From assembly GCA_958295855.1 (NCBI GenBank), contig OY282383.1:252481-316480 (forward strand): 64,000 bases of DNA, given 5' to 3'. This DNA comes from an uncultured Poribacteria bacterium. GTDB taxonomy: Bacteria > Poribacteria > WGA-4E > WGA-3G. The notes under the pieces are model-generated. The model searched no databases, had not been told where the DNA came from, and saw only the letters and a list, made by a program, of their open reading frames with translations. Shown one piece after another: positions 1 to 64,000 of the stretch; within the stretch, counting starts at the first letter, position 1; each line of letters starts with the position of its first letter. The translations under genes were made by a program, and so were the position numbers.

Positions 1-278
1 ATGACGAGACGCACGCGGTTGTGTTGATTGGTGAAATCGGAGGCACAGCTGAAGAGACAGCAGCGCAGTTCGTGAAGCACAACATGACGAAGCCCGTTGT
101 CGGCTTTATCGCAGGGCAGACTGCACCACCCGGAAAACGGATGGGACACGCAGGCGCGATTATTTCCGGCGGCAAAGGGACTGCTGCCGATAAAATTGCG
201 GCACTCAACCAGGCAGGTGTCGTTGTGGCTGAAAGCATCGCGACGATTGGGCATACCGTCGCACAAGCATTGTCCTAA
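1..278 (+). CDS. sucD: succinyl-CoA synthetase alpha subunit, C-terminal part (5' end outside window)
   Basis: Translation ...[41 protein letters not shown]... matches the conserved SucD C-terminus. The ORF runs in from the window edge and stops at 276-278. Confidence 0.8.
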
Positions 279-295
279 TTTAACTTTTTAATAAT

Positions 296-378
296 TCGGT
301 TTCTGCTCCGATTTTTCCGCATGAGGTATTTACCCCTGCAAAGCAGGGGCGGATACCCGGTTCAAAATCGGGTTTCCG
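296..378. repeat. ~85-bp repeat element (family E: ttcggtttctgctccgatttttccgcatgaggtatttacccctgcaaagcaggggcggatacccggttcaaaatcgggtttc)
   Basis: Near-identical copies at 1600-1690, 63140-63230 and 63290-63370. Partial copies at 36415-36530 and 47685-47770. It contains the cccctgcaaagcagggg hairpin. Confidence 0.85.
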
Positions 379-428
379 GCAAGTTTGTAGCATCTTCCCC
401 CCTAATTAAGGGTATAAAGACTTGCATC

Positions 429-576
429 AGGAATCTCCAACGAGATCTACCACAACGTCACAACTACAACCGAAACCATTAGAACTAGGCAACAACAAAA
501 AATCAGAAACCTCCGACGAGATCTGCCACAACGTCACAACTACAGCAGAAACCATTGGAACTAAGCAATAATAAAA
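429..576. repeat. two tandem copies of repeat family A (ctccgacgagatctaccacaacgtcacaactacagcagaaaccattggaactaggcaataacaaaaaatcagaaac)
   Basis: Same ~70-bp unit recurs at 4330-4410, 7805-7900, 14530-14600, 14690-14760 and, in frame, inside trpE (3575-3700) and the 7908 ORF (8585-8650). Confidence 0.85.
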
Positions 577-1421
577 ATTGGAAAAAACCCGTGAAGAAAG
601 ACATCGGTTTCTTGCTCTCAAAGAAACAACGACATGAACCCATCACCGTGCTGACCTGCTACGATTATCCTACTGCGCGCTTGCAAGACAAGGCCGGGAT
701 TGACATCGTCTTTGTCGGCGATAGCGTCGGCACGAATGTGCTTGGCTATAAGAGCGAGGCAGAGGTGACAATGGCGGATATGCTGCATCACCTGAAAGCA
801 GTGCGCCGCGGCGTGACAGATGCTTACCTCCTCGTTGACATGCCTTACGCCGCCGATCGGCATGTCAAACAGGCACTCGCAAACGCCAACCTCTTCTTAT
901 CGCACGGGGCAGATGGCGTTAAATTAGAGGGCGGCGTTGAAAAAGTGCCGATTATCAACGCCTTAACCGAACAAGGCATAGAGACATGCGCCCACATCGG
1001 GCACACTCCGCAAATCCACGGTACAAAAGCCATCACCCATGGAAAAACAGTTGCGAAAGCGAAAGCACTCATCGAAACAGCATCAACACTCGCAGACGCT
1101 GGGGCGAAACTCATCGTCCTCGAGAAAATTACCGAAGAGGTGAGCCAGCTCATCACTCGCACTGCGCCCATCCCAACTATCGGTATTGGGGCAGGGCGAT
1201 TCTGCGACGGGCAAGTCCTCGTTATTAATGATATATTAGGTATAGGCCCCCCTTTCAAACATGCCAAACGTTATCAGGATTACAACCACCTGACCTTTGA
1301 GGCAATATCCCGGTATAAGCGGGAGGTTGAACTCGGCAGTTTTCCAACGGATGCCAACGTCACGCACATCCCTTCAGACAAGCTGGCACGGGTGCAGAAG
1401 TGGTTCAAATCGAATTTTTAA
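555..1421 (+). CDS. panB: 3-methyl-2-oxobutanoate hydroxymethyltransferase (ketopantoate hydroxymethyltransferase)
   Basis: Translation ...ITVLTCYDYPTARLQDKAGIDIVFVGDSVGTNVLGYKSEAEVTMADMLHHLKAVRRG... is the typical PanB core. The annotated start at 555 is a TTG inside a repeat copy, so the true start is uncertain (possibly the GTG near 592). Confidence 0.85.
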   Translation: MELSNNKNWKKPVKKDIGFLLSKKQRHEPITVLTCYDYPTARLQDKAGIDIVFVGDSVGTNVLGYKSEAEVTMADMLHHLKAVRRGVTDAYLLVDMPYAADRHVKQALANANLFLSHGADGVKLEGGVEKVPIINALTEQGIETCAHIGHTPQIHGTKAITHGKTVAKAKALIETASTLADAGAKLIVLEKITEEVSQLITRTAPIPTIGIGAGRFCDGQVLVINDILGIGPPFKHAKRYQDYNHLTFEAISRYKREVELGSFPTDANVTHIPSDKLARVQKWFKSNF

Positions 1422-1439
1422 CAATTCCCTCTTTCATCA

Positions 1440-2110
1440 ATTCGGTCTTTCATCAATTCAGTTTCAAGGGTAGGCACAAGGCACTACCCCTACGGATTTT
1501 TCCGTAAGAGTTGCAATCCCCAAGGAACCGGGCGGGAGGGAAGCAAAGCGTGGGAAGAAGCTGCTCAAAATCGGTCTTTCATCAATTCGGTTTCAAGGGT
1601 AGGCACAAGGCACTACCCCTACGGATTTTTCCGCATGAGGTATTTACCCCTGCAAAGCAGGGGCGGATACCCGGTTCAAAATCGGGTTTCGTAATGAGTT
1701 CTAGAGCACTCCCTGCTAATTAAGCCTTCAAAACCGAAAAACACTTGCAGCAAAAACCTCCGACGAGAGCTACTCTGTAGGGGCAGTGCCTTGTGCCTGC
1801 CCGTCAGAACAATCCTGACGTTTGCCACTATTTTCAATAGTGGTTAAACTTCCTGATTGCTCTGCAAGGAAAGACAAAAAAAGTTGCATAAGAAACCTCC
1901 GACGAGATCTACTCTGTAGGGGCAGTGCCTTGTGCCTGCCCGTCAGAACTATCCTGCCAATGGTATTTGCCCCTGCTTTGCAGGGGTTTCATACCAATGC
2001 TGATTGCTCTGCAAGGAAAGACAAAAAAAGTTGCATAAGAAACCTCCGACGAGATCTACAGTGCATTGTCAGAACCATCACGCAACCTGATTACTCCGCA
2101 AGGAATGACA
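1440..2110. repeat. composite repeat block (families E, D = gtaggggcagtgccttgtgcctgccc, A, B hairpins and MITE TIR tccgcaaggaatgac)
   Basis: Seen in sequence: 1455-1492 and 1590-1625 match family D. 1570-1690 is a family E copy. 1745-1810, 1895-1990 and 2035-2100 repeat the ctccgacgag.../gcccctgctttgcagggg modules. Confidence 0.8.
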
Positions 2111-2663
2111 GAAAGTTTGCCAATAAATCCTTTCCAGCAGCCGTCAAAATAGACTCCGGATGAAACTGCACACCCCAGACAGGCAAAGTCTTATGCCGAA
2201 TCCCCATGATTTCATCCCGGTCTGTCCACGCCGTGATCTTCAGACACGCCGGCAACGTCTCCCCCTTCACAATCAACGAGTGATACCGCGTCGCCTCAAA
2301 CGGGTTATCCAAGCCTTCGAAGAGCTCTGCGCCATCGTGGATTATCATGGACGTTTTACCATGCATTAACCGGTCTGCCCTGACTACCTCGCCGCCGAAA
2401 ACATCCCCGATGCACTGATGTCCAAGGCATACGCCTAAAATTGGCACCTTTCCAGCAAAGTGCCGGATGACATCGTTGGAGATGCCCGCTTCTCGCGGCG
2501 AGCAAGGCCCTGGCGAAATGACAATCCGTTCTGGAGCAAGTGCCTCCAGTGCATCTAGCGAGACTTTTCTGCTCCGATGCACCGCCAATTCGGCACCGAG
2601 TTCGCCCAGATACTGCACGAGGTTGTAAGTAAATGAGTCATAGTTGTCAATTATTAAAACCAT
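2091..2663 (-). CDS. trpG: anthranilate/aminodeoxychorismate synthase glutamine amidotransferase component
   Basis: [23 protein letters not shown]...[12 protein letters not shown]...FHPES is the class I glutamine amidotransferase signature. The C-terminal tail ...FLSFLAE is encoded by a MITE terminal inverted repeat. Confidence 0.8.
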
Positions 2664-2724
2664 TGTTTACCACCATAAGTGTTGCCACTGGCATATTGCC
2701 CCTGCAAGCAGGGGTGAATGTCAT

Positions 2725-4320
2725 CTACGCCCTTAAGAGCCCTTGTTCTGCCATCTCAATGGCACTGAGCAACGCCCGCGCCTTGTTCATCGTTTCGTAA
2801 TACTCGGTTTCGGGAACGGAATCCGCGACGATGCCGCCGCCCGCTTGTACGTAAGCAACGCTGTCCTTGATGACTGCAGTGCGGATAGTAATCGCCGTGT
2901 CAGCACTTCCTGAAAAACTGAAGTACCCCACTACACCGCCGTAGGGACCCCTGCGTGTCGGCTCCAGTTCGTCAATGATTTCCATGGCACGTATCTTTGG
3001 AGCACCGGATAGCGTCCCCGCCGGGAGGCACGCACGAATCACATCGAAAGCGGTGAGATTCTCGCGCAACCTCCCGATAACATGCGAGACAATGTGCATC
3101 ACGTGTGAGAAGCGTTCGACTATCATAAAATCAGTCACTTCAACGGTGTGATATTCACATACCCGCCCGAGATCGTTACGCCCTAAATCGACGAGCATGA
3201 CGTGCTCGGCGCGCTCCTTCGGATCGGCCAGCAGTGTCTGTTCCAATTCGACATCTTCTTCCGCTGTTTTGCCACGCGGCAGGGTGCCTGCAATCGGGCG
3301 TGTTTGGACAAGCCCATCTTCTACCCGCACCATCATCTCTGGCGATGCCCCTACAATGTCAAAACTATCAAACTTCAGGTAATACATATAGGGCGATGGA
3401 TTCACCACCCGCAACGCCCGATAGACATCAAACGAATCCACGGATACCGGACAACTGAACCGTTGCGAAGGCACAACCTGTATGATGTCGCCTGCGGCTA
3501 TGTATTTCTGGGCGCGCAGCACCGCCTCTTCGTAAGCAGCCTTCGTAAAATTCGATCTTTTGTCCTTGCCTAGCTCCAGCGGTTTCTGCTGTAGTTGTGA
3601 CGCAGGGGAAGATCTCGTCGGAGGTTCCTGAGGCCCCGCCTTTGCAGGTAGGCCCCGCGGCACGGTTTCCCCTACATCCGGGCAACCTAACGCTCCTACT
3701 GGAGGAGATTTGAGCTTCTCAACCACTGATTCAATGGTTGCAATCGCATCGGCGTAAGCCGCATCCACATCTCCATCAATGTGAGCGTTCGCCACAACCT
3801 TAATCTGATGATTGACATGGTCAAACACCAAAAGCGTCTCCACAATCATGAAGAAACAATCCGGAATTTGCAGTTCATCTACTGTGTTATCCGGGAGTTC
3901 CTCAACAAAGCGCGCCATGTCATAACTCATATAGCCCACCGCCCCGCCGTGGAACTGTGGTAACCCTTCGACTTTAACGGGCTGGTAATTCTGCATCACC
4001 CCTTCAAGGGCTTGCAACGGATCGTCGCACACCTGTGATACTGTTTCACCTTTCGACAGATACTCGATCGTCACCTGATGCCCCTTGCTATGGAAAAGCA
4101 CAGACGGTTGACTCCCCAAAAATGAATAGCGTGCAACCGTTTCGCCGCCTTCAACGCTCTCCAATAAAAACGCAAAGGCATCGGGCATCAATTTGTAAAA
4201 TGCGGACACCGGTGTCTCCATATCTGCCAAAATGGGCCGATAAACCGGTATCGTGTTTCCTGATTTCGCTTTTTCGCGAAATTCCTTCAGTGTCGGATAA
4301 TACATCAATAACTCCCACAT
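2725..4320 (-). CDS. trpE: anthranilate synthase component I with in-frame repeat-derived insertion
   Basis: Chorismate-binding enzyme motifs (LLESVEGGETVARYSFLG, PSPYMYYL, GAPK..RAMEII, GYFSFSG). Residues ~KLKSPPVGALGCPDVGETVPRGLPAKAGPQEPPTRSSPASQLQQKPLELGKDKRS are encoded by a family A repeat plus a hairpin (plus-strand 3575-3700). Confidence 0.85.
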   Translation of the reverse strand: MWELLMYYPTLKEFREKAKSGNTIPVYRPILADMETPVSAFYKLMPDAFAFLLESVEGGETVARYSFLGSQPSVLFHSKGHQVTIEYLSKGETVSQVCDDPLQALEGVMQNYQPVKVEGLPQFHGGAVGYMSYDMARFVEELPDNTVDELQIPDCFFMIVETLLVFDHVNHQIKVVANAHIDGDVDAAYADAIATIESVVEKLKSPPVGALGCPDVGETVPRGLPAKAGPQEPPTRSSPASQLQQKPLELGKDKRSNFTKAAYEEAVLRAQKYIAAGDIIQVVPSQRFSCPVSVDSFDVYRALRVVNPSPYMYYLKFDSFDIVGASPEMMVRVEDGLVQTRPIAGTLPRGKTAEEDVELEQTLLADPKERAEHVMLVDLGRNDLGRVCEYHTVEVTDFMIVERFSHVMHIVSHVIGRLRENLTAFDVIRACLPAGTLSGAPKIRAMEIIDELEPTRRGPYGGVVGYFSFSGSADTAITIRTAVIKDSVAYVQAGGGIVADSVPETEYYETMNKARALLSAIEMAEQGLLRA

Positions 4321-4562
4321 GTAGAAAACTTACATCAAAAATCTCCGACGAGATCTACCACAACGTCACAACTACAGCAGAAACCGCCGGAACTAGGCAA
4401 TAACAAAAAATCAGAAACCTCCGACGAGATCTACAGTGCATCGTCAGAACTATCCTGCCAATGGTATTTGCCCCTGCTTTGCAGGGGTTTCATACCAAGT
4501 TGTGAATTTTAATGAACAACTTTTTTATTTCTTACTTATGCTGATTACTCCGCAAGGAATGA
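4321..4562. repeat. composite MITE-like element (family A module, gcccctgctttgcagggg hairpin, TIR ctccgcaaggaatgac)
   Basis: Same module order is seen at 35040-35345, 47800-47950 and 54465-54700. Confidence 0.8.
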
Positions 4563-4916
4563 CAAAGAACCTACAACACGCGTTGACTCTCCATCGGGGG
4601 AGACTTCCCGAAAAAAGCAGGAACGATAGCCGGTATGACACGCTGCTACCTTCTGCTCAACCTTTATGAGCAGGGCATCGCCATCACAATCTACTGCGAT
4701 AGATTTGACTGTCTGTGTATGCCCTGAAGTCTCCCCCTTTCTCCACAATTTCTGTCGGGAGCGGCTCCAGAAGCAGACACGGCCTGTAGCCAAGGTCTCT
4801 TTTATCGCTTCCGGGTTCATATATCCAAGCATCAGCACTTCATTGTTTGTGACATCCTGAATTATCGCCGCGACCAGCCCATCGCGGTCGTATTTAAGTT
4901 CAGATAAAATTTGCAT
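4545..4916 (-). CDS. hisI: phosphoribosyl-AMP cyclohydrolase
   Basis: ...[50 protein letters not shown]...DCDGDALL... is the HisI signature. The C-terminal LSFLAE tail comes from a MITE TIR. Confidence 0.8.
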
Positions 4917-4929
4917 TCAGATTTCCCTC

Positions 4930-5040
4930 CCTAAAGTAGTAGGCCCGCTCCGCGTGCCGTACACACCTAAAGTAGTAGGCCCGCTCCGCGTGCCGTACAC
5001 ACCTAAAGTCGTAGTACGCTCCGCGTGCCGTACACACACA
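4930..5040. repeat. three tandem copies of family C palindromic repeat (aaagtagtaggcccgctccgcgtgccgtacacacct)
   Basis: Period ~35 bp with no unique spacers. Other copies at 5812-5848, 7665-7698, 9573-9600, 9976-10040 and 27785-27815. Variants lie inside murD. Confidence 0.85.
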
Positions 5041-5629
5041 ATGGTAAAAAATAAAAAAACCTTATGCCACCGGGATTTGTGTGCATAAGGCTTAAAGATA
5101 ACATCAAAAACAGTCCAGACCCAATTTCGTTTAAGGATATTACCCCTGCAAAGCAGGGGAAAATACAATTAGCGCGCACACTCCCCCTCGATGGAATTGG
5201 AGCACCGCCAATGCCAATCGCGTCCGTTTCTATTCAAACTGGCATGTGAAAAGAAAAACATAAAAACACTCCGACGAGATCTACAACGCAGTTAAGACTA
5301 CATAACGCAGTCAACGCACTAGGCATAGACAAAAACTCTTTTCTGCGCTTGTGTCAAGATTATAAGTTAATGATACCCTATTTTTCCTGCTGTGTCAAAT
5401 TTTTTTGATTTTTCATCAATTCAGTTTTGCGGCGTAATGGTATCAGCCCCTGCAAAGCAGGGGCAACATGCCAGCGTCAAAATCGGGTTTCTTATTAGTT
5501 CTAGAGTACTCCCTGCTAATTAAGCGTATAAACACTTGCAGCAAAAACCTCCGACGAGATCTACAGAGCATCGTCAGAACTATCCTGCATTCTCAATTCT
5601 CCGCAAGGAATGACGAAAAACAAAAAAAC

Positions 5630-5658
5630 TTGCAAAAGGCGCAGCAATATGGTATTAT
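5630..5658 (+). promoter_or_regulatory. sigma70-like promoter (ttgcaa-17 nt-tattat)
   Basis: -35 ttgcaa at 5630-5635, 17-nt spacer, -10 tattat at 5653-5658. It lies ~40 bp upstream of the riboswitch. Confidence 0.4.
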
Positions 5659-5689
5659 ATAGCCATAACAATTGAATAAACTAACGGTT

Positions 5690-5965
5690 CAGGTGCCGAA
5701 TGTCGGTATCTACCCCTGCAAGCAGGGGTAAATGCCCATTACGGAGAATAGGGAAGCGCGGTGAGAATCCGCCACGGCCCCGCCACTGTGAACGATCTTT
5801 TGCTCTAATGAAAAGTAGTAGGCACGCTCCGCGTGCCGTACACACAAATCGACGGGAAGATTTTGTAGAGCAAACTTTGGCTTGCAACTGGTATCTGCCC
5901 CTGCTTTGCAGGGGTTTAATGCCAATGCCCCAAAAGATCGGAAGTCAGGAGACCTGCCTGCATCG
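5690..5965 (+). promoter_or_regulatory. cobalamin (AdoCbl) riboswitch
   Basis: Core AATAGGGAAGCGCGGTGAGAATCCGCCACGGCCCCGCCACTGTGAACG at 5747-5794 matches the conserved GGUGnnAAUCC / CGCCACUGU blocks. The B12 box AGTCAGGAGACCTGCC sits at 5943-5958. The variable region between them contains a family C repeat (5812-5848) and a family B hairpin (5893-5920). Confidence 0.75.
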
Positions 5966-6364
5966 TGTTTCACGCATCTGCTTTCGCGGGAAAGCAGTGG
6001 AACTGCGCGCAGCAGTATCCTGTCAAATGTAGGAAGGGCGAAGTTAGTCACGCATTGGAAATGCGTGCTGAAGTTCTCCCCGATAGAAAGCATAGAGTCT
6101 GCAGGATCCGCCTCATAATCTGTGTCGCCTTGTCCCCTGTCTTTTCTATTATGAAAGCAGGGGTTTCTTGTTTCATAGGGCATTCACCCCTGCTCGCAGG
6201 GGCAATTGCCAGAAGGAGGATTTCGGCGAAGAAGGTTTAGTCACGCATTTTTAATGCATGCTGAAGTTCGTAGCCGAAATTTACTATTAAAAAGTATGAA
6301 CAGATTTTTTTTCACTTGGCGGCATTTCTCAAAGGCATTCACCCCTGCTCGCAGGGGAAACCAT

Positions 6365-7666
6365 ATGCCAGTGTCGAAATCTTACAGACCGCGCTCGCTC
6401 CTACGATTATGCGCGATGCTCTTCACGTTCCTGGTTAGTTCCGCACTTGCACAAACAGAGATAAGCAGTTACCCCGCAAAGCGGGGAAACATACAAAAGC
6501 AAAACATCGCCGTTATCATCAATGCACTGGATAATGACGACTTAAACATCACCACTACACTTTCAATTATCGATCTCGATGAACCCAATGAGAAACGAGC
6601 TGTTGACGGTGAGATACTCCCTATCGGTGATGTACCAAGTGGGCTCCTCATTCACGGGCATCTTGCCTATATCTCCCGTTTCGAGTGGAGTTCGGTGCCT
6701 CGCGGCAGCATCTTAATTGTCAACTTGGAACGGCGAGAGATTATTGGCGAAATTCCGATCGGATACGGGGCTTACCCACAAAGCCTCGCGCTTGTTAATC
6801 CAAACAAAATGTACGTCACATGCGATAACGTCCATCAGGTACAGGTCATTGACATCCCCAACCGCAATGTGACGAAGATTATTACGCATCCTTCCTTCAA
6901 CAAAACGACCGGCATCACGCTGCTCAACGGAAAGGCATACGTCACCAATTCAGCTTGGGAGTGGGATGCGGAAGCGGGCAAATCTATTTATCATGAGAGT
7001 AGCGTCACGGTGATTGATACCGAGTCAGACACCGTCTTGAAGTCTATTCCAATGCCCATCAATGCAGGTGGCATCCTCAACGACGGCGAATCCACAGTGA
7101 TTGTAAAAACAACTGGCGATTCTAATCTGATTTCTGGGAATCTTGTCCTAATTGACGCGACTACCGATGAAATTGTCAAAACCGTTGCACTCAAGGTGAC
7201 TCCAGGAGCCTTTGCAATCAATTCACACAAACAATTGTTTATTCAGGGAGGATGGCAGAACCCCGGTCTACTTATCTACAACGTGCCGACGCAAAAGTGG
7301 ATTCGAGACAAAAATGACGCACTTGTCGATGTCGGCGGCGGGGCCGGGATGACTTTCGCACCGGACGGAAGCCTTTATATCACTTATCCTGACTGGACCG
7401 GGGGAGGGTTATCTCTCGTTCGTGTTCTGGGGCCAGATGGAACCCTGCGCAAAACCTATCAAGCCGGGCACGGTACCAACAATATTGCAATTGCACAGAT
7501 TGTCCCCCGTCCCGAAGATGTGAACGACGACGGGTTTATCGACCTGGCAGATCTGACAATTGCCAGTCGGTACTTAGGCACCAGCGGCGTTGGAATAATT
7601 GGGGATGTCAACGGCGATGGTATCGTTGACATCCGTGACTTGGTGCGTATTGCCCAGCATATATAG
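6365..7666 (+). CDS. secreted YVTN-type beta-propeller protein with C-terminal dockerin-like repeats
   Basis: Signal-peptide-like N-terminus MPVSKSYRPRSLLRLCAMLFTFLVSSALA. Repeated ...YVTC/YVTN... beta-propeller strands. C-terminal DVNDDGFIDLADL / DVNGDGIVDIRDL dockerin-type Ca-binding repeats. A hairpin repeat encodes SSYPAKRGNI near the N-terminus. Confidence 0.7.
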   Translation: MPVSKSYRPRSLLRLCAMLFTFLVSSALAQTEISSYPAKRGNIQKQNIAVIINALDNDDLNITTTLSIIDLDEPNEKRAVDGEILPIGDVPSGLLIHGHLAYISRFEWSSVPRGSILIVNLERREIIGEIPIGYGAYPQSLALVNPNKMYVTCDNVHQVQVIDIPNRNVTKIITHPSFNKTTGITLLNGKAYVTNSAWEWDAEAGKSIYHESSVTVIDTESDTVLKSIPMPINAGGILNDGESTVIVKTTGDSNLISGNLVLIDATTDEIVKTVALKVTPGAFAINSHKQLFIQGGWQNPGLLIYNVPTQKWIRDKNDALVDVGGGAGMTFAPDGSLYITYPDWTGGGLSLVRVLGPDGTLRKTYQAGHGTNNIAIAQIVPRPEDVNDDGFIDLADLTIASRYLGTSGVGIIGDVNGDGIVDIRDLVRIAQHI

Positions 7667-7905
7667 TAGTAGGCACGCTCCGCGTGCCGTATACAAAAGT
7701 GTAGGAGCGCGAAAAGATTTTACCCCTGCTTTGCAGGGGTAAAATACCAGTGTCACAATCTGGTTACTTTTTAGTTGTAGAGTGCTCCCTGCTAATTGCG
7801 GTTGCATGAGAAATCTCCGACGACATCTTCCACTGCGTCACAACTACAACCAAAACCATTGGAACTAGGCAATAACAAAAGATCAGAAACCTCCGACGAG
7901 AGCTA
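7665..7905. repeat. composite repeat block (families C, B, E tail, A)
   Basis: agtagtaggcacgctccgcgtgccgtatac, then ttttacccctgctttgcaggggtaaaatacc, then ...ctccctgctaattg..., then a family A copy. Confidence 0.8.
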
Positions 7906-7907
7906 CA

Positions 7908-9974
7908 ATGCCGTTAAAACTACAGAACGCAGTCAACACACTAGGCATAGACAAAAAATTGCTATTGCTCCCACTGCTTGTCGTCGCTTGCACAACGGAA
8001 ACGAAAGAGAATCCGTTGGCATGGCAGATTACCTTTTTTTCGCTCGGTGCCAAGGTACAGTTTCACAACGAACCACCGATAGCGCGGATTTCTGCCTTCA
8101 ATTCTGACAGAATGCTGGTTGCACAACTCAATTTCCCTGGACCACCCCGACAGATAGAATCGCTCTATTTTGAATGGCAGGAAGGGGAAACCTATAGATT
8201 TGAAGCGGCTTTGCACACGGGGCAAATCAGTGTTCAAACGGTGACTGCCCCGCGTGTGCATGCCCCCGGCAATTTAGAGATTGCTATCCCTTACGGTGCA
8301 GCGAGGCAAGCGACAACGGATGCAACCGCGTCAAAGGCACTCGTGGTACAAGGGAGCGAAATGACAGCCACGCTCATCGTTACAAACGGCAATGCCCCAG
8401 CTACCTTTGAGGTGGAGCTCTGCTTACCATCTACGCTCGATGTCGTCCAATTGCCGATAGAATGGCAAACCGAGACGAACGGCACCGAGACTTGTCTGTT
8501 TACCGCTGGCACCTTTCGCGTTGCATCCGAGGTCTGGTATCGTGAATTAGTTTTGAAAATTCCCCAGAATGGCTTTAAAAACTTACATCAGACGAGAGCT
8601 ACCACAACGTCACAACTACAGCAGAAACCACCCCAACTAGGCAATAACAAAAAACCAAAAATTGCAGGTATCGTCCGTTTTAAGACAGATACCGCACAAA
8701 CTTGGACGCAAAGGACAGAAGTGCAGTTGCGTTCGGCAACAGTAGCAGAAATCGCCGAGCACCTCTCCATAGAATCTATCCAAATGCCTACGGATGTAGC
8801 CGGCATCCCCCATCTGCAGCGACAAACCGATACCATCTATTACCAGCGCCCTTTGTTCCGTTGGTTAAAAATGCCCCAAACTGATGCCTTTCAACCCATA
8901 GCCTACCAGACCGTGCGGCTCCGCAATCAAGCCCAAGAAACTATCCATGTCGTCGTCTCTTCCATCAACCGAGATACGAAGAGTGGCGCAGCAGTGAGGT
9001 TTCTTGCACCGCCGGATGCCGTGAACGCCGGCACAGACCGGAGCATCAGTTTCGCCAGTTTGCCAGGCGGTGAAGTGACAGCAATTCCGCTGCCCATCTA
9101 CTTTCAGTCCCCCCATAGGAGCGATCTCCGAATCGCGACAGGCGAATACGAACGTGACATTGCAGTGAAGGTATGGGGAAGCGACGCGACAATCCTTCGC
9201 GAACAACGCCCACTCCATCTCATCGTTCCAAACCGACATGCGCTGTTTGTGAGTGGGATAGCAATCATCGCGAGCTGCATCGGGCTGATAGTGCTGCTGC
9301 CCTTTAACGAGCGAAGACACAAGCAGTTCTTCGCTCGTTTCACGACTAAACAACTCATCGTCATCGCCCTATTTGGCACAACGATCTTTGTCGTAGTTAT
9401 CGTGCCGTCAACGCTGTTTCTCAACCTCATCCGCGCCCTCCTTGGGCCCGTCTCTGTCTTGCTGACAGGCTTAATTAATGAGACGCTCTATTACGCGTTG
9501 CTGACAGCGTTGCTAATTTATATTAACGGAGCCCCCAGAGCATCCCGCATTACCAGAACCAAAGTAGTAGGCACGCTCCGCGTGCCGTACACAGCTGTCC
9601 ACAAAAGCCGGCCAACCCACGGTAAAGGGGGTGTCATCTTGCTTGTCTCCGCAGTGCGCTTACTTCTCGGCGGGGTTACGTTCGGGCTTTTCACGCCGAT
9701 GACGATTATCTATACAGGCACGAGCGTCCTCCTGCTTGAGACGGGATTTCTGCTCGTACAAAGGCGCGGTTTGCTGGCGTGGGCACTCGTGCTCGGCATC
9801 TGCGATGCAATCGCCGTCTACGTCGATTTTCAACTCTCTATCCTGTTCTACCGCCTCTTTTACGCCGATTGGTATATTATCCTCCGAATTCTGGTGGAGG
9901 GGTTTGCGTATACCTTTATCGGTGTGCTGCTCGGTGCCAGATTAGGACGCGGCCTCCGGCGCGTAGCCGATTAA
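7908..9974 (+). CDS. lipoprotein with large extracytoplasmic domain and C-terminal ~6-TM region (hypothetical)
   Basis: Lipobox-like KKLLLLPLLVVAC. Likely TTG start near 7959, because the first 17 codons are repeat-derived. C-terminal hydrophobic helices. Family A (8585-8650) and family C (9573-9600, peptide VVGTLRVPYT) repeats lie in frame. Confidence 0.55.
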   Translation: MPLKLQNAVNTLGIDKKLLLLPLLVVACTTETKENPLAWQITFFSLGAKVQFHNEPPIARISAFNSDRMLVAQLNFPGPPRQIESLYFEWQEGETYRFEAALHTGQISVQTVTAPRVHAPGNLEIAIPYGAARQATTDATASKALVVQGSEMTATLIVTNGNAPATFEVELCLPSTLDVVQLPIEWQTETNGTETCLFTAGTFRVASEVWYRELVLKIPQNGFKNLHQTRATTTSQLQQKPPQLGNNKKPKIAGIVRFKTDTAQTWTQRTEVQLRSATVAEIAEHLSIESIQMPTDVAGIPHLQRQTDTIYYQRPLFRWLKMPQTDAFQPIAYQTVRLRNQAQETIHVVVSSINRDTKSGAAVRFLAPPDAVNAGTDRSISFASLPGGEVTAIPLPIYFQSPHRSDLRIATGEYERDIAVKVWGSDATILREQRPLHLIVPNRHALFVSGIAIIASCIGLIVLLPFNERRHKQFFARFTTKQLIVIALFGTTIFVVVIVPSTLFLNLIRALLGPVSVLLTGLINETLYYALLTALLIYINGAPRASRITRTKVVGTLRVPYTAVHKSRPTHGKGGVILLVSAVRLLLGGVTFGLFTPMTIIYTGTSVLLLETGFLLVQRRGLLAWALVLGICDAIAVYVDFQLSILFYRLFYADWYIILRILVEGFAYTFIGVLLGARLGRGLRRVAD

Positions 9975-9975
9975 A

Positions 9976-10040
9976 GTAGTAGGCATGCTCCGCGTGCCGT
10001 ACACAGTTTAAAGTAGTAGGCATGCTCCGCGTGCCGTACA
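9976..10040. repeat. two tandem family C repeats
   Basis: aaagtagtaggcatgctccgcgtgccgtacacag appears twice. Confidence 0.85.
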
Positions 10041-10105
10041 CAGCATAGACCTGTCTTGCCTCCTTACTTCTCCGCAAGGAAAGGCGAAAAAGAGGAACTA
10101 TTACA

Positions 10106-11821
10106 ATGAAGCCAATTCAGTTTTTGAGTCTACTCTGTTTGCTAATCGCGCTGCCCATTGTAGGGGTAGTGCCTTGTGCCTACCCTGCCGATATGAACGT
10201 CTTATGGGTTCGGGCGGGGGCAGTGCTCGAAACAGAACATAAACACAACGGTGAACCCAAAATCAACGTTGCAACCATATCTGAAGGGACAACACAAGCA
10301 TTAACAAATACACCAACAATCCAGCGGCTTGATGCGAAGCGTGTGCTGTTGCAATTTGCATGGCAGCCCAACCAAGCCTATCGGTTTCGCATAAATAATG
10401 CCGTAACAGCGGCGACCGCGCCGCTTAAACCGCTCCCGTATCTCATTCGCACAGTCGAATTAGATGGGCTTCTATCGCTCCTCGAAAATCTGCGGCAGCC
10501 CGCGAAACCAACAGCGATTACCCTAGGGCAAAGTAGCACGCACCCCCCGCGGGTTTCCGTACACAGCCGTCCACAAAATGCCCAGAAACTCGCCATCGCA
10601 ACCGACACCGGGCACCTCGCGATTCTCAATCCGCTCACAGGCGAAACGCTTTGGAACACCCGCATCTCGGAAGGCTACGTCAAGCATCTCGCATTTAACC
10701 ACGATAACACCATCCTCTACATTGGGGAACAGGCAGCGGACGGATTTATCTATGCTTATGCTCTGTCGCAGTCTAAACCAGTACTGCTCTGGAAATACCG
10801 CACCGCCGACGACATTGAAACCTCCACACCGAGTGACCCGGGCAGCGTCTACGCTTATGTTAGTTACCCCGGCGCAGCGTGCATCCGAGTCCTGCCCAAC
10901 GGTGATGCCCTCGTCGCCAGCGTGCATTCGTGGACACACAACGGCACGCCACAGCGGAAGTCACAACTCTACCGGTTTAACGGAAAAACAGGCGATGTAG
11001 CATGGAAATGGCCCAGCGAGGGCGCGTCGCCGAAGGTGCTGCGTTGGTTTGACATAAGTGCTGATGGAAAAACGCTGTCCCTGTTAACAGACAACAGCGG
11101 CAAGGGCAACGGCAGACTCAGCGTTCTTGATGTCGACTCCGGCACAGAACAATGGCACGCCAGTTTTGAACCGCTCACGCCCTATTTTGAAGGTGTTAGC
11201 TTTTGGCGCGGTGTTAGCATGGCACCCGATGGTAAGTTCATCAACGTTACAACGGACGACGGACGTGCCTTCATCTTTGACGCGACTGATTCCGAACCGA
11301 TTTGGCATGAAAACTTGGCGACACCGCTCGAGGTCAGCGGCGTGCCGATTATCGCCACAACTGGCACTATTGGTGCGACAGATGCTGCCGCGCTCTTTGT
11401 CACGGGCGATACATACATCCCCTATCATCTCCAGCAGGGCGCGCAACGTCCTTCCACCGCGCACCCGAACGGGATGACGCTATTCGCCTACTCATGGCGT
11501 GGCGAAAAGGCCTGGCAGTGGAAACTAGAGAATATGCCGCAAGGCTTACGCATTGATGCGAAAGGGCGTTATGCTGCGTTGGCTGTCTCCAAGCGGAGCC
11601 AAAACCCGAACGAGAGTCTACACGGCGTTTCCGTGTTTGACCTGACAGCAGAAGGTAGTGGCTTGGCAAAATACCTCTACACCTACCGTACGGAAGGGCA
11701 ACTCCCCTACGATACGCTTGCCATCAGTGCGGATGGCACGCTCATCGCCATCGTTGAGAGGCCGATTGTAATGCCAGATGAGACGGTGCGTGGGAAAAAT
11801 CGGGTGCATGTGCTGTATTGA
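10106..11821 (+). CDS. secreted PQQ/WD40-like beta-propeller repeat protein (hypothetical)
   Basis: N-terminal signal peptide. Repeated ...ETLWNTRISEGYVKHLAF... and ...GDVAWKW... propeller-like blades. A family D repeat encodes VGVVPCAYP in the signal region. Confidence 0.6.
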   Translation: MKPIQFLSLLCLLIALPIVGVVPCAYPADMNVLWVRAGAVLETEHKHNGEPKINVATISEGTTQALTNTPTIQRLDAKRVLLQFAWQPNQAYRFRINNAVTAATAPLKPLPYLIRTVELDGLLSLLENLRQPAKPTAITLGQSSTHPPRVSVHSRPQNAQKLAIATDTGHLAILNPLTGETLWNTRISEGYVKHLAFNHDNTILYIGEQAADGFIYAYALSQSKPVLLWKYRTADDIETSTPSDPGSVYAYVSYPGAACIRVLPNGDALVASVHSWTHNGTPQRKSQLYRFNGKTGDVAWKWPSEGASPKVLRWFDISADGKTLSLLTDNSGKGNGRLSVLDVDSGTEQWHASFEPLTPYFEGVSFWRGVSMAPDGKFINVTTDDGRAFIFDATDSEPIWHENLATPLEVSGVPIIATTGTIGATDAAALFVTGDTYIPYHLQQGAQRPSTAHPNGMTLFAYSWRGEKAWQWKLENMPQGLRIDAKGRYAALAVSKRSQNPNESLHGVSVFDLTAEGSGLAKYLYTYRTEGQLPYDTLAISADGTLIAIVERPIVMPDETVRGKNRVHVLY

Positions 11822-12072
11822 TTTTTCGTCATTCCTTGCGGAGAATTGAGAATGCAAGATAGGTATAACAATGCCCTATAAATCTCGTCGGAAGTTTCTG
11901 ATTAAAGCAATAAGGATATTACCCCCGCTTTGCAGGGGCAAATACAATTCTGTCACCGCCCGCTCTCTTATTTAGTTCGCCCGTAGGAGGGCACCCCGAA
12001 TCCCGATTTATTCCGTGGCGGTGACAAAAAACTGAAACCTAAATAGTCTTAGGAAAACAATGAATCAGCCTT

Positions 12073-12101
12073 GACAAATTCTGCCATTCAATGTATACTT
12101 A
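12073..12101 (+). promoter_or_regulatory. sigma70-like promoter (ttgaca-17-tatact)
   Basis: ttgaca at 12073-12078 and tatact at 12096-12101, upstream of the 12148 CDS. Confidence 0.4.
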
Positions 12102-12147
12102 TAGAAAGTACAAATGGCTAACACGCATCCAATTAATAGGAATCAAA

Positions 12148-13374
12148 ATGCAACATTTCACAGATGCAGCGTTGCTACAAATTATTGAAGACGACGAATC
12201 TGATCGCGTTGAGTTCAAGGAGTCTTTGTCTGGCAGTGCTCCGAAAGAAATCAGAGAAGCCATCTGTGCTTTTGCCAACGATTTGCCTCGCTACGAAAAA
12301 CCGGGATTCGTTTTCGTCGGAGTGAGGAAAGACAAAACTATTGTAGGGCTACCGGTTACAGATGAATTGCTCCGACAGTTGGCGGATATGAAAACTGATG
12401 GTAATATTGTGCCCCCGCCATCCCTGACAGTAGAAAAGCGTGTGCTGAAAGGCAAAGAAGTTGCTGTAGTTAAGGTGGAACCAACTGACTCACCGCCAGT
12501 TCGCTTCAAGGGCATTATCCGTATCCGTATCGGGCCTCGCCGAGGCATTGCTACCGCGCAGGATGAAAGGATTCTCAATGAAAAGCGTCGGCACAAAGAT
12601 GCCCCTTTCGACATTCAACCGGTTCTCGCGTCAGACCTATCCGATCTCAACCTAAGCCAATTTGAACACGAATATCTGGTGCAAGCCTTTGACCCTGACA
12701 TATTAGAAGCCAATGAACGCACGCTTGAAGAACGCCTAGCGGTAACGAAAATGATTGCCGCAACTGATGAGCCATTCGTGACTGTGATGGGAATCCTCGT
12801 ACTGGGCAAAAACCCACAAGATTTTCTTCCAGGGGCTTACGTGCAATTTCTCAGAATTGATAATATTCAATTAACAGACGATAGGGATATTCGTGATAGC
12901 GAGGCCATCAGGGGAGCAATCCCTGATATCCTCCGTCGTCTGGACGATAAACTGATAGCACACAATCGCACAGAGGTTGATTTCACGACTAGCCCTGTCG
13001 AACAAAGTACAGCACTTTATCCTATCCCGGCGTTGCAACAAATCATCCGGAATGCTGTTATGCACAGAACTTATGAAGCAACTCATGCACCGGTTCGCGT
13101 GTCATGGTTCAACGACCGCGTTGAAGTTTTAAGCCCCGGCGGTGCTTTTGGCGCAATAACGGTTGAAAATTTCGGGCAGCCCGATTTAACTGATTATCGC
13201 AACCCAAATCTGGCAGAAGCGATGAGAATCCTCGGTTATGTGCAAAAGTTTGGCATAGGAATACAGATAACTAGAAGTCTCCTGAAAAAAGCAGGCCATC
13301 CTGAACCAGAATTTGCAATCCTTGATAATTACGTGCGGGCAACCATAAAACTAGCACGCAAGCAAGAAATTTAA
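12148..13374 (+). CDS. AlbA_2 (Schlafen-like) DNA-binding domain protein with C-terminal HATPase-like domain (often misannotated RecG-like)
   Basis: MQHFTDAALLQIIEDDESDRVEFKESL...AICAFANDL...VFVGV is the typical AlbA_2 N-terminus. The C-terminal half resembles the ATPase-like domain that accompanies it. Confidence 0.6.
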   Translation: MQHFTDAALLQIIEDDESDRVEFKESLSGSAPKEIREAICAFANDLPRYEKPGFVFVGVRKDKTIVGLPVTDELLRQLADMKTDGNIVPPPSLTVEKRVLKGKEVAVVKVEPTDSPPVRFKGIIRIRIGPRRGIATAQDERILNEKRRHKDAPFDIQPVLASDLSDLNLSQFEHEYLVQAFDPDILEANERTLEERLAVTKMIAATDEPFVTVMGILVLGKNPQDFLPGAYVQFLRIDNIQLTDDRDIRDSEAIRGAIPDILRRLDDKLIAHNRTEVDFTTSPVEQSTALYPIPALQQIIRNAVMHRTYEATHAPVRVSWFNDRVEVLSPGGAFGAITVENFGQPDLTDYRNPNLAEAMRILGYVQKFGIGIQITRSLLKKAGHPEPEFAILDNYVRATIKLARKQEI

Positions 13375-13415
13375 GGGTATTTTACCCCTGCTTTGTAGGG
13401 GAAACCGATACCACC

Positions 13416-14438
13416 ATGACAATGCCTATTCCAGTTTTAACTTTCTTCAACAATAAAAGCGGAGTTGGTAAGACATCCCTCGTTTATCATCTCGCGTGGA
13501 TGTTATCCGACATCGGCTATCGAGTACTTGCCTGCGACCTCGACCCACAGGCAAACCTCACTAGTATGTTTATCAATGAGGAACGCCTAGAAGTACTGTG
13601 GCCTGACAGCGGCGCGCGAAAAACTATCTATAATGCCCTCCAACCGCTTTTGGACGGAACGGGAGACATTGAGCCACCTCACTTGGAGAATATAACACAC
13701 GAACGGCTAACGCAAGAATTAAGCCTCATCGTCGGCGACCTCATGCTATCTTCAACCGAAGATGAACTTTCGAGCCAATGGCCGGAGTGTTTGGACCGGC
13801 GTCCCCGTGCCTTCCGCGTCATCTCGGCACTATGGCGAATTTTGCAAAGGGCGGCGAGCGACCGGCAATCCAATATTGTCTTGGTAGATGTGGGGCCCAA
13901 CCTAGGGGCCTTGAATAGGGCGGTGCTAGTCGCTACTGATTACGTTATCGTTCCACTTGGAGCCGACCTATTTTCACTCCAAGGGCTGCGGAATCTCGGC
14001 CCGACGCTACAAGAGTGGCGAAAGGGGTGGCAAGAGAGACGTAGCCGCAACCCTATCCCTGATTTACAGATGCCCAATGGATTGATTCAACCGATTGGCT
14101 ATGTGGTGCAGCAACACGGGATTCGTCTGGAACGTCCAATTAAGGCTTACGACAAGTGGGTTAACCGGATGCCGGCAGAATACGCCCGAAACCTGCTAGG
14201 CAATAACAAGGGCCCTTACGCCAAAACACCGGCAGAAGATAAAGAAAATGCCCTCGCTACTGCCAAGCATTATCGCAGCATCGTCCCGATGGGACAGGAA
14301 GCGCGCAAACCGATTTTCCACCTCACCACGGCCGATGGAGCTATCGGCAGCCACGCTGCTGCTGCCCGCACCGCGTACAAGGATTTCAGGATTTTGTCAG
14401 AAAAGATAATCGACAGAATAGGAATTAGGAAGGCGTAA
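13416..14438 (+). CDS. ParA/MinD-family ATPase with C-terminal extension
   Basis: Deviant Walker A FFNNKSGVGKTS, then ACDLDPQANLT, then the ...VDVGPNLGALN...ATDYVIVPLGADLFSLQGL pattern. Confidence 0.7.
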   Translation: MTMPIPVLTFFNNKSGVGKTSLVYHLAWMLSDIGYRVLACDLDPQANLTSMFINEERLEVLWPDSGARKTIYNALQPLLDGTGDIEPPHLENITHERLTQELSLIVGDLMLSSTEDELSSQWPECLDRRPRAFRVISALWRILQRAASDRQSNIVLVDVGPNLGALNRAVLVATDYVIVPLGADLFSLQGLRNLGPTLQEWRKGWQERRSRNPIPDLQMPNGLIQPIGYVVQQHGIRLERPIKAYDKWVNRMPAEYARNLLGNNKGPYAKTPAEDKENALATAKHYRSIVPMGQEARKPIFHLTTADGAIGSHAAAARTAYKDFRILSEKIIDRIGIRKA

Positions 14439-14519
14439 ATATTCCGCAACAAGCGCGTTAATCTATTCGGGCGCGAGCCCTGTGCCTTGCACCACTCTCA
14501 AGCCTTTGCTGTCGATGCA

Positions 14520-14770
14520 AAAGAGAAACATCAGAAATCTCCGACGAGATCTTCCACTGCGTCACAACTACAGCAGAAACCACCAGAACTAGGCAAGAAC
14601 AAAAGTCTGAATCTCTGTGCTAATTGTCGCCGTTGGGTGCAGCTTCCCACGTTCATATTTTGACAAGGAAGGTTTTCGAAATACATCATCAGGAACCTCC
14701 GACGAGAGCTACCACAACGTCACAACCACAGCAGAAACCACCAGAACTAGGCAAGAACAAAAAATTTGAC
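14520..14770. repeat. two family A repeat copies
   Basis: atctccgacgagatcttccactgcgtcacaactacagcagaaaccaccagaactaggcaagaacaaaag at 14530-14600 and 14695-14762. Confidence 0.85.
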
Positions 14771-14877
14771 TGCTAACCAATCCATCAATTGCAGCCTCCA
14801 GGTCCCCGAGGGACGTACCACAGGCAAGTCTAAATCTTCTCAGTCGTTCTCCTAACATGATTGTGATACCCATCAGT

Positions 14878-15111
14878 TTACTTCAAGGAGAGGAAAAGTG
14901 CGATAAGCGCGATAATCGCAGCAGCACAACCTGCAGCGGCACCGACTTTGCCCCACATGGCAGATGCGGCTTCCTCTTTCCCCTCCAGTTTGCCGCGTAT
15001 CCAACCCAACTCTCGACTTACCTGCTGCTTCCACTCTTCCGTTTTCTCTATGAAGTTCTCTGTTTTCTCAATGAAGTTCAAAACGCGTTCTTTGAAGTCC
15101 TCATCAGTCAT
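14878..15111 (-). CDS. small tail-anchored membrane protein (XhlA-like coiled-coil + TM; hypothetical)
   Basis: MTDEDFKERVLNFIEKTENFIEKTEEWKQQV...GAAAGCAAAIIALIALFLSLK. Internal 7-aa tandem duplication and a C-terminal TM helix. Start chosen at the ATG ending at 15111. Confidence 0.35.
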   Translation of the reverse strand: MTDEDFKERVLNFIEKTENFIEKTEEWKQQVSRELGWIRGKLEGKEEAASAMWGKVGAAAGCAAAIIALIALFLSLK

Positions 15112-15398
15112 GATACTTCTCCTGATAACCTTGGGCGGATTGCTTGAATTTGACCGCGGAGCGAATGTGAGACATAAACTCCGCCTGTCTTGCAAGGAAT
15201 TTGGTGTTAGATATACGGTAAACATGAAAAGTGTAGGGGGAGCAAAGGTTTTGTTGTTCCCCCTACCTTTACTGTCTATTCTGTTAGCGTTTCATTGATT
15301 TTACTTGTGTCATTAGTAACCTGACAAATCTAGTTGTTCCTAGGACAGGCAGGTTCGCTAAAAACGACTCTTCCGACAACTTTGGACTAGCCAAATCG

Positions 15399-15980
15399 CT
15401 AAGATTCATCAGTTGTTACAAGCGCTAGTTTGATTAGAAAGGAGAGGACGCTTTCGATATCCTCTGGGCTCACGTCCCAACCATACTCTCCGGCAACCTG
15501 TCGCACCTCTCCTATTGTACTTTTCCCTCTCCAATTGACAATGTAGTGGACTTTTGCCGCGATGGAAAGCTTGTTAAAATCGTTAGAGATCTCCTGGGCG
15601 TTGAGGTTCTGAAGTGTTTTGTCCCATTTCCGGAAGTCAGGTTTTTGCTGGGTAGCCTCCCAGATGTTTTTAGCATCAGGGGTTAGAGAATAAGCGTGCC
15701 TGCGAATTTCTCCGAAAGCGTTTCGTTCAATTGAAGTGGAAGTAAAAGACTCCGTGACTTCATTGAGGACACCATAGTTTACTAGCCCATCTAGGTGCTC
15801 TGCAATGAAACTACTATAAGGTCCGTAATAGTGTGCGGAGAATCCAAAATTTTCTTTAAGCAAAACGCTGAGAAAATAGATTTTCTTTTGGAGGAGGGTT
15901 CTCCCCTGTAAACCTGTCTCTCCTTCCCTCGCAATAACAAGTAGAAGGACATCGACAATGTGCATGTTGTCTCCTTTCAT
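15399..15980 (-). CDS. Panacea-domain (DUF4065/GepA-like) protein, copy 1
   Basis: LLQKKIYFLSVLL...HYYGPYSSFIAEHLD fits the Panacea LQKLLYF...GPV core. The C-terminal 60 aa are nearly identical to the paralog at 22204-22785. The ~120-bp 3' flank (15301-15420) is also duplicated at 22120-22230. Confidence 0.55.
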   Translation of the reverse strand: MKGDNMHIVDVLLLVIAREGETGLQGRTLLQKKIYFLSVLLKENFGFSAHYYGPYSSFIAEHLDGLVNYGVLNEVTESFTSTSIERNAFGEIRRHAYSLTPDAKNIWEATQQKPDFRKWDKTLQNLNAQEISNDFNKLSIAAKVHYIVNWRGKSTIGEVRQVAGEYGWDVSPEDIESVLSFLIKLALVTTDES

Positions 15981-16162
15981 GAAGAACGCAAAATTTTCTG
16001 GATTTCGCTTTCCTCTTTTCCTGAGATTGTTTCGTACGGGGCATAGACTTGAATTGTCTCTAAAGCAGAGGTATCGGCGGAGTGTCTTACGAAAAACAGT
16101 TCACTTGCATAATCGCTCATAGCCCTTGGTTCCGACTGATTCTCGTCAAAAAGGGACAGCAT
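15977..16162 (-). pseudogene. remnant of HD-protein C-terminus (homologous to end of 22782-24179 gene)
   Basis: MLSLFDENQSEPRAMSDYASELFFVRHSADTSALETIQVY... aligns with ...ITIFDENQSEPRAMSDYASELFFARPATDNEASLETVQVY... at the C-terminus of the HD protein. No upstream HD body is present. Confidence 0.45.
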
Positions 16163-16316
16163 TTGTAGCGTATAGACACATACCTTCCCGCCTTAGTCCC
16201 ATAGGGACGGCATGTATATAGAAAACATTCGCTCCTCTTTTTAGCCCCGTAGGGGCGGCATGTATTGGAGGTTCAAACCTGAACATCATTTAGAAGCCAA
16301 AAATTTTACACATCCA

Positions 16317-17933
16317 TCACTCACCGAAGATGTCATCATGTAACTCCTCATAGACTGCCATACCAGGTTGAATGAGTGGGGCGAGAATATCTCTCATGAA
16401 ACTGTCTATGTTGTTTCCCATTCGTGATGGCTTGAAAGCCTCTCGCGCAGCGTGGTGGAGGTCTTGAACAATAGATTTCAGATCAGCGGCATCTTTGACA
16501 ACTTTACGCAATTCCTCAATCTTATCGGGCTTGTTTTCCTTTTCACCTAACTTAGTCAGCACCTCATCATCTATCAGGTAACTTTCAATTGTTCGCCGTG
16601 ACAAAGTGCGGATGCCTTTTTGGGCATACCTCTCTTTTGCCGAATCGGTTGCATAATCCCCGTCTCGGAGCCTGACGATTTTCGCCCTTTTCGCAATTGC
16701 CGTTATAACAGGAATCAGATTTGTGTCAGCGTTTTCTACATCTTTTCTGCCCCCGATGGAAACAAAAAGTGTTTCAGGGTGATGCTTCTCAAAAATCTGA
16801 TTATAGCACGCGGCATCAAAGCCTTCGGAAGCATCTTCGATTTTGCCTTCACAGAGAACAATCTGCTCGGGTACCACTAATTCGGAGAGGTCATCAAGGG
16901 TGACTTCATAGATGCGCGCCCAGAGATTTGAATCCGGCGGAGTGGGTATAAGCGTTACAGGTTCGTCGAAGTCGTGCCTATCAAAATTAAGGAAAACGAC
17001 AGATTTCGGACACTTTCGCCAGAGATCTTGCGCCTTGCGCACCATGCCAATGGAATGGGTCGCAATCCAAAGTTGGGACTTGTCAGGAATAAGGTTGTAA
17101 AGTTCCTCAAGGAGTTGTCCCTGAAGTTTCGTGTGCATGTGGGATTCAGGTTCGTCAATGCAAATGATGGTTTCGTCGTATTCAGCCTTTGTGACTATGA
17201 CATCCAGGAGCAGATCTAGTGCCGCCTTTTCCCCGCTGGCGAGATTCTGATATGAAAACCTCTCGCTTGTCCCTTTGTCAAATTGGAAGAATCCTCCGTC
17301 TGCCGGATGTCCCAAGTTCTTTAAAACCAATTTTGGGTCGTTGAATAGTCTACATATTGCGCCGCGGAGTTCGCCAAGAATCTCGTCTTGAAGCTCGGTT
17401 AAACTTTTCCCGTGTTGTCCGATTTCCGAACTACGCTCTAGCCATCGAGATGCTAACCTCCAATAATTTGATACAACAGCCTCATCATTTTCTATCAGGC
17501 TGACAAGCCGACGTTCCTTTAGTGGATTGTCCCTGTTGATGGTATGCGAATGAGTCATCGTATAGTTTCTGTAGGCGGAACGCGCGCTCACGCATTTGTC
17601 CCATTCATAGTCCGAGTACGGGTCTCCTCCGTGGAATTCTACATTTACGCAATCCGATATAAAACCACCTAAGAATCCAAGAAGGCTTTCTGATGGATAA
17701 TCACTAGATTTGACATAGTACTCCAAGATTTGGTAATAGTCATCCGATGTTTTAGTTTCATCTGTTGGAATGGGTGATAAATAGGTATAGAACTTCAGAC
17801 CCTCAAACACCGAGGACTTTCCGCATCCGTTGGGACCTATCATGACCACGAGCTTCGCCGTTTCAGGTAAGCCTTCAATAGTTAGGTCTGTGAAACGTTT
17901 GAAATTTTTCAGTTTAATCGATTTTATCTTCAT
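16317..17933 (-). CDS. OLD-family ATP-dependent endonuclease-like protein (ABC-type ATPase + C-terminal TOPRIM-like domain)
   Basis: Start at MKIKSIKLKNFKRFTDL. Walker A GPNGCGKSS, Walker B ICIDEPESHMH, then WIATHS. C-terminal VLCEGKIED...IGGRKD...RLRDGDY resembles the TOPRIM E / DxD motifs. The ORF's upstream 76 codons are repeat-derived. Confidence 0.7.
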   Translation of the reverse strand: MKIKSIKLKNFKRFTDLTIEGLPETAKLVVMIGPNGCGKSSVFEGLKFYTYLSPIPTDETKTSDDYYQILEYYVKSSDYPSESLLGFLGGFISDCVNVEFHGGDPYSDYEWDKCVSARSAYRNYTMTHSHTINRDNPLKERRLVSLIENDEAVVSNYWRLASRWLERSSEIGQHGKSLTELQDEILGELRGAICRLFNDPKLVLKNLGHPADGGFFQFDKGTSERFSYQNLASGEKAALDLLLDVIVTKAEYDETIICIDEPESHMHTKLQGQLLEELYNLIPDKSQLWIATHSIGMVRKAQDLWRKCPKSVVFLNFDRHDFDEPVTLIPTPPDSNLWARIYEVTLDDLSELVVPEQIVLCEGKIEDASEGFDAACYNQIFEKHHPETLFVSIGGRKDVENADTNLIPVITAIAKRAKIVRLRDGDYATDSAKERYAQKGIRTLSRRTIESYLIDDEVLTKLGEKENKPDKIEELRKVVKDAADLKSIVQDLHHAAREAFKPSRMGNNIDSFMRDILAPLIQPGMAVYEELHDDIFGE

Positions 17934-18162
17934 ATAATACACTCCTAAACGTTGAATTGGTATGATTGCGGAGGCAACCCCTGTCCAGTCACATACTGCG
18001 CCGCTGGAGCGGAAGAGGGGAGCCTCGGTGCGATGCTCCTCTTTAGCCCTATAAGGGCGACATGTGTATAGTACCGCGGGCCCACCCTCCCCCTTAGCAC
18101 CAGCGGGGGCGACATGTGTCGAATGAAAACCAAAAATTAATGGGAGGATGGAGGTGTTCATT

Positions 18163-18270
18163 GTCTGAATCGCGGATTACGCAGATTACGCGGATTAACG
18201 CGGAGAAGAGCAGAACCCCTCTTAAAATCCGCGTTTATCCGTGTTATCCGTGATAATCCGCGATTCAGAC
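18163..18270. repeat. 108-bp palindromic element with GCGGATTA-type iterons
   Basis: gtctgaatcgcggattacgcagattacgcggattaacgcggag...ctcttaaaatccgcgtttatccgtgttatccgtgataatccgcgattcagac. The 17-bp terminal inverted repeats enclose 3-4 tandem 9-bp units on each arm. Confidence 0.5.
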
Positions 18271-18323
18271 AAAAAAATAATCCGCGCTCGCAACTCAGAA
18301 ATAAGGAAAACGCGCGACTCCCA

Positions 18324-18354
18324 CACACCTACATCCCTGCATCCCGATACGTCC
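18324..18354. repeat. 31-bp direct repeat copy 1 (cacacctacatccctgcatcccgatacgtc)
   Basis: Second copy at 24334-24364 with 1 mismatch. The two copies flank the MTase + Panacea-2 + HD segment. Confidence 0.7.
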
Positions 18355-18360
18355 ACTTAA

Positions 18361-21300
18361 TTATCCCACAGTGTTTTTCTCTCCTTCCACGCCCATCACT
18401 TTTTCCACAATAGCAACTTCATCATCAGTTAATCCATAAAGCGCGTAAATCAACGCATCAATTTGCCGCTCATCCGCGGCGCTCTCTGCCTTCGGGTTTT
18501 CCCATTTCGCTGACAGAAGCTGTTCCACAAGTTCAATAATCGGTTGTTGCTGCTCAGGTGACACAAGCGGAATAGGTATTTTGCCAACATAGTAGTTATC
18601 AAAGTGCATCGTCATGAGTGCAGAGCAAAAGATAAACCGGTGGGCATACCAATTCACTAGCGTGGAGTTGAATAGGGCAGCAATAAAATTCAGGCTAAAA
18701 TTTGGATTCGTGAGAAACGTATTTTCGACAGTGTCAACTCCTAATATATCACCGGTTTTGTCAACGGTAGCCTTTATTTTTTTGTGCGTCACGATATTCT
18801 GAGAGAGGATTTTCGGCTGAAGTAGCGATTGAATTTTCTTATCGGCAGAATCAAGAGTGTCGCGGTTAGCAAACCCTCTCACACCATCAATTCCGTAGCG
18901 GCTTATATTTCTTCCACCAATCACTTTAATTGCACCAGTAGCGTTCAGGAATTTCTGTACCGACAAACCTCGTACACTCTGGGAAATTTCGCTTAGGTGC
19001 GTCCCGATACGATTTAGCTTTAAACCTAACTGAATTTCATCGCTGGACACATCGCATATCCATGCCTCAAACGTTTTCGGATAGTCTTTGGAAATCTGAG
19101 TCGTTTGGGTAAACGTATCATTGACAAACTTCCGAGCTGTATAGAAATCATTTTTAGACTGGGAACTGTAGACGAAAACAACCTGTTCCAATAAGACATT
19201 CTCAAAAGCCCGTTCAACATCAACGAGAACAATGGCTTTTTCTGACAAAGTGAAAGCTAAGCTCTGCCAAGTTTTAGAATACAATAAGGATTTGGGAACT
19301 ATAAATGCGAGGTTACCATCAGGTTTCATCAAATGATTTTTGGCATAATCAATAAACAGGGCGGCACTGTTTGAATTTCGGGTATCTTGAAGGTTGGCTT
19401 TAATCTGCGCTAGTTCAGCTTTCGGAATTTTAGCACCATAAGGGGGATTGCCGATGGCAATGTCAAACCCATCTTTCACACCGAACATCCACTCCGTGTC
19501 AAAGAAATCGGCGACAGCGTTCTGGTCATACGCATCCCAGGTGGCAATTTTCTGGGCCTCTCCAACACTCGCTTTTAACCTTTTCTCACGAACCGTGTAC
19601 GCCTTCTGAAGTTTTTCACGTAATTGATTGCGCGTCCGTTCTGTCTGCAGCTGAGCAACCTGTTCCGCTATCTTGTTTTGCTCACTCCCCACCCAGTGCA
19701 CATGCTGGGCTATCAATGCCTGCTTCAATTGTTCCCGAACGCCTGCCTCTTGGCGGATGTACCGGAGTTTTCGTTGCCGGGTGTTCGCGTTGAAATACCT
19801 CTGGCGGATAGCACCAATTTCAGCGCGTATCTGCCGAATGTTGTCGGTTTCAAGCAACAGCTGCTGGGCGTCTGTATTTAGCCCAATGAGGGTATTGGCA
19901 GCAACGAACTTCACTTCCAGATTGGGCAGCGGCCGAATGCCGTAGTTTGCCGCGCGGTTCTCGTTCGGCACCTGCTCAATGATGAGCGAGATGAAAAAGC
20001 GGAGTTTGGCAATCGTGACAGCGATGGGTTGAATGTCCACGCCATAAATGCCGTTTTGGATAAGGTAGAGCTTGCGTCCGTAGTCGTTGTAGCGGTTCGC
20101 TTCGGAGAACACCTGCTCGATACCCGCAAGTGCAGCTTCGCGGCTTTGCAGGTCAGGAATTGTTTCTGCCTGCTCGAGTTGTCGCTGTTTCCAGCGTTCA
20201 TTCTGCGGATCCAGTTTTTGGAGAATCAGCACCAGTTTATTGAGAATGCCCATCGGGAAAGCACCAGAACCGACTGCCGGATCGATGATTTTGAGTTCGT
20301 CTATCGCTTGAATCATTGACATGATTTCATCTTCATAGATGAGGTGTTTATTGGGATTATCTTCCGTACCTTGCCGGTCATAGGCAAGGAGATCTTCGCG
20401 GAGCCTGCCCTCCAAGCCCTCCCCGTGGCCGTCGGAGGGTTCAACCTTCTGAAGGAAATAGGCGATGAGCGCCTCGTCTACCATGTAATCAACTATCTGC
20501 CGTGGGGTATAGTAGGAGCCGGTGGCTTTGCGCGCGGTGGACTGTGTTTCCGGATTAGACGCGCCGAGCAGATTCTCAAACACCTGCCCGAGCAGTTCCG
20601 GGTCGAGGGCGACTTCTTGCTCAATGGGCGTGTTTTCCTCTACCGTGAACTTATAGCGGGAAAAGAGCGGAAAGATGCCGTTTTCTTCGTCAAAGAAGAG
20701 TTTTGTCGGGACGTGTAGTTTCCGCCTGTCGTTTGGATTGTCAGTGAAACAATCAACGCGCGCCCCACCATCACCGGGCGCCTCAAACGTATCCAGGCAG
20801 TCGAACAACCCGCCGTTAACAAACGGCACCTGCTTGAGGTACTCCAGAAATGCGTCTGCATCTTGGAGGAGATCCGCGTAGCGATATTTGCTCGCATCTC
20901 GATGATCTGGGTTATTGCGCCTACTAAAGACGCGTTCACTTATCGGCGTATTGAGGGTGGCAAAAAAGAGGTTTTGGAGGACAGCCTGGTAGTAATCGGA
21001 ACGCTCTTCGGTAGACGCGAGCTGCGCTCGCCACTTGTATGTTACCCCGCTTTGCGGGGAAGCATACCTGTCCCCGGTAGAACTGGCATGGGGCTCGCTA
21101 TCTCTCAGAAACGCTTGCGCGCCTTCTCTCTCAAAAAGTGCCGGAGGCACCAACCCCTTTTCCTTCAGAAACCAGATAAAGAGGAGCCGTGTTATCAGCC
21201 GGATGCCCTGCATCGCATTCGCTGCATCCGGAAATCTACAGGCCGCCTTTGCCCAATCATACCATTTCTCAAGGTCTCGGTAAAAACGGCGGTTGAGTGC

Positions 21301-21972
21301 CTCCGTATTGAGAATGCCCTCCCACACCTTATGGAGCGTATCAAAGTTATGAACGCCTTCGGTTTCAATCAGTCTATTGAGGTGGAGTTCGGCGAGGATG
21401 TCTAGATGCGCGCGGTGCGGGGAATTCAAGTTTATGTCTTTGATGAGCGTGACTTTCTCCAGCACCCGCTTTTCAGGCTCGCGTTTGTGCCTTCGCCGGT
21501 TGATAATCGCGAGGGTCAGAAAAGCACTAGACCGGAATATCACCATGATGGGCTGCGGGAGCTGTCTATTGATAAAGCGGGTAATGTCGGAGAGTTGTGT
21601 ACGTGTATAACTCCCCTCGGCAAGTTGCACGGCAACGAACATGTAGGAACGCATCAGTGTGTCGTCTATGTCCGTGCTCTCAAAGAGTGATTTCTGCTGA
21701 GTTATCTGCGCGTTAATCTCAGTATCCGTCACTTGCAAGACTAAGTAAAATGCCTGCCAGTCGTTAATGCGGAGTTTGTGAGAGGGGTTGGCGGTTTCTG
21801 CGGCAGCGGCCTTGAGGCGTTGGTACCTGTCGCTATCTATACCGTCGTTTCCGACCCTCCTGCTGTGGTAGCCGAGGGTGTTGAGGAACGCGGTGGCGGC
21901 TTCCCTGAGGGGTTGTTCATCGAAGTGCCGGAGGTTCGCCTCAATGTTATGTTTGATGGTGTCTGAATTCAT
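18361..21972 (-). CDS. large N6-adenine DNA methyltransferase, PglX/type IIG-like (NPPY motif)
   Basis: Motif I IIDPAVGSGAF and motif IV FDIAIGNPPYG, 1203 aa. ATG chosen at MNSDTIKHN (21972); the longer ORF would need a TTG at 22008. No recognisable nuclease motifs were seen by eye. Confidence 0.75.
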   Translation of the reverse strand: MNSDTIKHNIEANLRHFDEQPLREAATAFLNTLGYHSRRVGNDGIDSDRYQRLKAAAAETANPSHKLRINDWQAFYLVLQVTDTEINAQITQQKSLFESTDIDDTLMRSYMFVAVQLAEGSYTRTQLSDITRFINRQLPQPIMVIFRSSAFLTLAIINRRRHKREPEKRVLEKVTLIKDINLNSPHRAHLDILAELHLNRLIETEGVHNFDTLHKVWEGILNTEALNRRFYRDLEKWYDWAKAACRFPDAANAMQGIRLITRLLFIWFLKEKGLVPPALFEREGAQAFLRDSEPHASSTGDRYASPQSGVTYKWRAQLASTEERSDYYQAVLQNLFFATLNTPISERVFSRRNNPDHRDASKYRYADLLQDADAFLEYLKQVPFVNGGLFDCLDTFEAPGDGGARVDCFTDNPNDRRKLHVPTKLFFDEENGIFPLFSRYKFTVEENTPIEQEVALDPELLGQVFENLLGASNPETQSTARKATGSYYTPRQIVDYMVDEALIAYFLQKVEPSDGHGEGLEGRLREDLLAYDRQGTEDNPNKHLIYEDEIMSMIQAIDELKIIDPAVGSGAFPMGILNKLVLILQKLDPQNERWKQRQLEQAETIPDLQSREAALAGIEQVFSEANRYNDYGRKLYLIQNGIYGVDIQPIAVTIAKLRFFISLIIEQVPNENRAANYGIRPLPNLEVKFVAANTLIGLNTDAQQLLLETDNIRQIRAEIGAIRQRYFNANTRQRKLRYIRQEAGVREQLKQALIAQHVHWVGSEQNKIAEQVAQLQTERTRNQLREKLQKAYTVREKRLKASVGEAQKIATWDAYDQNAVADFFDTEWMFGVKDGFDIAIGNPPYGAKIPKAELAQIKANLQDTRNSNSAALFIDYAKNHLMKPDGNLAFIVPKSLLYSKTWQSLAFTLSEKAIVLVDVERAFENVLLEQVVFVYSSQSKNDFYTARKFVNDTFTQTTQISKDYPKTFEAWICDVSSDEIQLGLKLNRIGTHLSEISQSVRGLSVQKFLNATGAIKVIGGRNISRYGIDGVRGFANRDTLDSADKKIQSLLQPKILSQNIVTHKKIKATVDKTGDILGVDTVENTFLTNPNFSLNFIAALFNSTLVNWYAHRFIFCSALMTMHFDNYYVGKIPIPLVSPEQQQPIIELVEQLLSAKWENPKAESAADERQIDALIYALYGLTDDEVAIVEKVMGVEGEKNTVG

Positions 21973-22003
21973 GTCAGGCCTGCTTTTTCCACTAAAACGG
22001 AAA

Positions 22004-22118
22004 GGCAACTCCCCTACGATGAGCGTGCCATCAGGGCGGATGGCACGCTCATCGCCATCGTTGAGAGGCCGATTGTAATGTCAGATGAGACGGTGCGTGG
22101 GAAAAATCGGGTGCATGT
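22004..22118. repeat. 115-bp duplicate of the 3' end of the 10106-11821 gene (copy of 11698-11812)
   Basis: ggcaactcccctacgat...ggatggcacgctcatcgccatcgttgagaggccgattgtaatg.cagatgagacggtgcgtgggaaaaatcgggtgcatgt is ~94% identical between the two positions. Confidence 0.75.
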
Positions 22119-22203
22119 TTAGTAACCTGACAAATTTAGTTGTTTTAGGACAGGCAGGTTCGCTAAAAATGACTCTTCCGACAACTTTGGAGCGGCCAAA
22201 TCG

Positions 22204-22785
22204 CTAAGATTCATCAGTTGTTACAAGCTTTAGTTTGGTTAGAAAGGAGAGGACGCTTTCGATATCCTCTGGGCTCACGTCCCAACCATACTCTTCGGCA
22301 ACCTGTCGCACCTCTCCTATTGTACTTTTCCCTCTCCAATTGACAATGTAGTGGACTTTTGCCGCGATGGAAAGCTTGTTAAAATCGTTAGAGATAGGCT
22401 GGGCGTTAATCAACTCTAGTGCTGCTTTCCATTTTGGAAAATCCGGTTCTTCTTCGAGGTCACTCCATACCTCGCGGCCCCCCTCGGCCAGGGAGTAGGT
22501 GTGCCGGCGAATTTCGCCGAAAACATTTTGATCTTTTGAAGCTGTCGCGAAGGATTCTATCTTTTCATTAAGGAATCCATGGGCAACTAAACTATCTAGG
22601 TGCCCCGCAACCACGCTACTGTAAGGACCGTAGCGATGCGCGGTGAAGTCAAAATTAACTTCCATCAGCACAGATAGAAAGTAGACTTTTTTTTGGAGGA
22701 GCGTTCTCCCTCGTAGTTCGCCCCTGTCTTCGCTATTCACAACGAGTAGAAGAATGTCTATGGTGTACATTTCATTACCTTTCAA
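22204..22785 (-). CDS. Panacea-domain (DUF4065/GepA-like) protein, copy 2
   Basis: LLQKKVYFLSVLM...HRYGPYSSVVAGHLD. Its start overlaps the stop of the upstream HD gene (ATGA). Paralog of 15399-15980. Confidence 0.55.
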   Translation of the reverse strand: MKGNEMYTIDILLLVVNSEDRGELRGRTLLQKKVYFLSVLMEVNFDFTAHRYGPYSSVVAGHLDSLVAHGFLNEKIESFATASKDQNVFGEIRRHTYSLAEGGREVWSDLEEEPDFPKWKAALELINAQPISNDFNKLSIAAKVHYIVNWRGKSTIGEVRQVAEEYGWDVSPEDIESVLSFLTKLKLVTTDES

Positions 22786-24179
22786 GCAGAGCGTAAAATG
22801 TTTTGAATTTCCGGTTCAAGTGCCGAGCGCCTCTGTTTGCCCGATAGATTATTCCCATCTGGTGATACGTAAACTTGCACCGTTTCTAGAGAAGCTTCGT
22901 TGTCGGTGGCGGGTCTCGCGAAAAACAGTTCACTTGCATAATCGCTCATAGCCCTTGGTTCCGACTGATTCTCGTCAAAAATCGTAATCGCTTCCGCATC
23001 CAGGATGTAACTCCGGCTCCCGTAGTTTGGATTACGCATCTGAAGAGGCCTAATAATTACATAATCGGTATCACTACGGAGATGTGCTGCAATCTTTCGC
23101 TCCAATTCCTGTTTCAGAAGGGAATCATCTTTCATTGCAAGCAGCCTGCGTCTCACCTTGCTATTTGTTTCGTCTTTAAGCCGAAGTTCTGCAACCATTT
23201 TGAAGAGGTTTCGGTTGTAGAGCCTGTTGAAAATTTCACGTGCTTTCTCTTGGGGACAAGCTTTCAAAATATCAATCAGTTTCTCATCATGGTAGGTGAG
23301 ATAGTTTTGAATGAAGCTTTCAGGGTTTTCTTCACTGTATTGATAAAGTTTGGCCATTTGTGTATTGCCGCGCTCTATTGCAAGGGTAATCCCGCGGATA
23401 ATCATCTCATTGGAAATGAGGCTGACCCGGTGCCAATATACCTGCTGTGTCATGTGATATCGCGCAAGCAGGAGTTGTTCAAGGGCATAAATGCCTTTAC
23501 TGCTAACTGCTAGAGAGGTTTCTGTTTTGTCAACCTCAATAAGGCATGATTCAATCAGTTTTTCCAGATCGTATATCCCATATTTAACACCGGCGAAATA
23601 GGAATCGCGTAAGAGGTAGTCCATTTTATCCGCGTCTAATTCGCTAGAGACAATGTCACGCTGCCAGTCTTGTGTATCTTGCCCTTGAATCATGTCAGCT
23701 ACGAAATCCCGTTCATCCTTGTTCAGAATGCCGCGGATGGCCGAGTCAGTCTGAATAATATCTACAGTAATTTTCTCGTGTATCTTTTCGCGCGTAGATC
23801 CCATATCGGTTCGATCCGGCGCGTGCTCATCCAACAAGTACTCCGAAACGTGACTAAATGGCCCGTGCCCAACATCATGAAGTAACGCCGCAAGTCTAAC
23901 CCGCTCTACGTCTTCATTGCATATTCTCGTTGGATGCAATTCTTGGAGCTTTGTGCAAATTCGGCCCGCGATGTGCATCACACCAATTGAATGATCGAAG
24001 CGCGTATGTAACGCCCCCGGATACACCAAAAACGTCATCCCCAACTGCCGAATTCGACGGAGCCGCTGAAACACCGGGGTGTTAATCAGTTTCATTTCCT
24101 TTTCAGAAACTTTGATAAACCCGTGAATCGGGTCGCGCATTTCATGGGAACGTTCTATCATATTAAAATTATACCACAA
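22782..24179 (-). CDS. HD-domain dNTP triphosphohydrolase-like protein (dGTPase/SAMHD1 family)
   Basis: RFDHSIGVMHIAG, LLHDVGHGPFSH and ELDADKMDYLLRDSYFAGV match the H..HD..D and DxDRxDYLxRD signatures of dNTPases. Confidence 0.7.
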   Translation of the reverse strand: MWYNFNMIERSHEMRDPIHGFIKVSEKEMKLINTPVFQRLRRIRQLGMTFLVYPGALHTRFDHSIGVMHIAGRICTKLQELHPTRICNEDVERVRLAALLHDVGHGPFSHVSEYLLDEHAPDRTDMGSTREKIHEKITVDIIQTDSAIRGILNKDERDFVADMIQGQDTQDWQRDIVSSELDADKMDYLLRDSYFAGVKYGIYDLEKLIESCLIEVDKTETSLAVSSKGIYALEQLLLARYHMTQQVYWHRVSLISNEMIIRGITLAIERGNTQMAKLYQYSEENPESFIQNYLTYHDEKLIDILKACPQEKAREIFNRLYNRNLFKMVAELRLKDETNSKVRRRLLAMKDDSLLKQELERKIAAHLRSDTDYVIIRPLQMRNPNYGSRSYILDAEAITIFDENQSEPRAMSDYASELFFARPATDNEASLETVQVYVSPDGNNLSGKQRRSALEPEIQNILRSA

Positions 24180-24333
24180 TATGTTAAGTAATGCAAATTA
24201 AAAATTGAGTAAACTTATGATGATTTTTCACCCTTCACACTGATATTCCCACATTCTAACCTGCCATCTCCACATAAAAGTCTTGCATAATGTCTGAAAT
24301 CAATCAAGGAAAAGCAAATCTTTGATCTGCCCT

Positions 24334-24364
24334 CACACCTACATCCCTGCATCCCGATCCGTCT
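24334..24364. repeat. 31-bp direct repeat copy 2
   Basis: cacacctacatccctgcatcccgatccgtc; see 18324-18354. Confidence 0.7.
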
Positions 24365-24452
24365 GCGCTATCAACGCAATCTCTTCCTCCGACACCGGTG
24401 TGCCGGAGACATCGCCCCACGCCGCGCAAAGTGACACCGAACCCACGTTTTA

Positions 24453-27400
24453 TTAAGATTCGGCAGCGTTATTAAACCCGCGGCTGATAACCAGCCATGT
24501 AATCAGTTCAAATTGAGTCTCTTCCGTGATTTGGTTTTCGGCAATCGGGAGCAGGAAATCCGCACTTGCCTCCAGCTGATCGTTGACTTTCCGATTGTAC
24601 GCTTGGCGAATTGAATCCATCGCGGCATCAATTAGCCTCTCATAAAGCCTCATATCGCTGCCGTTGGCAGTCTCCTCGTTAAACCAGTGACACAGGTTTT
24701 GATTGGGAGTAGTTTTCCCGACACAGAGCGCGCTGAATCGTTCTAAAATCTGTTTCGGATTGGTGAAACCGAGAGAGACTGCACCTTTATCGCTGATATG
24801 GACGAGGTAGTAGGGATAAATCGGATTGAGCTTCTCTCCATCTTCATTCTCCTTCGCCTCGCCGGTTTGTCTTAGACAGAAGATAACGCCCGGTTCAATA
24901 TTTACGGGGGCACCGTCGTGCTTCTGAGGCGCGGTAACAGCGTATAAGCCGAGGGGTGCGTTTCGGAGTTCCACCTCGTTGCTGCGGAGATAGTTAAGGA
25001 GTTGTACGCGGAAATCGCCAAGCGTGAATTGGTTGAGATTCAATTGTGCTTCAATATCTTCAAACTCAAGGATTTCGCTCTGCATGCGGCGCAGCTGCGC
25101 GTCCCGGTGCGTCCAAACCTGCTCCATGCTCTTTTTCTCTTTCAATGAAAGCAGAGCGTCATCACCTGTAGCAGTGAGATTGACGAGTGCCATTCGTGCC
25201 TCAACGCGAGGTTTGAGATTGATATACTCGTCGAGTTCAGGTGTGGGCCAGAAGTTGACAAGCTGGATGTTCTCGTTACGGCTCCCAATCCGGTCAATTC
25301 GTCCGAAACGTTGGATAATGCGGACAGGGTTCCAGTGGATATCGTAATTGACGAGATAACCGCAATCCTGCAGGTTTTGTCCTTCGGAGATACAATCGGT
25401 GGCGATGAGGAGATCGATTTCGGGGGTGGCATGTTTCCCCTGCTTTGTAGGGGTATCAAGATGGGTTCTATCCTTGGAGATTGGGGAGAAATTGGTGAGA
25501 ATCTCGTTGAAATCATTTCTTCCAAGCGTGGTGCTGTTGGCACTGCCTGTGACGACAGCACAGTGAATGTTAAGCGTCTCGGTTGCCCACGCGTGCAAAT
25601 TATCGTAGAGATAATTGGCAGTATCCGCAAAAGCGGTAAAAACGAGAATTTTGCGATTCTCTTTTCCGCATCGGTTTGTTGTGGGGTGCTGCACCTTGGC
25701 AGCGATGAGCCGTTTGAGTTCCTCCAATTTTGCATCCCGGTCGGGTGTCATGTTTTTCGCGATGCTGTAAATTTTCTCCAATTGCACCTTGTCGTCTCGG
25801 AGGTCGGCTAACCAAGCGTCCAGATCGAGGTGTTTATACTGATACACCTCATCTTTCCCTGCTTGTATACCGGTCTGGAGTTCGTCGTCTTCTCCATATT
25901 CTTCGGTTGCCTCGGCAAACGCATCGAAACCACTTTCATGAACCGTTCCCGCGTGTGCGTTCACAAAGTCGCCAATTTCAGACTCACGCGCTTTAATATT
26001 TTCAATAGTGCGTTCCAGCGTCGTTGCAAAGGAGTAGACGCTACTTTCAAGCCGTTTGAGGAAGTTCACCTTCATCATACCGATGAGATTGAACTCGCGC
26101 TGTTGGAGGAGTCTACCGCCATAATGGTGTTGGCACGCTTGTCGGATATATTTTGACGGATTAAAAAGTGAGAGTTTATAGCCATCAATTTGATTGCTGA
26201 TCGCTTGGTAGGTGGGGAATTGCCCTTGCCTGTCAATTTCTGGAAAGATAGACTTTGGAGTCTCATGCTCTGGAAACCCACCGATCTGTTCCATAGAATC
26301 GCTATAGAAGTTCTGAATATGTGTACGGGAACGGGCAATAGTGAGCCGGTCCAAGAGCGAAAAGAAGTCCGCACTGAGGCTTTCCGAAAGATTTTCTTGC
26401 CTTCTTGATTTATCGGGGAGCGGCTCAGTTTCTGTTGTCCATGTCTCAAAATTGCTTTGGGCAGTCTTAAGCGTTGCTCTGATGCTTGGGATACCGGTCC
26501 CTTTAAAGGCATCGTCTTTGTCTTCGGTGATTAAAGAGATTTGGTTCTCCAGATCGGTGAGTCGATTGTTGACTGGGGTGGCAGAGAGCATAAGCACTTG
26601 GGTTTTGCATCCACTCTGGATAATGTCTTCCATTAATTTATTATAACGAGCACCGCGGTTTCGGAAGTTGTGGGATTCATCAATGACGACAAGATCGTAC
26701 CCGTCCCATTCATGATGTGCAAGGTCAATGCCGTTGGATTCACCGCTGTCCCGGCTCAAATCCGTGTGTGCCAGCACAGCATAACGGAACTGATCGGCTT
26801 TCAGTGGATTATTTTTATTGCGAGATTGTGTATGATAAAGCGTCCAGTTTCTTTCCAACTTCTTAGGACACAGCACTAAGACGCGGTAATTTCGCAACTC
26901 AAAGTATTTGATAATAGCGAGTGCCTCGTAGGTTTTGCCTAACCCAACGCTATCAGCGATGATACAACCTTTGTATGCCTTCAGTTTCTGGATACACGCC
27001 TGAACACCGTGTTTTTGAAAGGCGTAGAGTTTCTGCCAGATTTCAGTTTCCTGAAACCGGGGATTTGCTTCGACAAAGGGTGTGTCGTTTGCGTCTGTCA
27101 AGAAATTTTCAAAAAGGTGGTAGAGGGTTTTGTAGTAGATGAATTCGGGGGCTTTGTCTTGATAGGCATTTTCGAGGGTTCGCAGCACCTGTCGTTTTAC
27201 ATCTTCAACCTCGTCGGATTCCCAAAGGTTATCAAACCACGTTTTCAGGTCAGCGCAGTCGCTTTTGCTGTCGACTTCAAGGTTGAGTTCAATATTGCTC
27301 GCCTTTTCGCTTAACCCCAAGCCGCGTACGGTAAAGTTAGCACTCCCGATGAGCGCATCCTCACCGCCGGCCTTCTCAATATAATACATCTTTCCGTGCA

Positions 27401-27755
27401 GGAAATTAGAACGGCGCACCGAGCGGAGCTCCACTTTCTCTTCAATCCAGGCGGCACATGCCTTGGCGAGCTCGCTTTGGGGGAGGTAGTTCTCAAGGCT
27501 TAATCCCGCTTCAGTCAACGCAAACGCCTTGCCCTCCGTTTTTTGCGGGTCCATTCCGCCGATGAAACTCGGTTCACCGAACAGAAAACGGAGGTTATCA
27601 ATGCCAGTCAGCGACTCTTTGAGGGCGTTAAAGGCGTAAATGGTGAAATAGGCGGAGACGATGGAGAGGGAAGCACCCTCTTGGATTTTCTCTCGCAGAA
27701 AATCGGCGACGGTGCCGTACATGCTGTTATCTCGGATGCGGGAGTGTTGGGACAT
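24453..27755 (-). CDS. PLD-family nuclease / SNF2-family helicase fusion protein
   Basis: N-terminal HKD-like motif FLHGKMYYIEKAGGEDALIGSANFTVRG. SNF2 motifs CIIADSVGLGKT (I), VIDESHNFRN (II) and HWNPVRIIQRFGRIDRIGS (VI). A family B hairpin encodes LDTPTKQGKH in frame (25425-25454). Confidence 0.8.
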   Translation of the reverse strand: MSQHSRIRDNSMYGTVADFLREKIQEGASLSIVSAYFTIYAFNALKESLTGIDNLRFLFGEPSFIGGMDPQKTEGKAFALTEAGLSLENYLPQSELAKACAAWIEEKVELRSVRRSNFLHGKMYYIEKAGGEDALIGSANFTVRGLGLSEKASNIELNLEVDSKSDCADLKTWFDNLWESDEVEDVKRQVLRTLENAYQDKAPEFIYYKTLYHLFENFLTDANDTPFVEANPRFQETEIWQKLYAFQKHGVQACIQKLKAYKGCIIADSVGLGKTYEALAIIKYFELRNYRVLVLCPKKLERNWTLYHTQSRNKNNPLKADQFRYAVLAHTDLSRDSGESNGIDLAHHEWDGYDLVVIDESHNFRNRGARYNKLMEDIIQSGCKTQVLMLSATPVNNRLTDLENQISLITEDKDDAFKGTGIPSIRATLKTAQSNFETWTTETEPLPDKSRRQENLSESLSADFFSLLDRLTIARSRTHIQNFYSDSMEQIGGFPEHETPKSIFPEIDRQGQFPTYQAISNQIDGYKLSLFNPSKYIRQACQHHYGGRLLQQREFNLIGMMKVNFLKRLESSVYSFATTLERTIENIKARESEIGDFVNAHAGTVHESGFDAFAEATEEYGEDDELQTGIQAGKDEVYQYKHLDLDAWLADLRDDKVQLEKIYSIAKNMTPDRDAKLEELKRLIAAKVQHPTTNRCGKENRKILVFTAFADTANYLYDNLHAWATETLNIHCAVVTGSANSTTLGRNDFNEILTNFSPISKDRTHLDTPTKQGKHATPEIDLLIATDCISEGQNLQDCGYLVNYDIHWNPVRIIQRFGRIDRIGSRNENIQLVNFWPTPELDEYINLKPRVEARMALVNLTATGDDALLSLKEKKSMEQVWTHRDAQLRRMQSEILEFEDIEAQLNLNQFTLGDFRVQLLNYLRSNEVELRNAPLGLYAVTAPQKHDGAPVNIEPGVIFCLRQTGEAKENEDGEKLNPIYPYYLVHISDKGAVSLGFTNPKQILERFSALCVGKTTPNQNLCHWFNEETANGSDMRLYERLIDAAMDSIRQAYNRKVNDQLEASADFLLPIAENQITEETQFELITWLVISRGFNNAAES

Positions 27756-28080
27756 TATGTTCTCTTTTGTTAGCTCGTGACCGGCACACGCCGTGTGCTT
27801 ACTACTTTTGATTAGCCTGAAGTCAATTTCTCCAACCTATTTGGATTATACAACATTATCTTGTAACATGCAAGAAGAATCATCAACACAGCCACACTCC
27901 CTTGTGCAAAGAGCCAGACTCATCGTCTCTATGCGCGATGCTCCCAAGATGTCTGCTCGTAAAATACGTTATTATTTTTCCAATTGATTGCGGTGCCGCG
28001 CGTCTCGGAAGATGTTCTGCCGCTCCCGCATCATTATTTTCGCCAAACCCCTCTCAAAAAAATGCACAGACGAAAAAAAT

Positions 28081-28108
28081 TTGACAAAGCGGAAAACAAC
28101 GGGTATAA
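28081..28108 (+). promoter_or_regulatory. consensus sigma70 promoter (ttgaca-17-tataat)
   Basis: ttgacaaagcggaaaacaacgggtataat, ~45 bp upstream of the TetR-like reading frame. Confidence 0.45.
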
Positions 28109-28153
28109 TTAACACTGATAAGTTAAATCACTCTGTAAATCAAGGGGAAAGCA

Positions 28154-28459
28154 ATGGGGGTTAAAGAACGGAGAGCACGCGAAAAAGAACAGTTACGGCA
28201 GCAAATTCTTTCTGCGGCACGAGAACTTTTTGTCACTGAGGGGTATGAGCACGTCTCTATGCGAAAGAGTGCCGACAAGATAGAATACTCACCCACAACC
28301 ATCTACCTTTAGATGTTGAAATCACCGGTCAGGTGCTGTGGGCCGCTGTTCATGGTGTGACGTTGCTTCTGATTGATTTCCCTGATTTTCCGTGGCGTGA
28401 GAAAGACACCTTGATAGACATGGTTCTTCAGACGACAATTGAGGGTTTGAAGGGATAGA
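28154..28459 (+). pseudogene. TetR-family regulator pseudogene (in-frame TAG plus internal deletion)
   Basis: N-terminal HTH MGVKERRAREKEQLRQQILSAARELFVTEGYEHVSMRKSADKIEYSPTTIYL, then TAG at 28310-28312. The same frame continues with the TetR C-terminal-like ...VLWAAVHGVTLLLIDFPDFPW.... Only ~100 aa in total. Confidence 0.5.
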
Positions 28460-28564
28460 TTTGAAAGGATTTGGCGAAGGGCACCTGTTTTTTTTGCCTA
28501 TAAGTTAACACCGTTGATTTATTTATCTATGTTCATGTATGTAACATCCGAAAGGAGAATAAAA

Positions 28565-30271
28565 ATGAAAAAGCGAACCCCCTGCTACAAACGCTCTGTT
28601 TCCGCAAAACAAATCCTAAGCGGAAGATGCTTCCATGCCACTTTTGTTATACTAGTTTTTGGGGTATACCTATCGGGCTGCTCAGGGCTGTTCGCCGAAT
28701 CAGTCGATGCGGTGAAACCTGATGCAGCGGCATTCACTTTCGAGCGGTACGACATCGCCACTGGCACCGCGAAACGCCAGACGGTTTTGACAGGATTTCT
28801 TCTCGGCGGCCCTGTCGCGGAGCTTGCTGTAGTGCACATCGACGAGAACGCCAAGCGCTGCTTGCGCCTCTACGCGTTCGGCGAGGGTACCTGGGTGCCG
28901 ACACTCGATGCCACGCTACGTCCCGAAGTGTTGTTCGTCGACGTGGCCAACATCGGTGGCCGTGACCGGTTAATCACATACGCGCGCGGCCACTTGCGCT
29001 GGTTCGATCCCGATTCTGCGATGGAACGCGTGCTTGTGGGGGTTACTTCCAACTTCGAGCCGCCTCGCGGCGGCGACCTCCCGCATGTAGACATCACTCG
29101 GGACGTGAACGGCGATGCCCGCGATGACCTGGTAGTGCCGGATGTTGATGGTTTCTGGGTGTTCGTTCAGATGGGCGATGGCACGTTTGCTGAGAAAGTG
29201 GAGGTGGGTGCCGCTACCAATATGGAGCGGCTCCGCGGTGCCGATGGATATAGATACGCGCCCTGGTCTCAGAGCCGTATCCACGAGATCGACTACAATC
29301 GAGATAATCGCACCGACTTAGTGTTCTGGAACGGTGACCACTTCGCTGTTCATCTCCAGGACGAGCATGGGCTATTTGCCTCGGTGGCCACAACCTTCAC
29401 GACTGATGTGGCATTCGACTCCGACCGGCTCTCCTTACTTGCCACCGGTGACATGACAGGGAGGGTGCTGCACTCGTTGGCCGACATGAACGGCGACGGT
29501 GTCGCCGACTTGGTGGTTTTCGAGCTTGCGGGCAAGGACATCTCCCGCAAGCACTCCAACTACGAGGTGCATTTCGGCGCGCCAACACCCGATGGCGGCA
29601 CCGTGTTCGCACCGGGCATTGACATCGCGTTCCAGTCGGACGAGAGAATCCAGCTCGGGATGGCCCGGCACGACTTCGATCGCGATGGCCAGGTCGACGT
29701 GCTGATCACAACCATCGATCTCAAGTTCCTCGCGGGCAGCCCCTGGAAGAGTATCAAGGGGTTCATGGGTGATGATATCTGGCTGGGGCTCGAGTGCTAC
29801 CAAATGGAAGAAGGCCGCTACCCCGGCACACCCAATACCACCCGCAGAATCGCGTTGGATGGAGTGCCCAGCCATCGCGAGCCGGGGTGGGTGCCACTGG
29901 ACATCGTGCTTCGAGGCGGGACGCACGAGAGCCGGAACACTCAAAAGAGCCACCCGCGCGCGTTCAACACGACTTTGCTCATCGGGGATGTGACCGGCGA
30001 CGGCCGCTCAGACCTGCTCATCGGGGACCACCCTCGCATCATGGCCGTCTTCGCCGGCGTGCCGGGGCCGGACATGTTCGCCCGGCGGCCTCAGGAGGTG
30101 CCGGTCGCCTTTCCCAACGACGAGGAATACACATGGCTGGTGGACCTCAACAAGGACGGGGTGCAGGATGTCCTCATGCATCACCCATTCACGCTACGAG
30201 ATGCCCACGGGGCCCCGAGAATGCCCCCGGGAACCGAGCCGCATCGGGTGACGCTGCTCATCGCCCGATAA
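28565..30271 (+). CDS. secreted FG-GAP (integrin-alpha-like) repeat protein
   Basis: Signal peptide. Repeated DxNGDGxxDLVV-type Ca-binding loops (DVNGDARDDLVV, DYNRDNRTDLVF, DMNGDGVADLVV, DFDRDGQVDVLI, DVTGDGRSDLLI, DLNKDGVQDVLM). Noticeably higher GC than the surrounding DNA. Confidence 0.65.
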   Translation: MKKRTPCYKRSVSAKQILSGRCFHATFVILVFGVYLSGCSGLFAESVDAVKPDAAAFTFERYDIATGTAKRQTVLTGFLLGGPVAELAVVHIDENAKRCLRLYAFGEGTWVPTLDATLRPEVLFVDVANIGGRDRLITYARGHLRWFDPDSAMERVLVGVTSNFEPPRGGDLPHVDITRDVNGDARDDLVVPDVDGFWVFVQMGDGTFAEKVEVGAATNMERLRGADGYRYAPWSQSRIHEIDYNRDNRTDLVFWNGDHFAVHLQDEHGLFASVATTFTTDVAFDSDRLSLLATGDMTGRVLHSLADMNGDGVADLVVFELAGKDISRKHSNYEVHFGAPTPDGGTVFAPGIDIAFQSDERIQLGMARHDFDRDGQVDVLITTIDLKFLAGSPWKSIKGFMGDDIWLGLECYQMEEGRYPGTPNTTRRIALDGVPSHREPGWVPLDIVLRGGTHESRNTQKSHPRAFNTTLLIGDVTGDGRSDLLIGDHPRIMAVFAGVPGPDMFARRPQEVPVAFPNDEEYTWLVDLNKDGVQDVLMHHPFTLRDAHGAPRMPPGTEPHRVTLLIAR

Positions 30272-30396
30272 GCAAAAGTGAAATGCTCTTGTGGGAGGGA
30301 AACCTTGTAAGCCCGATGTTGATTCGCTCTGGATTCCAACATTGTCCTGTCCTCATGGGAGAACTGAATGCCTCTGACTCACTTTTAGCAAACTTT

Positions 30397-30426
30397 TGAC
30401 AAAAAGTCTCAAAACATGCTATTATG
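30397..30426 (+). promoter_or_regulatory. sigma70-like promoter (ttgaca-18-tattat)
   Basis: ttgacaaaaagtctcaaaacatgctattat, upstream of the 30474 CDS. Confidence 0.4.
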
Positions 30427-30473
30427 CATGTATGCATAAATAGCATCAAAACAATTCGCTAAAGGAATAACTG

Positions 30474-31904
30474 ATGAAAAAAGTGAATCCATCTAACTTA
30501 GCGCAAGACTCAAACAACCTTCCCGCAGCAATGGGGGGAACACCTGTTTTTGAAAAAACAACAGAAAAACCTTTTCCTAAATTAGAACAGTGGCACCAAA
30601 TGACTGAAGCGGAGGCACAAGTCGTTTATGAGATGACACTGAGGAACGAACTCTCCGGCGCGTCACCCACTGTTCAGGCATTTGAGCGAATATGGCGTGA
30701 ACGCCATCAGACCCAATTCGCAATGAGCCTTGTCAACGGAACCGCGGCGATACATAGCGCAATGTTCGGGCTCGGGGTCGGCCCGGGGGATGAGGTTATC
30801 TGCCCGACGTACACGTGGATGGGTTCAATTACGCCAGCATTAATGTTGATGGCAAAACCGGTCTTTTGTGAAGTCGATGCGAGGACATTGCTGATTGATG
30901 TGGCTGACGTTCGGCGACGCATAACCGGGCGAACGAAAGCAATTGTAGCGGTGCATCTGTGGGGAAACGTGTGTGATATGGATGCCCTGATGGCACTCAG
31001 CGAGGAAACAGGAGTGCCTGTCATAGAAGATTGCTCTCATGCACACGGTGCCGCTTACAAAGGCAAGCCGTGCGGCAGCATCGGCCATGCAGGCGCGTGG
31101 AGCTTGCAAGGGAGCAAACCGGTGAGTGGGGGCGAAGGGGGAATGCTCGCAACGAACGACGTGACGGTTTTCGAGCGCGCCTGCCTCCTCGGTCAGGTCA
31201 ATCGTTTGCCCGGTAGTGTAGGAGAATCCGGGCTCGATGCTTCGGCCCTGCGCTACAAACATCTCCCGCCGATGGGGCTCGGTGTTAAATTTCGGGCGCA
31301 TCCGTTGGCTATTGGCATTGCCTCAGTGCAGCTGAATAAACGAGATGAACTGAATGCAAACCGCCGCGCTTATATCCAAGAAATATCAGATGGATTGGCA
31401 GATATTCCGGGAGTGCGTCCTGTCGAAAAGTACGAAGGTGCTGAGCCGGCGGGCTTCTTTGGATTTCCTATCCACTACCACGCGGAAGAGATGCATAGGC
31501 TTCCTGCCCCGGCGTTCGCCGATGCCCTCCGCAAAGAGGGTGTCTTGGCGAATAACAACCCTTATCCACTCATAGTCGGTGACGGCGTGCCTGTGTTCTC
31601 AGGGAGCATGTCGACGAACAGCAACCCCTATCCGCTTCTTCATACCCTACCGCTCTTTGCACACGGGCTTGATATCTACACGAACGGACGAGGGGCACTC
31701 TGTACCGCTGACATGGGCGGGGATTATGAAGGGTACGCCGCAGGCGACCTGCCTGTCACTGAAAAAGCGTGTTCGCAATTGATATTTCTGCCGCTGTTAA
31801 CTAAACCTGTTGCAGGCGCAGCCTCGCGGATACTGACAGCGATTCGCAAAATCTCCAATTACGCCGAACTGTTAGTCGAGACTATAGAAAATGGAAAGCC
31901 ATAG
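30474..31904 (+). CDS. DegT/DnrJ/EryC1/StrS-family PLP-dependent aminotransferase
   Basis: ...GTAAIHSAMFGLGVGPGDEVICPTYTW..., AVHLWGNVCDMDAL, IEDCSHAHGA and SLQGSKPVSGGEGG (PLP-lysine region). Confidence 0.75.
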   Translation: MKKVNPSNLAQDSNNLPAAMGGTPVFEKTTEKPFPKLEQWHQMTEAEAQVVYEMTLRNELSGASPTVQAFERIWRERHQTQFAMSLVNGTAAIHSAMFGLGVGPGDEVICPTYTWMGSITPALMLMAKPVFCEVDARTLLIDVADVRRRITGRTKAIVAVHLWGNVCDMDALMALSEETGVPVIEDCSHAHGAAYKGKPCGSIGHAGAWSLQGSKPVSGGEGGMLATNDVTVFERACLLGQVNRLPGSVGESGLDASALRYKHLPPMGLGVKFRAHPLAIGIASVQLNKRDELNANRRAYIQEISDGLADIPGVRPVEKYEGAEPAGFFGFPIHYHAEEMHRLPAPAFADALRKEGVLANNNPYPLIVGDGVPVFSGSMSTNSNPYPLLHTLPLFAHGLDIYTNGRGALCTADMGGDYEGYAAGDLPVTEKACSQLIFLPLLTKPVAGAASRILTAIRKISNYAELLVETIENGKP

Positions 31905-32057
31905 AAATCGCTAACAAATTTTTAACTGAGAAAGAAGGGCAGGCACAAGGCCTGCCTCTACAGAAATAGGAAAACCCATCTCGCCAGAGATTTCGGATGC
32001 GGGGGATGGGCAGGCACAAGGCACTGCCCCTACTATAGAAAATGGAAAAATAGGAAA

Positions 32058-33845
32058 ATGCCGATAGAATTTTCAGCGCAAACTCGCATCCAGAATATTA
32101 AAATCTTAAAGACGAACCCGTTGGATGTTTTAGTCATCGGGGGAGGCATCGTCGGAGCAGGCTTAATTCGTGACCTCGCGCAAAATGGGGGCATCAAAGC
32201 CGGCTTAATTGAGCAAGGCGACTTCGCAAATGGTACGAGCAGCGCCACATCGCAGCTTATCCATGGTGGGTTTCGCTACCTGCTTAAACGCGACATAGAC
32301 CTCGTAAAACAGGCACGCAAGGAACGCGAGATTCTCCTACGCATCGCGCCCAACCTTGTCAAACCGATACCCCTGGCGGTGCTCCGCTACAAAGGTGACC
32401 CGTACCCGCTCGCGGGGATTCAGGTTGCCGCGCATTACTACAATCATCTCTCTCAAACAGATAAGGCTGAGAAATCAAGAGCAATTCGCAATGTGCAAAA
32501 GATACAACAACTCGTCGGTTCTATCGCGACAGATACCCTAAAAGGATGTGTTGTCTTCTGGGATAGTACCGTTGATGACGCGAGGTTGACCCTCGCGACA
32601 CTCAAGGATGCACATCAGCACGGGGCTGTTGTTACAAACTACGTCCGTTTTCTCGATTTTGTTGGACAGCCTGATAAATCAAACCCAATGTACAGGATAG
32701 CCGCTGAAGATGCGATTTCTGGACAACGTTTTGAAATTGCAGCACGAAAAATTGTTTCAACAACGGGGCCCTGGACCGACCGGCTGTGGCGCAAAGACCC
32801 GAGTTACGATGGCGTGCCACGATTGCGGACCGAAAAGGCGAAAGGCATCCACCTCCTCGTACCGCGCTGTGGAGCAGGCGGCGACTCAGTTCCATACGGT
32901 GTCGTAACCTTTACACAGACAGAAAGGTCGCACAACGGAAAACCTCGTGTTATTTTCATTTTGCCCGGCGACCACGATACCTCTATCGTTGGCACCACCG
33001 AAACTACCCCAGAGGGCGAGCCGGGCGCAGTGCGTCCCTCCGAAAGTGAGGTGTTGTATCTGCTTTCAGAAACACAGCGAATTTTCCCAGAGACGACGCT
33101 TGACCGAGGTGCTATTATCGCCGCTTATGCCGGCACCCGGCCCCTCATTGCCCGCAATCAACACCGGTGCACACCTGCACGTCCCGACTTTGCCTCAAGG
33201 GAGCACTTAATTACTGAGAGCCCAAGCGGCGTGATGTATATCTACGGGGGAAAACTGACGACACACCGGCAAATGGCAGAGGAAACCGTGAACTACCTTG
33301 CAGAATCGCTAAGCGTACCGCGCGACTGTAAAACCGCCATTTATCCGCTGCCAAATGCCACAGGAGCAGCACCAAACGGATATGGGGCCCACCCGTCCGG
33401 TTCCCTCCCGCCCGGTTCCTTACAACACTCAACGAGTGCAGTTGGAAACAGTACCTACAAGAAAACAGGACATGGACATCAGACGAACCTGCTGGCGGGG
33501 GACACGGAACGTCTCATCCAGCGGTATGGTAAGGGATACCAGGTGATTCAACAGTTCATCGGCCAGGATGCAACGCTTGCGGAATCCATAAGCCCCTCTC
33601 TCCCGTTCATCAAAGCGGAACTGCTTTACGCCCAGTGGGGCGAAATGGCGATGACGCTGGATGACCTGCTGTGGCGGCGCACCCGAATCGGGTGGACGCA
33701 AGGACAAGGCATCGAGATAGCACCGCAAATCGCGCAATTTCTTGGAGAACGAAACAACTGGAGTCAAGCGAAAATCACAGCAGAGGTTGAGGCGTACCGA
33801 CAACGGATTCGCTGGTTAAATTGTAATTTCCGGCAGGCACTGTAG
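32058..33845 (+). CDS. glpD: FAD-dependent glycerol-3-phosphate dehydrogenase with in-frame repeat insertion
   Basis: DVLVIGGGIVGAGLIRDLAQ...SSATSQLIHGGFRYL is the N-terminal FAD-binding signature. Segment 33345-33500 (..NGYGAHPSGSLPPGSLQHSTSAVGNSTYKKTGHGHQ..) matches the ggcccacccgnccggttcc repeat family. Confidence 0.75.
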   Translation: MPIEFSAQTRIQNIKILKTNPLDVLVIGGGIVGAGLIRDLAQNGGIKAGLIEQGDFANGTSSATSQLIHGGFRYLLKRDIDLVKQARKEREILLRIAPNLVKPIPLAVLRYKGDPYPLAGIQVAAHYYNHLSQTDKAEKSRAIRNVQKIQQLVGSIATDTLKGCVVFWDSTVDDARLTLATLKDAHQHGAVVTNYVRFLDFVGQPDKSNPMYRIAAEDAISGQRFEIAARKIVSTTGPWTDRLWRKDPSYDGVPRLRTEKAKGIHLLVPRCGAGGDSVPYGVVTFTQTERSHNGKPRVIFILPGDHDTSIVGTTETTPEGEPGAVRPSESEVLYLLSETQRIFPETTLDRGAIIAAYAGTRPLIARNQHRCTPARPDFASREHLITESPSGVMYIYGGKLTTHRQMAEETVNYLAESLSVPRDCKTAIYPLPNATGAAPNGYGAHPSGSLPPGSLQHSTSAVGNSTYKKTGHGHQTNLLAGDTERLIQRYGKGYQVIQQFIGQDATLAESISPSLPFIKAELLYAQWGEMAMTLDDLLWRRTRIGWTQGQGIEIAPQIAQFLGERNNWSQAKITAEVEAYRQRIRWLNCNFRQAL

Positions 33846-33875
33846 CATCGCTCCTACAAACCACTTTTTTGTCAT

Positions 33876-34035
33876 TCCTTGCGGAGAATTCAAGTGGCAA
33901 GGTAGGTGTGACAATACACTGTAGATGTCGTCGGAGGTTTTTGACGCAAGGTTTACATAAGGCACCTCTGACGACATCTGTAAGAGTTTTCGAACTACAC
34001 AGACAAGCATGGTACTCTGCAAGGTATGTTAAAAA
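33876..34035. repeat. MITE copy with inverted termini gtcattccttgcggag ... ctctgcaaggtatgttaaaaa
   Basis: Same architecture at 61760-61922, 60420-60640 and 35035-35110. Confidence 0.8.
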
Positions 34036-35028
34036 ATGGAAGTTTACCGCTGGGAAGACCGAAAATTCGGGAAACTACAACCCTTACGCTTTGGCACAGA
34101 ACGCGACTTTGAGGATCTGCTTGAGCAGGATGCAACGCTAGTCCTGGGAGAGCCCATCTGTGTTATCAGCCGACAGCCACCGCTGAGCACTTCAAAACAG
34201 AAGATTGACCTGCTGGCATTAGACCGGCAGGGCAATACTGTTATTATTGAGCTCAAACGGGGAAAACCCTCTCGTACAGCTATCACGCAGATATTAGAAT
34301 ACGCCGCAGGCGTTGCCCAACTTGCTTTCATAGAATTGGAGAAGCTCGCTTACCGTTGGGCCCAACAACAAGGAAACCAGGAATTTTCGTCGCTCACTGC
34401 ACTGCACAGTGAATTCTTTGGATATGAACCAGGCGATATCCCAAAATCGGCATTCAATCGGAAACAGCGGTTGGTACTTATCTCTGAGGGCGTAGATACG
34501 CGCGTACTAGAAGTTGCGGAATACCTGCGAAGCTTAGGGCTTGACCTCACCTACATCTCCTACTTTTCATACCATGCACCGGATGAAATTCTGGTGGCGA
34601 CTGAAACCGTTTTAGGCGGAACGCTTGTCAAGGAAGAAAAACGGAGTTACAGCGGAACCGCCCAGCAATTTATGACGCTTGAGTTGTTTATGGAGACGCT
34701 AAAGGCAAACGAAGCACTCCTACAAATTGCTCATGAATTTCTGGATTACGTTGATACGTGCGGCGCAACGCTCAGGCCCCGCATCGCCAAACTCCGCATG
34801 ACTATCGGAGGCCGCTGGTGGCTCGACTCATATCCGTCAAGGAGGGCTAGCCATTTCCGTATTGATGTCCACGGTGACTTTACACCGCTTCAGGTTGTGG
34901 AGTGCAGAGCGAATTTACCCAACGTGACAGTCAAGAATTTTGGCATGTCTTTTAACATCGCTTCCAAAGCGCATCTCGACTACGCGATTGAGATTTTTGA
35001 ACGCGTGCGGAACTCCATTCTATCCTAA
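34036..35028 (+). CDS. PD-(D/E)xK nuclease-fold protein (restriction-endonuclease-like; hypothetical)
   Basis: IDLLALDRQGNTVIIELKRG matches the D...E-x-K nuclease core. The gene is exactly bracketed by two MITE copies. Confidence 0.4.
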   Translation: MEVYRWEDRKFGKLQPLRFGTERDFEDLLEQDATLVLGEPICVISRQPPLSTSKQKIDLLALDRQGNTVIIELKRGKPSRTAITQILEYAAGVAQLAFIELEKLAYRWAQQQGNQEFSSLTALHSEFFGYEPGDIPKSAFNRKQRLVLISEGVDTRVLEVAEYLRSLGLDLTYISYFSYHAPDEILVATETVLGGTLVKEEKRSYSGTAQQFMTLELFMETLKANEALLQIAHEFLDYVDTCGATLRPRIAKLRMTIGGRWWLDSYPSRRASHFRIDVHGDFTPLQVVECRANLPNVTVKNFGMSFNIASKAHLDYAIEIFERVRNSILS

Positions 35029-35034
35029 CCTTTT

Positions 35035-35345
35035 TGTCATTCCTTGCGGAGCAATCAGGTTGCGTGATAGTTCTGACAATGCACTGTAGATCTCGTCGGA
35101 GGTTTCTGATCTTTTGTTATTGCCTAGTTCTGGGGGTTTCGGCTGTAGTTGTAGGGCGCTCTCTGCTAATTAAGGGTAGGCACAAGGCACTGCGGAAGGG
35201 CAGGCACAAGGCACTGCCCCTACTATTACAAGACTTGCATCAAAAACCTCTGACGAGATCTACGGAGTATTGTCAGACGTGTCTTGCCAATGGTATTTGC
35301 CCCTGCTTTGCAGGGGTTTCATACCCATGCTGATTACTCCGCAAG
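35035..35345. repeat. composite MITE block (TIR, family A/D modules, gcccctgctttgcagggg hairpin, TIR)
   Basis: Seen in sequence. Provides the spurious N-terminal extension MPMVFAPALQGFHTHADYSARKDKN to the next ORF. Confidence 0.8.
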
Positions 35346-35358
35346 GAAAGACAAAAAT

Positions 35359-36534
35359 ATGAACTGGCTTCGTTTTGGACATCCGGAATTCCTCTATTTT
35401 CTATGCGCGATCCCGCCGGTAATTCTGCTGATTCTCTTTGGATTACGGCAGAAACGGAAGGCAATCCTACGATTCCACACCCAGGCGAATCCTACGCATT
35501 TCCGAAACCACACGGTTCAAGCCGGGTTGCTGATGCTGAGCTATGTTCTCGTGACACTTGCAATCGCGCGCCCACAATTCGGCGCAAAACCGGAACCCGT
35601 TGCTGAAAGGTTGGAGGTTATGCTGGCACTTGACATTTCAACCAGTATGCTCGCAACAGATATTAAACCGAATCGGCTACACCACGCGAAAAGTGTTATC
35701 TTCTCACTGCTAGCGCGACTGGAGGGAAATCGTATCGGCTTGCTCCATTTTGCTGAAGCCAGTTTCGTGGTGTGTCCCCTGACAACGGATACCTCTATGC
35801 TCAAGGAATTTTTAGACGCAGTAGAGGCTGAGACGCTCACCCACAGCGGTACTCGTATTGGCAACGCTATTGAGATAGCAAACGCTCGTCTCGATTCAGA
35901 AAAACAGACAGATGCTGCGTCAAACCATCAGGCAGCAACACAGGTTTCCGCTTTGAGCGGCCAGAAGGCACTAATTCTTTTTACTGATGGCGAGGACCAC
36001 GGAGAAGAAGCGGTTGAGGCAGCAAAAGCTGCACATCGGGAGGGTGTGTATATCTATTGCATCGGGGTCGGCACCCCTGAGCAACCGGTTCCTATTCCGC
36101 TTGCGGGCCCGCCCGCCCTTTCCTTGGGGAGTGAAGACAATAAAGGAAAAGACTCCCCGGGGCTTTTCGGATATAAGCGCGATGTCAGCGGGCAACTCGT
36201 GCTAACGGCATTGGATGAAGCACTCCTGCGCGATATTGCCAAAGCGGGAGGTGGTACCTATTATCATGCAAGTACAGATATGGCGCGGTTAACAGCCGAT
36301 TTAGCACGACTGCAGCGTCAAAAATTCAGGGTAAGTTCAAAGGGGGAATATCAAGAACGCTTTCAATTGCTTGTAGGGATTGCCTTAATTCTCCTCGTAT
36401 GTGAATTGCTGTTTTCGTCAATTGGGTTTCTGCTCCGATTTTTCCGTTGCTTGCTTTTTCCCCAAGGAACCGGGCGGGAGGGAAGCAAAGCGGGGAAGAA
36501 GCTGCTCAAAATCGGGTTTCGTAATGAGTTGTAG
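35359..36534 (+). CDS. von Willebrand factor A domain membrane protein (BatA-like)
   Basis: N-terminal TM. MLALDISTSM with a MIDAS-like DxSxS. ILFTDGEDHG. C-terminal TM. The last ~35 codons run into a family E repeat. Confidence 0.65.
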   Translation: MNWLRFGHPEFLYFLCAIPPVILLILFGLRQKRKAILRFHTQANPTHFRNHTVQAGLLMLSYVLVTLAIARPQFGAKPEPVAERLEVMLALDISTSMLATDIKPNRLHHAKSVIFSLLARLEGNRIGLLHFAEASFVVCPLTTDTSMLKEFLDAVEAETLTHSGTRIGNAIEIANARLDSEKQTDAASNHQAATQVSALSGQKALILFTDGEDHGEEAVEAAKAAHREGVYIYCIGVGTPEQPVPIPLAGPPALSLGSEDNKGKDSPGLFGYKRDVSGQLVLTALDEALLRDIAKAGGGTYYHASTDMARLTADLARLQRQKFRVSSKGEYQERFQLLVGIALILLVCELLFSSIGFLLRFFRCLLFPQGTGREGSKAGKKLLKIGFRNEL

Positions 36535-36680
36535 AGTCCTCTCTGCTAATTAAGGGTAGGCACAAGGAAACCCTACCCCTACAGATACAAGACTTGCATC
36601 AGAAACCTCCGACGAGAGCTACAAGCAACTTCAAACTACAGCGAGAAGCACCAGTGCTAGGCAATGACGAAAAACATGCA
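36415..36680. repeat. repeat block (family E partial, family D, family A)
   Basis: ttgggtttctgctccgatttttccg...ggaaccgggcgggagggaagcaaagcgggg...caaaatcgggtttcgtaatgagttgtagag... Confidence 0.75.
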
Positions 36681-36682
36681 AC

Positions 36683-37678
36683 TCAGGCTTTCTTGAGTGT
36701 CATCCCTCCTGGACGGAAACGCATTAAAAGGATGAGGATTACCCCAAAGATTAGGTAGCGTGCACCGCCAAATTGGTAGGGAAGAATCAAACGTAGGATT
36801 TCACCCAAAGATGCGAGAACCGCACCACCTATAAGGGCACCCTTAATGCTCCCCATCCCTCCAAGCACCACCATGCAGAGAATGAGGATAGATTCCCAGA
36901 ATTCAAATGCCTCCGCGCTGAGATTTACCTGAAGTTGTGCAAAAAAAGCACCCCCAAGTGCACCAATAGCTGCACTGACAGCAAAGGCAAGTGACTTATA
37001 GCGACTCACATTGATGCCCATGCTCTCCGCCGCTTGTTCATCCTCCCGGATAGCAACCCATGCTCTCCCGACACGAGAATGCTGCAACCGGTAAGTGACA
37101 AAAACAACGAAAAACAGCAAGACGAGAATATGATAATAGTGGTGCCAATTTTGATAGAGCTCTACTCCGAAGATTGTCGGCGGGGGAATGTTTTTGACAA
37201 ACCCGTTGATATCCCCAATCAGCCACTCTTCATTTTTGACGATACGGAAAAGCAGTTCCCCAAACCCAAACGTGACAATTGCGAAATAGTCACCGGCGAG
37301 GCGCAAAGTAGGAACCCCGCGCAACAACCCCCACATCGCACCATTTAGCACAGCGAGCGGGAGAACCATCCAGTAACTAAACCCAAGCCGCACCATCAAT
37401 AGCCCTGCAGTATAGCCCCCCACAAGATAAAAGCCAACATAGCCGAGGTCTAACAAACCTGTGAACCCACAGACAACATTCAACCCCACCGCGAGTAGCA
37501 TATAGAGTATTGCCTGAACAACAATCCGCAGGAGATAATCCCCACTGGGGAGCTGCAGGAAAATACCATAGTTTGCCGACATGTAATAGGTGAAGGCATC
37601 TACGAGGAACAACAGAGTTGGAAGGAAACAAACAAGCAAACAGAGAACTATGTTTTTTAGTGTGAATTTATCTCGCAT
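36683..37678 (-). CDS. livM: branched-chain amino acid ABC transporter permease
   Basis: Polytopic permease typical of LivM. Confidence 0.8.
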   Translation of the reverse strand: MRDKFTLKNIVLCLLVCFLPTLLFLVDAFTYYMSANYGIFLQLPSGDYLLRIVVQAILYMLLAVGLNVVCGFTGLLDLGYVGFYLVGGYTAGLLMVRLGFSYWMVLPLAVLNGAMWGLLRGVPTLRLAGDYFAIVTFGFGELLFRIVKNEEWLIGDINGFVKNIPPPTIFGVELYQNWHHYYHILVLLFFVVFVTYRLQHSRVGRAWVAIREDEQAAESMGINVSRYKSLAFAVSAAIGALGGAFFAQLQVNLSAEAFEFWESILILCMVVLGGMGSIKGALIGGAVLASLGEILRLILPYQFGGARYLIFGVILILLMRFRPGGMTLKKA

Positions 37679-37994
37679 GTTTTCGTCATTCCTTGCGGAG
37701 AATTGAGATGGCGCTACGCGTCTGACAATACTCGGTAGCTCTCGTCAGAGGTTTTTGATGCAAGTCTTGTAGAGGTAGTACCTTTGTCAAAATGGGGCCC
37801 ACCCGCCCGGTTCCATATTAGTTCTAGGGCTTTTCTTACCTCTTAAGGCATGGGGTAGGAGCGATCTCCGAATCGCGACACCTTCCCGCCCTTTCCTTTA
37901 AAAAGGTTGCATCAAAAACCTCGGACGAGAGCTACAGTGCATTCTTAGACCCCCCCTTGCATTCTGATTACTCAGCAAGGAATGACAAAAGAGG
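37679..37994. repeat. MITE/repeat block between livM and livH
   Basis: TIR ttttcgtcattccttgcggagaattgagatggc, ctctcgtcagaggtttttgatgcaag, ggcccacccgcccggttcc, ...ctcggacgagagctacagtgcatt..., ctcagcaaggaatgacaaaag. Confidence 0.75.
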
Positions 37995-38900
37995 CTATGC
38001 ACGCTTACTTTCTGATTTGCCAAATAGCCCGGACGGTCGAATAAGAATGACAAGAATCATGATAATATAGGCAATTGCTAACCGATAACCAGAGGAAATA
38101 TAGCCGGCACCGAGCACTTCGGCTAAACCGATTAAGATACCACCGAACATAGCCCCTGTAACATTTCCAATACCACCAAGAACAGCAGCGGCAAACGCCG
38201 CAACCCCCTTATAGTATCCCATCGTCGGTTCAATCACTTCGCGCAAGCCCACCATCACTCCAGCAACAGCACCTAAAGCAGAACCAATGGCAAAGGTTAT
38301 CGCAATCACTTGATTCGTCTTGATACCCATCAAATTCGCCGCAACCCGATTTTGGGCACAAGCTCGCATTGCTTTCCCAATCGTAGTCAAATAAATCAGC
38401 CGGTTTAAGGTAATCATTAAAACAACAGCGAGCAGAATGATAAACAGGTCGCGGTAAGGTAACGTAGCACCACCGGGGAGGGCTATCGCGTTTTCGCTCA
38501 AGAAAAAGGCGGGGAGAGATTCACTTGGAAATGAACGCTGCCTCGCTGACCATATCATCCGGGCGAGGTTTTGCAGTACAAGCGAGATGCCAATGGCTGT
38601 AATCAGGGCGGATAAACGAGGCGCGGCCCGAAGCGGACGGTACGCGATGAAGTCAATTAACATGCCGAGCATAGCACAGAGCAGCATACTGAGGGGTAAA
38701 GCCACCCAAAAAGGCAGATTAAAACCCGTCACAAGTACAAACGCAAAGTAGGCACCAAACATGAAAATCTCGCCATGTGCGAAGTTAATCAACTGGATAA
38801 TGCCGTAAACCATGGTGTAACCGACAGCAATAAGTGCGTAGATACCGCCGAGAACCAACCCGTTAATAATTTGCTCTAAAAATTGCGCCACTTTTGTCAT
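37995..38900 (-). CDS. livH: branched-chain amino acid ABC transporter permease
   Basis: MTKVAQFLEQIINGL..GGIYALIAVGYTMVYG... is the LivH signature. Confidence 0.8.
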   Translation of the reverse strand: MTKVAQFLEQIINGLVLGGIYALIAVGYTMVYGIIQLINFAHGEIFMFGAYFAFVLVTGFNLPFWVALPLSMLLCAMLGMLIDFIAYRPLRAAPRLSALITAIGISLVLQNLARMIWSARQRSFPSESLPAFFLSENAIALPGGATLPYRDLFIILLAVVLMITLNRLIYLTTIGKAMRACAQNRVAANLMGIKTNQVIAITFAIGSALGAVAGVMVGLREVIEPTMGYYKGVAAFAAAVLGGIGNVTGAMFGGILIGLAEVLGAGYISSGYRLAIAYIIMILVILIRPSGLFGKSESKRA

Positions 38901-39058
38901 TCCTTGCGGAGAATTGAGATGGCAAGACGCGTCTAAGAATGCACTGTAGCTCTCGTCGGAGGTTTTTGATGCAATCTTTTTTGCGGGGCTTTCTCCATCT
39001 AACGATTTGTCTCAGAGGAGAATTCATAATTAAAATCACAGATTTTTCATATAACTTC

Positions 39059-40249
39059 TTATTCGGGGCTAAGCATTTGCAAAGGCGCGGTCGTAAATGC
39101 ACCATTTTCAACGATCTTAACGTAGGCAGGTTTATTCACGGTGTCCCCATTTTTATCAAAATAGGTTAGCCCAGTAATCCCCTTGTATCCTTCGCCCGGC
39201 GTATCCAACGATGCCAAGTAATCGCGGATAGCTTTTCGATTCTCGCTGAAAGTAGCACTTTCATTGTAGGTATTTTCAATCGATTCAGCGATCATACCGA
39301 CAGCATCATACGAGAGTGCTGCCCAAGTATCCGGTGCGACACCGTAATCGGCTTTGAATGCCTCGGCGACTTTCCCCGCTTCTTCTCCGCCTGCACCGAA
39401 CAGAAAAGGGGTCGTTAGATACGTTCCCTCTGCGGCATCGCCTGCGATTGTGAGAAAATCAGGTGAGTCAATCCCATCTCCACCGAAAAACCGAGCGGTG
39501 ATACCCGCCTCACGCGCTTGTTTGGCAATCAGGCCCGCTTGTCCGTAGAGCCCAGAGATAAAGATACCATCTGGATTTTTTGCTTTAATGCTGGTGAGCT
39601 GTGCTTTAAAATCGGTATTATCCCGGTCGTACGCTTCTGAAGCAACAAGTGTCAGCCCAATTGCTTCCGCTTCGGCGGTGAATGCGTCTGCCAACCCTTT
39701 GCCGTAATCGTCGTTATCATAGAGAACGGCTACAGATTGTAATTCCTTCAAGACGTTCTTAATATATTTGGCGATAAATTTTCCCTGAAAATCGTCTCGA
39801 TACAAATTCCGGAATGCCCAGTCGCTGCCTTCACAGACACTTACATTTGTCGAACCGGGTGACAATGCAACGATGCCGGTACGTTGATAAATAGTTTTAC
39901 CAGCTAACGAACAGGTACTGTTAAAATGCCCGACAACTGCAAGGATTTGTCGGTTATTGGCGATGCGCGTTGCAACGTTAATCGCCTCCTTCCCTTTGCC
40001 GGTATCATCTTCAAAGATAAGCGTTAGTTTCATGCCGTTGATACCACCCGCAGCATTGATTTCTTTTGCTTTGAGCTCAGTACCGCGTTGGATCATTTCG
40101 CCAAACGCCGCGGCATTGCCTGTAAATGGACCGGCCACAGCGACTTTTAACTCTTTCTGCACTTCTCGTGTGTCTTGGCTTGCAGGTTGGCACCCGTATA
40201 AAGCTATAATGCCCGCCAGCAGAAACACCACGAGCCAATCATTTTTCAT
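39059..40249 (-). CDS. livK: branched-chain amino acid ABC transporter substrate-binding lipoprotein
   Basis: Lipobox ...LLAGIIALYGC and the Leu/Ile/Val-binding protein fold signature (KVAVAGPFTGNAAAFGEM..., IGHFNSTCS). Confidence 0.8.
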   Translation of the reverse strand: MKNDWLVVFLLAGIIALYGCQPASQDTREVQKELKVAVAGPFTGNAAAFGEMIQRGTELKAKEINAAGGINGMKLTLIFEDDTGKGKEAINVATRIANNRQILAVVGHFNSTCSLAGKTIYQRTGIVALSPGSTNVSVCEGSDWAFRNLYRDDFQGKFIAKYIKNVLKELQSVAVLYDNDDYGKGLADAFTAEAEAIGLTLVASEAYDRDNTDFKAQLTSIKAKNPDGIFISGLYGQAGLIAKQAREAGITARFFGGDGIDSPDFLTIAGDAAEGTYLTTPFLFGAGGEEAGKVAEAFKADYGVAPDTWAALSYDAVGMIAESIENTYNESATFSENRKAIRDYLASLDTPGEGYKGITGLTYFDKNGDTVNKPAYVKIVENGAFTTAPLQMLSPE

Positions 40250-40593
40250 TTTGTGTATCCTCCAATTGCATCACAAACCTCTTCTGAGCCAAGTTATATA
40301 GAAAAGTCCGTGTGTAAAGGTATATTACCCCTGCTTTGCAGGGGCTAATACCACTCCAGACCTAACTTGCAAGAGTTCATAATAAAAATCTGTGATCTTG
40401 ATTATGAAACTCTCCTTTTCCGCAAGGAACAACGAAAGATCGCTTGTTGTTGGGCCCACCCGGAGCCCTGGTCTTCCAAAGCAAAATGCAGCCCACAACA
40501 ACAAAATCTCGCGTCGCGCTACCTGCACCGTGCCACCATCTCCATAGTCTCTAATGTACAGGCAGGGCCATAGTGTTTGCCCAAGCAGTGAGT

Positions 40594-41373
40594 TTACTTT
40601 ACTGCACCGACTTGCCTAAAGTCAAATTTAAATTCCAACTTATCCTGCTTACCGTTTGAATGGACTCTCCGGATTTCAGGCACAATAATTCTGACATCCG
40701 TTGCGTCAACGTTAAGCCGATCGAAGATTAAGAGGCCCCTTCGTTTCGCACCGGGGAACAACTTGCCACCCTCAAAGATACTATCCTCTATGACGATGCG
40801 CCCCTCCTCCAAGGCCTCAACATCCAGGTACGTCTGGTAGGCGCGAGAGTAAGGATAATACCCACGATACGGTGAGTAGTCGTAAGGATAAGTTGTTGTG
40901 GCGAGATCAAGACGCTGCGGGAAATCTACGTTGTCATAGAGCCCCTCAAAGTAATCAGCGGATAGATTCGCGTATTGCACACCACTTCCATCCATTAACA
41001 CCGCTGTTTCATCGGCTAACACGCGTGGGTTATCCAGATTGTGGACTGTTATTTCAACAACTGTGTAGATAGGCTCTACAGCACCACCTCTTTCGACCGA
41101 GAGATAGGGGTTAATCCTCGGGTCATCGGTGAGCGCAAATATCTCCACTTCATCAAGCGGTTCAATGGTAACAGCAACCCCTTTTTGTTCGACAGTCATG
41201 GCACCTGTCTCAGTATCAACATGGGCGTTAAAGCGGCCTTCAATAGGTTCCATGTAGACTTCAACAGAAGGCTGCGGTTTCACTGCACACCCTGCCAGCA
41301 ACAGACCTACTAAGATGAGCATACCAAAGCATAAATACTTTGTTTGAGTGTCTGTGAAAATTTGAGACATCAT
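40594..41373 (-). CDS. lipoprotein, hypothetical
   Basis: MMSQIF...MLILVGLLLAGCAV lipobox. No recognisable domain. Confidence 0.45.
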   Translation of the reverse strand: MMSQIFTDTQTKYLCFGMLILVGLLLAGCAVKPQPSVEVYMEPIEGRFNAHVDTETGAMTVEQKGVAVTIEPLDEVEIFALTDDPRINPYLSVERGGAVEPIYTVVEITVHNLDNPRVLADETAVLMDGSGVQYANLSADYFEGLYDNVDFPQRLDLATTTYPYDYSPYRGYYPYSRAYQTYLDVEALEEGRIVIEDSIFEGGKLFPGAKRRGLLIFDRLNVDATDVRIIVPEIRRVHSNGKQDKLEFKFDFRQVGAVK

Positions 41374-41447
41374 GAACTTCGCCTCCTTTGTAACTGGATT
41401 TCCAATTTATATTTTACACAAAGACCAATATCATTGTCAAGCATTTT

Positions 41448-42683
41448 TTACGGGGCTGCATCAGTTTTTTCCAATTTTTGGTACTGCGCTGTCAAATTAA
41501 TAGCAATCACGTCCCACAAGCCTGCCATCACCATGGCGGTGATAGAGAACGCTGCCCCAGGAATCGTTTTCACAACGAGGCGTACCAGTTCAATGACACC
41601 AGCACTTCCACCCTTTGCAAAACGATATCCAAAAGAATCGATAATCTGTTTTGCGCGATACCGTTCGTCATAAGTGAGCGGCATATAGAACAACTCTTTC
41701 GCTGCCCGAAAAAATGAGTAATCAAGTGCTTTGAACAACATGTATGCCGTTGCCCCAGTGCGGAGCGACGGAGCAAGGGTGAGGACAAACCCACTGACCA
41801 CATGAACTACCGGAATGCCGATATGGATAATCCTGACCGAAAGAAATCGAAGCGCGAGCGGAACGGCCGCCAATTGTAAGACACAGGATATCCCGCCGAG
41901 CCAGGCATAGAAAGTGCCGTAAAATGCGGTTCTGTCGTCTTTGATCGGGCTTTCAATTTCGGCGAGCCCGTTGAAACGTAGGTCAAGGACGGTTGAGACA
42001 ATCTGGGTACTCAAGATAAGCAAGGCAATAAATACGAGATATCTGGAGCGGAAAAGCGTTTTTACGCCGAGGTGTCCAAGTTGTCCGCCTGCCTCTTCCA
42101 CAGCCGGTTTCGGTTCGCCCGCGAGTTTGTAAGCGATAGCACTGAAAATCGTTGTCGGTAGCAGAGAACCCGCTGTAAATAGCAGTAGCGTTTCAGAACC
42201 TAAAGGTGCTGCCCATCTGCTGACAAGTACACCGCCCACAACGGCGCCGAGTGAGGCAACTGCACAAAATGGCCCATTCACCTGTTTCGCCTGCGCAGGC
42301 GTGAGCGTGCTGTTGACGAACGCCCAGTACTGCTCAATGATAATCACAATGTATGCCTCGCGAAAGACGTAGATGATGGCCGAGGCGACATGCACACCGT
42401 GAGAGAGCGCGAGATAGCACCCCAGAATTAAAGCACCAGACAGGAGCGAGGTTATCGCCAGCGTGCGCGTCGCCCCCTGCCACGAAAGAAGGCGGCCGTA
42501 AACGTAAAGCAGCAGAATCAGGCTCGGCGGAACCGCTATCATTGCGCGCGGGAGGTTTTCCGCACCGTAACTCGCGATGAACAAGGAGGTAGAAACGGCA
42601 CGGATAAACTCGTAGCCGCACAAGAGAAAACTGCCAGCGGCAGAGATGGAAATGGCTGCGTACAGAATATGTCGAGGAAGCAT
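41448..42683 (-). CDS. polytopic membrane transporter (MFS-like; possible nucleotide-transporter/TLC-like family)
   Basis: ~12 predicted TM segments. The ...FKALDYSFFRAAKELFYMPL... segment is reminiscent of the ATP/ADP-translocase-like family. Family assignment is uncertain. Confidence 0.45.
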   Translation of the reverse strand: MLPRHILYAAISISAAGSFLLCGYEFIRAVSTSLFIASYGAENLPRAMIAVPPSLILLLYVYGRLLSWQGATRTLAITSLLSGALILGCYLALSHGVHVASAIIYVFREAYIVIIIEQYWAFVNSTLTPAQAKQVNGPFCAVASLGAVVGGVLVSRWAAPLGSETLLLFTAGSLLPTTIFSAIAYKLAGEPKPAVEEAGGQLGHLGVKTLFRSRYLVFIALLILSTQIVSTVLDLRFNGLAEIESPIKDDRTAFYGTFYAWLGGISCVLQLAAVPLALRFLSVRIIHIGIPVVHVVSGFVLTLAPSLRTGATAYMLFKALDYSFFRAAKELFYMPLTYDERYRAKQIIDSFGYRFAKGGSAGVIELVRLVVKTIPGAAFSITAMVMAGLWDVIAINLTAQYQKLEKTDAAP

Positions 42684-42883
42684 TTTTTTATCCTACAGAT
42701 GATGCGTGGTATTTGCCCCTGCTTTGCAGGGGTTATTACCTTACGGCTGGCAGCGCGCGGGGCAGTGCACTCTAGTTTGTGGGAGGGGTTTGTTCAGGTC
42801 ATAGCCCGCGCAAAGCGGGGGTATAACCTCTTCCCGACTGCATAGCACTGCGTTCCTCTGCTACAGTTGGCACAGCGTTGCTG

Positions 42884-43714
42884 TCAACGCTGCTCTGGTA
42901 TCCTATCCTCCGCCGGCCGCGGCGAGTGAATCCAATGCCCACTCGCATCACTACCTCTCGCAACAATAGCACGTTGGTTCCAACTGTTTGCAGACCGGAC
43001 ATCCGGCGGCACAAATCGCATTGTCAAACCACATCGCCGCCGGTCGGAGATGTTCGGTTCAGAACCGTGCAATAGCAAATCGGAATGCAGAGAGAGCTGC
43101 CCGGCTTTCATCTCAAATGCAACAGGTGCATCGCCATATTGCCCCGGTTGGGTAACTGTCTGGCTCAACACATTCTTCTCCTCAGCCGTGCTCCGTTCAA
43201 ACGCAATTTGCCCGTGTAGATGTGATTTGGGAATAACCGTCATCGCCCCATTTTCAACCGCAGCGTCGTCAATCGCGAGCCACACGGTGACGGTTTTGCT
43301 CGGCGATAGGGGCCAATAGGAGGCATCCTGATGCCAACTTACCTGCTGTTCCTCACCAGGAAGTTTGCAGAAGTAATGGGTTGCCCAGCAGATAAGCGTT
43401 TCGCCCAGCAGATCTTGCACGTAATCCAATATTCTGTCTTCATTAATGAGCTCATAGATGCCGGTGCAGTGCGTCTGCCATCCGTTAATGGAGTAACTAC
43501 TCCATCCTGCGGCCACCGCCTTTTTCATGAGCTGGTCGAAATAGGCGCGGTGTTCCGCTATTTCCGATTCGGAAAAGACATCTAACGGACAGATAAAACC
43601 CTTTTCATTGAAGTGTTGAATTTCAGCGCGCGTTAACGTTGATGGATTGTCGTTTTCAATAGGAAAAAATTGGAGTTTGCGATTTAGTTCTGGCATTGCA
43701 TCGATTATTGCCAT
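42884..43714 (-). CDS. phytanoyl-CoA dioxygenase (PhyH) family Fe(II)/2-oxoglutarate oxygenase
   Basis: WHQDASYW and ...VIPKSHLHG... form the HxD...H facial triad pattern. Confidence 0.75.
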   Translation of the reverse strand: MAIIDAMPELNRKLQFFPIENDNPSTLTRAEIQHFNEKGFICPLDVFSESEIAEHRAYFDQLMKKAVAAGWSSYSINGWQTHCTGIYELINEDRILDYVQDLLGETLICWATHYFCKLPGEEQQVSWHQDASYWPLSPSKTVTVWLAIDDAAVENGAMTVIPKSHLHGQIAFERSTAEEKNVLSQTVTQPGQYGDAPVAFEMKAGQLSLHSDLLLHGSEPNISDRRRCGLTMRFVPPDVRSANSWNQRAIVARGSDASGHWIHSPRPAEDRIPEQR

Positions 43715-43940
43715 CGAAAAACCTCCTGTGCTGTTTGAACACTGCTATAGTGGAACTAGACAAATTATACACATAAAAAAACCAAGGTCAAGCAAAATCT
43801 GATGCACGTCGCATCTGGGCGCAGTGGTATATTACCCCTGCAAAGCAGGGGAAACCGATACCATTACGCCGCAAAACTTCTGCAAATTTTCGGTTTTCTA
43901 GAAGAACGATTGTCTGGCTTAGCGGACAAAAGTCCAATAA

Positions 43941-45665
43941 CTATTCAGCAGATACGTTCTCAATGCCACTGCCTTCTTTAATTCGAAGAATCTGATTCGG
44001 TTTCAGATCGAAAAATTGCTCTGTGAGTCCACTCGGCCACTGGAGTTCAAGGACGTTAATTTGGGTGTATTTTCCGAGCCCAAAGTGAACGCGAAGCGCG
44101 TTTTGAGAAAGATAACTGGAGCCGCTATGAACCTCTTTGACAATCGAAAGTGTGCCATGCGGTGCAGCTTGCAAGCGCATGTTGCAAGCCACAGTGATCT
44201 TCGTGCCAAGGCCGGACGCATTGCTTTGCGTACCGATAGCGTGAATTGTCACCCAGTTGTTGCTGTTACCGCCATCGTTTCGGAGTAGCGTTGCAGGTTG
44301 ATTGGAGTGGTTGAGGAAAATATCAATATCCCCATCGTTATCGTAGTCGCCGAACGCAGCCCCGCGCCCAACTCTTTTGGGCAGTTGTGTCAATCCGACT
44401 TCAGCAGAGACATCGGCAAAGTGATGCCTGCCATCTCGGTGCGCGTTTCGGAAAAGCAGGTCAGCCTGTGCATAAGTAGCATCTGAAAAGCGCGCGATGT
44501 TTTCCTGAAGATGCCCGTTGGCAACGAAAATGTCAAGAAGCCCATCGTTGTTGTAATCTAAAAATTCTACTGCCCACTTAAAATAGGGAAGGGTTACAGC
44601 CCCAATCCCCGAAGCAAAGGAGACATCCGTAAAAAATTGCGTCTTTTCATTGTGATAGAGTAGTACAGGCAGAGAGGAGGCATTACTCACAATAAGATCT
44701 AGGTATCCATCGTTATCGTAATCACCGAACGCGCTTCCCATGCCGCTGCCAGGGATGCCGTTTTCATCGTAGCCGGTTCCAGTGAGGTCTGCAGCCTCGG
44801 TAAAAGTGCCATCACCGTTGTTTCGGTAAAGTAGGTCTGCCTCCATATCGTTCGCGATGTGTAGATCCGGGTAGCCATCATTATCGTAATCGCCGACTGC
44901 CACAGCAAGTCCGAGCGCGCGATGCGAAATCCCAGCTGCTTGGGTGATATCTGTGAAGGTACCGTCGCCGTTATTACGATAGAGAACATCTGGTTCGCTT
45001 ACAAAATGACTGCCGGCAATCCCATCCGTTGGACTACAATAGGTTCGGATGCCGCGTGTCTCCCACCATCGGTTTTCCGCAATAGAAAATTTCATATAGT
45101 TGACAACATAGAGGTCAACATCGCCATCTAAATCGTAATCCAGAAAAGCACAACTCGTTCCCCAGCGGCTATCGCCCACGCCAGCCTTCTGCGTGACATC
45201 GGTAAAAGTGCCATCACCGTTGTTCTGATAGAGCCTGTTGCTTCCATAATTTGTTACATAAATTTCGGGATAGCCATCGTTATTGACATCCGCGGCGGCA
45301 CACCCAACCCCGTATCCGGTATCCCCCACCCCTGCTTTGAGCGTAATGTCGGTAAAAGTGCCATTGCCGTTGTTCCGATAGAGTCTGTTTCGCGGGAGGT
45401 GTGTCTGAGCGGATTGCTCGCCGACTGGCGGCGGGATATGCGTAGCATTGACTATATAAAGGTCAAGGTAACCGTCAGCATCAAAGTCAAAAAAGAGTGC
45501 ACCGGAGCCAAGGGTTTCAATGAGAAACTTCTCACCGCTTCTACCGTCAACATGCCGGAACGCAATTCCCGCAGTCGCAGTAGCATCGACGAATTGAACT
45601 TCGGGATAGGCACGTGTGCTAATGGGAACCACCAAACACAGCAGGATACAGCAGATACATCTCAT
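43941..45665 (-). CDS. secreted FG-GAP/VCBS repeat protein with ASPIC/UnbV-like C-terminus (CRTAC1-like)
   Basis: Many DxDxDGxxDLYVxN / LYRNNGDGTFTD repeats and a signal peptide. Confidence 0.7.
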   Translation of the reverse strand: MRCICCILLCLVVPISTRAYPEVQFVDATATAGIAFRHVDGRSGEKFLIETLGSGALFFDFDADGYLDLYIVNATHIPPPVGEQSAQTHLPRNRLYRNNGNGTFTDITLKAGVGDTGYGVGCAAADVNNDGYPEIYVTNYGSNRLYQNNGDGTFTDVTQKAGVGDSRWGTSCAFLDYDLDGDVDLYVVNYMKFSIAENRWWETRGIRTYCSPTDGIAGSHFVSEPDVLYRNNGDGTFTDITQAAGISHRALGLAVAVGDYDNDGYPDLHIANDMEADLLYRNNGDGTFTEAADLTGTGYDENGIPGSGMGSAFGDYDNDGYLDLIVSNASSLPVLLYHNEKTQFFTDVSFASGIGAVTLPYFKWAVEFLDYNNDGLLDIFVANGHLQENIARFSDATYAQADLLFRNAHRDGRHHFADVSAEVGLTQLPKRVGRGAAFGDYDNDGDIDIFLNHSNQPATLLRNDGGNSNNWVTIHAIGTQSNASGLGTKITVACNMRLQAAPHGTLSIVKEVHSGSSYLSQNALRVHFGLGKYTQINVLELQWPSGLTEQFFDLKPNQILRIKEGSGIENVSAE

Positions 45666-46834
45666 TTTTTGTGGGAGGGGTAGGCATTTCCCGAAGGTTT
45701 AATTGCCTTTTCGAGGGCATGTTGTGCTTCACTGTCCAACCCGAGGTGGGTGTAAACTTGGGCAAGCGTATCCCAATAATTTGACTCAGTTGGGGCAAGG
45801 CGGACAGCGGTTTGTGCATGGAAGAGGGCTTTACCGAGGACTGCCTTCGATTCCATATAGCAGACTGCGATATTATTATGCGCGATGGCGAGTGTCACAT
45901 CGGCAGAAAGTGCCTGCTGATAAGCCGCGATGGCAAGTTTTAGGTTGCCCCGTTTATGGTGAGCATGCCCCAAATTGTAATGTGCAGTGGCCAAAGCCGG
46001 AGACAGAGAAATAGCGCGTTTATAGTTTTCAATCGCTTTCTCAAAGCGGCGGCGCGCTAAGTAAACGATGCCTAGGTTGTTATAGCCTTTTGCATCATCG
46101 GGATGCCTTTTCACCCACAACTGGGCTTTCTCAAGGAGCGGGTCGGTGTGGCGGAGCACTTTGAAGAACGCCATCGTCGATGCCGCTTTTTTCTTTTCTC
46201 CGCGTTTGATATATACCTGAGCGAGTTGATAATGCGCTGCTGTGTTATCCACCTGAATCTTAATGACGCTGTCAAAAGCAGCCATCGCAGCGTCCAAGTG
46301 CCCTTGTTTCGCATACACCTGACCTAGGCCAAAAATCGCACCGGTGTCGTTTGGATTGCGACGCACAGCAAATCTATAAGCTTGTTCTGCCTGCGCCAGA
46401 TCTCCCTGTTTCAGGTACACCTCGCCGAGGCCACTATAGGCATCTCCCCACTCCGCATCAACAGCGATAGCCCGTTTAAACGCCTCGGCAGCGAGCGGGA
46501 AAATGCCCTGCTTCAGGTAAACTAACCCGATATTATAGTGCGGCTCAGCTGTCATAGGCGACAATACGAGTGCCTGCCGATACGCGTCAAGTGCAGCACT
46601 GTATTGCTTCAGCTCAGCATAAGCAACACCGAGCCTGTTATAGATGACAGGGGAATTGGGATGAAGCGCGATGGCTTTTTTGTATTCGGAGATGGCGCGC
46701 TCGAATTCTCCAAGAGAGTGGTGAGTAGATGCATCTCTATAATGCTTTTCAGCAGGTGAAAAATTAGAGAAAGCGATGTTTCCAAAAGCACTAAAAAGGA
46801 TAAATAGGGTGAAATATTTGAACATACGCTTCAC
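45662..46834 (-). CDS. TPR-repeat protein, secreted
   Basis: Signal peptide plus ~9 tandem 34-aa TPR units (AxxxYxxALxxxP...). Confidence 0.7.
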   Translation of the reverse strand: MKRMFKYFTLFILFSAFGNIAFSNFSPAEKHYRDASTHHSLGEFERAISEYKKAIALHPNSPVIYNRLGVAYAELKQYSAALDAYRQALVLSPMTAEPHYNIGLVYLKQGIFPLAAEAFKRAIAVDAEWGDAYSGLGEVYLKQGDLAQAEQAYRFAVRRNPNDTGAIFGLGQVYAKQGHLDAAMAAFDSVIKIQVDNTAAHYQLAQVYIKRGEKKKAASTMAFFKVLRHTDPLLEKAQLWVKRHPDDAKGYNNLGIVYLARRRFEKAIENYKRAISLSPALATAHYNLGHAHHKRGNLKLAIAAYQQALSADVTLAIAHNNIAVCYMESKAVLGKALFHAQTAVRLAPTESNYWDTLAQVYTHLGLDSEAQHALEKAIKPSGNAYPSHKK

Positions 46835-46882
46835 CTCTGGTGTATAGGGGCAGCATCTGTACCGCCCCTACCCAGTGTAATT

Positions 46883-47719
46883 CTAATCGCGATGGGCTTT
46901 AAGACTAGCCCACGTCGTCGCGAGTTTCTCTGCGGGTTCCACCGGTAGAAAATCGCCATCTTTAATCTCGTTGATTTCCGCTTCAGTGATGATGCGGTTG
47001 AAGAGAAACACCTCGTCAATGATACCGGTGAAAAATTCTTCGCCGGGGTGGCGTGCACCAACCATAACGGAGCCATCAATCTCATCAACAGGTGGTGGCT
47101 TATCTCCGCCGCCCGCTTTCTTACCGTCGTTGTAGATAACAACCTCGGATTTGGTGTCATGCGTCACAGCAAGGTGCACCCAGTCATCGGGTTGAATGTC
47201 ATCGGTGATGGCTTTTTGTGCCCAAGCCCCGCCCGCTGTCGACCAGAAATAGGTTTTACTGTCGTTTGTTCTAAAAATCGACGCCCATTTCAAGCTGCCC
47301 GCTGTCACCATGTAATTCCATTCTCGAATTTGATCGTCGCCCCGTTTAACCCAAAAAGCGATCGAGAACTGTTCAGTTAACTGTAACGTATCGTTGATAG
47401 GCACCATCACATGCTGTTGCTTTGTTCCATCGAACTCCAAGGCCTTGCCGAACTGCCCATCTACCCATGTGGGGTTTTGGATGAGTTCCCCATCATGTCC
47501 ATGAACAGAGCTATCTTTAGCATCTCCCCCTTTTCCTTCATCAAAAGAGAGGTATAAAACGAGGGATTTGTCATCCAACCCTGCATATAACGGTGTAGTA
47601 AGGGTGAAGACCACGAATATTGTGACAAACACTCCTATAAATTGTCCTAATTTGCACACAGTGAATTCCTCCTTCTCATCAATTCGGTTTCTGCTCCGAT
47701 TTTTCCAGGTGGCAAGCAC
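46883..47719 (-). CDS. LamG/concanavalin-A-like lectin domain protein
   Basis: N-terminal TM/signal. ...LYLSFDEGKGGDAKDSSVHGHDGEL...GKALEFDG... resembles Laminin_G_3. Confidence 0.55.
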   Translation of the reverse strand: MLATWKNRSRNRIDEKEEFTVCKLGQFIGVFVTIFVVFTLTTPLYAGLDDKSLVLYLSFDEGKGGDAKDSSVHGHDGELIQNPTWVDGQFGKALEFDGTKQQHVMVPINDTLQLTEQFSIAFWVKRGDDQIREWNYMVTAGSLKWASIFRTNDSKTYFWSTAGGAWAQKAITDDIQPDDWVHLAVTHDTKSEVVIYNDGKKAGGGDKPPPVDEIDGSVMVGARHPGEEFFTGIIDEVFLFNRIITEAEINEIKDGDFLPVEPAEKLATTWASLKAHRD

Positions 47720-47968
47720 CTCCGCTTTGCGGGGGTATTATCCTTTGTGTCAAAATCGGGTTTCTTTTTAGTTGTAGAGTGTTCCCCGCTAATTAATGCA
47801 TCGAAAACCTCTGACGAGAGCTACAGTGCATTGTGAGACGTGTCTTGCCAATGGTATTTGCCCCTGCTTTGCAGGGGTTTCATACCAAGTTGTGAATGGC
47901 CAATGAACAACTTTTTTATTTCTTACATTTGCTGATTACTCCGCAAGGAATGACAAAAACACGAGAAA
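47685..47968. repeat. repeat/MITE block
   Basis: Family E partial, then a family B hairpin, then ...ctctgacgagagctacagtgcattgtgagacg...tatttgcccctgctttgcaggggtttcatacc...tccgcaaggaatgacaaaa. Confidence 0.8.
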
Positions 47969-49732
47969 TCAGCATGCACCACACTTCTTGCAAACGGTAG
48001 TATCACATTCGCTCGTCATAAACCCTTTTTCGTGCTTGTTGAATTCTAACTGTAGGAATTGGGGTTTAACATTGAGATCGAGATGATCCCAAGGATTTAT
48101 CTCATCAAATGGGCGTTGGCGGATCGCGTAAAAATCGGGGGCTAACCCGTGGTTACGGAAGGCTTGGTTCCATGATGCCCCGCGGGCAAGTTCTAGGATA
48201 ACCTTTCCAAGGCGCCGGTCGCCCCGTGCAAAGGCTGCTTCCTGGTGTGCGAGTCTAGCACTCGCGGACCCGACCTTTATGCTTCCGAGTTGGTTAATTT
48301 CGCGTCTCAGAAAATCAAGTTTTCGGGCAATGGTTTTGGGAGGTTCCATGGCAACCCACTGAAAAGGCGTATGCGGCTTAGGCACCATTGGAGAAATCGT
48401 AAAACTAATACGGCCCATCCTCCCAGTTCGCTTTGCATAAGGGAGAAGAATCGTTCGCATCTCTTTAGCCATATCCACAATCGCTGTCACATCCGCAGGG
48501 GTTTCATGAGGGACTCCGATGAGGAAGTATAAGCGAAGATTGAGAATATCACGCTTCAACGCCTCTTCAAAGACATAATAGAGCCGTTCCCGCGGAATTG
48601 CTTTATTCACAACCTTTTGAAGTTCTTCAGTCGCCACTTCGGGAGCAATCGTAATTGTGCCTTGTTCGCTGTCAGCAAGTGCATCAAGTAAAGGGGCTCG
48701 TACTGTCTCCGCGCGAAGTGAAGCACATGAGATGCGAAACCCTCGTGCTACCAAGCCAGTTGCTATCTCGTCAATTTGCGGATGGTCGGATATGGAGGCC
48801 CCGACTAACCCAATTCTGTCCGTAATGCCTCTTGCTCTTTCTGCGAGTGCCAGCGTATTTTGCACGGAGCGATGCCTCGGCCATCGACGGGCGTAATCTG
48901 CCACACAAAAACGACACTGCCTGCCACAACCACGCACGATCTCAATCAGATGCGCATTTGCAAACTCAGTATTCGGCGTATGAATATGTGTACAGGTTTG
49001 GACATCATCAAGTTTCGGCACCGCGGCGGCACGAATTCGTGGCGGTACATCCGGTTGTGGGCGGACCTGCTGGATAGTTCCATCATCTCGATAGGTTACG
49101 TCATAAAAACGTGGGACATAGAGCCCTGTAACCGTCGCGAGTGTTTTAAGCAATTCGGTTTTGGACGGGTGGTATGTACCCCGCTTTGCGGGGTTTCCGC
49201 CTTTTGCGCTCTGCTTCCATTCCTGAAAGTGTGCCATGAGTTCATGGATAACAACCTCAGCTTCTCCGACAACAAACACATCTATGAAGTCAGCAATCGG
49301 TTCTGGATTGTAGGAAATATTAATGCCGCCTGCTATCACAAGCGGTTCCCATTCCGAACGTTCCTCGGCAAGTGGTGGGATGTTCGCCAACTCCAAGGTG
49401 CGCGGAATATTAACATAATCCGATTCAAATGAGACCGAAAAACCGATGATGTCGAACCGGTTAAGTGCCGTTTGCGTCTCAAAAGAAAAGAGCCGCGTTT
49501 TCTGGCTGACAAGCTTCCGAAGATATTCAGATTCAGGCACGAAGACACGCTCGCAAGCCGTATCGTCTCGGCTGTTGAGCGTAGCATAGATAACCTGAAC
49601 GCCAAGACTCGACATCCCAAGTTGATAGGTACTCGGGTAGACGAGCGCGAAGCGGTTCGGTTTTCTGAAATTCAGACGTGGGTTTCCGTGTTCTTCGCTC
49701 AGCAGGTGTTGGTAGTGCTCTTGTAAATTCAA
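47969..49732 (-). CDS. B12-binding-domain-like / radical SAM protein (TIGR03960-like)
   Basis: CxxxCxxC cluster VRGCGRQCRFC. N-terminal ...ALVYPSTYQLGMSSLGVQVIY... A hairpin repeat encodes GGNPAKRGTYHPS in frame (49170-49205). Confidence 0.7.
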   Translation of the reverse strand: MNLQEHYQHLLSEEHGNPRLNFRKPNRFALVYPSTYQLGMSSLGVQVIYATLNSRDDTACERVFVPESEYLRKLVSQKTRLFSFETQTALNRFDIIGFSVSFESDYVNIPRTLELANIPPLAEERSEWEPLVIAGGINISYNPEPIADFIDVFVVGEAEVVIHELMAHFQEWKQSAKGGNPAKRGTYHPSKTELLKTLATVTGLYVPRFYDVTYRDDGTIQQVRPQPDVPPRIRAAAVPKLDDVQTCTHIHTPNTEFANAHLIEIVRGCGRQCRFCVADYARRWPRHRSVQNTLALAERARGITDRIGLVGASISDHPQIDEIATGLVARGFRISCASLRAETVRAPLLDALADSEQGTITIAPEVATEELQKVVNKAIPRERLYYVFEEALKRDILNLRLYFLIGVPHETPADVTAIVDMAKEMRTILLPYAKRTGRMGRISFTISPMVPKPHTPFQWVAMEPPKTIARKLDFLRREINQLGSIKVGSASARLAHQEAAFARGDRRLGKVILELARGASWNQAFRNHGLAPDFYAIRQRPFDEINPWDHLDLNVKPQFLQLEFNKHEKGFMTSECDTTVCKKCGAC

Positions 49733-49949
49733 TTTTTTTTGCCTTTTTCGTTTTTCCTTGCGGAGTAATCAGATTGCATTTTTCTCCACAAAGTTCGGTG
49801 GAGGTTTGTGATACAATGCATTTGTCTAGCAAGTTTTGGCTTGCAAGCTTCGCCGCGTCTGTCTAGCAAGTGGGCATGCCCTGTTGCACTGCGGGTATAT
49901 TTTCTCTATTATCCTCCACATCACCAGAGAGCCCTAGTATCGGAAGATG

Positions 49950-50254
49950 ATTCCCCTCCCACACAAAACTGCATCGCCCCGATGCACGTCGCATCTGGGC
50001 GCAGAGGGTGCAAACCCCTGCTTTGCAGGGGTTCATGCCTATTCGCCGCAAATCATAGAAAACAAAGCCGATGCACGTCGCATCTGGGCGCAGAGGGTGC
50101 AAACCCCTGCTTTGCAGGGGTTCATGCCTATTAGCCGCAAAATTTCATCTATCCTTCGACTCAGTTGGGAGATGGTATTTGCCCCGCAAAGCGGGGTGTA
50201 CACCCTCATGACTATTTGTTGGCTAAAGATGCTTGCCCCGCTTTGCGGGGGTAA
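49950..50254. repeat. repeat block including an ~88-bp tandem duplication (49975-50062 / 50063-50150) and several family B hairpins
   Basis: ccgatgcacgtcgcatctggggcgcagagggtgcaaacccctgctttgcaggggttcatgcctatt appears twice, followed by ccccgcaaagcgggg and ccccgctttgcgggg hairpins. Confidence 0.8.
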
Positions 50255-51496
50255 TCACTTTTTGCCTTTTTTTTGAACGCGAAGAAACGCAGGAATATCC
50301 CAATCTGTCTCGGTCTGACGCGTGGGCTGGTCATTAGGAGGCGAAGGGGGCCGTTCTTTCTTTTTTGTTACAGGCGATGGTGGGCTGGGCTCAGTACGCC
50401 GGCTATCAGTGCCTCCACCCGAAAAGTCAGCAGGCGTTCTTCTACGCGATCGCCTATTTGGCGAGGCCCGGCCTGGCTGTGTGTAAGATGGCCGAGGCTC
50501 GGCATATTCCTCTGCCTCATCGTATTCCGAGTCAGAATCGAAACCAGTTGCAATAACAGTCACCAGGACTTCATCTCCCAATTCTAGTTCATCTTTGTAG
50601 ACAAGCCCAAAGATAATCTGTGCATCCATCGAGTTCTCTTGAATAACTCGCATTGCTTCATCCAATTCGTGCATCATGAAATCGGGCGGGGACGTGATGT
50701 TCACAATCATGCCCACAGCGCCTGCGATGTCGGTTTGTTCAAGGAGGGGCGATTGGATGGCGGATTCAGCGGCGACTTGTGCGCGGTTATCGCCTGTTGC
50801 ACGGCCCATGCCCATCAACGCACTCCCGGCTCCACGCATAATTGCTTGAACATCCGCGAAGTCAACGTTAATTTCGCCGGAATCTGTGACGATGTCGGAG
50901 ATGCTCTGAACGCCATGCAGTAGAATCTGGTCACCGACACGGAAGGCTTCCCGGATTGGGAGTTTCCTATCCATTGAATCAATCAACCGTTGGTTGGGCA
51001 CAACAATGACTGAATCGGCTGCTTCGCGGAGCTCTTGCACCCCATTCTCAGCATGTTCCGCGCGCCGCCTGCCCTCAAAATTAAAGGGACGCGTTACCAC
51101 GCCGATGGTTAAAGCATTCCGTTCTCGAGCCAAAGCCGCGATGAGCGGTGCCGCGCCGGTGCCTGTACCGCCGCCCATCCCCGCTGTGATGAAAACCATG
51201 TTGGCATCAGTAACAATGGCCTCCAGCCGTTCCCTATCTTCCTCAGCTGCTTGTCTGCCCACCTCCGGGTTCGCGCCAGAACCTAAACCTTCAGTTGTGT
51301 TAATCCCAATCTGGATTTGCGTAGCGCCATGACACGTCATCAGTGCTTGCTGATCGGTGTTGACAGCGTAAAATTCAATGCCGGTTAACCCCGCTTCAAT
51401 CATCCGTTTGACAGCGTTTCCACCTGCCCCGCCGACACCGACGACCTTGATTTTTGCTTGCAAACTTTCAAATTCTTCTTGTTCAAATTTTATCAT
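50255..51496 (-). CDS. ftsZ: cell division protein FtsZ
   Basis: GVGGAGGNAV and the tubulin signature GGGTGTGAAP. C-terminal DIPAFLR peptide. Confidence 0.95.
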   Translation of the reverse strand: MIKFEQEEFESLQAKIKVVGVGGAGGNAVKRMIEAGLTGIEFYAVNTDQQALMTCHGATQIQIGINTTEGLGSGANPEVGRQAAEEDRERLEAIVTDANMVFITAGMGGGTGTGAAPLIAALARERNALTIGVVTRPFNFEGRRRAEHAENGVQELREAADSVIVVPNQRLIDSMDRKLPIREAFRVGDQILLHGVQSISDIVTDSGEINVDFADVQAIMRGAGSALMGMGRATGDNRAQVAAESAIQSPLLEQTDIAGAVGMIVNITSPPDFMMHELDEAMRVIQENSMDAQIIFGLVYKDELELGDEVLVTVIATGFDSDSEYDEAEEYAEPRPSYTQPGRASPNRRSRRRTPADFSGGGTDSRRTEPSPPSPVTKKKERPPSPPNDQPTRQTETDWDIPAFLRVQKKGKK

Positions 51497-52020
51497 CTCG
51501 AATTTCAGCTACCATCTCAATACGACAGCAACCTAATTCCCTCCTATTTTAGGTTTTTCGACGTTCCTTGCGGAGAATTTAGGTAGCAAGTTAGGGCTGC
51601 CAACACAGGGTAAATCTCGGAATGCACCTCGCATTTGGGCGCAACGTGCATTCACGCGCAACTTGGTGCGAAACGAAGCCTGTAGCGCAATTGTGCTTTG
51701 CCCTATATTCTCTCAACGGAAGCGAGGAAGTCCTCTCTTGTTTAAACCGCATCGGGGTTACAAACCCTTCCCGCAGTAAATTATAATGCATTTCCAAAGT
51801 TAAGTCAAGTGTTCCTATTGTTTTTAGGGCATTTCGTTTTAAGAAATAGGTTTATGTTTGTGAAGGGCGCGTGTGGCTGGATGCTCGAACGGGTTCGGGA
51901 TGGCGCACACGAGCCCGAACCCGTTGGGGAACCCTCCTCACACAAATTGTTGAAAAACGAAATAGCCCTCTTGTTTTAAGCATGGATATTCGAGATTCGG
52001 AGATTGCTCCTACAAGGCAT

Positions 52021-53259
52021 CTAATATCCAAACCACTCTTTTATCCGCTGCAGCATCCTACCAAATGCGTTGTGACGTTGCTGTAAGGAGTGCTCTAATG
52101 CTTGACGCCGCTGTTTTTCGCCATAAAGTACAAGTCCAATACTCGTTGCATACATCGGATGATTCACACGATCTGTTAAGCCTCGCAGTCCTTTTGGATA
52201 GCCGACTTGAACGCGGAGCGGAATGATAGCTTCAGCGAGTTCTGGCAAGCCATCCATAAGTGACGTACCTCCCGTGAGTACCAGGCCCCCGGGGAGTGAT
52301 ATATCCCCCAGTTCATTCGCAATAGCTTCTAAGATTTCTGCCATCCGGTATTCAATATTTTGTGCGAGATCAATGCGCTCGATAAAACGGGGCCGGTTGG
52401 AGCCGACAGTCACCGGAATTGAATCGGCGGTATCATGATTCACCAATTCTGTCCAGGCACACCCTCGATGAAGTTTGAGTTCCTCTGCTTCAGGAAGCGT
52501 GACTTTTAAGTACTGGGCGATGTCGTTGGTAACATGTTTCCCCCCGACAGGGAGGACAGCTGTGTGTTGGATAGAATCTTCTTTGTAGACGATAATTTCG
52601 GTTGTGCCGCCTCCAATATCAACGAGGGCAATGCCGACTTCGCGTTCATCTCGCGACACGACTGCTTGCGCAGCGGCGAGCGGCCCAACAACAAGCGTTT
52701 CGATCTCAAGTCCCTCCGGGTCGCCCGCCCTTTTGATACTATTGCACAGATTCTCAATCGCGGTAGTCCCCCCTATAATGAGGTAGGCGTAGGCTTCAAG
52801 GCGCGCGCCAGACATTCCAACAGGCTCCTTAATCCGGTCCTGGGCATCAACGACGAAATTCTGTTCAATGACATGCAGGACTTGCCGATCTGCCGGGATA
52901 GAAATTGCCTCCGCCGCTACCATCGCCCGATGAACATCATTCTGGGTAATTTCGGGGCTATTCGTTACGGAAACAACGCCGTGTGACATCTGCCCAACAA
53001 TGTGTTCACCGGAAATGCCAGCACACACGGAGTCTATTTTAATACCTGCCATCAATTCCGCATCCGAAATCGCCTTGCGGATCGCCTCTGTGGTTTGCTT
53101 AAGATCCACCACAATCCCCCCTCGCAAGCCTTCGGAGGGGGCATGCCCAACGCCAATGATTTCAATTTTTTCAGATTCCCCTTTCAATGTATTTCCAACG
53201 ACTACAGAAATTTTGCTTGAACCTACATCCAGCCCGGCAATAATATTTTGTCTAGGCAT
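52021..53259 (-). CDS. ftsA: cell division protein FtsA
   Basis: Actin-like ATPase: GLDVGSSKISVVV, DIGGGTTE and LTGGTSLMDGL. Confidence 0.9.
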   Translation of the reverse strand: MPRQNIIAGLDVGSSKISVVVGNTLKGESEKIEIIGVGHAPSEGLRGGIVVDLKQTTEAIRKAISDAELMAGIKIDSVCAGISGEHIVGQMSHGVVSVTNSPEITQNDVHRAMVAAEAISIPADRQVLHVIEQNFVVDAQDRIKEPVGMSGARLEAYAYLIIGGTTAIENLCNSIKRAGDPEGLEIETLVVGPLAAAQAVVSRDEREVGIALVDIGGGTTEIIVYKEDSIQHTAVLPVGGKHVTNDIAQYLKVTLPEAEELKLHRGCAWTELVNHDTADSIPVTVGSNRPRFIERIDLAQNIEYRMAEILEAIANELGDISLPGGLVLTGGTSLMDGLPELAEAIIPLRVQVGYPKGLRGLTDRVNHPMYATSIGLVLYGEKQRRQALEHSLQQRHNAFGRMLQRIKEWFGY

Positions 53260-54297
53260 TTACTTTTTTTCACCTCCTAAATAGATTGTATTTTCAAACC
53301 TTGCATCTACATAAGTGTATGTTGCCTCGGAACTGTCACCAACAGGTGAGCGCATCCAAAGTTTTTGCTGTTTTAAGAATAGAGCAATATGATGAATCCC
53401 CAAGTCAATCATGTCTGCAGCAATCCATGCTGGAAACCGCATCGTGTTGAACTGAATTTTAATCTTCTGCGAATTTCGGGCATCAATACTTTCTATATTC
53501 CTTGCGAGTTCCGGCTCCTCAAACAAGGCGGTTTTTAAGACATCAATTCCTAATTGGACATCAGCCGTTTGGACAAGCGTACCAATTTTAGGCAATTTAT
53601 CGCCTTCTGCAACAAGTGTAACCACGGTATCGGGGAAGGTATCGTCACGCATTGAAAATCCGTGACTAACTTCTCCCCCTCCCACACCCGGGCGGGCCGG
53701 GACGCGAACCGCTTCAACGCTGATAGATTCTAGCACATGTCCTTCAATATCTATTAAAAAAAGCACATTATCGCGGCCTGTGGGCGTCCTGACTGATGGA
53801 TATTTTAGCCTAGCAAAGGGTTCACGCTCCGTAACTTCAATGGTAAGCATCCGCTTCATCAAATGTCTGGACACTCGAGCATCCTTAATATAGCTGAGAC
53901 TCTCCTGGAGATAAGCAGCAGTCTGTTCTTCCGAATTTGTGAGGATATTGTCTAATTTCGCACCTAACACATCATAAACTTGCACCTCAGTATAGTGTAG
54001 GTTTCCGAAAATCTCCAGCGAAATGTGCTCAACACTGAAAAAACGCAACACCGTCTTACCGAGAAATGACAAGGTAACCACGAGCGCGATGATGAAGATT
54101 AGCCGCCGCCAAAGGTACACCTTCGAGCTAGTACGCCTCCCAACCGGTTGGACATGCCTTGCGCTATAAGCATTTCTCCCCCGCTTTGCGGGGGTAATAC
54201 GCCACCTCCGCACATTTCCCCCGCGAGAGCCTCTTTGCGAGCCAGATATAATCTTCATCCAACATATTCCTTTTCCGCATGCCTTGCGGAGTACCAC
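53260..54297 (-). CDS. ftsQ: cell division protein FtsQ (POTRA domain)
   Basis: Position between ddl/murC and ftsA. Single TM LIFIIALVVTLSFL followed by a POTRA-like region. The N-terminal ~40 codons include a hairpin repeat (RITPAKRGRN), so the start is uncertain. Confidence 0.6.
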   Translation of the reverse strand: MVLRKACGKGICWMKIISGSQRGSRGGNVRRWRITPAKRGRNAYSARHVQPVGRRTSSKVYLWRRLIFIIALVVTLSFLGKTVLRFFSVEHISLEIFGNLHYTEVQVYDVLGAKLDNILTNSEEQTAAYLQESLSYIKDARVSRHLMKRMLTIEVTEREPFARLKYPSVRTPTGRDNVLFLIDIEGHVLESISVEAVRVPARPGVGGGEVSHGFSMRDDTFPDTVVTLVAEGDKLPKIGTLVQTADVQLGIDVLKTALFEEPELARNIESIDARNSQKIKIQFNTMRFPAWIAADMIDLGIHHIALFLKQQKLWMRSPVGDSSEATYTYVDARFENTIYLGGEKK

Positions 54298-54653
54298 GCG
54301 CCCTCTGTAGTTTCAAGGCCCTTACAGCTCTCGTCAGAGGACTCTTAGGTAGGCCTTGCAGCACAACCCTCTTTAGCCCCAGCGGGGCGGTATGTGTATA
54401 GAAACACGGCCATCCCTAGATGATAAACCCCAGCGGAGCGAAGCGAAATGTGTAGAGAGACGAAAGACTCCGACGAGATTTACAGTGCAACGTCGGAACT
54501 ACCCTGCACTCTCAATTCTCCGCAAGGAATGACGAAAGACTCCGACGACATCTACAGTGCATTGTTAGAATTATCCTGCCAATGGTATTTTCCCCTGCTT
54601 TGCAGGGGTTTCATACCAAGTTGTGAATGGCCAATGAACAACTTTTTTATTTC
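54298..54653. repeat. repeat block (family F ctctttagcccc..ggggcgg.atgtgtatag ×2, family A/MITE, family B hairpin)
   Basis: Seen in sequence; compare 16190-16275 and 18000-18130. Confidence 0.8.
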
Positions 54654-56057
54654 TTACTTATGCTGATTACTCCGCAAGGAATGACGAAAAACACTACGTG
54701 CCTCTAAGCCTTCCAAGAATTCCCGGCCAACTTTACTGATGTCACCCGCCCCTAGCGTAATTACAATATCGCCTGGCTGCGTGAGCTGCAGGAGCACTTC
54801 GGGAACTTCATCCGTGTTTGGAACATAGATGACGTGTCTATGCCCGTGCACCCGTATTGCCTCCGCCAACTTTTCAGCGGTGACGTTTTCAATAGGGGAT
54901 TCTCCAGCACCATAGATTGACGTAACAATCAGCACATCAGCTTGATAAAAGGAGCGAGAGAACTCATCCGCCAAATCTCTTACGCGCTGGTGCCGATGTG
55001 GCTGAAAGACACCAACGATGCGGCGTTTGTAACCATCGCGTGCTCCACTTAGGGCCGCCTTCAACTTGGCTGGATTGTGGGCATAATCGTCTACAACGAT
55101 AATGTCATCCACTTCACCGAGCACTTCAAAACGGCGGTGCACGCCTTGAAACGACTCAAGGCTACTCCGGATATCATCGAACGGGATGCCTAGTTCAAGC
55201 CCCACGGCTATCGCTGCCAAAGAGTTCGAGATATTATGTCGCCCTGGCATTTTGAGATGGATTTCGCCATACGTCTTGCCATTTTTGCGAACCTGATAGC
55301 GGGATGTGGGCCCTTCCACAGCAATGCCTTCAGCAGTTAGATCCGCGTTCGTTTCAAGGCCGTATGTCAGATACCGTTTTTCAACGCGTGGAATGAACTT
55401 TTGAATATTTTCCCCATCTAAGCAGAGCACGGCAAGGCCGTAGAAAGGCACCTTATTGACAAACTTTAGGAAAGTCTCACTAATCTCGTCAACGCTGCTG
55501 TAATAATCAAGATGGTCGGCATCAACTGAAGTCACAACTGCAACGGTTGGGTAGAACATCTCTATCGAACCGTACGCCTCGTCCGCTTCGACTACCATGA
55601 CATCGCCTTTGCCACTTCGTGCATGGCTGCCGTTCACCAACTTACCGCCCACCACAACCGTCGGATCAAGGCTTCCGAGCACGGCCGCAGTCATCGCAGT
55701 CGTCGTCGTTTTCCCATGAGTTCCGCTGACTGCGACGCTGTAGCGCATCCGCGTAATCTCATTAAGCATCTCAGCACCCCGAACGATGGGGATTTTCTGT
55801 GTCTGTGCAGCAACGAGTTCCGGATTGTCGGGTGGAATAGCCGGCGACATAACGACAACATCCGCGCCGTTGACATGCGCGGCTGCATGACTGTAGTAGA
55901 GGGTTGCCCCACGCGCACGTAGGTGTTCCGTTGTTTCTGACTTTCGGATATCTGAACCTGTGACGTGGAAACCGAAGTCAAGCAGGATTTCAGTAATTCC
56001 ACTGAGGCCGGCACCGCCGATACCTATAACATGGATATGTTGTGTTTTTCCAAACAT
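54654..56057 (-). CDS. murC: UDP-N-acetylmuramate--L-alanine ligase
   Basis: Start MFGKTQHIHVIGIGGAGLSGIAEIL. Mur ligase motifs. The C-terminal tail runs into a MITE TIR. Confidence 0.85.
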   Translation of the reverse strand: MFGKTQHIHVIGIGGAGLSGITEILLDFGFHVTGSDIRKSETTEHLRARGATLYYSHAAAHVNGADVVVMSPAIPPDNPELVAAQTQKIPIVRGAEMLNEITRMRYSVAVSGTHGKTTTTAMTAAVLGSLDPTVVVGGKLVNGSHARSGKGDVMVVEADEAYGSIEMFYPTVAVVTSVDADHLDYYSSVDEISETFLKFVNKVPFYGLAVLCLDGENIQKFIPRVEKRYLTYGLETNADLTAEGIAVEGPTSRYQVRKNGKTYGEIHLKMPGRHNISNSLAAIAVGLELGIPFDDIRSSLESFQGVHRRFEVLGEVDDIIVVDDYAHNPAKLKAALSGARDGYKRRIVGVFQPHRHQRVRDLADEFSRSFYQADVLIVTSIYGAGESPIENVTAEKLAEAIRVHGHRHVIYVPNTDEVPEVLLQLTQPGDIVITLGAGDISKVGREFLEGLEARSVFRHSLRSNQHK

Positions 56058-56336
56058 TCTTTCTACATTCCTTATTCCTTGCGGAGCGCGTTTACTATGA
56101 AAAATCAGATGGTGGAAGCAAGATCGTTCATCGACTTCACGATAAATCTCGTCAAAGGAGAAGTTCAACACGCATTGAAAATGCGTGGCTAATCCTTGCT
56201 GCAACACGCATAAGACACGAACCTCTCTCTAATGCATCGCAAATCTGTAGCTGCAGTGCCTTGTGCCTGCCCACTCCACTTGCGTCAGAAACCTCCGACG
56301 AGATCTACAGTGCAGCGCCAGACCTATCTTGCATTC

Positions 56337-57527
56337 TCAATTCTCCGCAAGGAATGACGAATAAATAGATTGCGCGATGTCATCGCTTGCGCGTGGCTTC
56401 CCAAGTGCTCGGCTTTTGGATACCATCTGTTGATACATTTTCTCATTCATTGTTATTCGGACAAGATGTTCAACGAGTGCATCTGCTGTCAAAATGTGCT
56501 GTTCAAGCACAACTGCTGCCCCGGCACTCGCAATAGTTTGCGCGTTTAAGACTTGGTTATTTCCCGTTTGCGCGGGTAAGGGAATAAAAATAGCAGGGAT
56601 GCCACATGCGGTGACTTCAGAGACAGTCATTCCACCCGCTCTGCACACCATGACATCAGCAATGCTATAAACCTCCTCAACAGCATCAAAGAAAGGTTGG
56701 ACCCGAGATAGGAGCTTCTTTTCAGATGTGGCACTTACCTTATGCTGTGCTTGATACGCTGCCTGTACTGCTTCAGCGTCAGCTGCACCAGTTTGATGCA
56801 CCACCTGGAGCCGGTCTGCAAACGCAGTTAATTGAGGTAGGGCTGCCACCATTGCCTCATTGATTGCACGGGCCCCTTGACTTCCGCCCATGACAAACAC
56901 CGTTTTCCGATTCGGAGACAATCCGAATTTGCTATAAGTTGCTTCACGTCTGGGAGACGCGCTGATTGCAGGACGGATAGGGTTTCCTGTCACTTCAACA
57001 ATCCTTGTAGAAGCACCCTTGTAGGGGCAGTGCCTTGTGCCTGCCCACGCTTTCATAGGTTCCAGCGCGAGATAGACAGCTTTCGCCCAACGCGCCAAAA
57101 TACCATTGGTTAACCCAACAGAAGCATTCTGTTCCTGGATTGCTATCGGAATTTTGCGCAGTGCCCCGGCAAAAAGCACGGGCCCAGAAACATATCCGCC
57201 TGTTCCAATAACTATATCTGGCTTCAGCTGTTTCATATACCTTAACGATTGGCTGAGCCCCCGACAGACTTTCCAGATAACAGGGAACCACTGTAAAGTC
57301 AGACGGCGCGGAAAACCGGCGACAGAAATAGGCAGAAAACGGAAGCCATGTTGGGGCACGAGCGTTGATTCCAATCGTCCGTCACCACCAATGAAGACAA
57401 TATCAACGGTCTCATCTAAGCGTCTTAGTGCTTGTGCGATGCCGATAGCTGGATAGATATGCCCACCTGTTCCACCACCTGACATCACAATTGTGGGAGG
57501 GGTTTGTAACCCCGATAGTGTCCTCAT
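56337..57527 (-). CDS. murG: UDP-N-acetylglucosamine--N-acetylmuramyl-(pentapeptide) pyrophosphoryl-undecaprenol N-acetylglucosamine transferase
   Basis: IVMSGGGTGGHIYPAIGIAQAL. Contains the family D repeat-encoded WAGTRHCPYKG (57020-57050). The C-terminus SSFLAEN comes from a MITE TIR. Confidence 0.85.
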   Translation of the reverse strand: MRTLSGLQTPPTIVMSGGGTGGHIYPAIGIAQALRRLDETVDIVFIGGDGRLESTLVPQHGFRFLPISVAGFPRRLTLQWFPVIWKVCRGLSQSLRYMKQLKPDIVIGTGGYVSGPVLFAGALRKIPIAIQEQNASVGLTNGILARWAKAVYLALEPMKAWAGTRHCPYKGASTRIVEVTGNPIRPAISASPRREATYSKFGLSPNRKTVFVMGGSQGARAINEAMVAALPQLTAFADRLQVVHQTGAADAEAVQAAYQAQHKVSATSEKKLLSRVQPFFDAVEEVYSIADVMVCRAGGMTVSEVTACGIPAIFIPLPAQTGNNQVLNAQTIASAGAAVVLEQHILTADALVEHLVRITMNEKMYQQMVSKSRALGKPRASDDIAQSIYSSFLAEN

Positions 57528-57604
57528 CCCAAATCACTCCTAAAATGTTGCGTCAGAAACCTCCGACGAGATCTACAGTGCAACGTCAGAACTACCTTGC
57601 ATTC

Positions 57605-58720
57605 TCACTTCTCCGCAAGGAATGACGAAAACCTTGAGACATTGAGTAGAATACCAACACCTAACAAACTGAAGAGAATAGATGAACCGCCATAACTTAT
57701 AAAGGGTAACGTAATCCCTTTTGTCGGTAAGATGCCTGTGACAACCCCAATGTTAATGAATGCTTGTAAACCAATCAGCGTTGTAATGCCCGTAGCGAGC
57801 AGCGATCCAAACAGATCACTAGCATATCGGGCGATGTGCACGCCTCGCCACACAAACAACATGAAAAGCATTGTTACGCCTGCAGTCCCGAGGAACCCGA
57901 ACTCTTCTCCCAATACTGCAAAGATAAAATCTGTGTGCGGATAGGGGAGGCGCACAATTTTCATCACACTACTGTCAATGCCGGCACCGAACAAGCCCCC
58001 CCATTCAAGTGCACTGAGCGAGTGCGTTAACTGATAGTTCGTTGCATCGGGTGATTTCAACATCGCAAAATAATCACTGAACCGTTGCAGTCTATATGGA
58101 TCTCTAATTATCAATAAGCCCAGAAGGCCGCCACCTGCGCCGGCAAGTGCGACGGCATGCATGATGCGAATGCCTCCGATAAATAGCACGATACAGACAG
58201 TTAACGCCAATAGAAACGCGGAACCGAAGTCCGGCTGGCTCGCCACGAGGCCAAAAGCTGCCGCTAAAATTAGCACATTCGGTAGCACACCGTTTAAAAA
58301 ACTTTTCACTCGTTGTGGGTTTCGGCTCACAAAATTCGCGACATGGATGACTAACGCTATCTTAGCAAATTCAACAGGTTGAATATTCACTGGAGAATTG
58401 CCGATTCGGATCCAACGGTTAAATCTGCCGCCTTCCGCCCCTTGTACCCCAGTGCCAAGGAACGGCACAAAAACCAGTAATAACCCGACAAACCCGAGAA
58501 TCAAAAAGAAATTCGCATACAGTGTATAAATTCTGTAAGGCAAATAGGAGACCACCAACATTCCTATCAACCCGATGCTACAGGCGATAATGTGTATCCG
58601 CAAATAACGGTAACTATAACCGTCATACAATCTTGAGGACAGGAGATGGCTTGAGCTATACACCATCAAGATACCTATTGCAACGAGGCAGCATGTGAGC
58701 ATAAGTAGCCATCTATCCAT
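57605..58720 (-). CDS. ftsW: peptidoglycan glycosyltransferase FtsW (SEDS family)
   Basis: Polytopic SEDS protein. Start chosen at MDRWLLMLTCCLV. The longer ORF upstream (to 58918) consists of two family D repeats. Confidence 0.8.
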   Translation of the reverse strand: MDRWLLMLTCCLVAIGILMVYSSSHLLSSRLYDGYSYRYLRIHIIACSIGLIGMLVVSYLPYRIYTLYANFFLILGFVGLLLVFVPFLGTGVQGAEGGRFNRWIRIGNSPVNIQPVEFAKIALVIHVANFVSRNPQRVKSFLNGVLPNVLILAAAFGLVASQPDFGSAFLLALTVCIVLFIGGIRIMHAVALAGAGGGLLGLLIIRDPYRLQRFSDYFAMLKSPDATNYQLTHSLSALEWGGLFGAGIDSSVMKIVRLPYPHTDFIFAVLGEEFGFLGTAGVTMLFMLFVWRGVHIARYASDLFGSLLATGITTLIGLQAFINIGVVTGILPTKGITLPFISYGGSSILFSLLGVGILLNVSRFSSFLAEK

Positions 58721-58901
58721 TCGCCCAGTAGGGGCAGTGCCTTGTGCCTGCCCATCCCACCCCGATTTCCACCCTCGCCCGGACTTCTGGTTAAATGGTT
58801 TCCGCCCCAGACTCCGCTGCTGTACGGGCGATGCCGCAGTGCTCGCCCGTTGCCACTTGTTGTGTCGTAGGGGTAGAGCCTTGTGCCTACCCTGTCCACG
58901 G

Positions 58902-60419
58902 TTACGACTCCAGCGCATTCACGGCCTCCTTAAATGCTGCCCCACGTGCCTTATAGTTGGGGTACATATCAAAACTCGCATTTGCAGGTGACAATAGGAC
59001 GATATCGCCCGGTGTCGCGTGTGTGTAAGCAACCTGCACTGCCTCCGCCATGGTTCTAGTGTTCATTATGTTTGTTAACTTTGCAAGTGTCTTCTGAATT
59101 TGCTGTGTGTGCGCCCCGAGCAGAACTGCCCCTTTGACATGCGCCTGAACCATCTGACTGAGTGGGGTATAGTCGTTTCCTTTATCGTAGCCGCCCATTA
59201 TGAGCAAAATTCGTCTTTGAAAAGTAGCAGGCACACCCCGTGGGTTTCCGTCGCCAACCAAGGATTCAAGCGCCGCCTTCACAGCTGCCACATTTGTCGC
59301 TTTTGAGTCATTGATAAATTCAACACCGTTCAGCATTCTAACCGGTTCAAAGGCGTGGGCTAAAGCAGGATGCGACCTGTCGAATCCTTGGAGTGCTGCT
59401 CGTATTTGCGCCGGTGCCACCTCAAAAATCTGGCCTACAGCAATTGCGGCGAGTACGTTCCGGACGTTGTGCGCTCCCCGAAGGGGAATGTCATCAACAT
59501 CACAAATCCACTGCGAAGTAGCAGGCACACTCCGTGTGCCGTCGCCCAAGTTAGCGAAGAGCCCCATGCCCCCTTCATAAGTTTGAAGATATGTTTGAGG
59601 GTACCACCCTTCTTTAAAAGTAGCAGGCACACTCCGTGTGCCGTCGCCATCAAAGTAGACTGCTTTTGCCGAGGTGAACTCAGCAAAACGGGCAACGCGC
59701 GCATCGGCACAGTTTAGTACTATCCAGTCTGCCGCAGTTTGATTTTGATATATCTTCTGTTTTGCTTTGCAATACGCTGACATTGTTCGATGCCTGTCTA
59801 AGTGGTCGCGCGATAGATTCAGCACAACACTCACCGCCGGCTGAAAGGTGACAGTGCTCTCCAATTGAAAACTGCTCGCTTCAACAACAACGATGTCCCG
59901 GGACGTAAGGTGCTGGACTTCTGCGGCTAACGGAACACCGATATTGCCAGCTACACAAACCCGGGAACCGGGCGGGCGGGAAGCTTTCAGGATAGCGGCA
60001 GTCAGAAGTGTTGTTGTTGATTTCCCTTTTGTTCCAGTAATCGCTACAATAGGCGCAGAACATACCCTCGCTGCCACCTCCAATTCTGCAAGAATCGGGA
60101 TGTTTCGCGCTTGAGCCTCGCACAAGATCGGAATATCCAGCGGAACGCCAGGGGACACAACAATGTAGTCAGCATGCGCAATACACTCCTCTCCATGCCC
60201 ACCTAGATGAAATTCGTAGGGGCAGTGCCTTGTGCCTGCCCTGCCGTACCCCGCCACACCTTTCAGTGCCGCGATTTCTGATGATAAAGCATCAGAGCCG
60301 CGCGAGTCTGTAACAGCCACAACTGCCCCGAGCGCATCTAACAATTTTGCAACAGCGAGTCCGCTTCGGTTTAACCCAAATACAGTGACCCGTTTCCCTG
60401 AAAATTCGTTTTTTAACAT
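58902..60419 (-). CDS. murD: UDP-N-acetylmuramoylalanine--D-glutamate ligase with multiple in-frame repeat insertions
   Basis: MLKNEFSGKRVTVFGLNRSGLAVAKLL, ITGTKGKSTTT and HNVRNVLAAIAV. GDGTRSVPAT appears twice and GDGNPRGVPAT once (family C repeats at 59620-59650, 59515-59545, 59215-59250). GTRHCPY comes from family D (60218-60245). Confidence 0.85.
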   Translation of the reverse strand: MLKNEFSGKRVTVFGLNRSGLAVAKLLDALGAVVAVTDSRGSDALSSEIAALKGVAGYGRAGTRHCPYEFHLGGHGEECIAHADYIVVSPGVPLDIPILCEAQARNIPILAELEVAARVCSAPIVAITGTKGKSTTTLLTAAILKASRPPGSRVCVAGNIGVPLAAEVQHLTSRDIVVVEASSFQLESTVTFQPAVSVVLNLSRDHLDRHRTMSAYCKAKQKIYQNQTAADWIVLNCADARVARFAEFTSAKAVYFDGDGTRSVPATFKEGWYPQTYLQTYEGGMGLFANLGDGTRSVPATSQWICDVDDIPLRGAHNVRNVLAAIAVGQIFEVAPAQIRAALQGFDRSHPALAHAFEPVRMLNGVEFINDSKATNVAAVKAALESLVGDGNPRGVPATFQRRILLIMGGYDKGNDYTPLSQMVQAHVKGAVLLGAHTQQIQKTLAKLTNIMNTRTMAEAVQVAYTHATPGDIVLLSPANASFDMYPNYKARGAAFKEAVNALES

Positions 60420-60639
60420 TCCTTGCGGAGTACTATGCTCCCTCCTGTAGTTTCAAAGCACTTACAAATCTCGTCGGAGGACTCTTAGGTAAAGCTTTTT
60501 ATCTGTTAGTTTCAAAGTGCTTACAAATCTCGTCAGAGGACTCTTAGGTAAACCTTGCATAAAAAACCTCCGACGAGAGCTATAGTGCATTGTTAGAGTT
60601 ATGAAGCAATCTGATTTCTCCGCAAGGGATGCTGGAAGA
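60420..60639. repeat. MITE with inverted termini cattccttgcggag ... ctccgcaagggatg and internal duplicated 60-bp unit
   Basis: Seen in sequence. Confidence 0.85.
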
Positions 60640-61758
60640 TCACCTTAATTTAAGGGTACTTAGGGCTATGAGCACTAAAATCAGTCCCACAATCCAAAAC
60701 CGGATAACTACCTTAGATTCTTTCCAACCTGACAGTAGGAAGTGGTAATGGATAGGTGACATCTTGAAGACCCTTTTGCCAAACGTCCGAAACCACCAGA
60801 CCTGGATGATAACGGACAGAGCTTCCACAACGAAAATAGCACCCACAATGACAAGGAGAAACTCCTGTTTTATTAGCACAGCCACTGTCCCAAGCGTCGC
60901 ACCCAGTGACAGAGACCCGGTATCCCCCATAAACACTTGGGCCGGATGCCCATTATACCATAAAAATCCTAACCCCGCCCCCACTAACGCAGCACAAAAA
61001 ATCGCGGTAACTTCCCCACCGTCCGGAAAATGAAAAATGTTGAGGTACTCGGCAATCTGGTTGTGGCTCGTCATATACCCCAACACGCCTAAGGTGCCTG
61101 CCACAAATAGGGTGCATCCAATGGCTAACCCATCCATACCATCTGTTAGATTGACTGCATTAGAAGTGCCAACAATCACCAAGGTAACAAAAGGAATAAA
61201 CAGAATTCCCAAATTCGGTTGCACCGTTTTGAAGAACGGGAGGCTTAGCGAAGTACGGGTTGCAACATCGCCCGCTTGCACGGGACCCCATTGGTAAAGA
61301 TAACCAGCAATCGCCAAAGCCCCCACAGTTTGGAGCGCAATCTTATGCCAACCACGAAGCCCTAAGGATTGTTGTTTAACCAGTTTGCTATAATCATCTA
61401 GAAAGCCGAGCCCGCCGAACCAGAGCATTGTCAGAACCATCAGGTAGATATAGGGCTGATCGAGGCGAGCCCAGAACACTACTGATATTAACACAGAAAC
61501 AATGATGAGAACGCCCCCCATTGTTGGCGTGCCAGCTTTGCTCTGCTTTTCGCTATGCTGTTGGGCTTCAGCCACCTCCTCCTGAATATGCTCCCCGATG
61601 CGCAACTGTTTTAACTTCTCTATCATAAAAGGGCCCAATACGAGCGAAATGAGAAGGGCAGTAGCTGTTGCATAAATCGCGCGAAAGCTAATATAGCGAA
61701 AGACGTTGAATGGCGAAAAGACTTCAATCAGATTCTCAAAAAAGAGATGATAAAACAT
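60640..61758 (-). CDS. mraY: phospho-N-acetylmuramoyl-pentapeptide transferase
   Basis: Start MFYHLFFENL. Conserved MraY polytopic pattern. The upstream 12 codons of the ORF are MITE-derived. Confidence 0.9.
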   Translation of the reverse strand: MFYHLFFENLIEVFSPFNVFRYISFRAIYATATALLISLVLGPFMIEKLKQLRIGEHIQEEVAEAQQHSEKQSKAGTPTMGGVLIIVSVLISVVFWARLDQPYIYLMVLTMLWFGGLGFLDDYSKLVKQQSLGLRGWHKIALQTVGALAIAGYLYQWGPVQAGDVATRTSLSLPFFKTVQPNLGILFIPFVTLVIVGTSNAVNLTDGMDGLAIGCTLFVAGTLGVLGYMTSHNQIAEYLNIFHFPDGGEVTAIFCAALVGAGLGFLWYNGHPAQVFMGDTGSLSLGATLGTVAVLIKQEFLLVIVGAIFVVEALSVIIQVWWFRTFGKRVFKMSPIHYHFLLSGWKESKVVIRFWIVGLILVLIALSTLKLR

Positions 61759-61922
61759 TTTTTCGTTTTTCCTTGCGGAGAATTGAAAATGCAAGATACA
61801 TCTAACAATGCACTATAGCTCTCGTCGGAGGTTTTTTATGCAAGGTTTACCTAAGAGTCCTCTGACGAGATTTGTAAGGGCTTTGAAACTACAGGAGCGA
61901 GTGTGGTACTCCGCAAGGCATG
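61759..61922. repeat. MITE copy (ttttcgtttttccttgcggag ... gtactccgcaaggcatgttaaaaag)
   Basis: Same architecture as 33876-34035. Confidence 0.85.
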
Positions 61923-63167
61923 TTAAAAAGCTGTGTTCTGGAGCTTTCCATCCTGCTTCAATTTGGCAAAACTTGCCCCCGCTTGGCTGAGCAGATTCGT
62001 TGCATAAGAATAGGTTAATCCTTTTTTCTCCTGATGCACTGAAAATGCTAAATCGATCAGTCGCGAAACTAACTGTGGAAATTCAATTCCTTCCTGCTCC
62101 CATAGGTAAAAACTGAATGAGCCAGGTATCGTATTGATTTCGTTCACATAGACATGTTCCGATGCATCCACAAGGAAATCAATACGAGCGACACCCGCGC
62201 AGTCTAAAACCTGAAAACTTCGTGTCGCAAGCTCCTGAATATGTAACGTCAATTTTTCGGAAATGGGTGCAGGAATTTTGCGCTCTGCCCCTGCCATCCC
62301 GGAAGATTCCGCCTCTTGATGGATATATTTATCCTCAAAACTCAGAAAATTGGACTGAGCCACGGGTTGCTCGCAAACAGAAGGTGTTAACTCATGGCTA
62401 CCCATCACTGAACAGTTGATTTCACGTGCCTCTTCCACACCTTGTTCGATAAGAATCCTGCGGCAGTACTGCCCGGCGAGCTCAACAGCAGGGAGGAGTT
62501 CCACACGACTTTTCACAGAACTGACACCGATGCTTGAACCGCTCATTGCGGGTTTCACGAAGAGCGGGTAGGATAGCATGGCTTCTACCTTTTTGATGAT
62601 GTCGGGGCCAAGCGTTTCCCACTGGTACTGCGTCCACCACAAATAGGGGAGAATTGGCAACTTATTCTCATTGAGAATCGCCTTCATCATGATTTTATCC
62701 ATACCCACAGCGGAACCCCCTACACCTGCTCCAACGTACGGGAGATGCATCAACTCAAGCAGCCCTTGGAGCGTTCCATCTTCGCCGTGCGCACCGTGTA
62801 TCGATGGAAACACGACATCAACAGGGAGCTCCATTTTCTTCCGAAACCACTGTTTGGTGTAAACAACGAACTTGGGAACGGCATCAAATTCAACAGTCAC
62901 CTTGTCAAAATCGGACGAACGCGGCAGGCTCCCGTCGGTGAATACGCTCAAATCACGAAGACCTTCGCCGGTTAACCACTCGCCCTCCTTGGTTACATAA
63001 ATGGGGATGACGTGATAGTTTTCTTCCAGAGCCGCACAGACCTGATGTGCGGTGACGATAGAGACTTCGTGCTCCGGGGAGCGGCCTCCAAAAATGAGGG
63101 CTACATTATGTTTAGACATTTTTTTTAACATTCCGTTAATTGGGTTTCTGCTCCGATTTTTCCGCAT
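61923..63167 (-). CDS. ddl: D-alanine--D-alanine ligase
   Basis: ...KHNVALIFGGRSPEHEVS... and an ATP-grasp fold. The true start is probably the internal Met near 63119 (MSKHN), because the first 16 codons run into a family E repeat. Confidence 0.8.
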   Translation of the reverse strand: MRKNRSRNPINGMLKKMSKHNVALIFGGRSPEHEVSIVTAHQVCAALEENYHVIPIYVTKEGEWLTGEGLRDLSVFTDGSLPRSSDFDKVTVEFDAVPKFVVYTKQWFRKKMELPVDVVFPSIHGAHGEDGTLQGLLELMHLPYVGAGVGGSAVGMDKIMMKAILNENKLPILPYLWWTQYQWETLGPDIIKKVEAMLSYPLFVKPAMSGSSIGVSSVKSRVELLPAVELAGQYCRRILIEQGVEEAREINCSVMGSHELTPSVCEQPVAQSNFLSFEDKYIHQEAESSGMAGAERKIPAPISEKLTLHIQELATRSFQVLDCAGVARIDFLVDASEHVYVNEINTIPGSFSFYLWEQEGIEFPQLVSRLIDLAFSVHQEKKGLTYSYATNLLSQAGASFAKLKQDGKLQNTAF

Positions 63168-63464
63168 GAGGTATTTACCCCTGCAAAGCAGGGGCGGATA
63201 CCCGGTTCAAAATCGGGTTTCTTATCAGTTGTAGGCTCTCTGATGCTAATTAAGGTTGCGTAAAAAACCTCCAACGAGATCTTTCGCCAATTCAGTTTCT
63301 GCTCCGATTTTTCCGCATGAGGTATTTACCCCCGCAAGCGGGGAATGCACCCTCTGCAAAATCGGGTTTCTTATGAATTGGAGCCTGTTTCATGCTAACT
63401 AAACTTGCGTAAAAAACCTCCAACGAGAGCTATAGTGCAATGTTAGAGGCACCCGCAGGCATTT
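63120..63464. repeat. two family E repeats plus family A fragments and MITE TIR
   Basis: 63140-63230 and 63290-63370 are near-identical to 296-378. Confidence 0.85.
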
Positions 63465-64000
63465 TCAATTCTCCGCAAGGGATGCCGAAGAGTCCTCGTT
63501 GTAGTTGTCGGGCAAATCGTTCTCAAAAAGGACAACATCCCCGGGTTTTAAGAGCTTCGCCAAATATTGTCGTACCTCTACAAGGTTCATGGCGATAATA
63601 ACTTGTTGGCTTGGGTAATTGGCTGCTTTCAAGCCGCTTAATATCGGGGTAGTTCTTGAAGGGCCCACTAAGATAACAAGGTCACATACCTCGGCAGCTT
63701 GCAAACCAAAGCGTTTATTATCTTCGTATTCCCTTTCACCGAGTTCCACCATGCCGGGTGTCACCAGCACCTTTTTTCCATGCCCAATCTCGGCGAGTAC
63801 TTCAAGTGCCGCTTTCGCACCAACAGGATTCGCGTTGAAACTATCGTCGATGATAGTTACATTTCCTGCCCCGGCTGTCAACTGCAAGCGATGCGCGACA
63901 GGTTCTACGTTCGCAATCGCTTCACGAATCTCTTCTAGCGTCATCCCGCATGCTAAGGCGACACCCATCGCGGCAAGGATGTTAGAGACGTTATGTTTAC
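63465..64000 (-). CDS. murF: UDP-N-acetylmuramoyl-tripeptide--D-alanyl-D-alanine ligase, C-terminal part (5' end outside window)
   Basis: ...IDDSFNANP, LVTPGMVELG and LVILVG form the Mur ligase C-terminal domain. The tail SASLAEN is MITE-derived. Confidence 0.8.
   Translation of the reverse strand, partial: KHNVSNILAAMGVALACGMTLEEIREAIANVEPVAHRLQLTAGAGNVTIIDDSFNANPVGAKAALEVLAEIGHGKKVLVTPGMVELGEREYEDNKRFGLQAAEVCDLVILVGPSRTTPILSGLKAANYPSQQVIIAMNLVEVRQYLAKLLKPGDVVLFENDLPDNYNEDSSASLAEN

Follow-up and report, generated by a model that had tools for sequence, protein, structure and literature searches.

Two small repeats, probably tolerated passengers, nested in the interdomain linker of TrpE in a Poribacteria genome

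The trpE gene in a 64,000-nt stretch of Poribacteria DNA (the window) carries a complete copy of a 76-nt dispersed repeat, here called family A, in frame and beside what appears to be an older, decayed repeat of a different family. We consider it quite probable that these are two nested small-repeat insertions, tolerated as passengers in the loop that joins the N-terminal and the chorismate-binding domains. The preliminary description of this DNA had read the segment as a single insertion. Comparison with related genomes points instead to two nested events of different ages.

The trpE gene (anthranilate synthase component I) occupies 2725-4320 on the minus strand, with 531 aa counted from the first ATG. 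The real start is probably M6 (ATG at 4305-4303), because every ortholog starts with MYYPT. Pfam places Anth_synt_I_N at residues 33-173 (E 3e-37, profile coverage 1-138/140) and Chorismate_bind at residues 260-513 (E 1e-95, profile coverage 2-257/257), and the product matches the PDB TrpE entries 7bvd/5cwa at E 1e-127. The motifs LLES, IAGT and PAGT..GAPK, which we take to be the functional (catalytic) motifs of TrpE, were invariant in an alignment of 138 sequences (columns L52-S55, A344-T346, P433-T436 and G439-K442). Directly downstream lies an intact trpG, the glutamine amidotransferase partner (2091-2663, minus strand; Pfam GATase, E 4e-62), and the trpE-trpG order is repeated in the related loci L081-L084. 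Judged by its domains, motifs, predicted fold and adjoining trpG, the window gene can be assigned to TrpE. No record of the exact window TrpE was found.

An insertion of this kind could be a sign that trpE has become a pseudogene, or its enzyme crippled, in a symbiont whose tryptophan comes from the host. Biosynthetic genes are often lost in symbionts, and the genome is laden with repeats: families with at least 3 copies make up 26% of the non-coding bases of the window. However, ORF analysis of the window trpE found no frameshift or stop codon, both Pfam matches are full length, the catalytic residues are invariant, trpG is intact and the predicted fold is confident. Outside the linker, pN/pS against the sister genome L081 is about 0.4 (0.37-0.43), with 1% nucleotide differences. 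A frameshifted pseudogene had been named in the preliminary description as one of two cases that would undo its reading. The open frame speaks against it, and we regard decay of trpE as very improbable.

The family A copy spans 3556-3631 on the minus strand, in sense orientation with trpE, and was recognised by core matches, an inverted-repeat partner and alignment to the consensus. It encodes (P)QEPPTRSSPASQLQQKPLELGKDKR, directly before the conserved SNFTK motif and abutting the S256 codon. Against the consensus of 10 intergenic copies it is identical at 65 of 76 positions (86%), covering all 76 without indels; the intergenic copies themselves are 82-96% identical to that consensus. The core ACAACTACAGCAGAAACCGC occurs at 7 window sites at up to 3 mismatches, compared with 0 in 100 shuffles. 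The 67-mer quoted in the preliminary description corresponds to window 3558-3624 in reverse complement, and the family A copy encodes the peptide given there. An in-frame, repeat-derived insertion was thus correctly recognised there, but its size was not about 50 aa: the repeat accounts for 75-76 nt, or 25 codons. The net gain over the closest insertion-free relatives is 13-28 aa, as follows from a 52-aa linker here and 27, 23 or 38 aa elsewhere. A signal scan of the insert found no promoter-like or terminator-like site. For the segment 3556-3690, SSPASQLQQKPLELGK is an example of a predicted tryptic peptide.

The insert was not found in the 48 other trpE loci from Poribacteria or in 32 loci of other phyla. 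Among the 143 TrpE proteins listed in database searches, P0001 alone carries it. In the alignments of TrpE homologs, the kind of check that had been proposed, the linker of the window protein was the longest.

The window holds at least 9 copies of family A, and L081 at least 7. Intergenic copies on the plus strand lie in tandem upstream of panB (427-502 and 503-578), just upstream of the trpE start (4335-4410, 96% identical to the consensus), upstream of ORF 7908-9974 (7807-7882), and at 14531-14606 and 14689-14764. They confirm the non-coding copies mentioned in the preliminary description. As an inverted repeat within the window, the trpE copy pairs best with 14531-14606 (97 nt, 82%). A further copy (8575-8654, plus strand) is found inside the conserved gene 7908-9974, with the orientation and the reading frame that the trpE copy has, and the peptide TTSQLQQKPPQLGNNKK claimed for that ORF is present. 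This copy adds about 23 aa, is missing in 17 Poribacteria orthologs and is present in L081. The sucD gene of L081 also contains family A in the frame used in trpE, with 22 aa more than E. coli SucD (1jkj).

The repeat does not behave as a hairpin. Compared with shuffles, the fold z was -0.49 for the copy at 14516-14612 and -0.32 for the trpE region. At its two ends the consensus reads TCAGAAAyCTCC… and …GGCAAkrACAAAAA; these lack complementarity, and no terminal inverted repeats were found there. Family A often stands head-to-tail in tandem with modules having the same 25-nt head. This 5' head is common to several other repeat families, is borne by the trpE copy and occurs at 33 window sites. 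A 21-mer of family A had zero exact matches in the metagenome contig collection, and six repeat families were essentially absent around trpE of 47 other Poribacteria. No repeat matched Rfam at gathering or E<=5 thresholds, and searches of the literature for these repeats and the peptides they encode yielded nothing. ARAGORN gave no tRNA or tmRNA, and the idea that the hairpin modules are tRNA-like was therefore given up.

These data bear on two other readings of the segment. The linker is by nature hypervariable, both in length and in sequence, so it could have grown locally by slippage or duplication, the dispersed copies then deriving from trpE. Yet the trpE copy is only one of many in both genomes, lies no nearer to the consensus of the family than intergenic copies do and has the head of other repeat families, and relatives at 83-88% identity are without the insert. 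We give local growth hardly any credence. The second possibility is intron-like or intein-like removal, after transcription or translation, leaving a mature protein without the segment. The many hairpin-forming repeat modules of the genome might undergo RNA processing, which would be indirect support. However, 76 nt or 25 aa is far under intron or intein size, Rfam gave no match, family A has no notable fold, and 3/3 genic copies are in an open frame, as expected if they are translated. Removal of the insert is therefore highly improbable.

The older insertion occupies 3643-3690 on the minus strand. It is a 45-48-nt piece, found also in L081 and L082 and not in L083 or L084, with its core at 3647-3675 (GTAGGGGAAACCGTGCCGCGGGGCCTACC), and it encodes LGCPDVGETVPRGLPA. 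Between the two insertions are 11 nt at 3632-3642, AAGGCGGGGCC on the transcript strand (minus), which align to ATCGAAGTGGCC of L082. A colinear comparison of the window, L081, L082 and L083 indicates that these 11 nt are probably leftover native linker. The upstream part of the insert appears, by sequence, to be a decayed GTAG-tagged REP-like element of the GTAGGGGCAGTGCCTTGTGCCTGCCC family. In trpE, GTA[C/G]GGGC[A/G]GTGCC matches the 5' half of the REP with at most one mismatch, and apart from one true copy it is the sole such match across 854 kb of loci, where 0.27 are expected by chance. The copies in window trpE, L081 and L082 match this half at 13 or more of 14 positions, with a 3-nt insertion allowed in the window. 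The palindrome has decayed and the hairpin is largely lost.

The preliminary description had placed a "cctgcaaaggcgggg hairpin" before the repeat. At up to 3 mismatches this segment gives no match to the abundant CCCCTGCAAAGCAGGGG family of the window. Its fold does not surpass that of shuffles (z -0.24), and it is colinear with non-hairpin sequence in L082. It consists of the 3' end of the older REP-like insertion plus the 11-nt native remnant.

Better preserved GTAG-tagged elements are abundant. The family GTAGGGG[C/T]AGTGCCTTGTGCCT[G/A]CCC has 12 window copies with perfectly covarying C..G / T..A stem variants. A 27-nt REP has in-frame copies within murG, murD, ftsW and a PQQ-propeller gene. 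The 26-nt GTAGGGGCAGTGCCTTGTGCCTGCCC hairpin is exactly conserved on >120 metagenome contigs with GC of 30-72%, and about 30% of these copies are within long open frames. Among those window ORFs that were scanned, neither a RAYT (Y1/HUH) transposase domain nor any other transposase was seen; the sequence covered by the analysis was 64 kb and 21 kb of the two genomes. A crude motif filter found no convincing HUH-motif ORF within 1.2 kb of 89 REP copies on 80 metagenome contigs.

The sister genome L081 encodes a TrpE 97% identical to that of the window, with the same insertion and its own substitutions. L081 is a 3.98-Mb ENA contig (ptg000023l) with a separate assembly and sample record, and the contig name suggests hifiasm as the assembler. 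Repeats commonly cause misassembly, and a repeat copy misjoined into trpE was the other objection foreseen in the preliminary description. The independent L081 assembly shows the same junctions, with 7 substitutions against the window within the 76-nt element, and these lineage-specific differences disfavour an artefact. The frame is also preserved, and homology flanks both sides. The chance that the insertion is an assembly or chimera artefact is negligible.

The linker can be followed through the related genomes. It has 23 aa in L083 and 38 aa in L082, which has in addition the 45-nt REP-like piece. The window and L081 also have family A, giving 52 aa in the window. Relative to the closest relative, family A replaced about 40 nt of native linker and was not a pure addition; this loss is reconstructed by comparison with a relative of 87% identity and not with the true ancestor. 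As 76 nt cannot be divided by three, the insertion was not a clean one. The junctions, GGGGCC|TCAGG… and …AAAAGA|TCGAAT, are without duplication, and a target-site duplication could have vanished because the event also removed the native sequence. The native linker of L082 and L083 contains CTCCGCCGAG, which matches the repeat head CTCCGACGAG at 9 of 10 positions in the same codon phase. This match, noticed post hoc, hints at integration guided by microhomology.

Between the window and L081, the linker diverges by 7.3%, aligned non-coding DNA by 6.2% and coding DNA by 1.9%. The insert segment thus diverges at the non-coding rate. The family A part shows 6 non-synonymous and 0 synonymous changes. 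Faster-than-neutral evolution of the linker had been considered (13 changes in 150 nt vs pS 0.02), and was rejected after the non-coding calibration. Gene conversion among family A copies was likewise unsupported, as most of the differences, judged against the family consensus, arose on the L081 branch.

The interdomain linker, K204-R255 (3556-3711, minus strand), lies between helix 185-204 and the SNFTK motif, which leads into helix 260-275. Its 52 aa make it the longest in the alignments of 138 + 81 homologs (median lengths of 20 and 27 aa); the remaining homologs have 18-39 aa. In the genome scan it was 27 aa in 40/48 Poribacteria loci, and the closest insertion-free relatives have 23 or 38 aa. 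Residues 212-236 are the sole internal stretch of the window protein that faces gaps in >90% of aligned sequences. The AF2 model has a pLDDT of 86.7 and a TM of 0.80-0.84 to TrpE 5cwa/7bvd (Foldseek). Apart from the chain ends, its pLDDT falls below 50 only at residues 212-245; the flanking helices have pLDDT 95-97, and residues 205-254 have zero secondary structure. A profile protein search with TrpE matched Poribacteria only, and AF2 on 46 Poribacteria sequences alone gave an unusable model (pLDDT 38.7). A more diverse alignment, from a search seeded with Armatimonadota TrpE, was used for the reported model. Both insertions are predicted to sit in a disordered surface loop outside the conserved domains, and the alignments and the model together suggest that the linker is a length-tolerant site.

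The inserted peptide might also have gained a function, for example as a flexible tether, as a site of interaction or regulation or as a modulator of tryptophan feedback, and be kept by selection. The insertion has been retained since before the window and L081 lineages split, and 3/3 genic family A copies share the frame and give similar ..QLQQKP..LG.[DN]K[KR] peptides. Family A has no stop codons in 2/6 frames, and the frame used yields a hydrophilic peptide in which Pro, Thr, Ser, Gln and Lys are abundant. However, the probability that all three copies fall in one of the two open frames is 0.25 under equal frame use, so the shared frame is compatible with chance as well as with some peptide selection. 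The divergence of the segment at the non-coding rate, the excess of non-synonymous changes, the predicted disorder and its lack in every other lineage examined also weigh against a gained function. We consider exaptation improbable.

For the tolerated passenger, we propose the following course. A GTAG-tagged REP-like hairpin element would first have left its 45-48-nt piece in the trpE linker. Later, in the common ancestor of the window and the sister genome, a complete family A element would have arrived beside SNFTK and displaced about 40 nt of native linker, and because of this displacement the reading frame would have been kept. Most likely, the ribosome reads through the insert. In the resulting TrpE the disordered surface loop would be enlarged, with fold, catalytic residues and TrpG partner otherwise normal, and the enzyme would presumably still be active. 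The inserted DNA would act as a neutral passenger, surviving because it landed, in an open frame, in a length-tolerant loop.

By sequence, this may be a clean and datable case in which selfish repeat DNA has joined an essential enzyme and left it unbroken. Related genomes preserve all three stages, before the first insertion, between the two and after both, with linkers of 23, 38 and 52 aa. Such insertions inflate or split protein alignments and, when MAGs are annotated, can pass for assembly errors or pseudogenes. They also flag loops that tolerate 25-30 extra residues. If they occur genome-wide, they would offer a system for studying the entry of new peptide segments into proteins.

By analogy, the trpE insertion would belong to the known RPE-like or intragenic-REP phenomenon, and would extend it to an uncultivated sponge-symbiont phylum and a non-palindromic element. 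RPEs (Ogata et al. 2000) are repeats of about 100-150 nt found in frame within protein-coding genes of Rickettsia, according to the passages on them in PMC10969869 and PMC3733652. As far as those passages describe them, RPEs and family A are both short repeats dispersed in intergenic DNA and in unrelated housekeeping genes. Both enter in frame at fold-compatible sites, add a conserved peptide, leave the ORF intact and hit several genes per genome, here trpE, ORF 7908-9974 and sucD of L081. On the same descriptions, family A differs in being 76 nt and non-palindromic, with no inverted repeat, and the trpE case differs in having two unrelated elements nested in one loop. The host also belongs to an unrelated phylum; since it is Candidatus Poribacteria, homology with RPEs is not expected, and the likeness is one of description.

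REPs inside genes of several species, adding 20-30 aa when dimeric, were described by Di Nocera et al. 2013 (PMC3733652). As in GTAG-tagged REPs, a 5' GTAG tag is present both in the older trpE piece and in the 27-nt murG, murD and ftsW copies, and the family is an imperfect palindrome with compensatory stem variants, a high copy number and in-frame copies within genes. In contrast, no RAYT gene was seen among the window ORFs scanned, and the trpE copy has decayed. REP families are usually species-specific, whereas the GTAGGGGCAGTGCCTTGTGCCTGCCC 26-mer is spread over contigs of widely differing GC. Bacterial MITEs (ERIC, BOX, Nezha and the Anabaena MITEs) also make in-frame fusions (reviewed in PMC10969869). 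Family A resembles them in being small, non-autonomous and numerous, with occasional intragenic in-frame copies, but it differs in being without terminal inverted repeats, in having no recognisable target-site duplication at the trpE junctions, where one may have been lost, and in its frequent head-to-tail arrangement with modules sharing its head. In cyanobacteria, very short mobile repeats reportedly occur nested and inside conserved genes and RNAs (Elhai et al. are said to have described them in 2008). The trpE elements are likewise very short, nested and within a conserved gene, and differ in sequence, size and host phylum; they are set beside the cyanobacterial repeats by description. A wider reading, which we offer tentatively and think rather unlikely, is that this Poribacteria lineage is a second, independent, Rickettsia-like case of large-scale colonisation of housekeeping proteins by several unrelated families of small repeats, together with a REP, the 26-nt GTAGGGGCAGTGCCTTGTGCCTGCCC hairpin, that passes horizontally among distant bacteria. 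The families concerned would be the non-palindromic 76-nt module and two GTAG-tagged hairpins. The genes would include trpE, sucD, murG, murD and ftsW, and some loops would have been hit more than once.

The trpE gene (2725-4320, minus strand) is an open frame of 531 codons without interruption, with no stop codons and no frameshifts, and trpG (2091-2663) lies directly after it. The Pfam domains Anth_synt_I_N and Chorismate_bind cover residues 33-173 and 260-513 of the protein. In an alignment of 138 sequences, the columns of the motifs LLES, IAGT and PAGT..GAPK do not vary, and the pN/pS outside the interdomain linker (K204-R255) was 0.37-0.43 against L081, the trpE locus of a sister genome. 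The open frame, invariant motifs and pN/pS are evidence, at the level of sequence, that this trpE is functional. The closest solved structures were mycobacterial TrpE 7bvd and 5cwa (E about 1e-127), in whose alignments residues 211-252 of the window protein stand opposite only chain residues 232-240.

The linker contains a copy of the dispersed repeat family A at 3556-3631; the sequence quoted in the preliminary description is the reverse complement of 3558-3624. The family A core ACAACTACAGCAGAAACCGC was found at 7 window sites with ≤3 mismatches, compared with 0 in 100 shuffles. Its 17-nt head CCTCCGACGAGATCTAC, which is common to family A and several other repeat families, is present at 33 window sites, nearly all of them between genes. 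An alignment of 19 sequences from the window and the sister locus (16 of family A and 3 from related families with the head) gave an element length of 76 nt. Against a consensus built from ten intergenic copies, which themselves range from 82 to 96% identity to it, the trpE copy aligned at 76 of 76 positions without indels and was 86% identical. The repeat in trpE is real, complete and far above chance. It supplies 25 codons, QEPPTRSSPASQLQQKPLELGKDKR, ending at S256 of the conserved SNFTK motif. Only two of the six frames of family A are free of stops, both sense, and one and the same open frame serves all three genic copies (chance probability 0.25). Family A lacks terminal inverted repeats and a significant fold, shows no evident target-site duplication, and frequently stands head-to-tail with modules having the same head.

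A genome scan with one genome per species yielded 80 loci, and the 48 closest all belonged to Candidatus Poribacteria, which are sponge symbionts (67-81% amino-acid identity). The family A segment was present in none of these 48 trpE loci. Between the helix ending ...EKL and SNFTK, the linker measures 27 aa in 40 of the 48, against 52 aa in the window. Among the 143 TrpE proteins listed in database searches, the segment was found only in P0001, the L081 product (524 aa), which is 97% identical to the window TrpE and has the same insertion. P0002 and P0004 (88% and 87% identity, both 497 aa) have linkers of 23 aa, and P0003 (87%, 512 aa) has one of 38 aa. The gene for P0001 lies on a 3.98-Mb ENA contig whose name, ptg000023l, suggests that it was assembled from long reads with hifiasm. 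L081 and the window are syntenic, with 94-98% nucleotide identity. An assembly error, a possibility raised in the preliminary description, is very unlikely to account for the insertion, since the L081 copy has the same junctions and carries 7 substitutions of its own within the 76-nt element.

The linker DNA of L083 (encoding P0002), L082 (encoding P0003), L081 and the window was lined up. The L082 linker equals that of L083 plus a 45-nt block, GTAGGTAGCACGGATGTACGGGCAGTGCCGCAGTGCAGACCTGCA. The same block, diverged, exists in L081 and in the window, where it is 48 nt long (3643-3690). In both, it is followed by 11 nt, probably a native linker remnant, and then by the 76-nt family A element, which replaces approximately 40 nt of native linker; this loss is a reconstruction from the relative L082, not from the true ancestor. 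The net change at this step would be 76 - 40 = 36 nt relative to L082, and as 76 nt do not divide evenly into codons, only the loss of native sequence would have kept the frame. L082 and L083 also have CTCCGCCGAG in the native linker, which agrees with the head motif at 9 of 10 positions and shares its codon phase; their native linker ends in CAAAA, as does family A. These matches, noticed post hoc, hint at a microhomology-guided replacement.

At its core the older block has GTA[C/G]GGGC[A/G]GTGCC, which matches the 5' half of the window repeat GTAGGGG[C/T]AGTGCCTTGTGCCT[G/A]CCC; the 12 window copies of that repeat have C..G and T..A stem variants that covary perfectly. This repeat resembles GTAG-tagged REPs in that a GTAG at its 5' end precedes an imperfect palindrome (PMC3733652). 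In 854 kb of loci, matches to its 5' half at ≤1 mismatch were confined to one true L081 copy and the L081 and L082 trpE linkers, against 0.27 matches expected by chance. Because of this match, the 'cctgcaaaggcgggg hairpin' previously described beside the repeat is better read as the tail of a decayed REP-like piece plus native remnant. It has no match to the abundant CCCCTGCAAAGCAGGGG hairpin (~23 sites) at ≤3 mismatches, its predicted folding does not exceed that of shuffled sequence (z -0.24), and its counterpart in the L082 alignment is a non-hairpin sequence. The older block contributes about 15-16 codons. The reported size of ~50 aa fits the whole linker, but family A accounts for 25 codons and the net gain is +13 aa over P0003, +28 aa over P0002 and +25 aa over the usual Poribacteria protein. 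The repeat insertion first described is real, although oversized and partly mislabelled.

The AlphaFold model of the window TrpE, made from 138 diverse homologs, had a mean pLDDT of 86.7 and a pTM of 0.88, and it superposed on 5cwa with TM 0.80/0.84. Residues 212-245 are its sole internal stretch with pLDDT < 50, lying between helices 185-204 (pLDDT ~97) and 260-275 (~95), and residues 205-254 have no secondary structure. The natural linker length in 217 other homologs was 18-39 aa, and residues 212-236 are the sole internal part facing gaps in >90% of 80 homologs. Low pLDDT and natural length variation at this place put both insertions outside the two Pfam domains, in an interdomain loop that is predicted to be disordered and tolerates differences in length.

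Between the window and L081, 11 of 150 aligned linker positions differ (7.3%), with two codon indels; in the syntenic blocks, the difference is 6.2% for aligned non-coding DNA and 1.9% for coding DNA. The family A part of trpE shows 6 non-synonymous and 0 synonymous differences. The inserted segment thus drifts at close to the neutral rate, and this speaks for a passenger and against a selected module. A linker evolving faster than neutral was also considered and rejected, as the yardstick had been the few synonymous sites of trpE. Overall, we consider it likely that a functional TrpE here carries a tolerated and, by inference, translated passenger insertion in its disordered interdomain loop.

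Other genes carry repeats in the same manner. ORF 7908-9974 is a genuine gene, with orthologs of 56-66% identity in 17 Poribacteria genomes; its product is membrane or lipoprotein-like and has no Pfam matches. Its family A copy (8575-8654), found only in the window and L081, has the orientation and frame of the trpE copy and adds ~23 aa. A different, GTAG-type hairpin repeat (9561-9593) adds ~17 aa, and the orthologs L074 and L014 have independent insertions of their own at this second site. The annotated start codon and first 17 aa lie inside a repeat copy at 7877-7957. Beyond the window's left edge, the L081 sucD gene for succinyl-CoA ligase alpha (13763-14698, minus strand) holds a family A copy at 14279-14354 in the trpE frame. 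Its peptide, ..QESPTTSSTTPQLQQKPSKLGNDKK-LIGPNCPG, has ~22 aa added before LIGPNCPG relative to E. coli SucD, and 27 residues stand opposite 5 in 1jkj. A 27-nt GTAG-tagged hairpin (GTAGGGGCAGTGCCTTGTGCCTGCCC+1) is in frame within essential cell-wall and division genes: the interdomain linker of murG (57021-57047, facing a gap in PDB 7d1i), murD (60216-60242, opposite a gap in 3lk7) and, twice, the N-terminal extension of ftsW (58728-58754 and 58867-58893). It is also in frame in a PQQ-propeller ORF (10160-10186). The encoded peptides are WAGTRHCPY, RAGTRHCPY, GQAQGTAPT or VGVVPCAYP. Families with at least 3 copies make up about 26% of non-coding and 1.2% of coding bases in the window.

A module of the head plus ...TCTCCGCAAGGAATGACGAAAA lies antisense at 56280-56361, 57548-57631, 2022-2110 and 63417-63489, its head 45-48 nt from the gene 3' end. 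As it overlaps the annotated stop codon, murG, ftsW and trpG may owe their C-termini and stop codons to it. A cobalamin riboswitch (Rfam RF00174, 5674-5975, plus strand, 64 bits) has insertions of 36 and 135 nt in variable regions, coinciding with a GTAG-type hairpin (5813-5843) and a CCCCTGCTTTGCAGGGG hairpin (5898-5914); repeats seem to invade structured RNA too. A composite module at 279-410, 1593-1724 and 63124-63255 joins the CCCCTGCAAAGCAGGGG hairpin to a T-arm-like hairpin (ACCCGGTTCAAAATCGGGT) in an order resembling a tRNA 3' half, and ARAGORN called no tRNA in these modules.

Six tracked repeat families are frequent in both the window and L081 and near-absent around trpE in 47 other Poribacteria and in L082-L084 (~500 kb), with two single borderline matches as exceptions. 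The metagenome contig collection contains no exact copy of a family A 21-mer. Intergenic repeat arrays vary in length and content between the window and L081, for example 1465-2000 against L081 12321-12580. The near-absence elsewhere and the differing arrays suggest an expansion that would be recent, lineage-specific and still turning over. The window ORFs that were scanned included no transposase. Segment 11830-16074, with Schlafen/AlbA_2 and ParA-like genes and two family A copies, is absent from the matching L081 position (1752-1874). A defence-island-like cluster (12091-27755) encodes Schlafen/AlbA_2 + HATPase_c_4, a ParA-like ATPase, AAA_15/AAA_21, an HD protein, an Eco57I/MmeI-type restriction-modification fusion (1215 aa), an SNF2 + PLD helicase (1100 aa) and, twice, an unannotated 193-aa ORF (15399-15980 and 22204-22785; 300-nt repeat, 91%).

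The same GTAG hairpin that lies in murG, murD and ftsW occurs, as the intact 26-mer, exactly in >120 metagenome contigs among the matches listed. Eighty of them (L085-L164, 89 copies) were retrieved; they span 30% to 72% GC and have differing flanks. Such breadth was unexpected, as a REP family is usually confined to one species. In these contigs, open frames of 120 aa or more enclose 26 of the 89 copies, the 26-mer often adjoins other GTAGGGGC...-type hairpins, and no RAYT-like ORF was obvious nearby. The 26-mer sequence was not found in the literature.

No paper describing the family repeats or their peptides was found. The trpE insertion is instructive and apparently undescribed for Poribacteria, and the type of event is already known. 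What distinguishes it is that the element is not palindromic, that two unrelated elements are nested in a single loop, that relatives have kept the intermediate states and that the host phylum is uncultivated. In-frame colonisation of functional genes has been reported for Rickettsia palindromic elements (RPE) and intragenic ERIC, BOX and MITE copies (PMC10969869), and intragenic GTAG/CGTC REPs are known in several species (PMC3733652). The trpE case works like these. However, family A is not palindromic and has no terminal inverted repeats, and it falls outside RPE and MITE, respectively, as defined. The older block does fit the GTAG-REP definition as far as anatomy goes, judging by the 5' GTAG and imperfect palindrome of the repeat that it matches.

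Follow-up and report, generated by a model that had tools for sequence, protein, structure and literature searches.

The window analysed here, a 64,000-nucleotide stretch of DNA from an uncultured member of the Poribacteria, holds a regulatory leader followed by three genes on the plus strand, whose products we refer to as P1, P2, and P3. The features of this locus are:

5630–5658, plus strand: sigma-70-type promoter TTGCAA-17-TATTAT with extended TG, from a promoter scan
5674–5975, plus strand: cobalamin riboswitch aptamer (RF00174, 64.4 bits), core and B12 box intact
~5702–5740, plus strand: CCCCTGC..GCAGGGG hairpin element of family D4, in a hairpin loop near the aptamer 5′ end
5815–5843, plus strand: D1 hairpin repeat GTAGTAGGCACGCTCCGCGTGCCGTACAC, in place of the 5′ half of a peripheral aptamer sub-helix
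~5884–5930, plus strand: second CCCCTGC..GCAGGGG element, family D8, in the aptamer's variable peripheral extension
5978–5997, plus strand: P13-like hairpin CTGCTTTC-GCGG-GAAAGCAG, invariant in aligned leaders
6044–6076, plus strand: D10 hairpin element, in the variable loop of the ATCCTGT...GCAGGAT platform helix
6134–6173, plus strand: intrinsic terminator CCCCTG(T)CTTTT...GAAAGCAGGGG followed by TTTCTTGTTT, conserved in nearly all of 85 loci
6179–6290, plus strand: repeat-filled spacer from terminator to ancestral start codon, from alignment with relatives
6296–7666, plus strand: P1, secreted seven-bladed BtuG-like beta-propeller with C-terminal type I dockerin, from profiles, AlphaFold, and Foldseek
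7908–9974, plus strand: P2, lipobox (Cys28) protein; periplasmic part of about four beta-sandwich domains, then a C-terminal membrane domain
10106–11821, plus strand: P3, an exported PQQ_2/WD40-like beta-propeller that also has an N-terminal domain, conserved partner of P2 across phyla

An earlier note on this DNA had placed an AdoCbl-type riboswitch core and B12 box at 5690–5965, behind a sigma70-like promoter, and both elements were recovered. The Rfam model RF00174 significantly matched 5674–5975 of the plus strand over its full length (model positions 1–189; 64.4 bits against a gathering threshold of 31.5, E = 1.2e-13), the sole Rfam match when the whole 64 kb was searched, and the core GGTGAGAATCC...CGCCACTGT and the B12 box AGTCAGGAGACCTGCC are both found in the window. 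This RNA is a genuine cobalamin riboswitch with an intact core. Orthologous copies scored 63–102 bits, with 96.6–102.1 bits in the three relatives free of repeat insertions (L003–L005), and the B12 box together with the core segment GGTGAGAATCCGCCACGGCCCCGCCACTGTGAACGAT is invariant in the window and in L001–L005. Both promoter hexamers are kept in L001 and L003–L005.

The aptamer is followed by an expression platform, in which the P13 loop GCGGG is complementary to the L5 sequence CCCGC (~5780–5784). The P13 hairpin is invariant across 53 aligned poribacterial leaders, which were too conserved for covariation support to be obtained, and the terminator with its U-tract recurs in nearly all 85 poribacterial loci, with compensatory stem changes in some (e.g., CCTCTGC/GTAGAGG). 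Folding energies were −11.3 kcal/mol for the P13 hairpin and −14.4 kcal/mol for the terminator, and cross-pairings between the two (−12.5 and −13.3 kcal/mol) were comparable to the hairpins themselves. Because the minimum-energy fold of the platform contains P13 and the terminator together, we can only infer the fold of the RNA in its ON state. Judging from the leader sequence, bound corrinoid would let L5 kiss the P13 loop and lock P13, upon which the terminator would form and transcription would end before P1; in the ligand-free state, the P13 and terminator arms, which are nearly identical, would exchange strands, supply the antiterminator fold, and allow read-through. The earlier note had considered that a terminator followed by an independent promoter between 5965 and 6365 might separate the switch from the genes; the terminator proved to be the riboswitch's own platform, and a promoter scan of this interval found no promoter-like site on the plus strand.

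In 85 of 85 related loci, the riboswitch profile found a match ~200–450 nt upstream of P1, on the same strand as the genes. The set, all of it from Candidatus Poribacteria, covers 80 species-representative genomes of the 104 species genomes in which a P1 relative is encoded. P2 and P3 follow P1 in every poribacterial locus except two and those on truncated contigs, and L003 retains the same riboswitch-P1-P2-P3 unit in spite of an unrelated upstream neighbourhood. Comparison of these sequences indicates that the operon of promoter, aptamer, terminator, P1, P2, and P3 is ancestral to, and conserved throughout, the phylum. The window contains no EcfT or ECF ATPase gene, nor do the flanks of the 85 poribacterial operons out to 7 kb, and the operon includes no TonB-dependent receptor; a candidate orphan ECF module is present in L169–L171, whose taxonomy is provisional.

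The three gene products are of the kinds originally described, namely a propeller with a Dockerin_1 domain, a protein with a lipobox and a polytopic C-terminal part, and a propeller of the PQQ_2 type. The suggestion that the first might be a BtuG-type protein was strengthened by its AlphaFold model (pLDDT 88.8), for which the top 16 Foldseek matches in the PDB were all BtuG1, BtuG2, or BtuG3 (E = 2e-18 to 2e-14; entry identities from PMC10404256 and bioRxiv 10.1101/2024.02.16.580637). TM-scores on the target were 0.77–0.82 for 15 of these and 0.43 for the 663-residue BtuG1–BtuH fusion chain 8blw_B, as against 0.62–0.68 for generic YVTN/YncE propellers. BtuG1 was also the best non-dockerin match of the P1 profile in the PDB (E = 1.4e-8), nearly equalled in that search by a generic archaeal YVTN propeller. 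The match of P1 to DUF5074 (Pfam PF16819) lies under the gathering threshold (16.4 against 27.2 bits), while 17 of 17 members of its family match this domain at E < 0.1 (best 5.3e-7). None of the five mappable BtuG1 ligand contacts is identical in P1 (Q139, R141, R244, E249, and Y290 correspond to Y, Q, T, N, and W), and members of the P1 family show high conservation at these positions. The dockerin (Pfam PF00404, 27.7 bits against gathering 22.9; residues 384–433, nt ~7514–7663) is accompanied by profile matches (E = 1e-8) to dockerins of cellulosomes that fall in two segments, the duplicated Ca-binding segment. The signal peptide ends in ..SSALA-QT, of signal peptidase I type, and P1 has no lipobox. 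The modelled fold supports P1 as a BtuG-like propeller, which may bind corrinoids and would be held by its dockerin, not by a lipid anchor.

In the P2 model (pLDDT 88.5), the membrane domain (aa ~440–688, nt ~9225–9971) has the six-helix fold of ECF S components, with which the earlier note had proposed to compare the transmembrane tail, though BtuM and CbrT were absent among the P2 matches listed; YkoE, RibU, and FolT-type S components scored above CbiM. At the sequence level, P2 matched no described S-component family in Pfam, NCBIfam, or the PDB (to E 10), and the membrane-domain profile matched neither CbiM nor any PDB chain with the threshold relaxed to E 10. The family comprises 373 representatives at E 0.001 or better. 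P2 would be the membrane translocator, an S component with a ~400-residue periplasmic stalk of beta-sandwich domains, presumably taking a corrinoid as ligand. P3 matches only generic WD40/PQQ propellers; it may be a periplasmic propeller accompanying P2 as an accessory or hand-over protein, and a corrinoid could be its ligand as well.

Outside Poribacteria, the P2 homologues of Desulfatibacillum, a Planctomycetota MAG, and Ca. Oleimmundimicrobium share their loci with genes for a P3 homologue, CbiQ/EcfT, and a fused ECF ATPase that scores above the cut-off of TIGR04520/04521. Across 83 surveyed loci, the neighbours of P2 homologues include the ATPase in 65, CbiQ in 54, and P3 in 53. Pfam places the T component of these systems in CbiQ; from NCBIfam, it is matched solely by the cobalt T-component model TIGR02454, with a score of 43.9 bits that falls under the cut-off of 111.8. 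Genes for TonB-dependent receptors and CobN-like proteins often adjoin these systems. The receptors match models for haemin, siderophore, and B12 receptors, in each case under the cut-off, and are not clear BtuB equivalogs. CobN-like chelatase genes occur in 10 of the 83 loci and in the methanogen locus L172, which was fetched separately, and some of the operons are bordered by genes for CbiK/CbiX chelatases. A cobalamin riboswitch lies 5′ of P2/P3 systems in at least seven independent non-poribacterial loci (RF00174 in L095, L122, L127, L151, L157, and L159; RF01482 in L163), and many other P2 operons have none. In L122, L151, L157, and L159, the order is riboswitch, TonB-dependent receptor, P1-like propeller, P3, P2, EcfAA′, and EcfT, and the P1-like protein of these operons aligns with the P1 profile at an hhalign probability of 88% (E = 2.9e-6).

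Aligning the window to the uninvaded relatives L003–L005 located three repeat insertions in the aptamer and one in the expression platform, bearing out the claim that repeat elements had invaded the riboswitch. The elements at 5702–5740 (a 36-nt insert in the Rfam alignment) and 5884–5930 are missing from those relatives, the D1 repeat occurs seven times in the window, each time on the plus strand and between 4936 and 10013, and the D10 insertion site varies in length and sequence among relatives. The further claim that repeats make up the ~400 nt between aptamer and first gene holds for 6179–6290, whereas 5976–6173 is conserved expression platform with one inserted hairpin. The repeat-filled part, which differs between the window and L001, contains a C-hairpin (6179–6205), the ancestral Shine-Dalgarno (SD) sequence GGAGG (6215–6219), and a hairpin element (6220–6280) with a nested D10 copy; relatives have GGAGG-N6-ATGAAC directly 3′ of the terminator.

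Such remodelling invites the view that the switch is a relic in this genome, uncoupled from the genes or leaving them silenced by repeats in its periphery and in the region from terminator through SD to start. The drop in Rfam score from ~100 to 64 bits, one peripheral sub-helix without its 5′ arm and another without its 3′ arm, an ancestral SD now 76 nt from the ancestral ATG at 6296, and dN/dS values against the nearest relative that are only moderately low (0.23–0.48, from few substitutions) would fit this view. However, core, B12 box, L5, P13/L13, and terminator are identical or near-identical to those of uninvaded relatives, only five substitutions separate the window from L001 outside the repeats in 5630–6172, and aptamer length varies naturally from ~185 to 310 nt in the phylum. 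All three frames are intact, with every coding insert (6334–6364 and 6460–6498 in P1; 8588–8661 and 9559–9594 in P2, whose start codon lies inside repeat D3) in frame and in low-confidence model loops; a repeat supplies P1 with an SD-like GGGGAAACCAT-ATG at the alternative start 6365, and the promoter scan detected no new plus-strand site 3′ of the terminator. Since the repeats lie in loops and spacers, riboswitch and genes are probably still functional, and we regard decay as unlikely, although the remodelled aptamer periphery could have altered or weakened the ligand response. It is likewise improbable that B12 synthesis is what the operon serves, by importing cobalt or a different metal ion, with P2 in the role of CbiM/NikM in an ECF system of the CbiMNQO type and feedback on cobalt supply coming from the riboswitch. 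Cobalt transporters are commonly under B12 riboswitch control, and the CbiQ assignment with its sub-threshold cobalt model, like the chelatase genes beside some homologous operons, points the same way. Against this stand the higher scores of vitamin-type S components on P2, the dissimilarity of its membrane domain to CbiM, the corrinoid-binding BtuG proteins as closest structures to P1, and the btuB-btuG arrangement with which complete systems start; nor would ion uptake be expected to need a 400-residue stalk and two propellers. We consider it very improbable that the proteins handle another tetrapyrrole (haem, or metalloporphyrin for metal salvage) or serve a B12-independent surface role, such as dockerin-cohesin adhesion, induced under B12 limitation. 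The CobN-like genes beside TonB-dependent receptors and P2 systems recall the arrangement of the CobN-like HmuS in the Bacteroidota haem-uptake locus, and the ambiguous receptor matches and riboswitch-free operons are in keeping with such roles, but a cobalamin riboswitch heads every poribacterial locus, elsewhere the family is under two different classes of B12 riboswitch, P1 finds its specific best structural match in BtuG proteins, and domain searches of P1, P2, and P3 turned up nothing related to haem or adhesion. Metals or other tetrapyrroles are possible substrates for the wider P2 family because CobN-like genes occur in some loci and many operons are riboswitch-free.

We therefore favour, as the likely reading, a B12-repressed operon for corrinoid capture and import, built on an undescribed ECF S-component family. 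The earlier proposal of a distinct B12-capture and uptake module is supported by the authentic riboswitch, its linkage to the genes in every poribacterial locus, and the BtuG-like fold of P1. Corrinoid sufficiency inside the cell would switch the operon off. In other phyla, the P2-P3 pair comes with a dedicated EcfAA′ ATPase and EcfT, in most cases preceded by a TonB-dependent receptor; the poribacterial system may draw on an energising module encoded elsewhere, or P2 may work alone. For this phylum of sponge symbionts, the operon is most likely an undescribed B12 capture and import system.

The leader resembles transcription-terminating RF00174 riboswitches with an L5-L13 kissing loop in its full-length model match, B12 box, conserved core, complementary L5/L13 loops, and intrinsic terminator just before the SD, and differs in the mobile-repeat insertions of the window lineage (three in the aptamer, one in the platform) and in controlling genes other than btuB, cob/cbi, metE, or nrd. 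P1 shares with the BtuG lipoproteins of Bacteroides (BT1954, BT2095, BT1490; DUF5074) the seven-bladed propeller, as best structural match by a clear margin, and control by a B12 riboswitch, and the non-poribacterial P1-like gene lies directly 3′ of a TonB-dependent receptor as btuG follows btuB; however, identity is only 17–20%, below the DUF5074 gathering threshold, a signal peptidase I-type signal and dockerin take the place of the N-terminal lipid anchor, the BtuG1 ligand-contact residues are substituted, and Poribacteria have no adjacent BtuB. P2 resembles ECF S components, among which the B12-related BtuM and ECF-CbrT and the structurally solved YkoE and RibU are the closest comparison, in having homologues encoded with EcfAA′ and EcfT, but it has no detectable sequence similarity to known S components, carries a lipobox signal and ~400 residues of beta-sandwich domains before its membrane domain, is paired with a ~570-residue beta-propeller protein, and is unlinked to an ECF module in Poribacteria. 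Finally, L122, L127, L151, L157, L159, and L163 parallel BtuB-BtuFCD operons in combining a riboswitch, an outer-membrane receptor, and an ATP-driven inner-membrane importer, whereas their inner-membrane step is of the ECF type (P2, P3, and EcfAA′T) in place of the type II ABC importer BtuCD with BtuF.

The cobalamin riboswitch of the window and the three genes downstream of it, encoding a secreted propeller protein (P1), a lipobox protein (P2) and a second exported propeller protein (P3), probably form a B12-repressed operon for corrinoid capture and uptake, built on an undescribed family of S components. A distinct B12-capture and uptake module had been suggested in the earlier note, and the riboswitch linkage, the BtuG-like character of P1 and the ECF-type context of P2 and P3 favor that reading. 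The features concerned are listed here.

Features of the operon, its leader and the inserted repeats
5630-5658, promoter TTGCAA-17-TATTAT with extended TG
~5702-5740, CCCCTGC..GCAGGGG hairpin element in a hairpin loop near the aptamer 5' end
5815-5843, GTAGTAGGCACGCTCCGCGTGCCGTACAC hairpin in a peripheral sub-helix, whose 5' half it replaces
~5884-5930, second CCCCTGC element in another peripheral helix, whose 3' arm it has displaced
5978-5997, P13-like hairpin CTGCTTTC-GCGG-GAAAGCAG
6044-6076, 33-nt hairpin insert in the variable loop of the helix ATCCTGT...GCAGGAT
6134-6173, intrinsic terminator CCCCTG(T)CTTTT...GAAAGCAGGGG then TTTCTTGTTT, -14.4 kcal/mol
6365-7666, + strand, P1 ORF, propeller with type I dockerin (PF00404 above gathering)
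7908-9974, + strand, P2 ORF, lipobox cysteine and polytopic C-terminus, no family match
10106-11821, + strand, P3 ORF, PQQ_2-type propeller
6334-6364, 6460-6498, 7877-7957, 8588-8661 and 9559-9594, in-frame repeat inserts in P1 and P2
333, 1647, 5143, 35300 and 63178, examples of the repeat copies found across the window, with families D5 and D9 throughout

The AdoCbl riboswitch claimed from the sequence was confirmed by Rfam, where RF00174 matched at 5674-5975 (+) with 64.4 bits against a gathering threshold of 31.5 (E 1.2e-13, full model covered) and was the sole family above threshold in a scan of the whole window; the core and B12-box motifs quoted for it are present. The promoter proposed ahead of it was also located, and the gene content described downstream, three plus-strand ORFs encoding propellers and a lipoprotein, agrees with our domain searches. 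Four related loci, with P1 identities of 94%, 71%, 65%, and 58%, all had P1-P2-P3 with RF00174 immediately upstream, including L003, whose upstream neighborhood is wholly different (a tRNA array and SRP RNA), and the repeat-free relatives scored 96.6-102.1 bits. P1 had 322 homologues, the annotated ones all labelled Candidatus Poribacteria, and a one-genome-per-species scan detected a P1 relative in 104 genomes, of which 80 were retrieved, all Poribacteria. Given that a riboswitch sequence profile matched 85 of 85 poribacterial loci on the gene strand, and that P2 and P3 followed P1 in all of them except L028, L034, and three truncated contigs, the riboswitch-P1-P2-P3 unit is ancestral and phylum-wide. 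This linkage is the strongest evidence on hand that the RNA would regulate P1-P2-P3. In a divergent relative (L111, 3176-9158), the unit lies directly 3' of queG, encoding the cobalamin-dependent epoxyqueuosine reductase, and its P1 is shorter (378 aa) with no dockerin match.

The expression platform of ~190 nt was very strongly conserved, even though the P1 proteins of the phylum are only ~55% identical. Read from the sequence, the aptamer loop L5 (CCCGC) and the P13 loop (GCGGG) are complementary, and a kissing loop between these two is the classical arrangement of cobalamin riboswitches. The P13 arms closely resemble the terminator arms, with possible cross-pairings of -12.5 and -13.3 kcal/mol. 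Ligand binding would thus lock P13 and let the terminator form, making an OFF switch, and strand exchange without ligand would allow read-through. The minimum-energy fold of the platform held both P13 and the terminator and was uninformative in the search for an antiterminator. Covariation gave no support for the platform, the leader being too conserved, with compensatory changes in three pairs only; some loci carried such changes in the terminator stem. The earlier note had counted against its reading any terminator with an independent promoter behind it. The terminator we found belongs to the platform of the switch itself, and a promoter inside the repeats was rejected given that the plus strand of 5965-6365 has no promoter-like site. 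Likewise, the intergenic D1 and C hairpins were rejected as plus-strand terminators, since a T-run comes after none of them on that strand.

P1 is, by its profile and predicted structure, a putative distant relative of BtuG that may work like BtuG, in line with the BtuG-type first propeller anticipated for this locus. The best PDB sequence matches of the window protein were BtuG1 structures (E 2.5e-4), a 71-sequence P1 profile had BtuG1 as its best non-dockerin match (E 1.4e-8 over blades 2-7), and Pfam DUF5074 was touched by 17/17 P1 relatives tested. For the AlphaFold model (pLDDT 88.8), the 16 best PDB matches were all BtuG2, BtuG3, or BtuG1 (E 2e-18 to 2e-14; entries identified from PMC10404256 and bioRxiv 10.1101/2024.02.16.580637), with a TM score on target of ~0.8 for 15 of the 16, compared with 0.62-0.68 for generic YVTN/YncE propellers. 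In contrast to BtuG, P1 scores below the DUF5074 gathering threshold, has a signal peptidase I-type signal without a lipobox, and ends in a dockerin, and at the five mappable ligand-contact positions of BtuG1 it has different residues, polar or aromatic ones, that vary little or not at all across the P1 family. P1 is therefore not filed as a DUF5074 member. These matches show BtuG-like proteins outside Bacteroidota.

P2 had no match in Pfam, NCBIfam, or PDB sequences at E 10, its separated domains included, and sequence and profile searches with P3 returned generic WD40, PQQ, and BamB-like propellers only and did not connect P3 with 4r5o, a propeller of the Bacteroides B12 locus. An exhaustive profile search extended the P2 family to 373 representatives, including proteins of Desulfatibacillum aliphaticivorans (Dalk_4067), a Planctomycetota MAG, and Ca. 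Oleimmundimicrobium. In these three, the P2 homologue adjoins a full-length P3 homologue of ~570 residues (27-32% identity, E 1e-56 to 5e-102), a fused double ATPase scoring above the curated ECF-ATPase cut-offs, and a CbiQ/EcfT gene. Across 83 loci, P2 homologues neighbored the ATPase in 65, CbiQ in 54, and P3 in 53. From these neighborhoods and its modelled fold, we predict P2 to be a stalked ECF S component of an undescribed family, and P3 to be its partner. Links to B12 were also present outside Poribacteria: RF00174 preceded the P2 operons of L095, L122, L127, L151, L157, and L159 (73-132 bits), and the separate AdoCbl class RF01482 preceded that of L163. The operons of L122, L151, L157, and L159 read riboswitch, TonB-dependent receptor, a P1-related protein of ~400 residues, P3, P2, EcfAA', and EcfT, the P1-related protein matching the P1 profile with an hhalign probability of 88% (E 2.9e-6).

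An alternative is that the operon imports cobalt. Some operons of the family lack the riboswitch, and some carry CobN-like chelatases, such as the operon of the methanogen Methanococcoides, ordered P3-like, CobN, P2-like, ATPase, CbiQ. The DNA covered for L086-L088, L169, L171, and L172 gave no riboswitch match. Given that the riboswitch is not universal and CobN-like genes are present, the wider P2 family may also handle other tetrapyrroles or metals. P2 and P3 homologues with ECF genes lie beside CobN-like chelatases in both L172 (1-8894, Methanococcoides) and L086 (1-14021, Desulfatibacillum), the latter also with a TonB-dependent receptor and CbiK/CbiX, which hints that these transporters may be connected with putting metals into tetrapyrroles or taking them out. 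With BtuG proteins as the closest structures to P1, we consider cobalt import improbable for this operon and favor corrinoid uptake.

A second alternative, bearing on the regulation step only, is that the switch has decayed in this genome. In favor of decay are the repeats that invade its leader. In the Rfam alignment, two large inserts remained unaligned, one of 36 nt, corresponding to the first CCCCTGC element, and one of 135 nt. In relatives, GGAGG-N6-ATGAAC, with the P1 start, directly follows the terminator, whereas in the window ~110 nt of repeats are wedged among the terminator, the Shine-Dalgarno sequence (6215-6219), and ATG 6296, and a further in-frame repeat brings ATG 6365 with an SD-like GGGG. 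Against decay, mapping of the insertion sites by leader alignment with uninvaded relatives revealed that the core, the B12 box, and the rest of the sequence to 6030 are identical or nearly so, and the aptamer periphery seems naturally plastic, as aptamer length ranges from ~185 to 310 nt across the poribacterial loci. Every reading frame is intact even though repeats provide the annotated start codons of P1 (ATG 6365) and P2 (ATG 7908), and the peptides from in-frame inserts fall in low-confidence loops of the models. We therefore regard a decayed switch as unlikely, and a B12-repressed operon as the better reading. The dN/dS against the closest relative, 0.23-0.48, is below 1 but comes from few substitutions, with little power at a dS of 0.03-0.06.

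At least four short repeat families are very abundant in the window, with 22 CCCCTGC..GCAGGGG hairpins, 30 D5 copies, 24 D9 copies, and 7 D1 hairpins, and the CCCCTGC, D5, and D9 families are all but missing from 83 other poribacterial loci. Between the window and its closest relative, the elements filling 6173-6285 differ despite a dS of ~0.04, which indicates a recent, lineage-specific burst. The locus is a natural experiment on the tolerance of a riboswitch and coding genes to mobile repeat insertions. In several poribacterial loci that are only distantly related, a 27-nt hairpin, ATTTCGGCGAAGCTTGCAAGCCGAAAT, occupies exactly the space from GGAGG to the P1 start codon (window 6220-6280, where it holds a nested second element, and the leaders of L059, L076, L080, and L081); either repeated insertion at a single site or an old polymorphism could account for it. 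Directly 3' of the operon, where relatives have other genes, a defense-like island (12091-27755) encodes Schlafen/AlbA_2-HATPase_c_4, a ParA-like ATPase, an AAA_15/AAA_21 OLD-like ATPase, an Eco57I-type restriction-methylase fusion, an HD protein, and a PLD-SNF2 helicase.

We found neither EcfT nor an ECF ATPase in the window or within the 7-kb flanks of 85 poribacterial operons, and a TonB-dependent receptor was absent from the operon in all 85 loci. A search with P2-associated EcfT gave no match labelled Poribacteria. It retrieved an orphan module in L169-L171 (5319-7855), composed of a fused EcfAA' (560 aa) and CbiQ/EcfT (284 aa) without an S component, beside two genes for B12-binding radical SAM proteins. 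The chromosomes that carry it are large and come from MAGs of the ENA series to which the poribacterial MAGs also belong. Its DNA resembled Poribacteria in tetranucleotide composition (r 0.73-0.81, against 0.18 for unrelated loci), a likeness that is compositional only, making this module a candidate partner of P2 on Poribacteria-like DNA by that measure. P2 may draw on a shared module of this kind or work by itself, as has been proposed for BtuM (PMC6072759).

The abstract of that paper describes the membrane proteins importing vitamin B12 as unidentified for most prokaryotes, and poribacterial B12 import has been conjectured only via TonB systems (PMC5087111). Searches of open-access literature turned up no mention of this operon, of Dalk_4065-4068, or of ECF systems with BtuG-like or propeller partners. 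The P2 family, for which Pfam and NCBIfam have no model, is a candidate B12 importer that riboswitches of two classes, in several phyla, link to the vitamin. It offers a concrete, testable answer to the question of corrinoid supply in Poribacteria, the dominant sponge symbionts; Desulfatibacillum aliphaticivorans (Dalk_4067 operon) and Methanococcoides are cultivable hosts with complete versions, which brings experiments within reach. It is quite possible, and we tentatively propose, that P2, P3, and EcfAA'T constitute an undescribed, widespread ECF-type importer of corrinoids and perhaps other tetrapyrroles, present in Poribacteria, Planctomycetota, Desulfobacterota, gut and marine bacteria, and methanogenic archaea, with a long periplasmic stalk on the S component and a dedicated beta-propeller. 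This importer would replace BtuFCD after a BtuB/BtuG-like outer-membrane pair in Gram-negatives, and in Poribacteria the BtuG-like propeller would be dockerin-tethered, with a cohesin-like domain of P2 itself as a possible anchor, and the S component would rely on an unlinked ECF module.

The usual place downstream of a btuB-btuG pair is taken by btuFCD. In L122, L151, L157, and L159 the outer-membrane pair is alike, and the P2 system sits where btuFCD does. A stalked S component with a propeller partner would extend the known ECF architecture. The riboswitch itself is ordinary, and the module that it regulates is a new variation on BtuG-like capture combined with ECF-type import.

Follow-up and report, generated by a model that had tools for sequence, protein, structure and literature searches.

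An OLD/PARIS-like ATPase gene, an HD gene stump and an orphan YwgA-family gene in a probable composite defence locus of an uncultured Poribacteria bacterium

The 64,000-nt stretch of DNA analysed here (the window) carries on its minus strand what its sequence suggests to be one composite, RM-like anti-phage locus (ca. 15300-27755), of which the region in question would be the eroded 3' end. The original prediction had read part of this region as module shuffling, with an OLD-family gene followed by one of two Panacea paralogs and a decayed HD C-terminus. The features that it described are present at about the positions given there and a chance pattern is excluded, and they are largely explained as the scar that a deletion left within a composite defence island. 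The apparent new pairing of an OLD-type gene with a small protein would therefore be such a scar and no new system.

In the account that we consider probable, the locus would have been built from three kinds of modules that recur jointly in related bacteria, where they occupy the same chromosomal hotspot, i.e., (a) a core of PLD-SNF2 helicase-nuclease and Eco57I-like methylase, (b) an optional single-chain PARIS/OLD-type protein composed of an ABC ATPase and a DUF4435 (TOPRIM) domain, and (c) an optional pair of genes encoding a SAMHD1-like HD dNTPase and, 11 nt further on, a YwgA-family protein. A type-1 HD-YwgA pair in the usual terminal position would have lost its HD gene through deletion, leaving a 61-codon stump against small hairpin repeats and an intact, orphan YwgA gene (YwgA1), and a second, intact pair between the helicase and methylase genes would represent another allele (type 2). 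Diverged alleles would have undergone recent gene conversion or recombination, which made the ends of the two pairs nearly identical, and YwgA would be the partner of the HD protein. The features are as follows:

15313..15398, minus strand: 3' flank of YwgA copy 1, ca. 97% match to the copy-2 flank at 22119-22203 (DNA alignment)
15399..15965, minus strand: YwgA copy 1 (type 1), 188 aa from Met6, intact and orphaned (paralog of copy 2; relatives)
15977..16162, minus strand: remnant of a type-1 SAMHD1-like HD gene, C-terminal tail of 61 codons (59% aa identity to HD2 residues 398-465, E=4e-21)
16163..16316, minus strand: tandem pair of family F repeats (copies 16263/16215) at the deletion boundary, filling the gap from the ATPase stop codon to the HD stump
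16317..17933, minus strand: single-chain OLD/PARIS-like protein, N-terminal ABC ATPase and C-terminal DUF4435-type TOPRIM domain (Pfam, PADLOC, homolog alignment, AF2)
18030..18161, minus strand: tandem pair of family F repeats (copies 18117/18065) upstream of the ATPase start
18361..21972, minus strand: Eco57I/type IIG-like N6-adenine methylase (Pfam Eco57I, TaqI_C; PADLOC REase_MTase_IIG, 2e-55)
21997..22118, plus strand: 122-nt duplicate (95%) of a PQQ beta-propeller gene's 3' end (11690-11811), situated between the flank of copy 2 and the start of the methylase gene
22204..22770, minus strand: YwgA copy 2 (type 2), predicted partner of HD2 (paralog of copy 1; fold match)
22782..24161, minus strand: intact SAMHD1/EF1143-like HD dNTP triphosphohydrolase homolog, type 2 (HD2; Pfam HD and HD_assoc_2)
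24453..27755, minus strand: PLD(HKD) nuclease fused to an SNF2 helicase, first gene of the cassette (Pfam PLDc_2, SNF2-rel_dom, Helicase_C; PADLOC HKD+Snf2, 1e-123)

Recurrent cassettes at a shared hotspot

The PLD-SNF2 protein is 66-76% identical to the product of the first cassette gene in five related loci (L005, L049, L050, L052, and L055; related loci are given by such numbers below). The PADLOC name of the best helicase model, C3a139, goes back to a catalogue of accessory proteins of CRISPR type III systems and is uninformative. The methylase likely starts at Met13 of its ORF, the position from which its homologs align. Scans of the locus for Rfam families and tRNA genes gave no matches, and the flanking genes are of housekeeping types according to the annotation of the syntenic relative L003. 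The original prediction had overlooked that its genes are all members of a single recurrent composite cassette that also includes the PLD-SNF2 and methylase genes.

The order helicase-methylase-ATPase-HD-YwgA is found in L005, L001, L002, and L050, while the syntenic locus L055 has helicase-methylase-HD-YwgA with an intact type-1 HD gene and no ATPase gene, and L049 has helicase-methylase-ATPase without an HD-YwgA pair. Given these last two loci, we reduced an initially considered “conserved five-gene system” to a core with two optional modules. The order helicase-HD-YwgA-methylase occurs independently in L052. In L003, the closest relative, the YwgA1 ortholog lies upstream of the ATPase gene, unlike in the window. 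As the majority of complete cassettes stem from a single syntenic hotspot shared by related genomes of apparent sponge or marine association, they do not sample the linkage independently.

The linkage of HD and YwgA extends beyond these cassettes. An intact HD gene followed by YwgA is seen in the window (HD2) and in L001, L002, L005, L037, L050, L052, L054 (two pairs), and L055, so that each intact HD gene observed has a YwgA gene behind it (frameshifted after the second HD gene of L054). Among the matches listed for distant YwgA loci, HD lies directly upstream in 9 of 11, with an HD match of near full length in L038, L039, L040, L044, L046, and L048, and one more locus has an HD-like tail by motif; no homologs of ATPase, methylase, or helicase were detected on these contigs, which are mostly short. 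YwgA genes without an intact HD gene are those of the window (Y1), L003, L051, and L052 (Yb). Not one related cassette has YwgA directly after the ATPase gene. Because YwgA directly follows HD and never the ATPase gene in related loci, the stump and copy 1 occupy the usual position of the HD-YwgA pair.

The helicase-methylase core is reminiscent of Hma/BREX-related type-2 systems, which combine an HKD-SNF2 helicase and an N6-methylase with a DUF499 ATPase, DUF3780, and embedded back-up effectors; OLD-ABC/TOPRIM and Schlafen-type modules are reported as embedded in or adjacent to RM-like systems (PMC12839542; bioRxiv 10.1101/2024.01.29.577857). Unlike in these systems, the methylase of the window is Eco57I/type IIG-like, and DUF499 (BrxC-like) and DUF3780 had no Pfam match in eight proteins of the locus and are absent from the gene tables of L005, L050, and L055. 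A term search of these two papers found no mention of the HD-YwgA module. With modules gained, lost, and shuffled at one hotspot, the locus and its relatives form a natural series that could help to tell core from accessory genes in helicase-methylase systems.

The deletion boundary and the mosaic identity of the two pairs

The predicted fossil of an HD protein is a true HD C-terminus. It lacks the catalytic domain because only the equivalents of residues 398-465 remain, its frame is still open, an ATG has arisen at the junction, and its stop codon overlaps the following YwgA gene, just as it does in intact pairs. The stump together with YwgA1 shares 80% nucleotide identity with the 3' end of the intact type-1 pair of L055 and 70% with HD2-YwgA2 of the window. 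Of the two options first proposed, duplication of the module with loss of the HD partner thus agrees with the stump, the cassette order, and the intact type-1 HD gene of L055.

The repeats reported upstream of copy 1 were found as well and form two tandem pairs around the ATPase gene. Family F is a ca. 50-nt hairpin repeat (ACATGYCGYCC...) whose four copies all have the same orientation, bracket the ATPase gene, and occur nowhere else in the 64 kb. Besides its one occurrence in the window, the junction of repeat and stump is present twice in L003, where one junction is joined to a type-1 tail and the other to a type-2 tail. These two versions show recombination inside a 63-nt block of the HD tail that is identical between the two modules of the window.

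When these modules are aligned, this identical block is followed by ca. 520 nt at ca. 65-70% and then by ca. 280 nt at ca. 97% identity. The latter consists of the last 63 YwgA codons and ca. 90 nt of 3' flank, which bears out the originally noted common end of about 60 aa plus about 120 bp of flank. Over their first 125 codons, YwgA1 and YwgA2 differ with a dS of ca. 1.6 and a dN/dS of 0.23, while their last 63 codons show no synonymous (dS = 0) and four non-synonymous differences. Moreover, type 1 forms a clade with L054, L055, and L050 and type 2 with L037 and L052. The two YwgA copies thus appear to be distinct alleles with homogenised ends.

The 122-nt copy of the PQQ gene end is a rearrangement scar and implies at least one segmental duplication. 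Its exact position, with the copy-2 flank on one side and the methylase gene on the other, would suit a recent in situ tandem duplication of one HD-YwgA pair, reaching from the PQQ 3' end to the methylase gene and followed by deletions and by overwriting of the middle of copy 1 with a foreign allele. The low divergence of the 63-nt block (0%), the 280-nt block (ca. 3%), and the 122-nt duplicate (5%) is similar enough to fit such an event. However, this scenario requires several more deletions and an allelic patch replacement, types 1 and 2 fall into different clades that each have relatives in other genomes, and L052 independently shows the order helicase-HD-YwgA-methylase. We therefore regard it as possible though unlikely and favour exchange between two diverged alleles. 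In L003, the type-2 HD tail adjoins the real PQQ gene. A simple Campbell-type integration was rejected because the gene order does not fit, and an attempt to connect the window with L003, L037, and L052, all four of which differ, through one chain of events yielded no unique parsimonious path.

YwgA-family proteins and their HD neighbours

Both small proteins predicted as paralogs are real: their 193-aa ORFs (15399..15980 and 22204..22785) share 68% amino acid identity (E=2e-99), copy 1 is intact, and homologs as well as a Shine-Dalgarno sequence (AAAGGAG) place the start at Met6 (188 aa). The label “Panacea” did not hold up, since neither copy matches Pfam SocA_Panacea (PF13274) even at E<=10. 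Membership in that family was rejected after scans of both copies, of distant relatives, and of 79 family members, of which two gave weak matches (best E=1.9e-4); the distant relative in L048 reached E=0.018 and 16.4 bits, under the cut-off of 25.7, and we keep a possible remote homology. The proteins instead belong to the YwgA family (977 representative clusters), and our literature searches on YwgA and YwfO found no functional study.

The best structural match of the AF2 model of YwgA2 (pLDDT 86) in the PDB is the C-terminal domain of DarG (7yk3_B; Foldseek TM 0.67, E=2e-5). Profile matches to PADLOC DarG (2e-7) and NCBIfam antitoxin_DarG (1.7e-4) likewise fall on the C-terminal part of these profiles. 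YwgA thus shares with DarG the fold of the DarT-binding domain, the motif LQKxxYF...YGPYS, and a position next to a potentially toxic enzyme. In contrast to DarG, it has no macrodomain in its 188 aa, its neighbour is an HD phosphohydrolase rather than the ADP-ribosyltransferase DarT, and the identity is 16%. Panacea proteins (DUF4065, PanA/SocA) are similar in that YwgA is small, has a winged-helix-like fold, and is encoded beside a candidate toxin. However, the partner of YwgA is constantly HD in the loci seen while those of Panacea are promiscuous, and the window proteins fail the Pfam model.

HD2 (ORF 22782..24179) matches PDB sequences of 2hek (4e-46), EF1143 (9e-42), and SAMHD1 (ca. 1e-33) and would accordingly act as a dNTPase. 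Adjacency and the fold match make it most likely that YwgA is the cognate binding partner of HD, as an antitoxin-like inhibitor or regulator, and most likely not the partner of the ATPase. The logic would be analogous, and only that, to Clover (CloA dNTPase and CloB) and to stand-alone anti-phage dGTPases, which also feature an HD dNTPase, in Clover together with a restraining gene (PMC12265719). CloB, however, acts as a nucleotidyltransferase to synthesise an inhibitory nucleotide, while YwgA is small and non-enzymatic-looking and the HD protein of the window is SAMHD1/EF1143-like and not Dgt-like. For a family without assigned function, the tie to a SAMHD1-like HD protein and a toxin-binding fold provides the testable idea that YwgA restrains a dNTP-depleting enzyme.

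The survival of YwgA after loss of HD is the pattern of an orphan antitoxin. YwgA1 is 74-78% identical to the YwgA proteins behind intact HD genes in L054 and L055 and 97% identical to its L003 ortholog, with a dN/dS of ca. 0.43 compared to 0.40 for a flanking housekeeping gene. It shows no sign of decay, which is also compatible with another, acquired role. A bolder and rather doubtful extension is that HD-YwgA represents an undescribed toxin-antitoxin-like anti-phage effector module in which a SAMHD1-like dNTPase is restrained by a protein of DarG-C-terminal/Panacea-like fold and orphan YwgA copies are exchangeable. If so, the stump with YwgA1 and the tandem YwgA copies of relatives would be immunity-type orphans, and the conserved flanking blocks could let them recombine with the active pair.

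It is, in our view, quite improbable that the stump and YwgA1 are a stored, silent module like orphan cdiA-CT/cdiI pairs that can be swapped at the 63-nt and 280-nt blocks to alter the specificity of the HD tail and the YwgA N-domain. The variable HD tail and first 125 YwgA codons do lie between near-identical blocks, L003 is a recombinant with its crossover within the shorter one, and L052, L051, and L054 contain YwgA duplicates. However, there is a single stored copy, the variability of the HD tail exceeds that of the rest only moderately (column identity across homologs ca. 0.66-0.73 in the C-terminal part versus ca. 0.8-0.9 in most of the core), and ordinary gene conversion between paralogs produces the same pattern.

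The other option first proposed, that the small protein pairs with the OLD-type protein instead of HD, is not supported by these data, and its variant that YwgA1 was re-wired after HD loss into an antitoxin or regulator of the upstream ATPase-DUF4435 protein is extremely improbable: YwgA1 is intact, evolves under purifying selection relative to L003, and lies downstream of the ATPase gene on the same strand with no terminator- or promoter-like site between them on that strand, so that the two are probably co-transcribed, and partner swapping is documented for Panacea-type antitoxins (PMC8832971), but the HD stump still stands between the two genes, related cassettes never show this arrangement and L003 shows the reverse one, HD, YwgA, and methylase genes are all missing near the 23 stand-alone ATPase-DUF4435 loci that are more distant (ca. 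29-42% identity) among the matches listed, and the ATPase-DUF4435 protein has its own regulatory ATPase domain like fused PARIS.

The ATPase-DUF4435 protein

The reading of this gene as encoding an OLD-type ABC ATPase with a TOPRIM-like domain is confirmed by the conserved catalytic acidic residues in an alignment of 39 homologs. Homologs labelled Candidatus Poribacteria occur, and HIP1 shows no enrichment, which speaks against a typical cyanobacterium as the source. Its ORF spans 16317..18161 on the minus strand, and the real start is the ATG at 17933 (MKIKSIKL...), where all homologs begin, resulting in a protein of 538 aa. The ATPase domain matches Pfam AAA_15, AAA_21, and SMC_N. Invariant in the homologs are G33-S41 including Walker A K39, Walker B D260-E261, and T292-H293-S294 as well as the TOPRIM-like residues E362, the DxD pair D424/D426, and E457, while E450 and D455 are nearly so; in the AF2 model, TOPRIM-like residues are found at the ends of strands 357-362 and 418-423.

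The absence of an AriB partner, as originally stated, was not upheld because the DUF4435 domain is part of the same chain. The best PADLOC model is fused AriAB (1.4e-28, residues 218-497), ahead of Old (1.7e-14) and GajA (4e-13), AriA models reach 9e-23 and 2.5e-21, and DUF4435 (PF14491) is matched by 21 of the 39 homologs (best 1e-12). An AriB-type domain thus appears to be fused to the ATPase, and the protein is probably complete on its own. PARIS senses anti-restriction proteins such as Ocr and cleaves tRNA. The resemblance lies in the domain order, with a DUF4435-type TOPRIM domain behind an ABC ATPase that carries Walker A K39, and in the spacing of E362 and D424, which at 62 residues equals that of AriB E26 and D88 as computed from published numbers. 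The catalytic residues of AriB are E26, D88, and E90, and fused AriA-AriB proteins do occur (PMC11464382). Unlike PARIS, the window protein matches Pfam DUF4435 only weakly (E=0.017, sub-threshold), its C-terminal half has no AriB match among PDB sequences and its whole-protein profile matches them in the ATPase region only, and close relatives here (at least 50% identity) reside in helicase-methylase cassettes and not in phage satellites.

OLD nucleases, Gabija GajA, and the retron Eco8 effector have the same ATPase plus TOPRIM architecture and provide the top full-length fold matches, with Foldseek retrieving the Eco8 effector, Thermus OLD (6p74), GajA, and AriA (8v45) for the AF2 model (pLDDT 78). 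Differences in the arrangement of domains and in inserts keep the TM-scores to OLD, GajA, and Eco8 low (0.25-0.28). Unlike in these systems, Toprim_OLD is absent among the Pfam matches of the protein and its 39 homologs, which include DUF4435 instead, and, as originally noted, there is no GajB partner, since Pfam and PADLOC scans of eight large proteins encoded at the locus (12091-27755) revealed nothing UvrD-like.

By analogy with PARIS, we infer that the protein may act alone as sensor and abortive nuclease back-up, and a fused PARIS-like protein within a helicase-methylase system fits the idea of back-up effectors. Between close strains, its dN/dS of ca. 2.5 appears to reflect diversifying selection as for an arms-race sensor, a possible signal of positive selection.

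Layout of the locus and identity of the small genes

From 15.3 to 27.8 kb of the window, every large ORF is encoded on the minus strand.

Large ORFs of the locus in reading order
24453-27755, minus strand, PLD-SNF2 helicase-nuclease
22782-24179, minus strand, HD protein (HD2)
22204-22785, minus strand, 193-aa ORF (copy 2, YwgA2)
18361-22008, minus strand, Eco57I-like methylase
16317-17933, minus strand, ABC ATPase protein
15977-16162, minus strand, 61-codon ORF (HD stump)
15399-15980, minus strand, 193-aa ORF (copy 1, YwgA1)

The original prediction of two paralogous small genes together with a decayed HD C-terminus and an ATPase gene is borne out, with 68% identity between the small proteins and a stump that matches residues 398-465 of HD2 (59% identity, E=4e-21). 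HD2 itself is a SAMHD1/EF1143-type enzyme. The naming of the small genes as Panacea did not hold, because neither copy matches Pfam SocA_Panacea even at E<=10 and both thus fall outside that family; sub-threshold matches were seen only for 2 of 79 members of the YwgA family and one distant relative. Instead, their homologs carry the JGI label "YwgA", and a profile search with this family returned 977 representative clusters, almost all of 180-195 aa. Homologs and a Shine-Dalgarno sequence place the true start of both genes at Met6, giving proteins of 188 aa. The best fold match of the YwgA AF2 model (pLDDT 86) is the C-terminal DarT-binding domain of DarG (7yk3_B, TM 0.67, E=2e-5), and DarG HMMs match the same part of the protein. 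The small proteins belong to the YwgA family, whose fold is related to that of the DarG C-terminal domain and which is possibly a remote relative of Panacea.

A single-chain ATPase-TOPRIM protein

Pfam matches of the ATPase protein are confined to ABC-type ATPase models, while its best PADLOC model is the fused AriA-AriB (1.4e-28, residues 218-497), with the Old and GajA models far weaker. DUF4435 reaches only E=0.017 on the window protein itself and is matched by 21 of 39 homologs (52-88% identity; best 1e-12). All 39 share K39, D260-E261 and H293 in the ATPase region as well as E362 (LCEG) and D424xD426 in the C-terminal half and also E457, with E450 and D455 nearly invariant; the TOPRIM-like acidic residues, whose possible lack had been raised for this protein, are conserved. 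The catalytic residues of AriB are E26, D30, D88, E90, and E122 (PMC11464382), and the spacing of E26 and D88 equals that of E362 and D424. The AF2 model (pLDDT 78) matches the retron Eco8 effector, Thermus OLD, GajA, PtuA, and AriA. Taken together, the PADLOC and DUF4435 matches, the invariant residues and the structural matches mark this as an OLD/PARIS-type ATPase-TOPRIM protein that is complete in one chain. The gene had been described as OLD/GajA-like without a GajB or AriB partner; the locus indeed has no UvrD-like GajB, but the AriB counterpart is the C-terminal half of the protein itself. AriA-AriB fusions are already known (PMC11464382), and the gene is a fused PARIS-like variant.

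Compared with its counterpart at L003:10001-11677, in the closest relative of the window, the gene shows 74.5 non-synonymous and 8.5 synonymous differences (dN/dS ~2.5, p=0.0075 against neutrality). These changes concentrate in the TOPRIM half and in an insert at aa 46-125 that also has a 21-aa indel. Conservation prevails in the ATPase core (ratio 0.6), and the flanking PQQ gene has a dN/dS of 0.40. The high ratio may reflect diversifying selection on a sensor or else a recombined tract.

Cassette composition in related genomes

Contigs with close homologs carry variants of the same cassette.

Gene order in related loci (A, PLD-SNF2; M, methylase; T, ATPase-DUF4435; H, HD; Y, YwgA)
L005 and L001: A-M-T-H-Y (the L001 contig has only the 3' end of A)
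L002: (A)-M-T-H-Y, two extra genes at T/H and one at A/M
L050: A-M-T-(236 aa)-H-Y
L055: A-M-H-Y, without the ATPase
L049: A-M-T, then other genes
L052: A-H-Ya-Yb-M (M frameshifted)
L051: PLD::HD deletion fusion, then two YwgA genes
L054: two H-Y pairs

Five of these loci (L005, L049, L050, L052, and L055) have a CotH-ankyrin gene on one side, and on the other side L055, L003, the window and a further related contig, L037, share PQQ-propeller, dockerin, PRA-CH, and chorismate-binding genes. This synteny shows that the cassette occupies a single variable hotspot of related genomes. YwgA always comes after HD, typically 11 nt past the HD stop. Among the matches listed, all 23 distant ATPase-DUF4435 genes (~29-42% identity) stand alone, which speaks against the proposed pairing of the small proteins with OLD, and distant YwgA genes (30-45% identity) have HD directly upstream in 9 of 11 cases and an HD-like tail in a tenth. 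No ATPase, methylase or helicase homologs were detected around those nine, on mostly short contigs. Cassette variants and stand-alone distant loci thus resolve the locus into a helicase-methylase core and two accessory modules, T and H-Y, that can occur separately.

The core resembles that of Hma / type-2 BREX-related systems, but the locus lacks their DUF499 and DUF3780. At the level of modules the locus is a variant on known kinds; a literature search found no described counterpart of H-Y, and Clover (PMC12265719) is comparable by analogy of logic only.

A Schlafen/AlbA_2 + HATPase_c_4 protein (12091-13374, plus strand) and a ParA-like ATPase (13416-14438, plus strand) adjoin the locus. Both are absent from L003, L037 keeps ParA with short Schlafen remnants, and L005 has a Schlafen gene 70% identical to that of the window beside its cassette. 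Schlafen-type modules have been reported to accompany BREX-related systems frequently (PMC12839542). Downstream of YwgA1, a small ORF (14878-15225, minus strand) ends in a hydrophobic stretch (…AAGCAAAIIALIALFLSLK); L003 has the region around it at 98.7% identity, and no match to this region was detected in L037.

Decay and rearrangement of the HD-YwgA modules

Pairwise alignment of the two modules revealed a mosaic in which a 63-nt identical block in the HD tail is followed by ~520 nt at ~65-70% identity and then ~280 nt at ~97%, which take in the final 63 codons plus ~90 nt of flanking sequence. The first 125 codons of YwgA1 and YwgA2 have diverged to a dS of ~1.6 (dN/dS 0.23), and the last 63 show zero synonymous differences. 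The stump and YwgA1 represent a "type 1" HD-YwgA pair, of which L055 has an intact version that is 80% identical in nucleotides to window 15402-16104, compared with 70% for the window's own HD2-YwgA2, while type 2 (HD2-YwgA2) clusters with L037 and L052. Given these separate affinities, the two copies are distinct alleles with homogenised ends. Stump and YwgA1 stand after T, where an H-Y pair usually ends the cassette, in agreement with the original suggestion that an HD partner was lost; their arrangement beside the ATPase gene arose by decay and does not represent a new pairing.

The flanks of L003 are ~96% identical to those of the window, and window 18715-27664 is missing from it. Upstream of its ATPase gene L003 carries a stump and YwgA1 (98.7% identical); past this gene, the same repeat-to-stump junction continues into a type 2 tail (98%) through a crossover inside the 63-nt block, with YwgA2 deleted. 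In the window, a 122-nt direct repeat (11690-11811 and 21997-22118, 95% identity) is a scar of segmental duplication or rearrangement: the PQQ beta-propeller gene has a second copy of its 3' end just upstream of the methylase, adjoining the YwgA2 flank. This copy shows that type 2 formerly abutted the PQQ gene, as it now does in L003. No unique order of events emerged.

The ~50-nt hairpin repeats (family F) noted near the ATPase gene were confirmed as four copies, all in the locus and nowhere else in the 64 kb: two tandem pairs in one orientation (minus strand, starts 18117, 18065, 16263, and 16215) bracket the gene. They also sit at the L003 rearrangement junctions and may be recombination mediators or mobile-cassette markers.

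All three stump copies (window 15977-16162; L003:8400-8560; L003:11800-12041) keep an open frame from an ATG made at the repeat junction to the native stop, which lies against the start of the following gene or overlaps it. The open frame may keep YwgA translationally coupled, or it may be coincidence, the junction being so recent. In another lineage (L051:8544-9989 and L052:10001-11183), a deletion in L051 joined the helicase's N-terminal PLD region to the last two-thirds of HD, and the HD gene is followed by two YwgA paralogs in tandem that belong to different clades. Here HD has decayed for a second time, independently, with YwgA kept and duplicated.

Gene identities, the deletion boundary, the mosaic identity and the synteny are observed directly, whereas the mechanism is inferred. 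In the loci seen, each intact HD is followed by YwgA (frameshifted behind the second HD of L054), while intact YwgA outlives a destroyed HD in three cases (the window, L003, L051) and L052 has an extra YwgA copy. This asymmetry, the strict conservation and close spacing of the pair, and the fold shared with a toxin-binding antitoxin domain suggest that HD would be a dNTP-depleting effector which YwgA binds and restrains. Tentatively, read-through beyond the ATPase gene would probably transcribe YwgA1, because no promoter-like or terminator-like site was found between them on the minus strand. The PARIS-like protein may work independently as a sensor-nuclease back-up, a role in line with what has been published on OLD-ABC/TOPRIM modules residing within RM-like systems (PMC12839542; bioRxiv 10.1101/2024.01.29.577857).

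The window shows no HIP1 enrichment, so its genome is probably not that of a typical cyanobacterium. A dispersed repeat of ~76-80 nt with CCCCTGCAAAGCAGGGG-type hairpins occurs window-wide (e.g., 14529-14604, 14687-14762, 4334-4411, and 426-503), its commonest 12-mers appearing 17-20 times, and the methylase/ATPase spacer (18180-18300) contains an inverted array of CGCGGAT-like heptamers (…cgcggattatcacggataacacggataaacgcggatt… / …aatccgcgttaatccgcgtaatctgcgtaatccgcgattc…).
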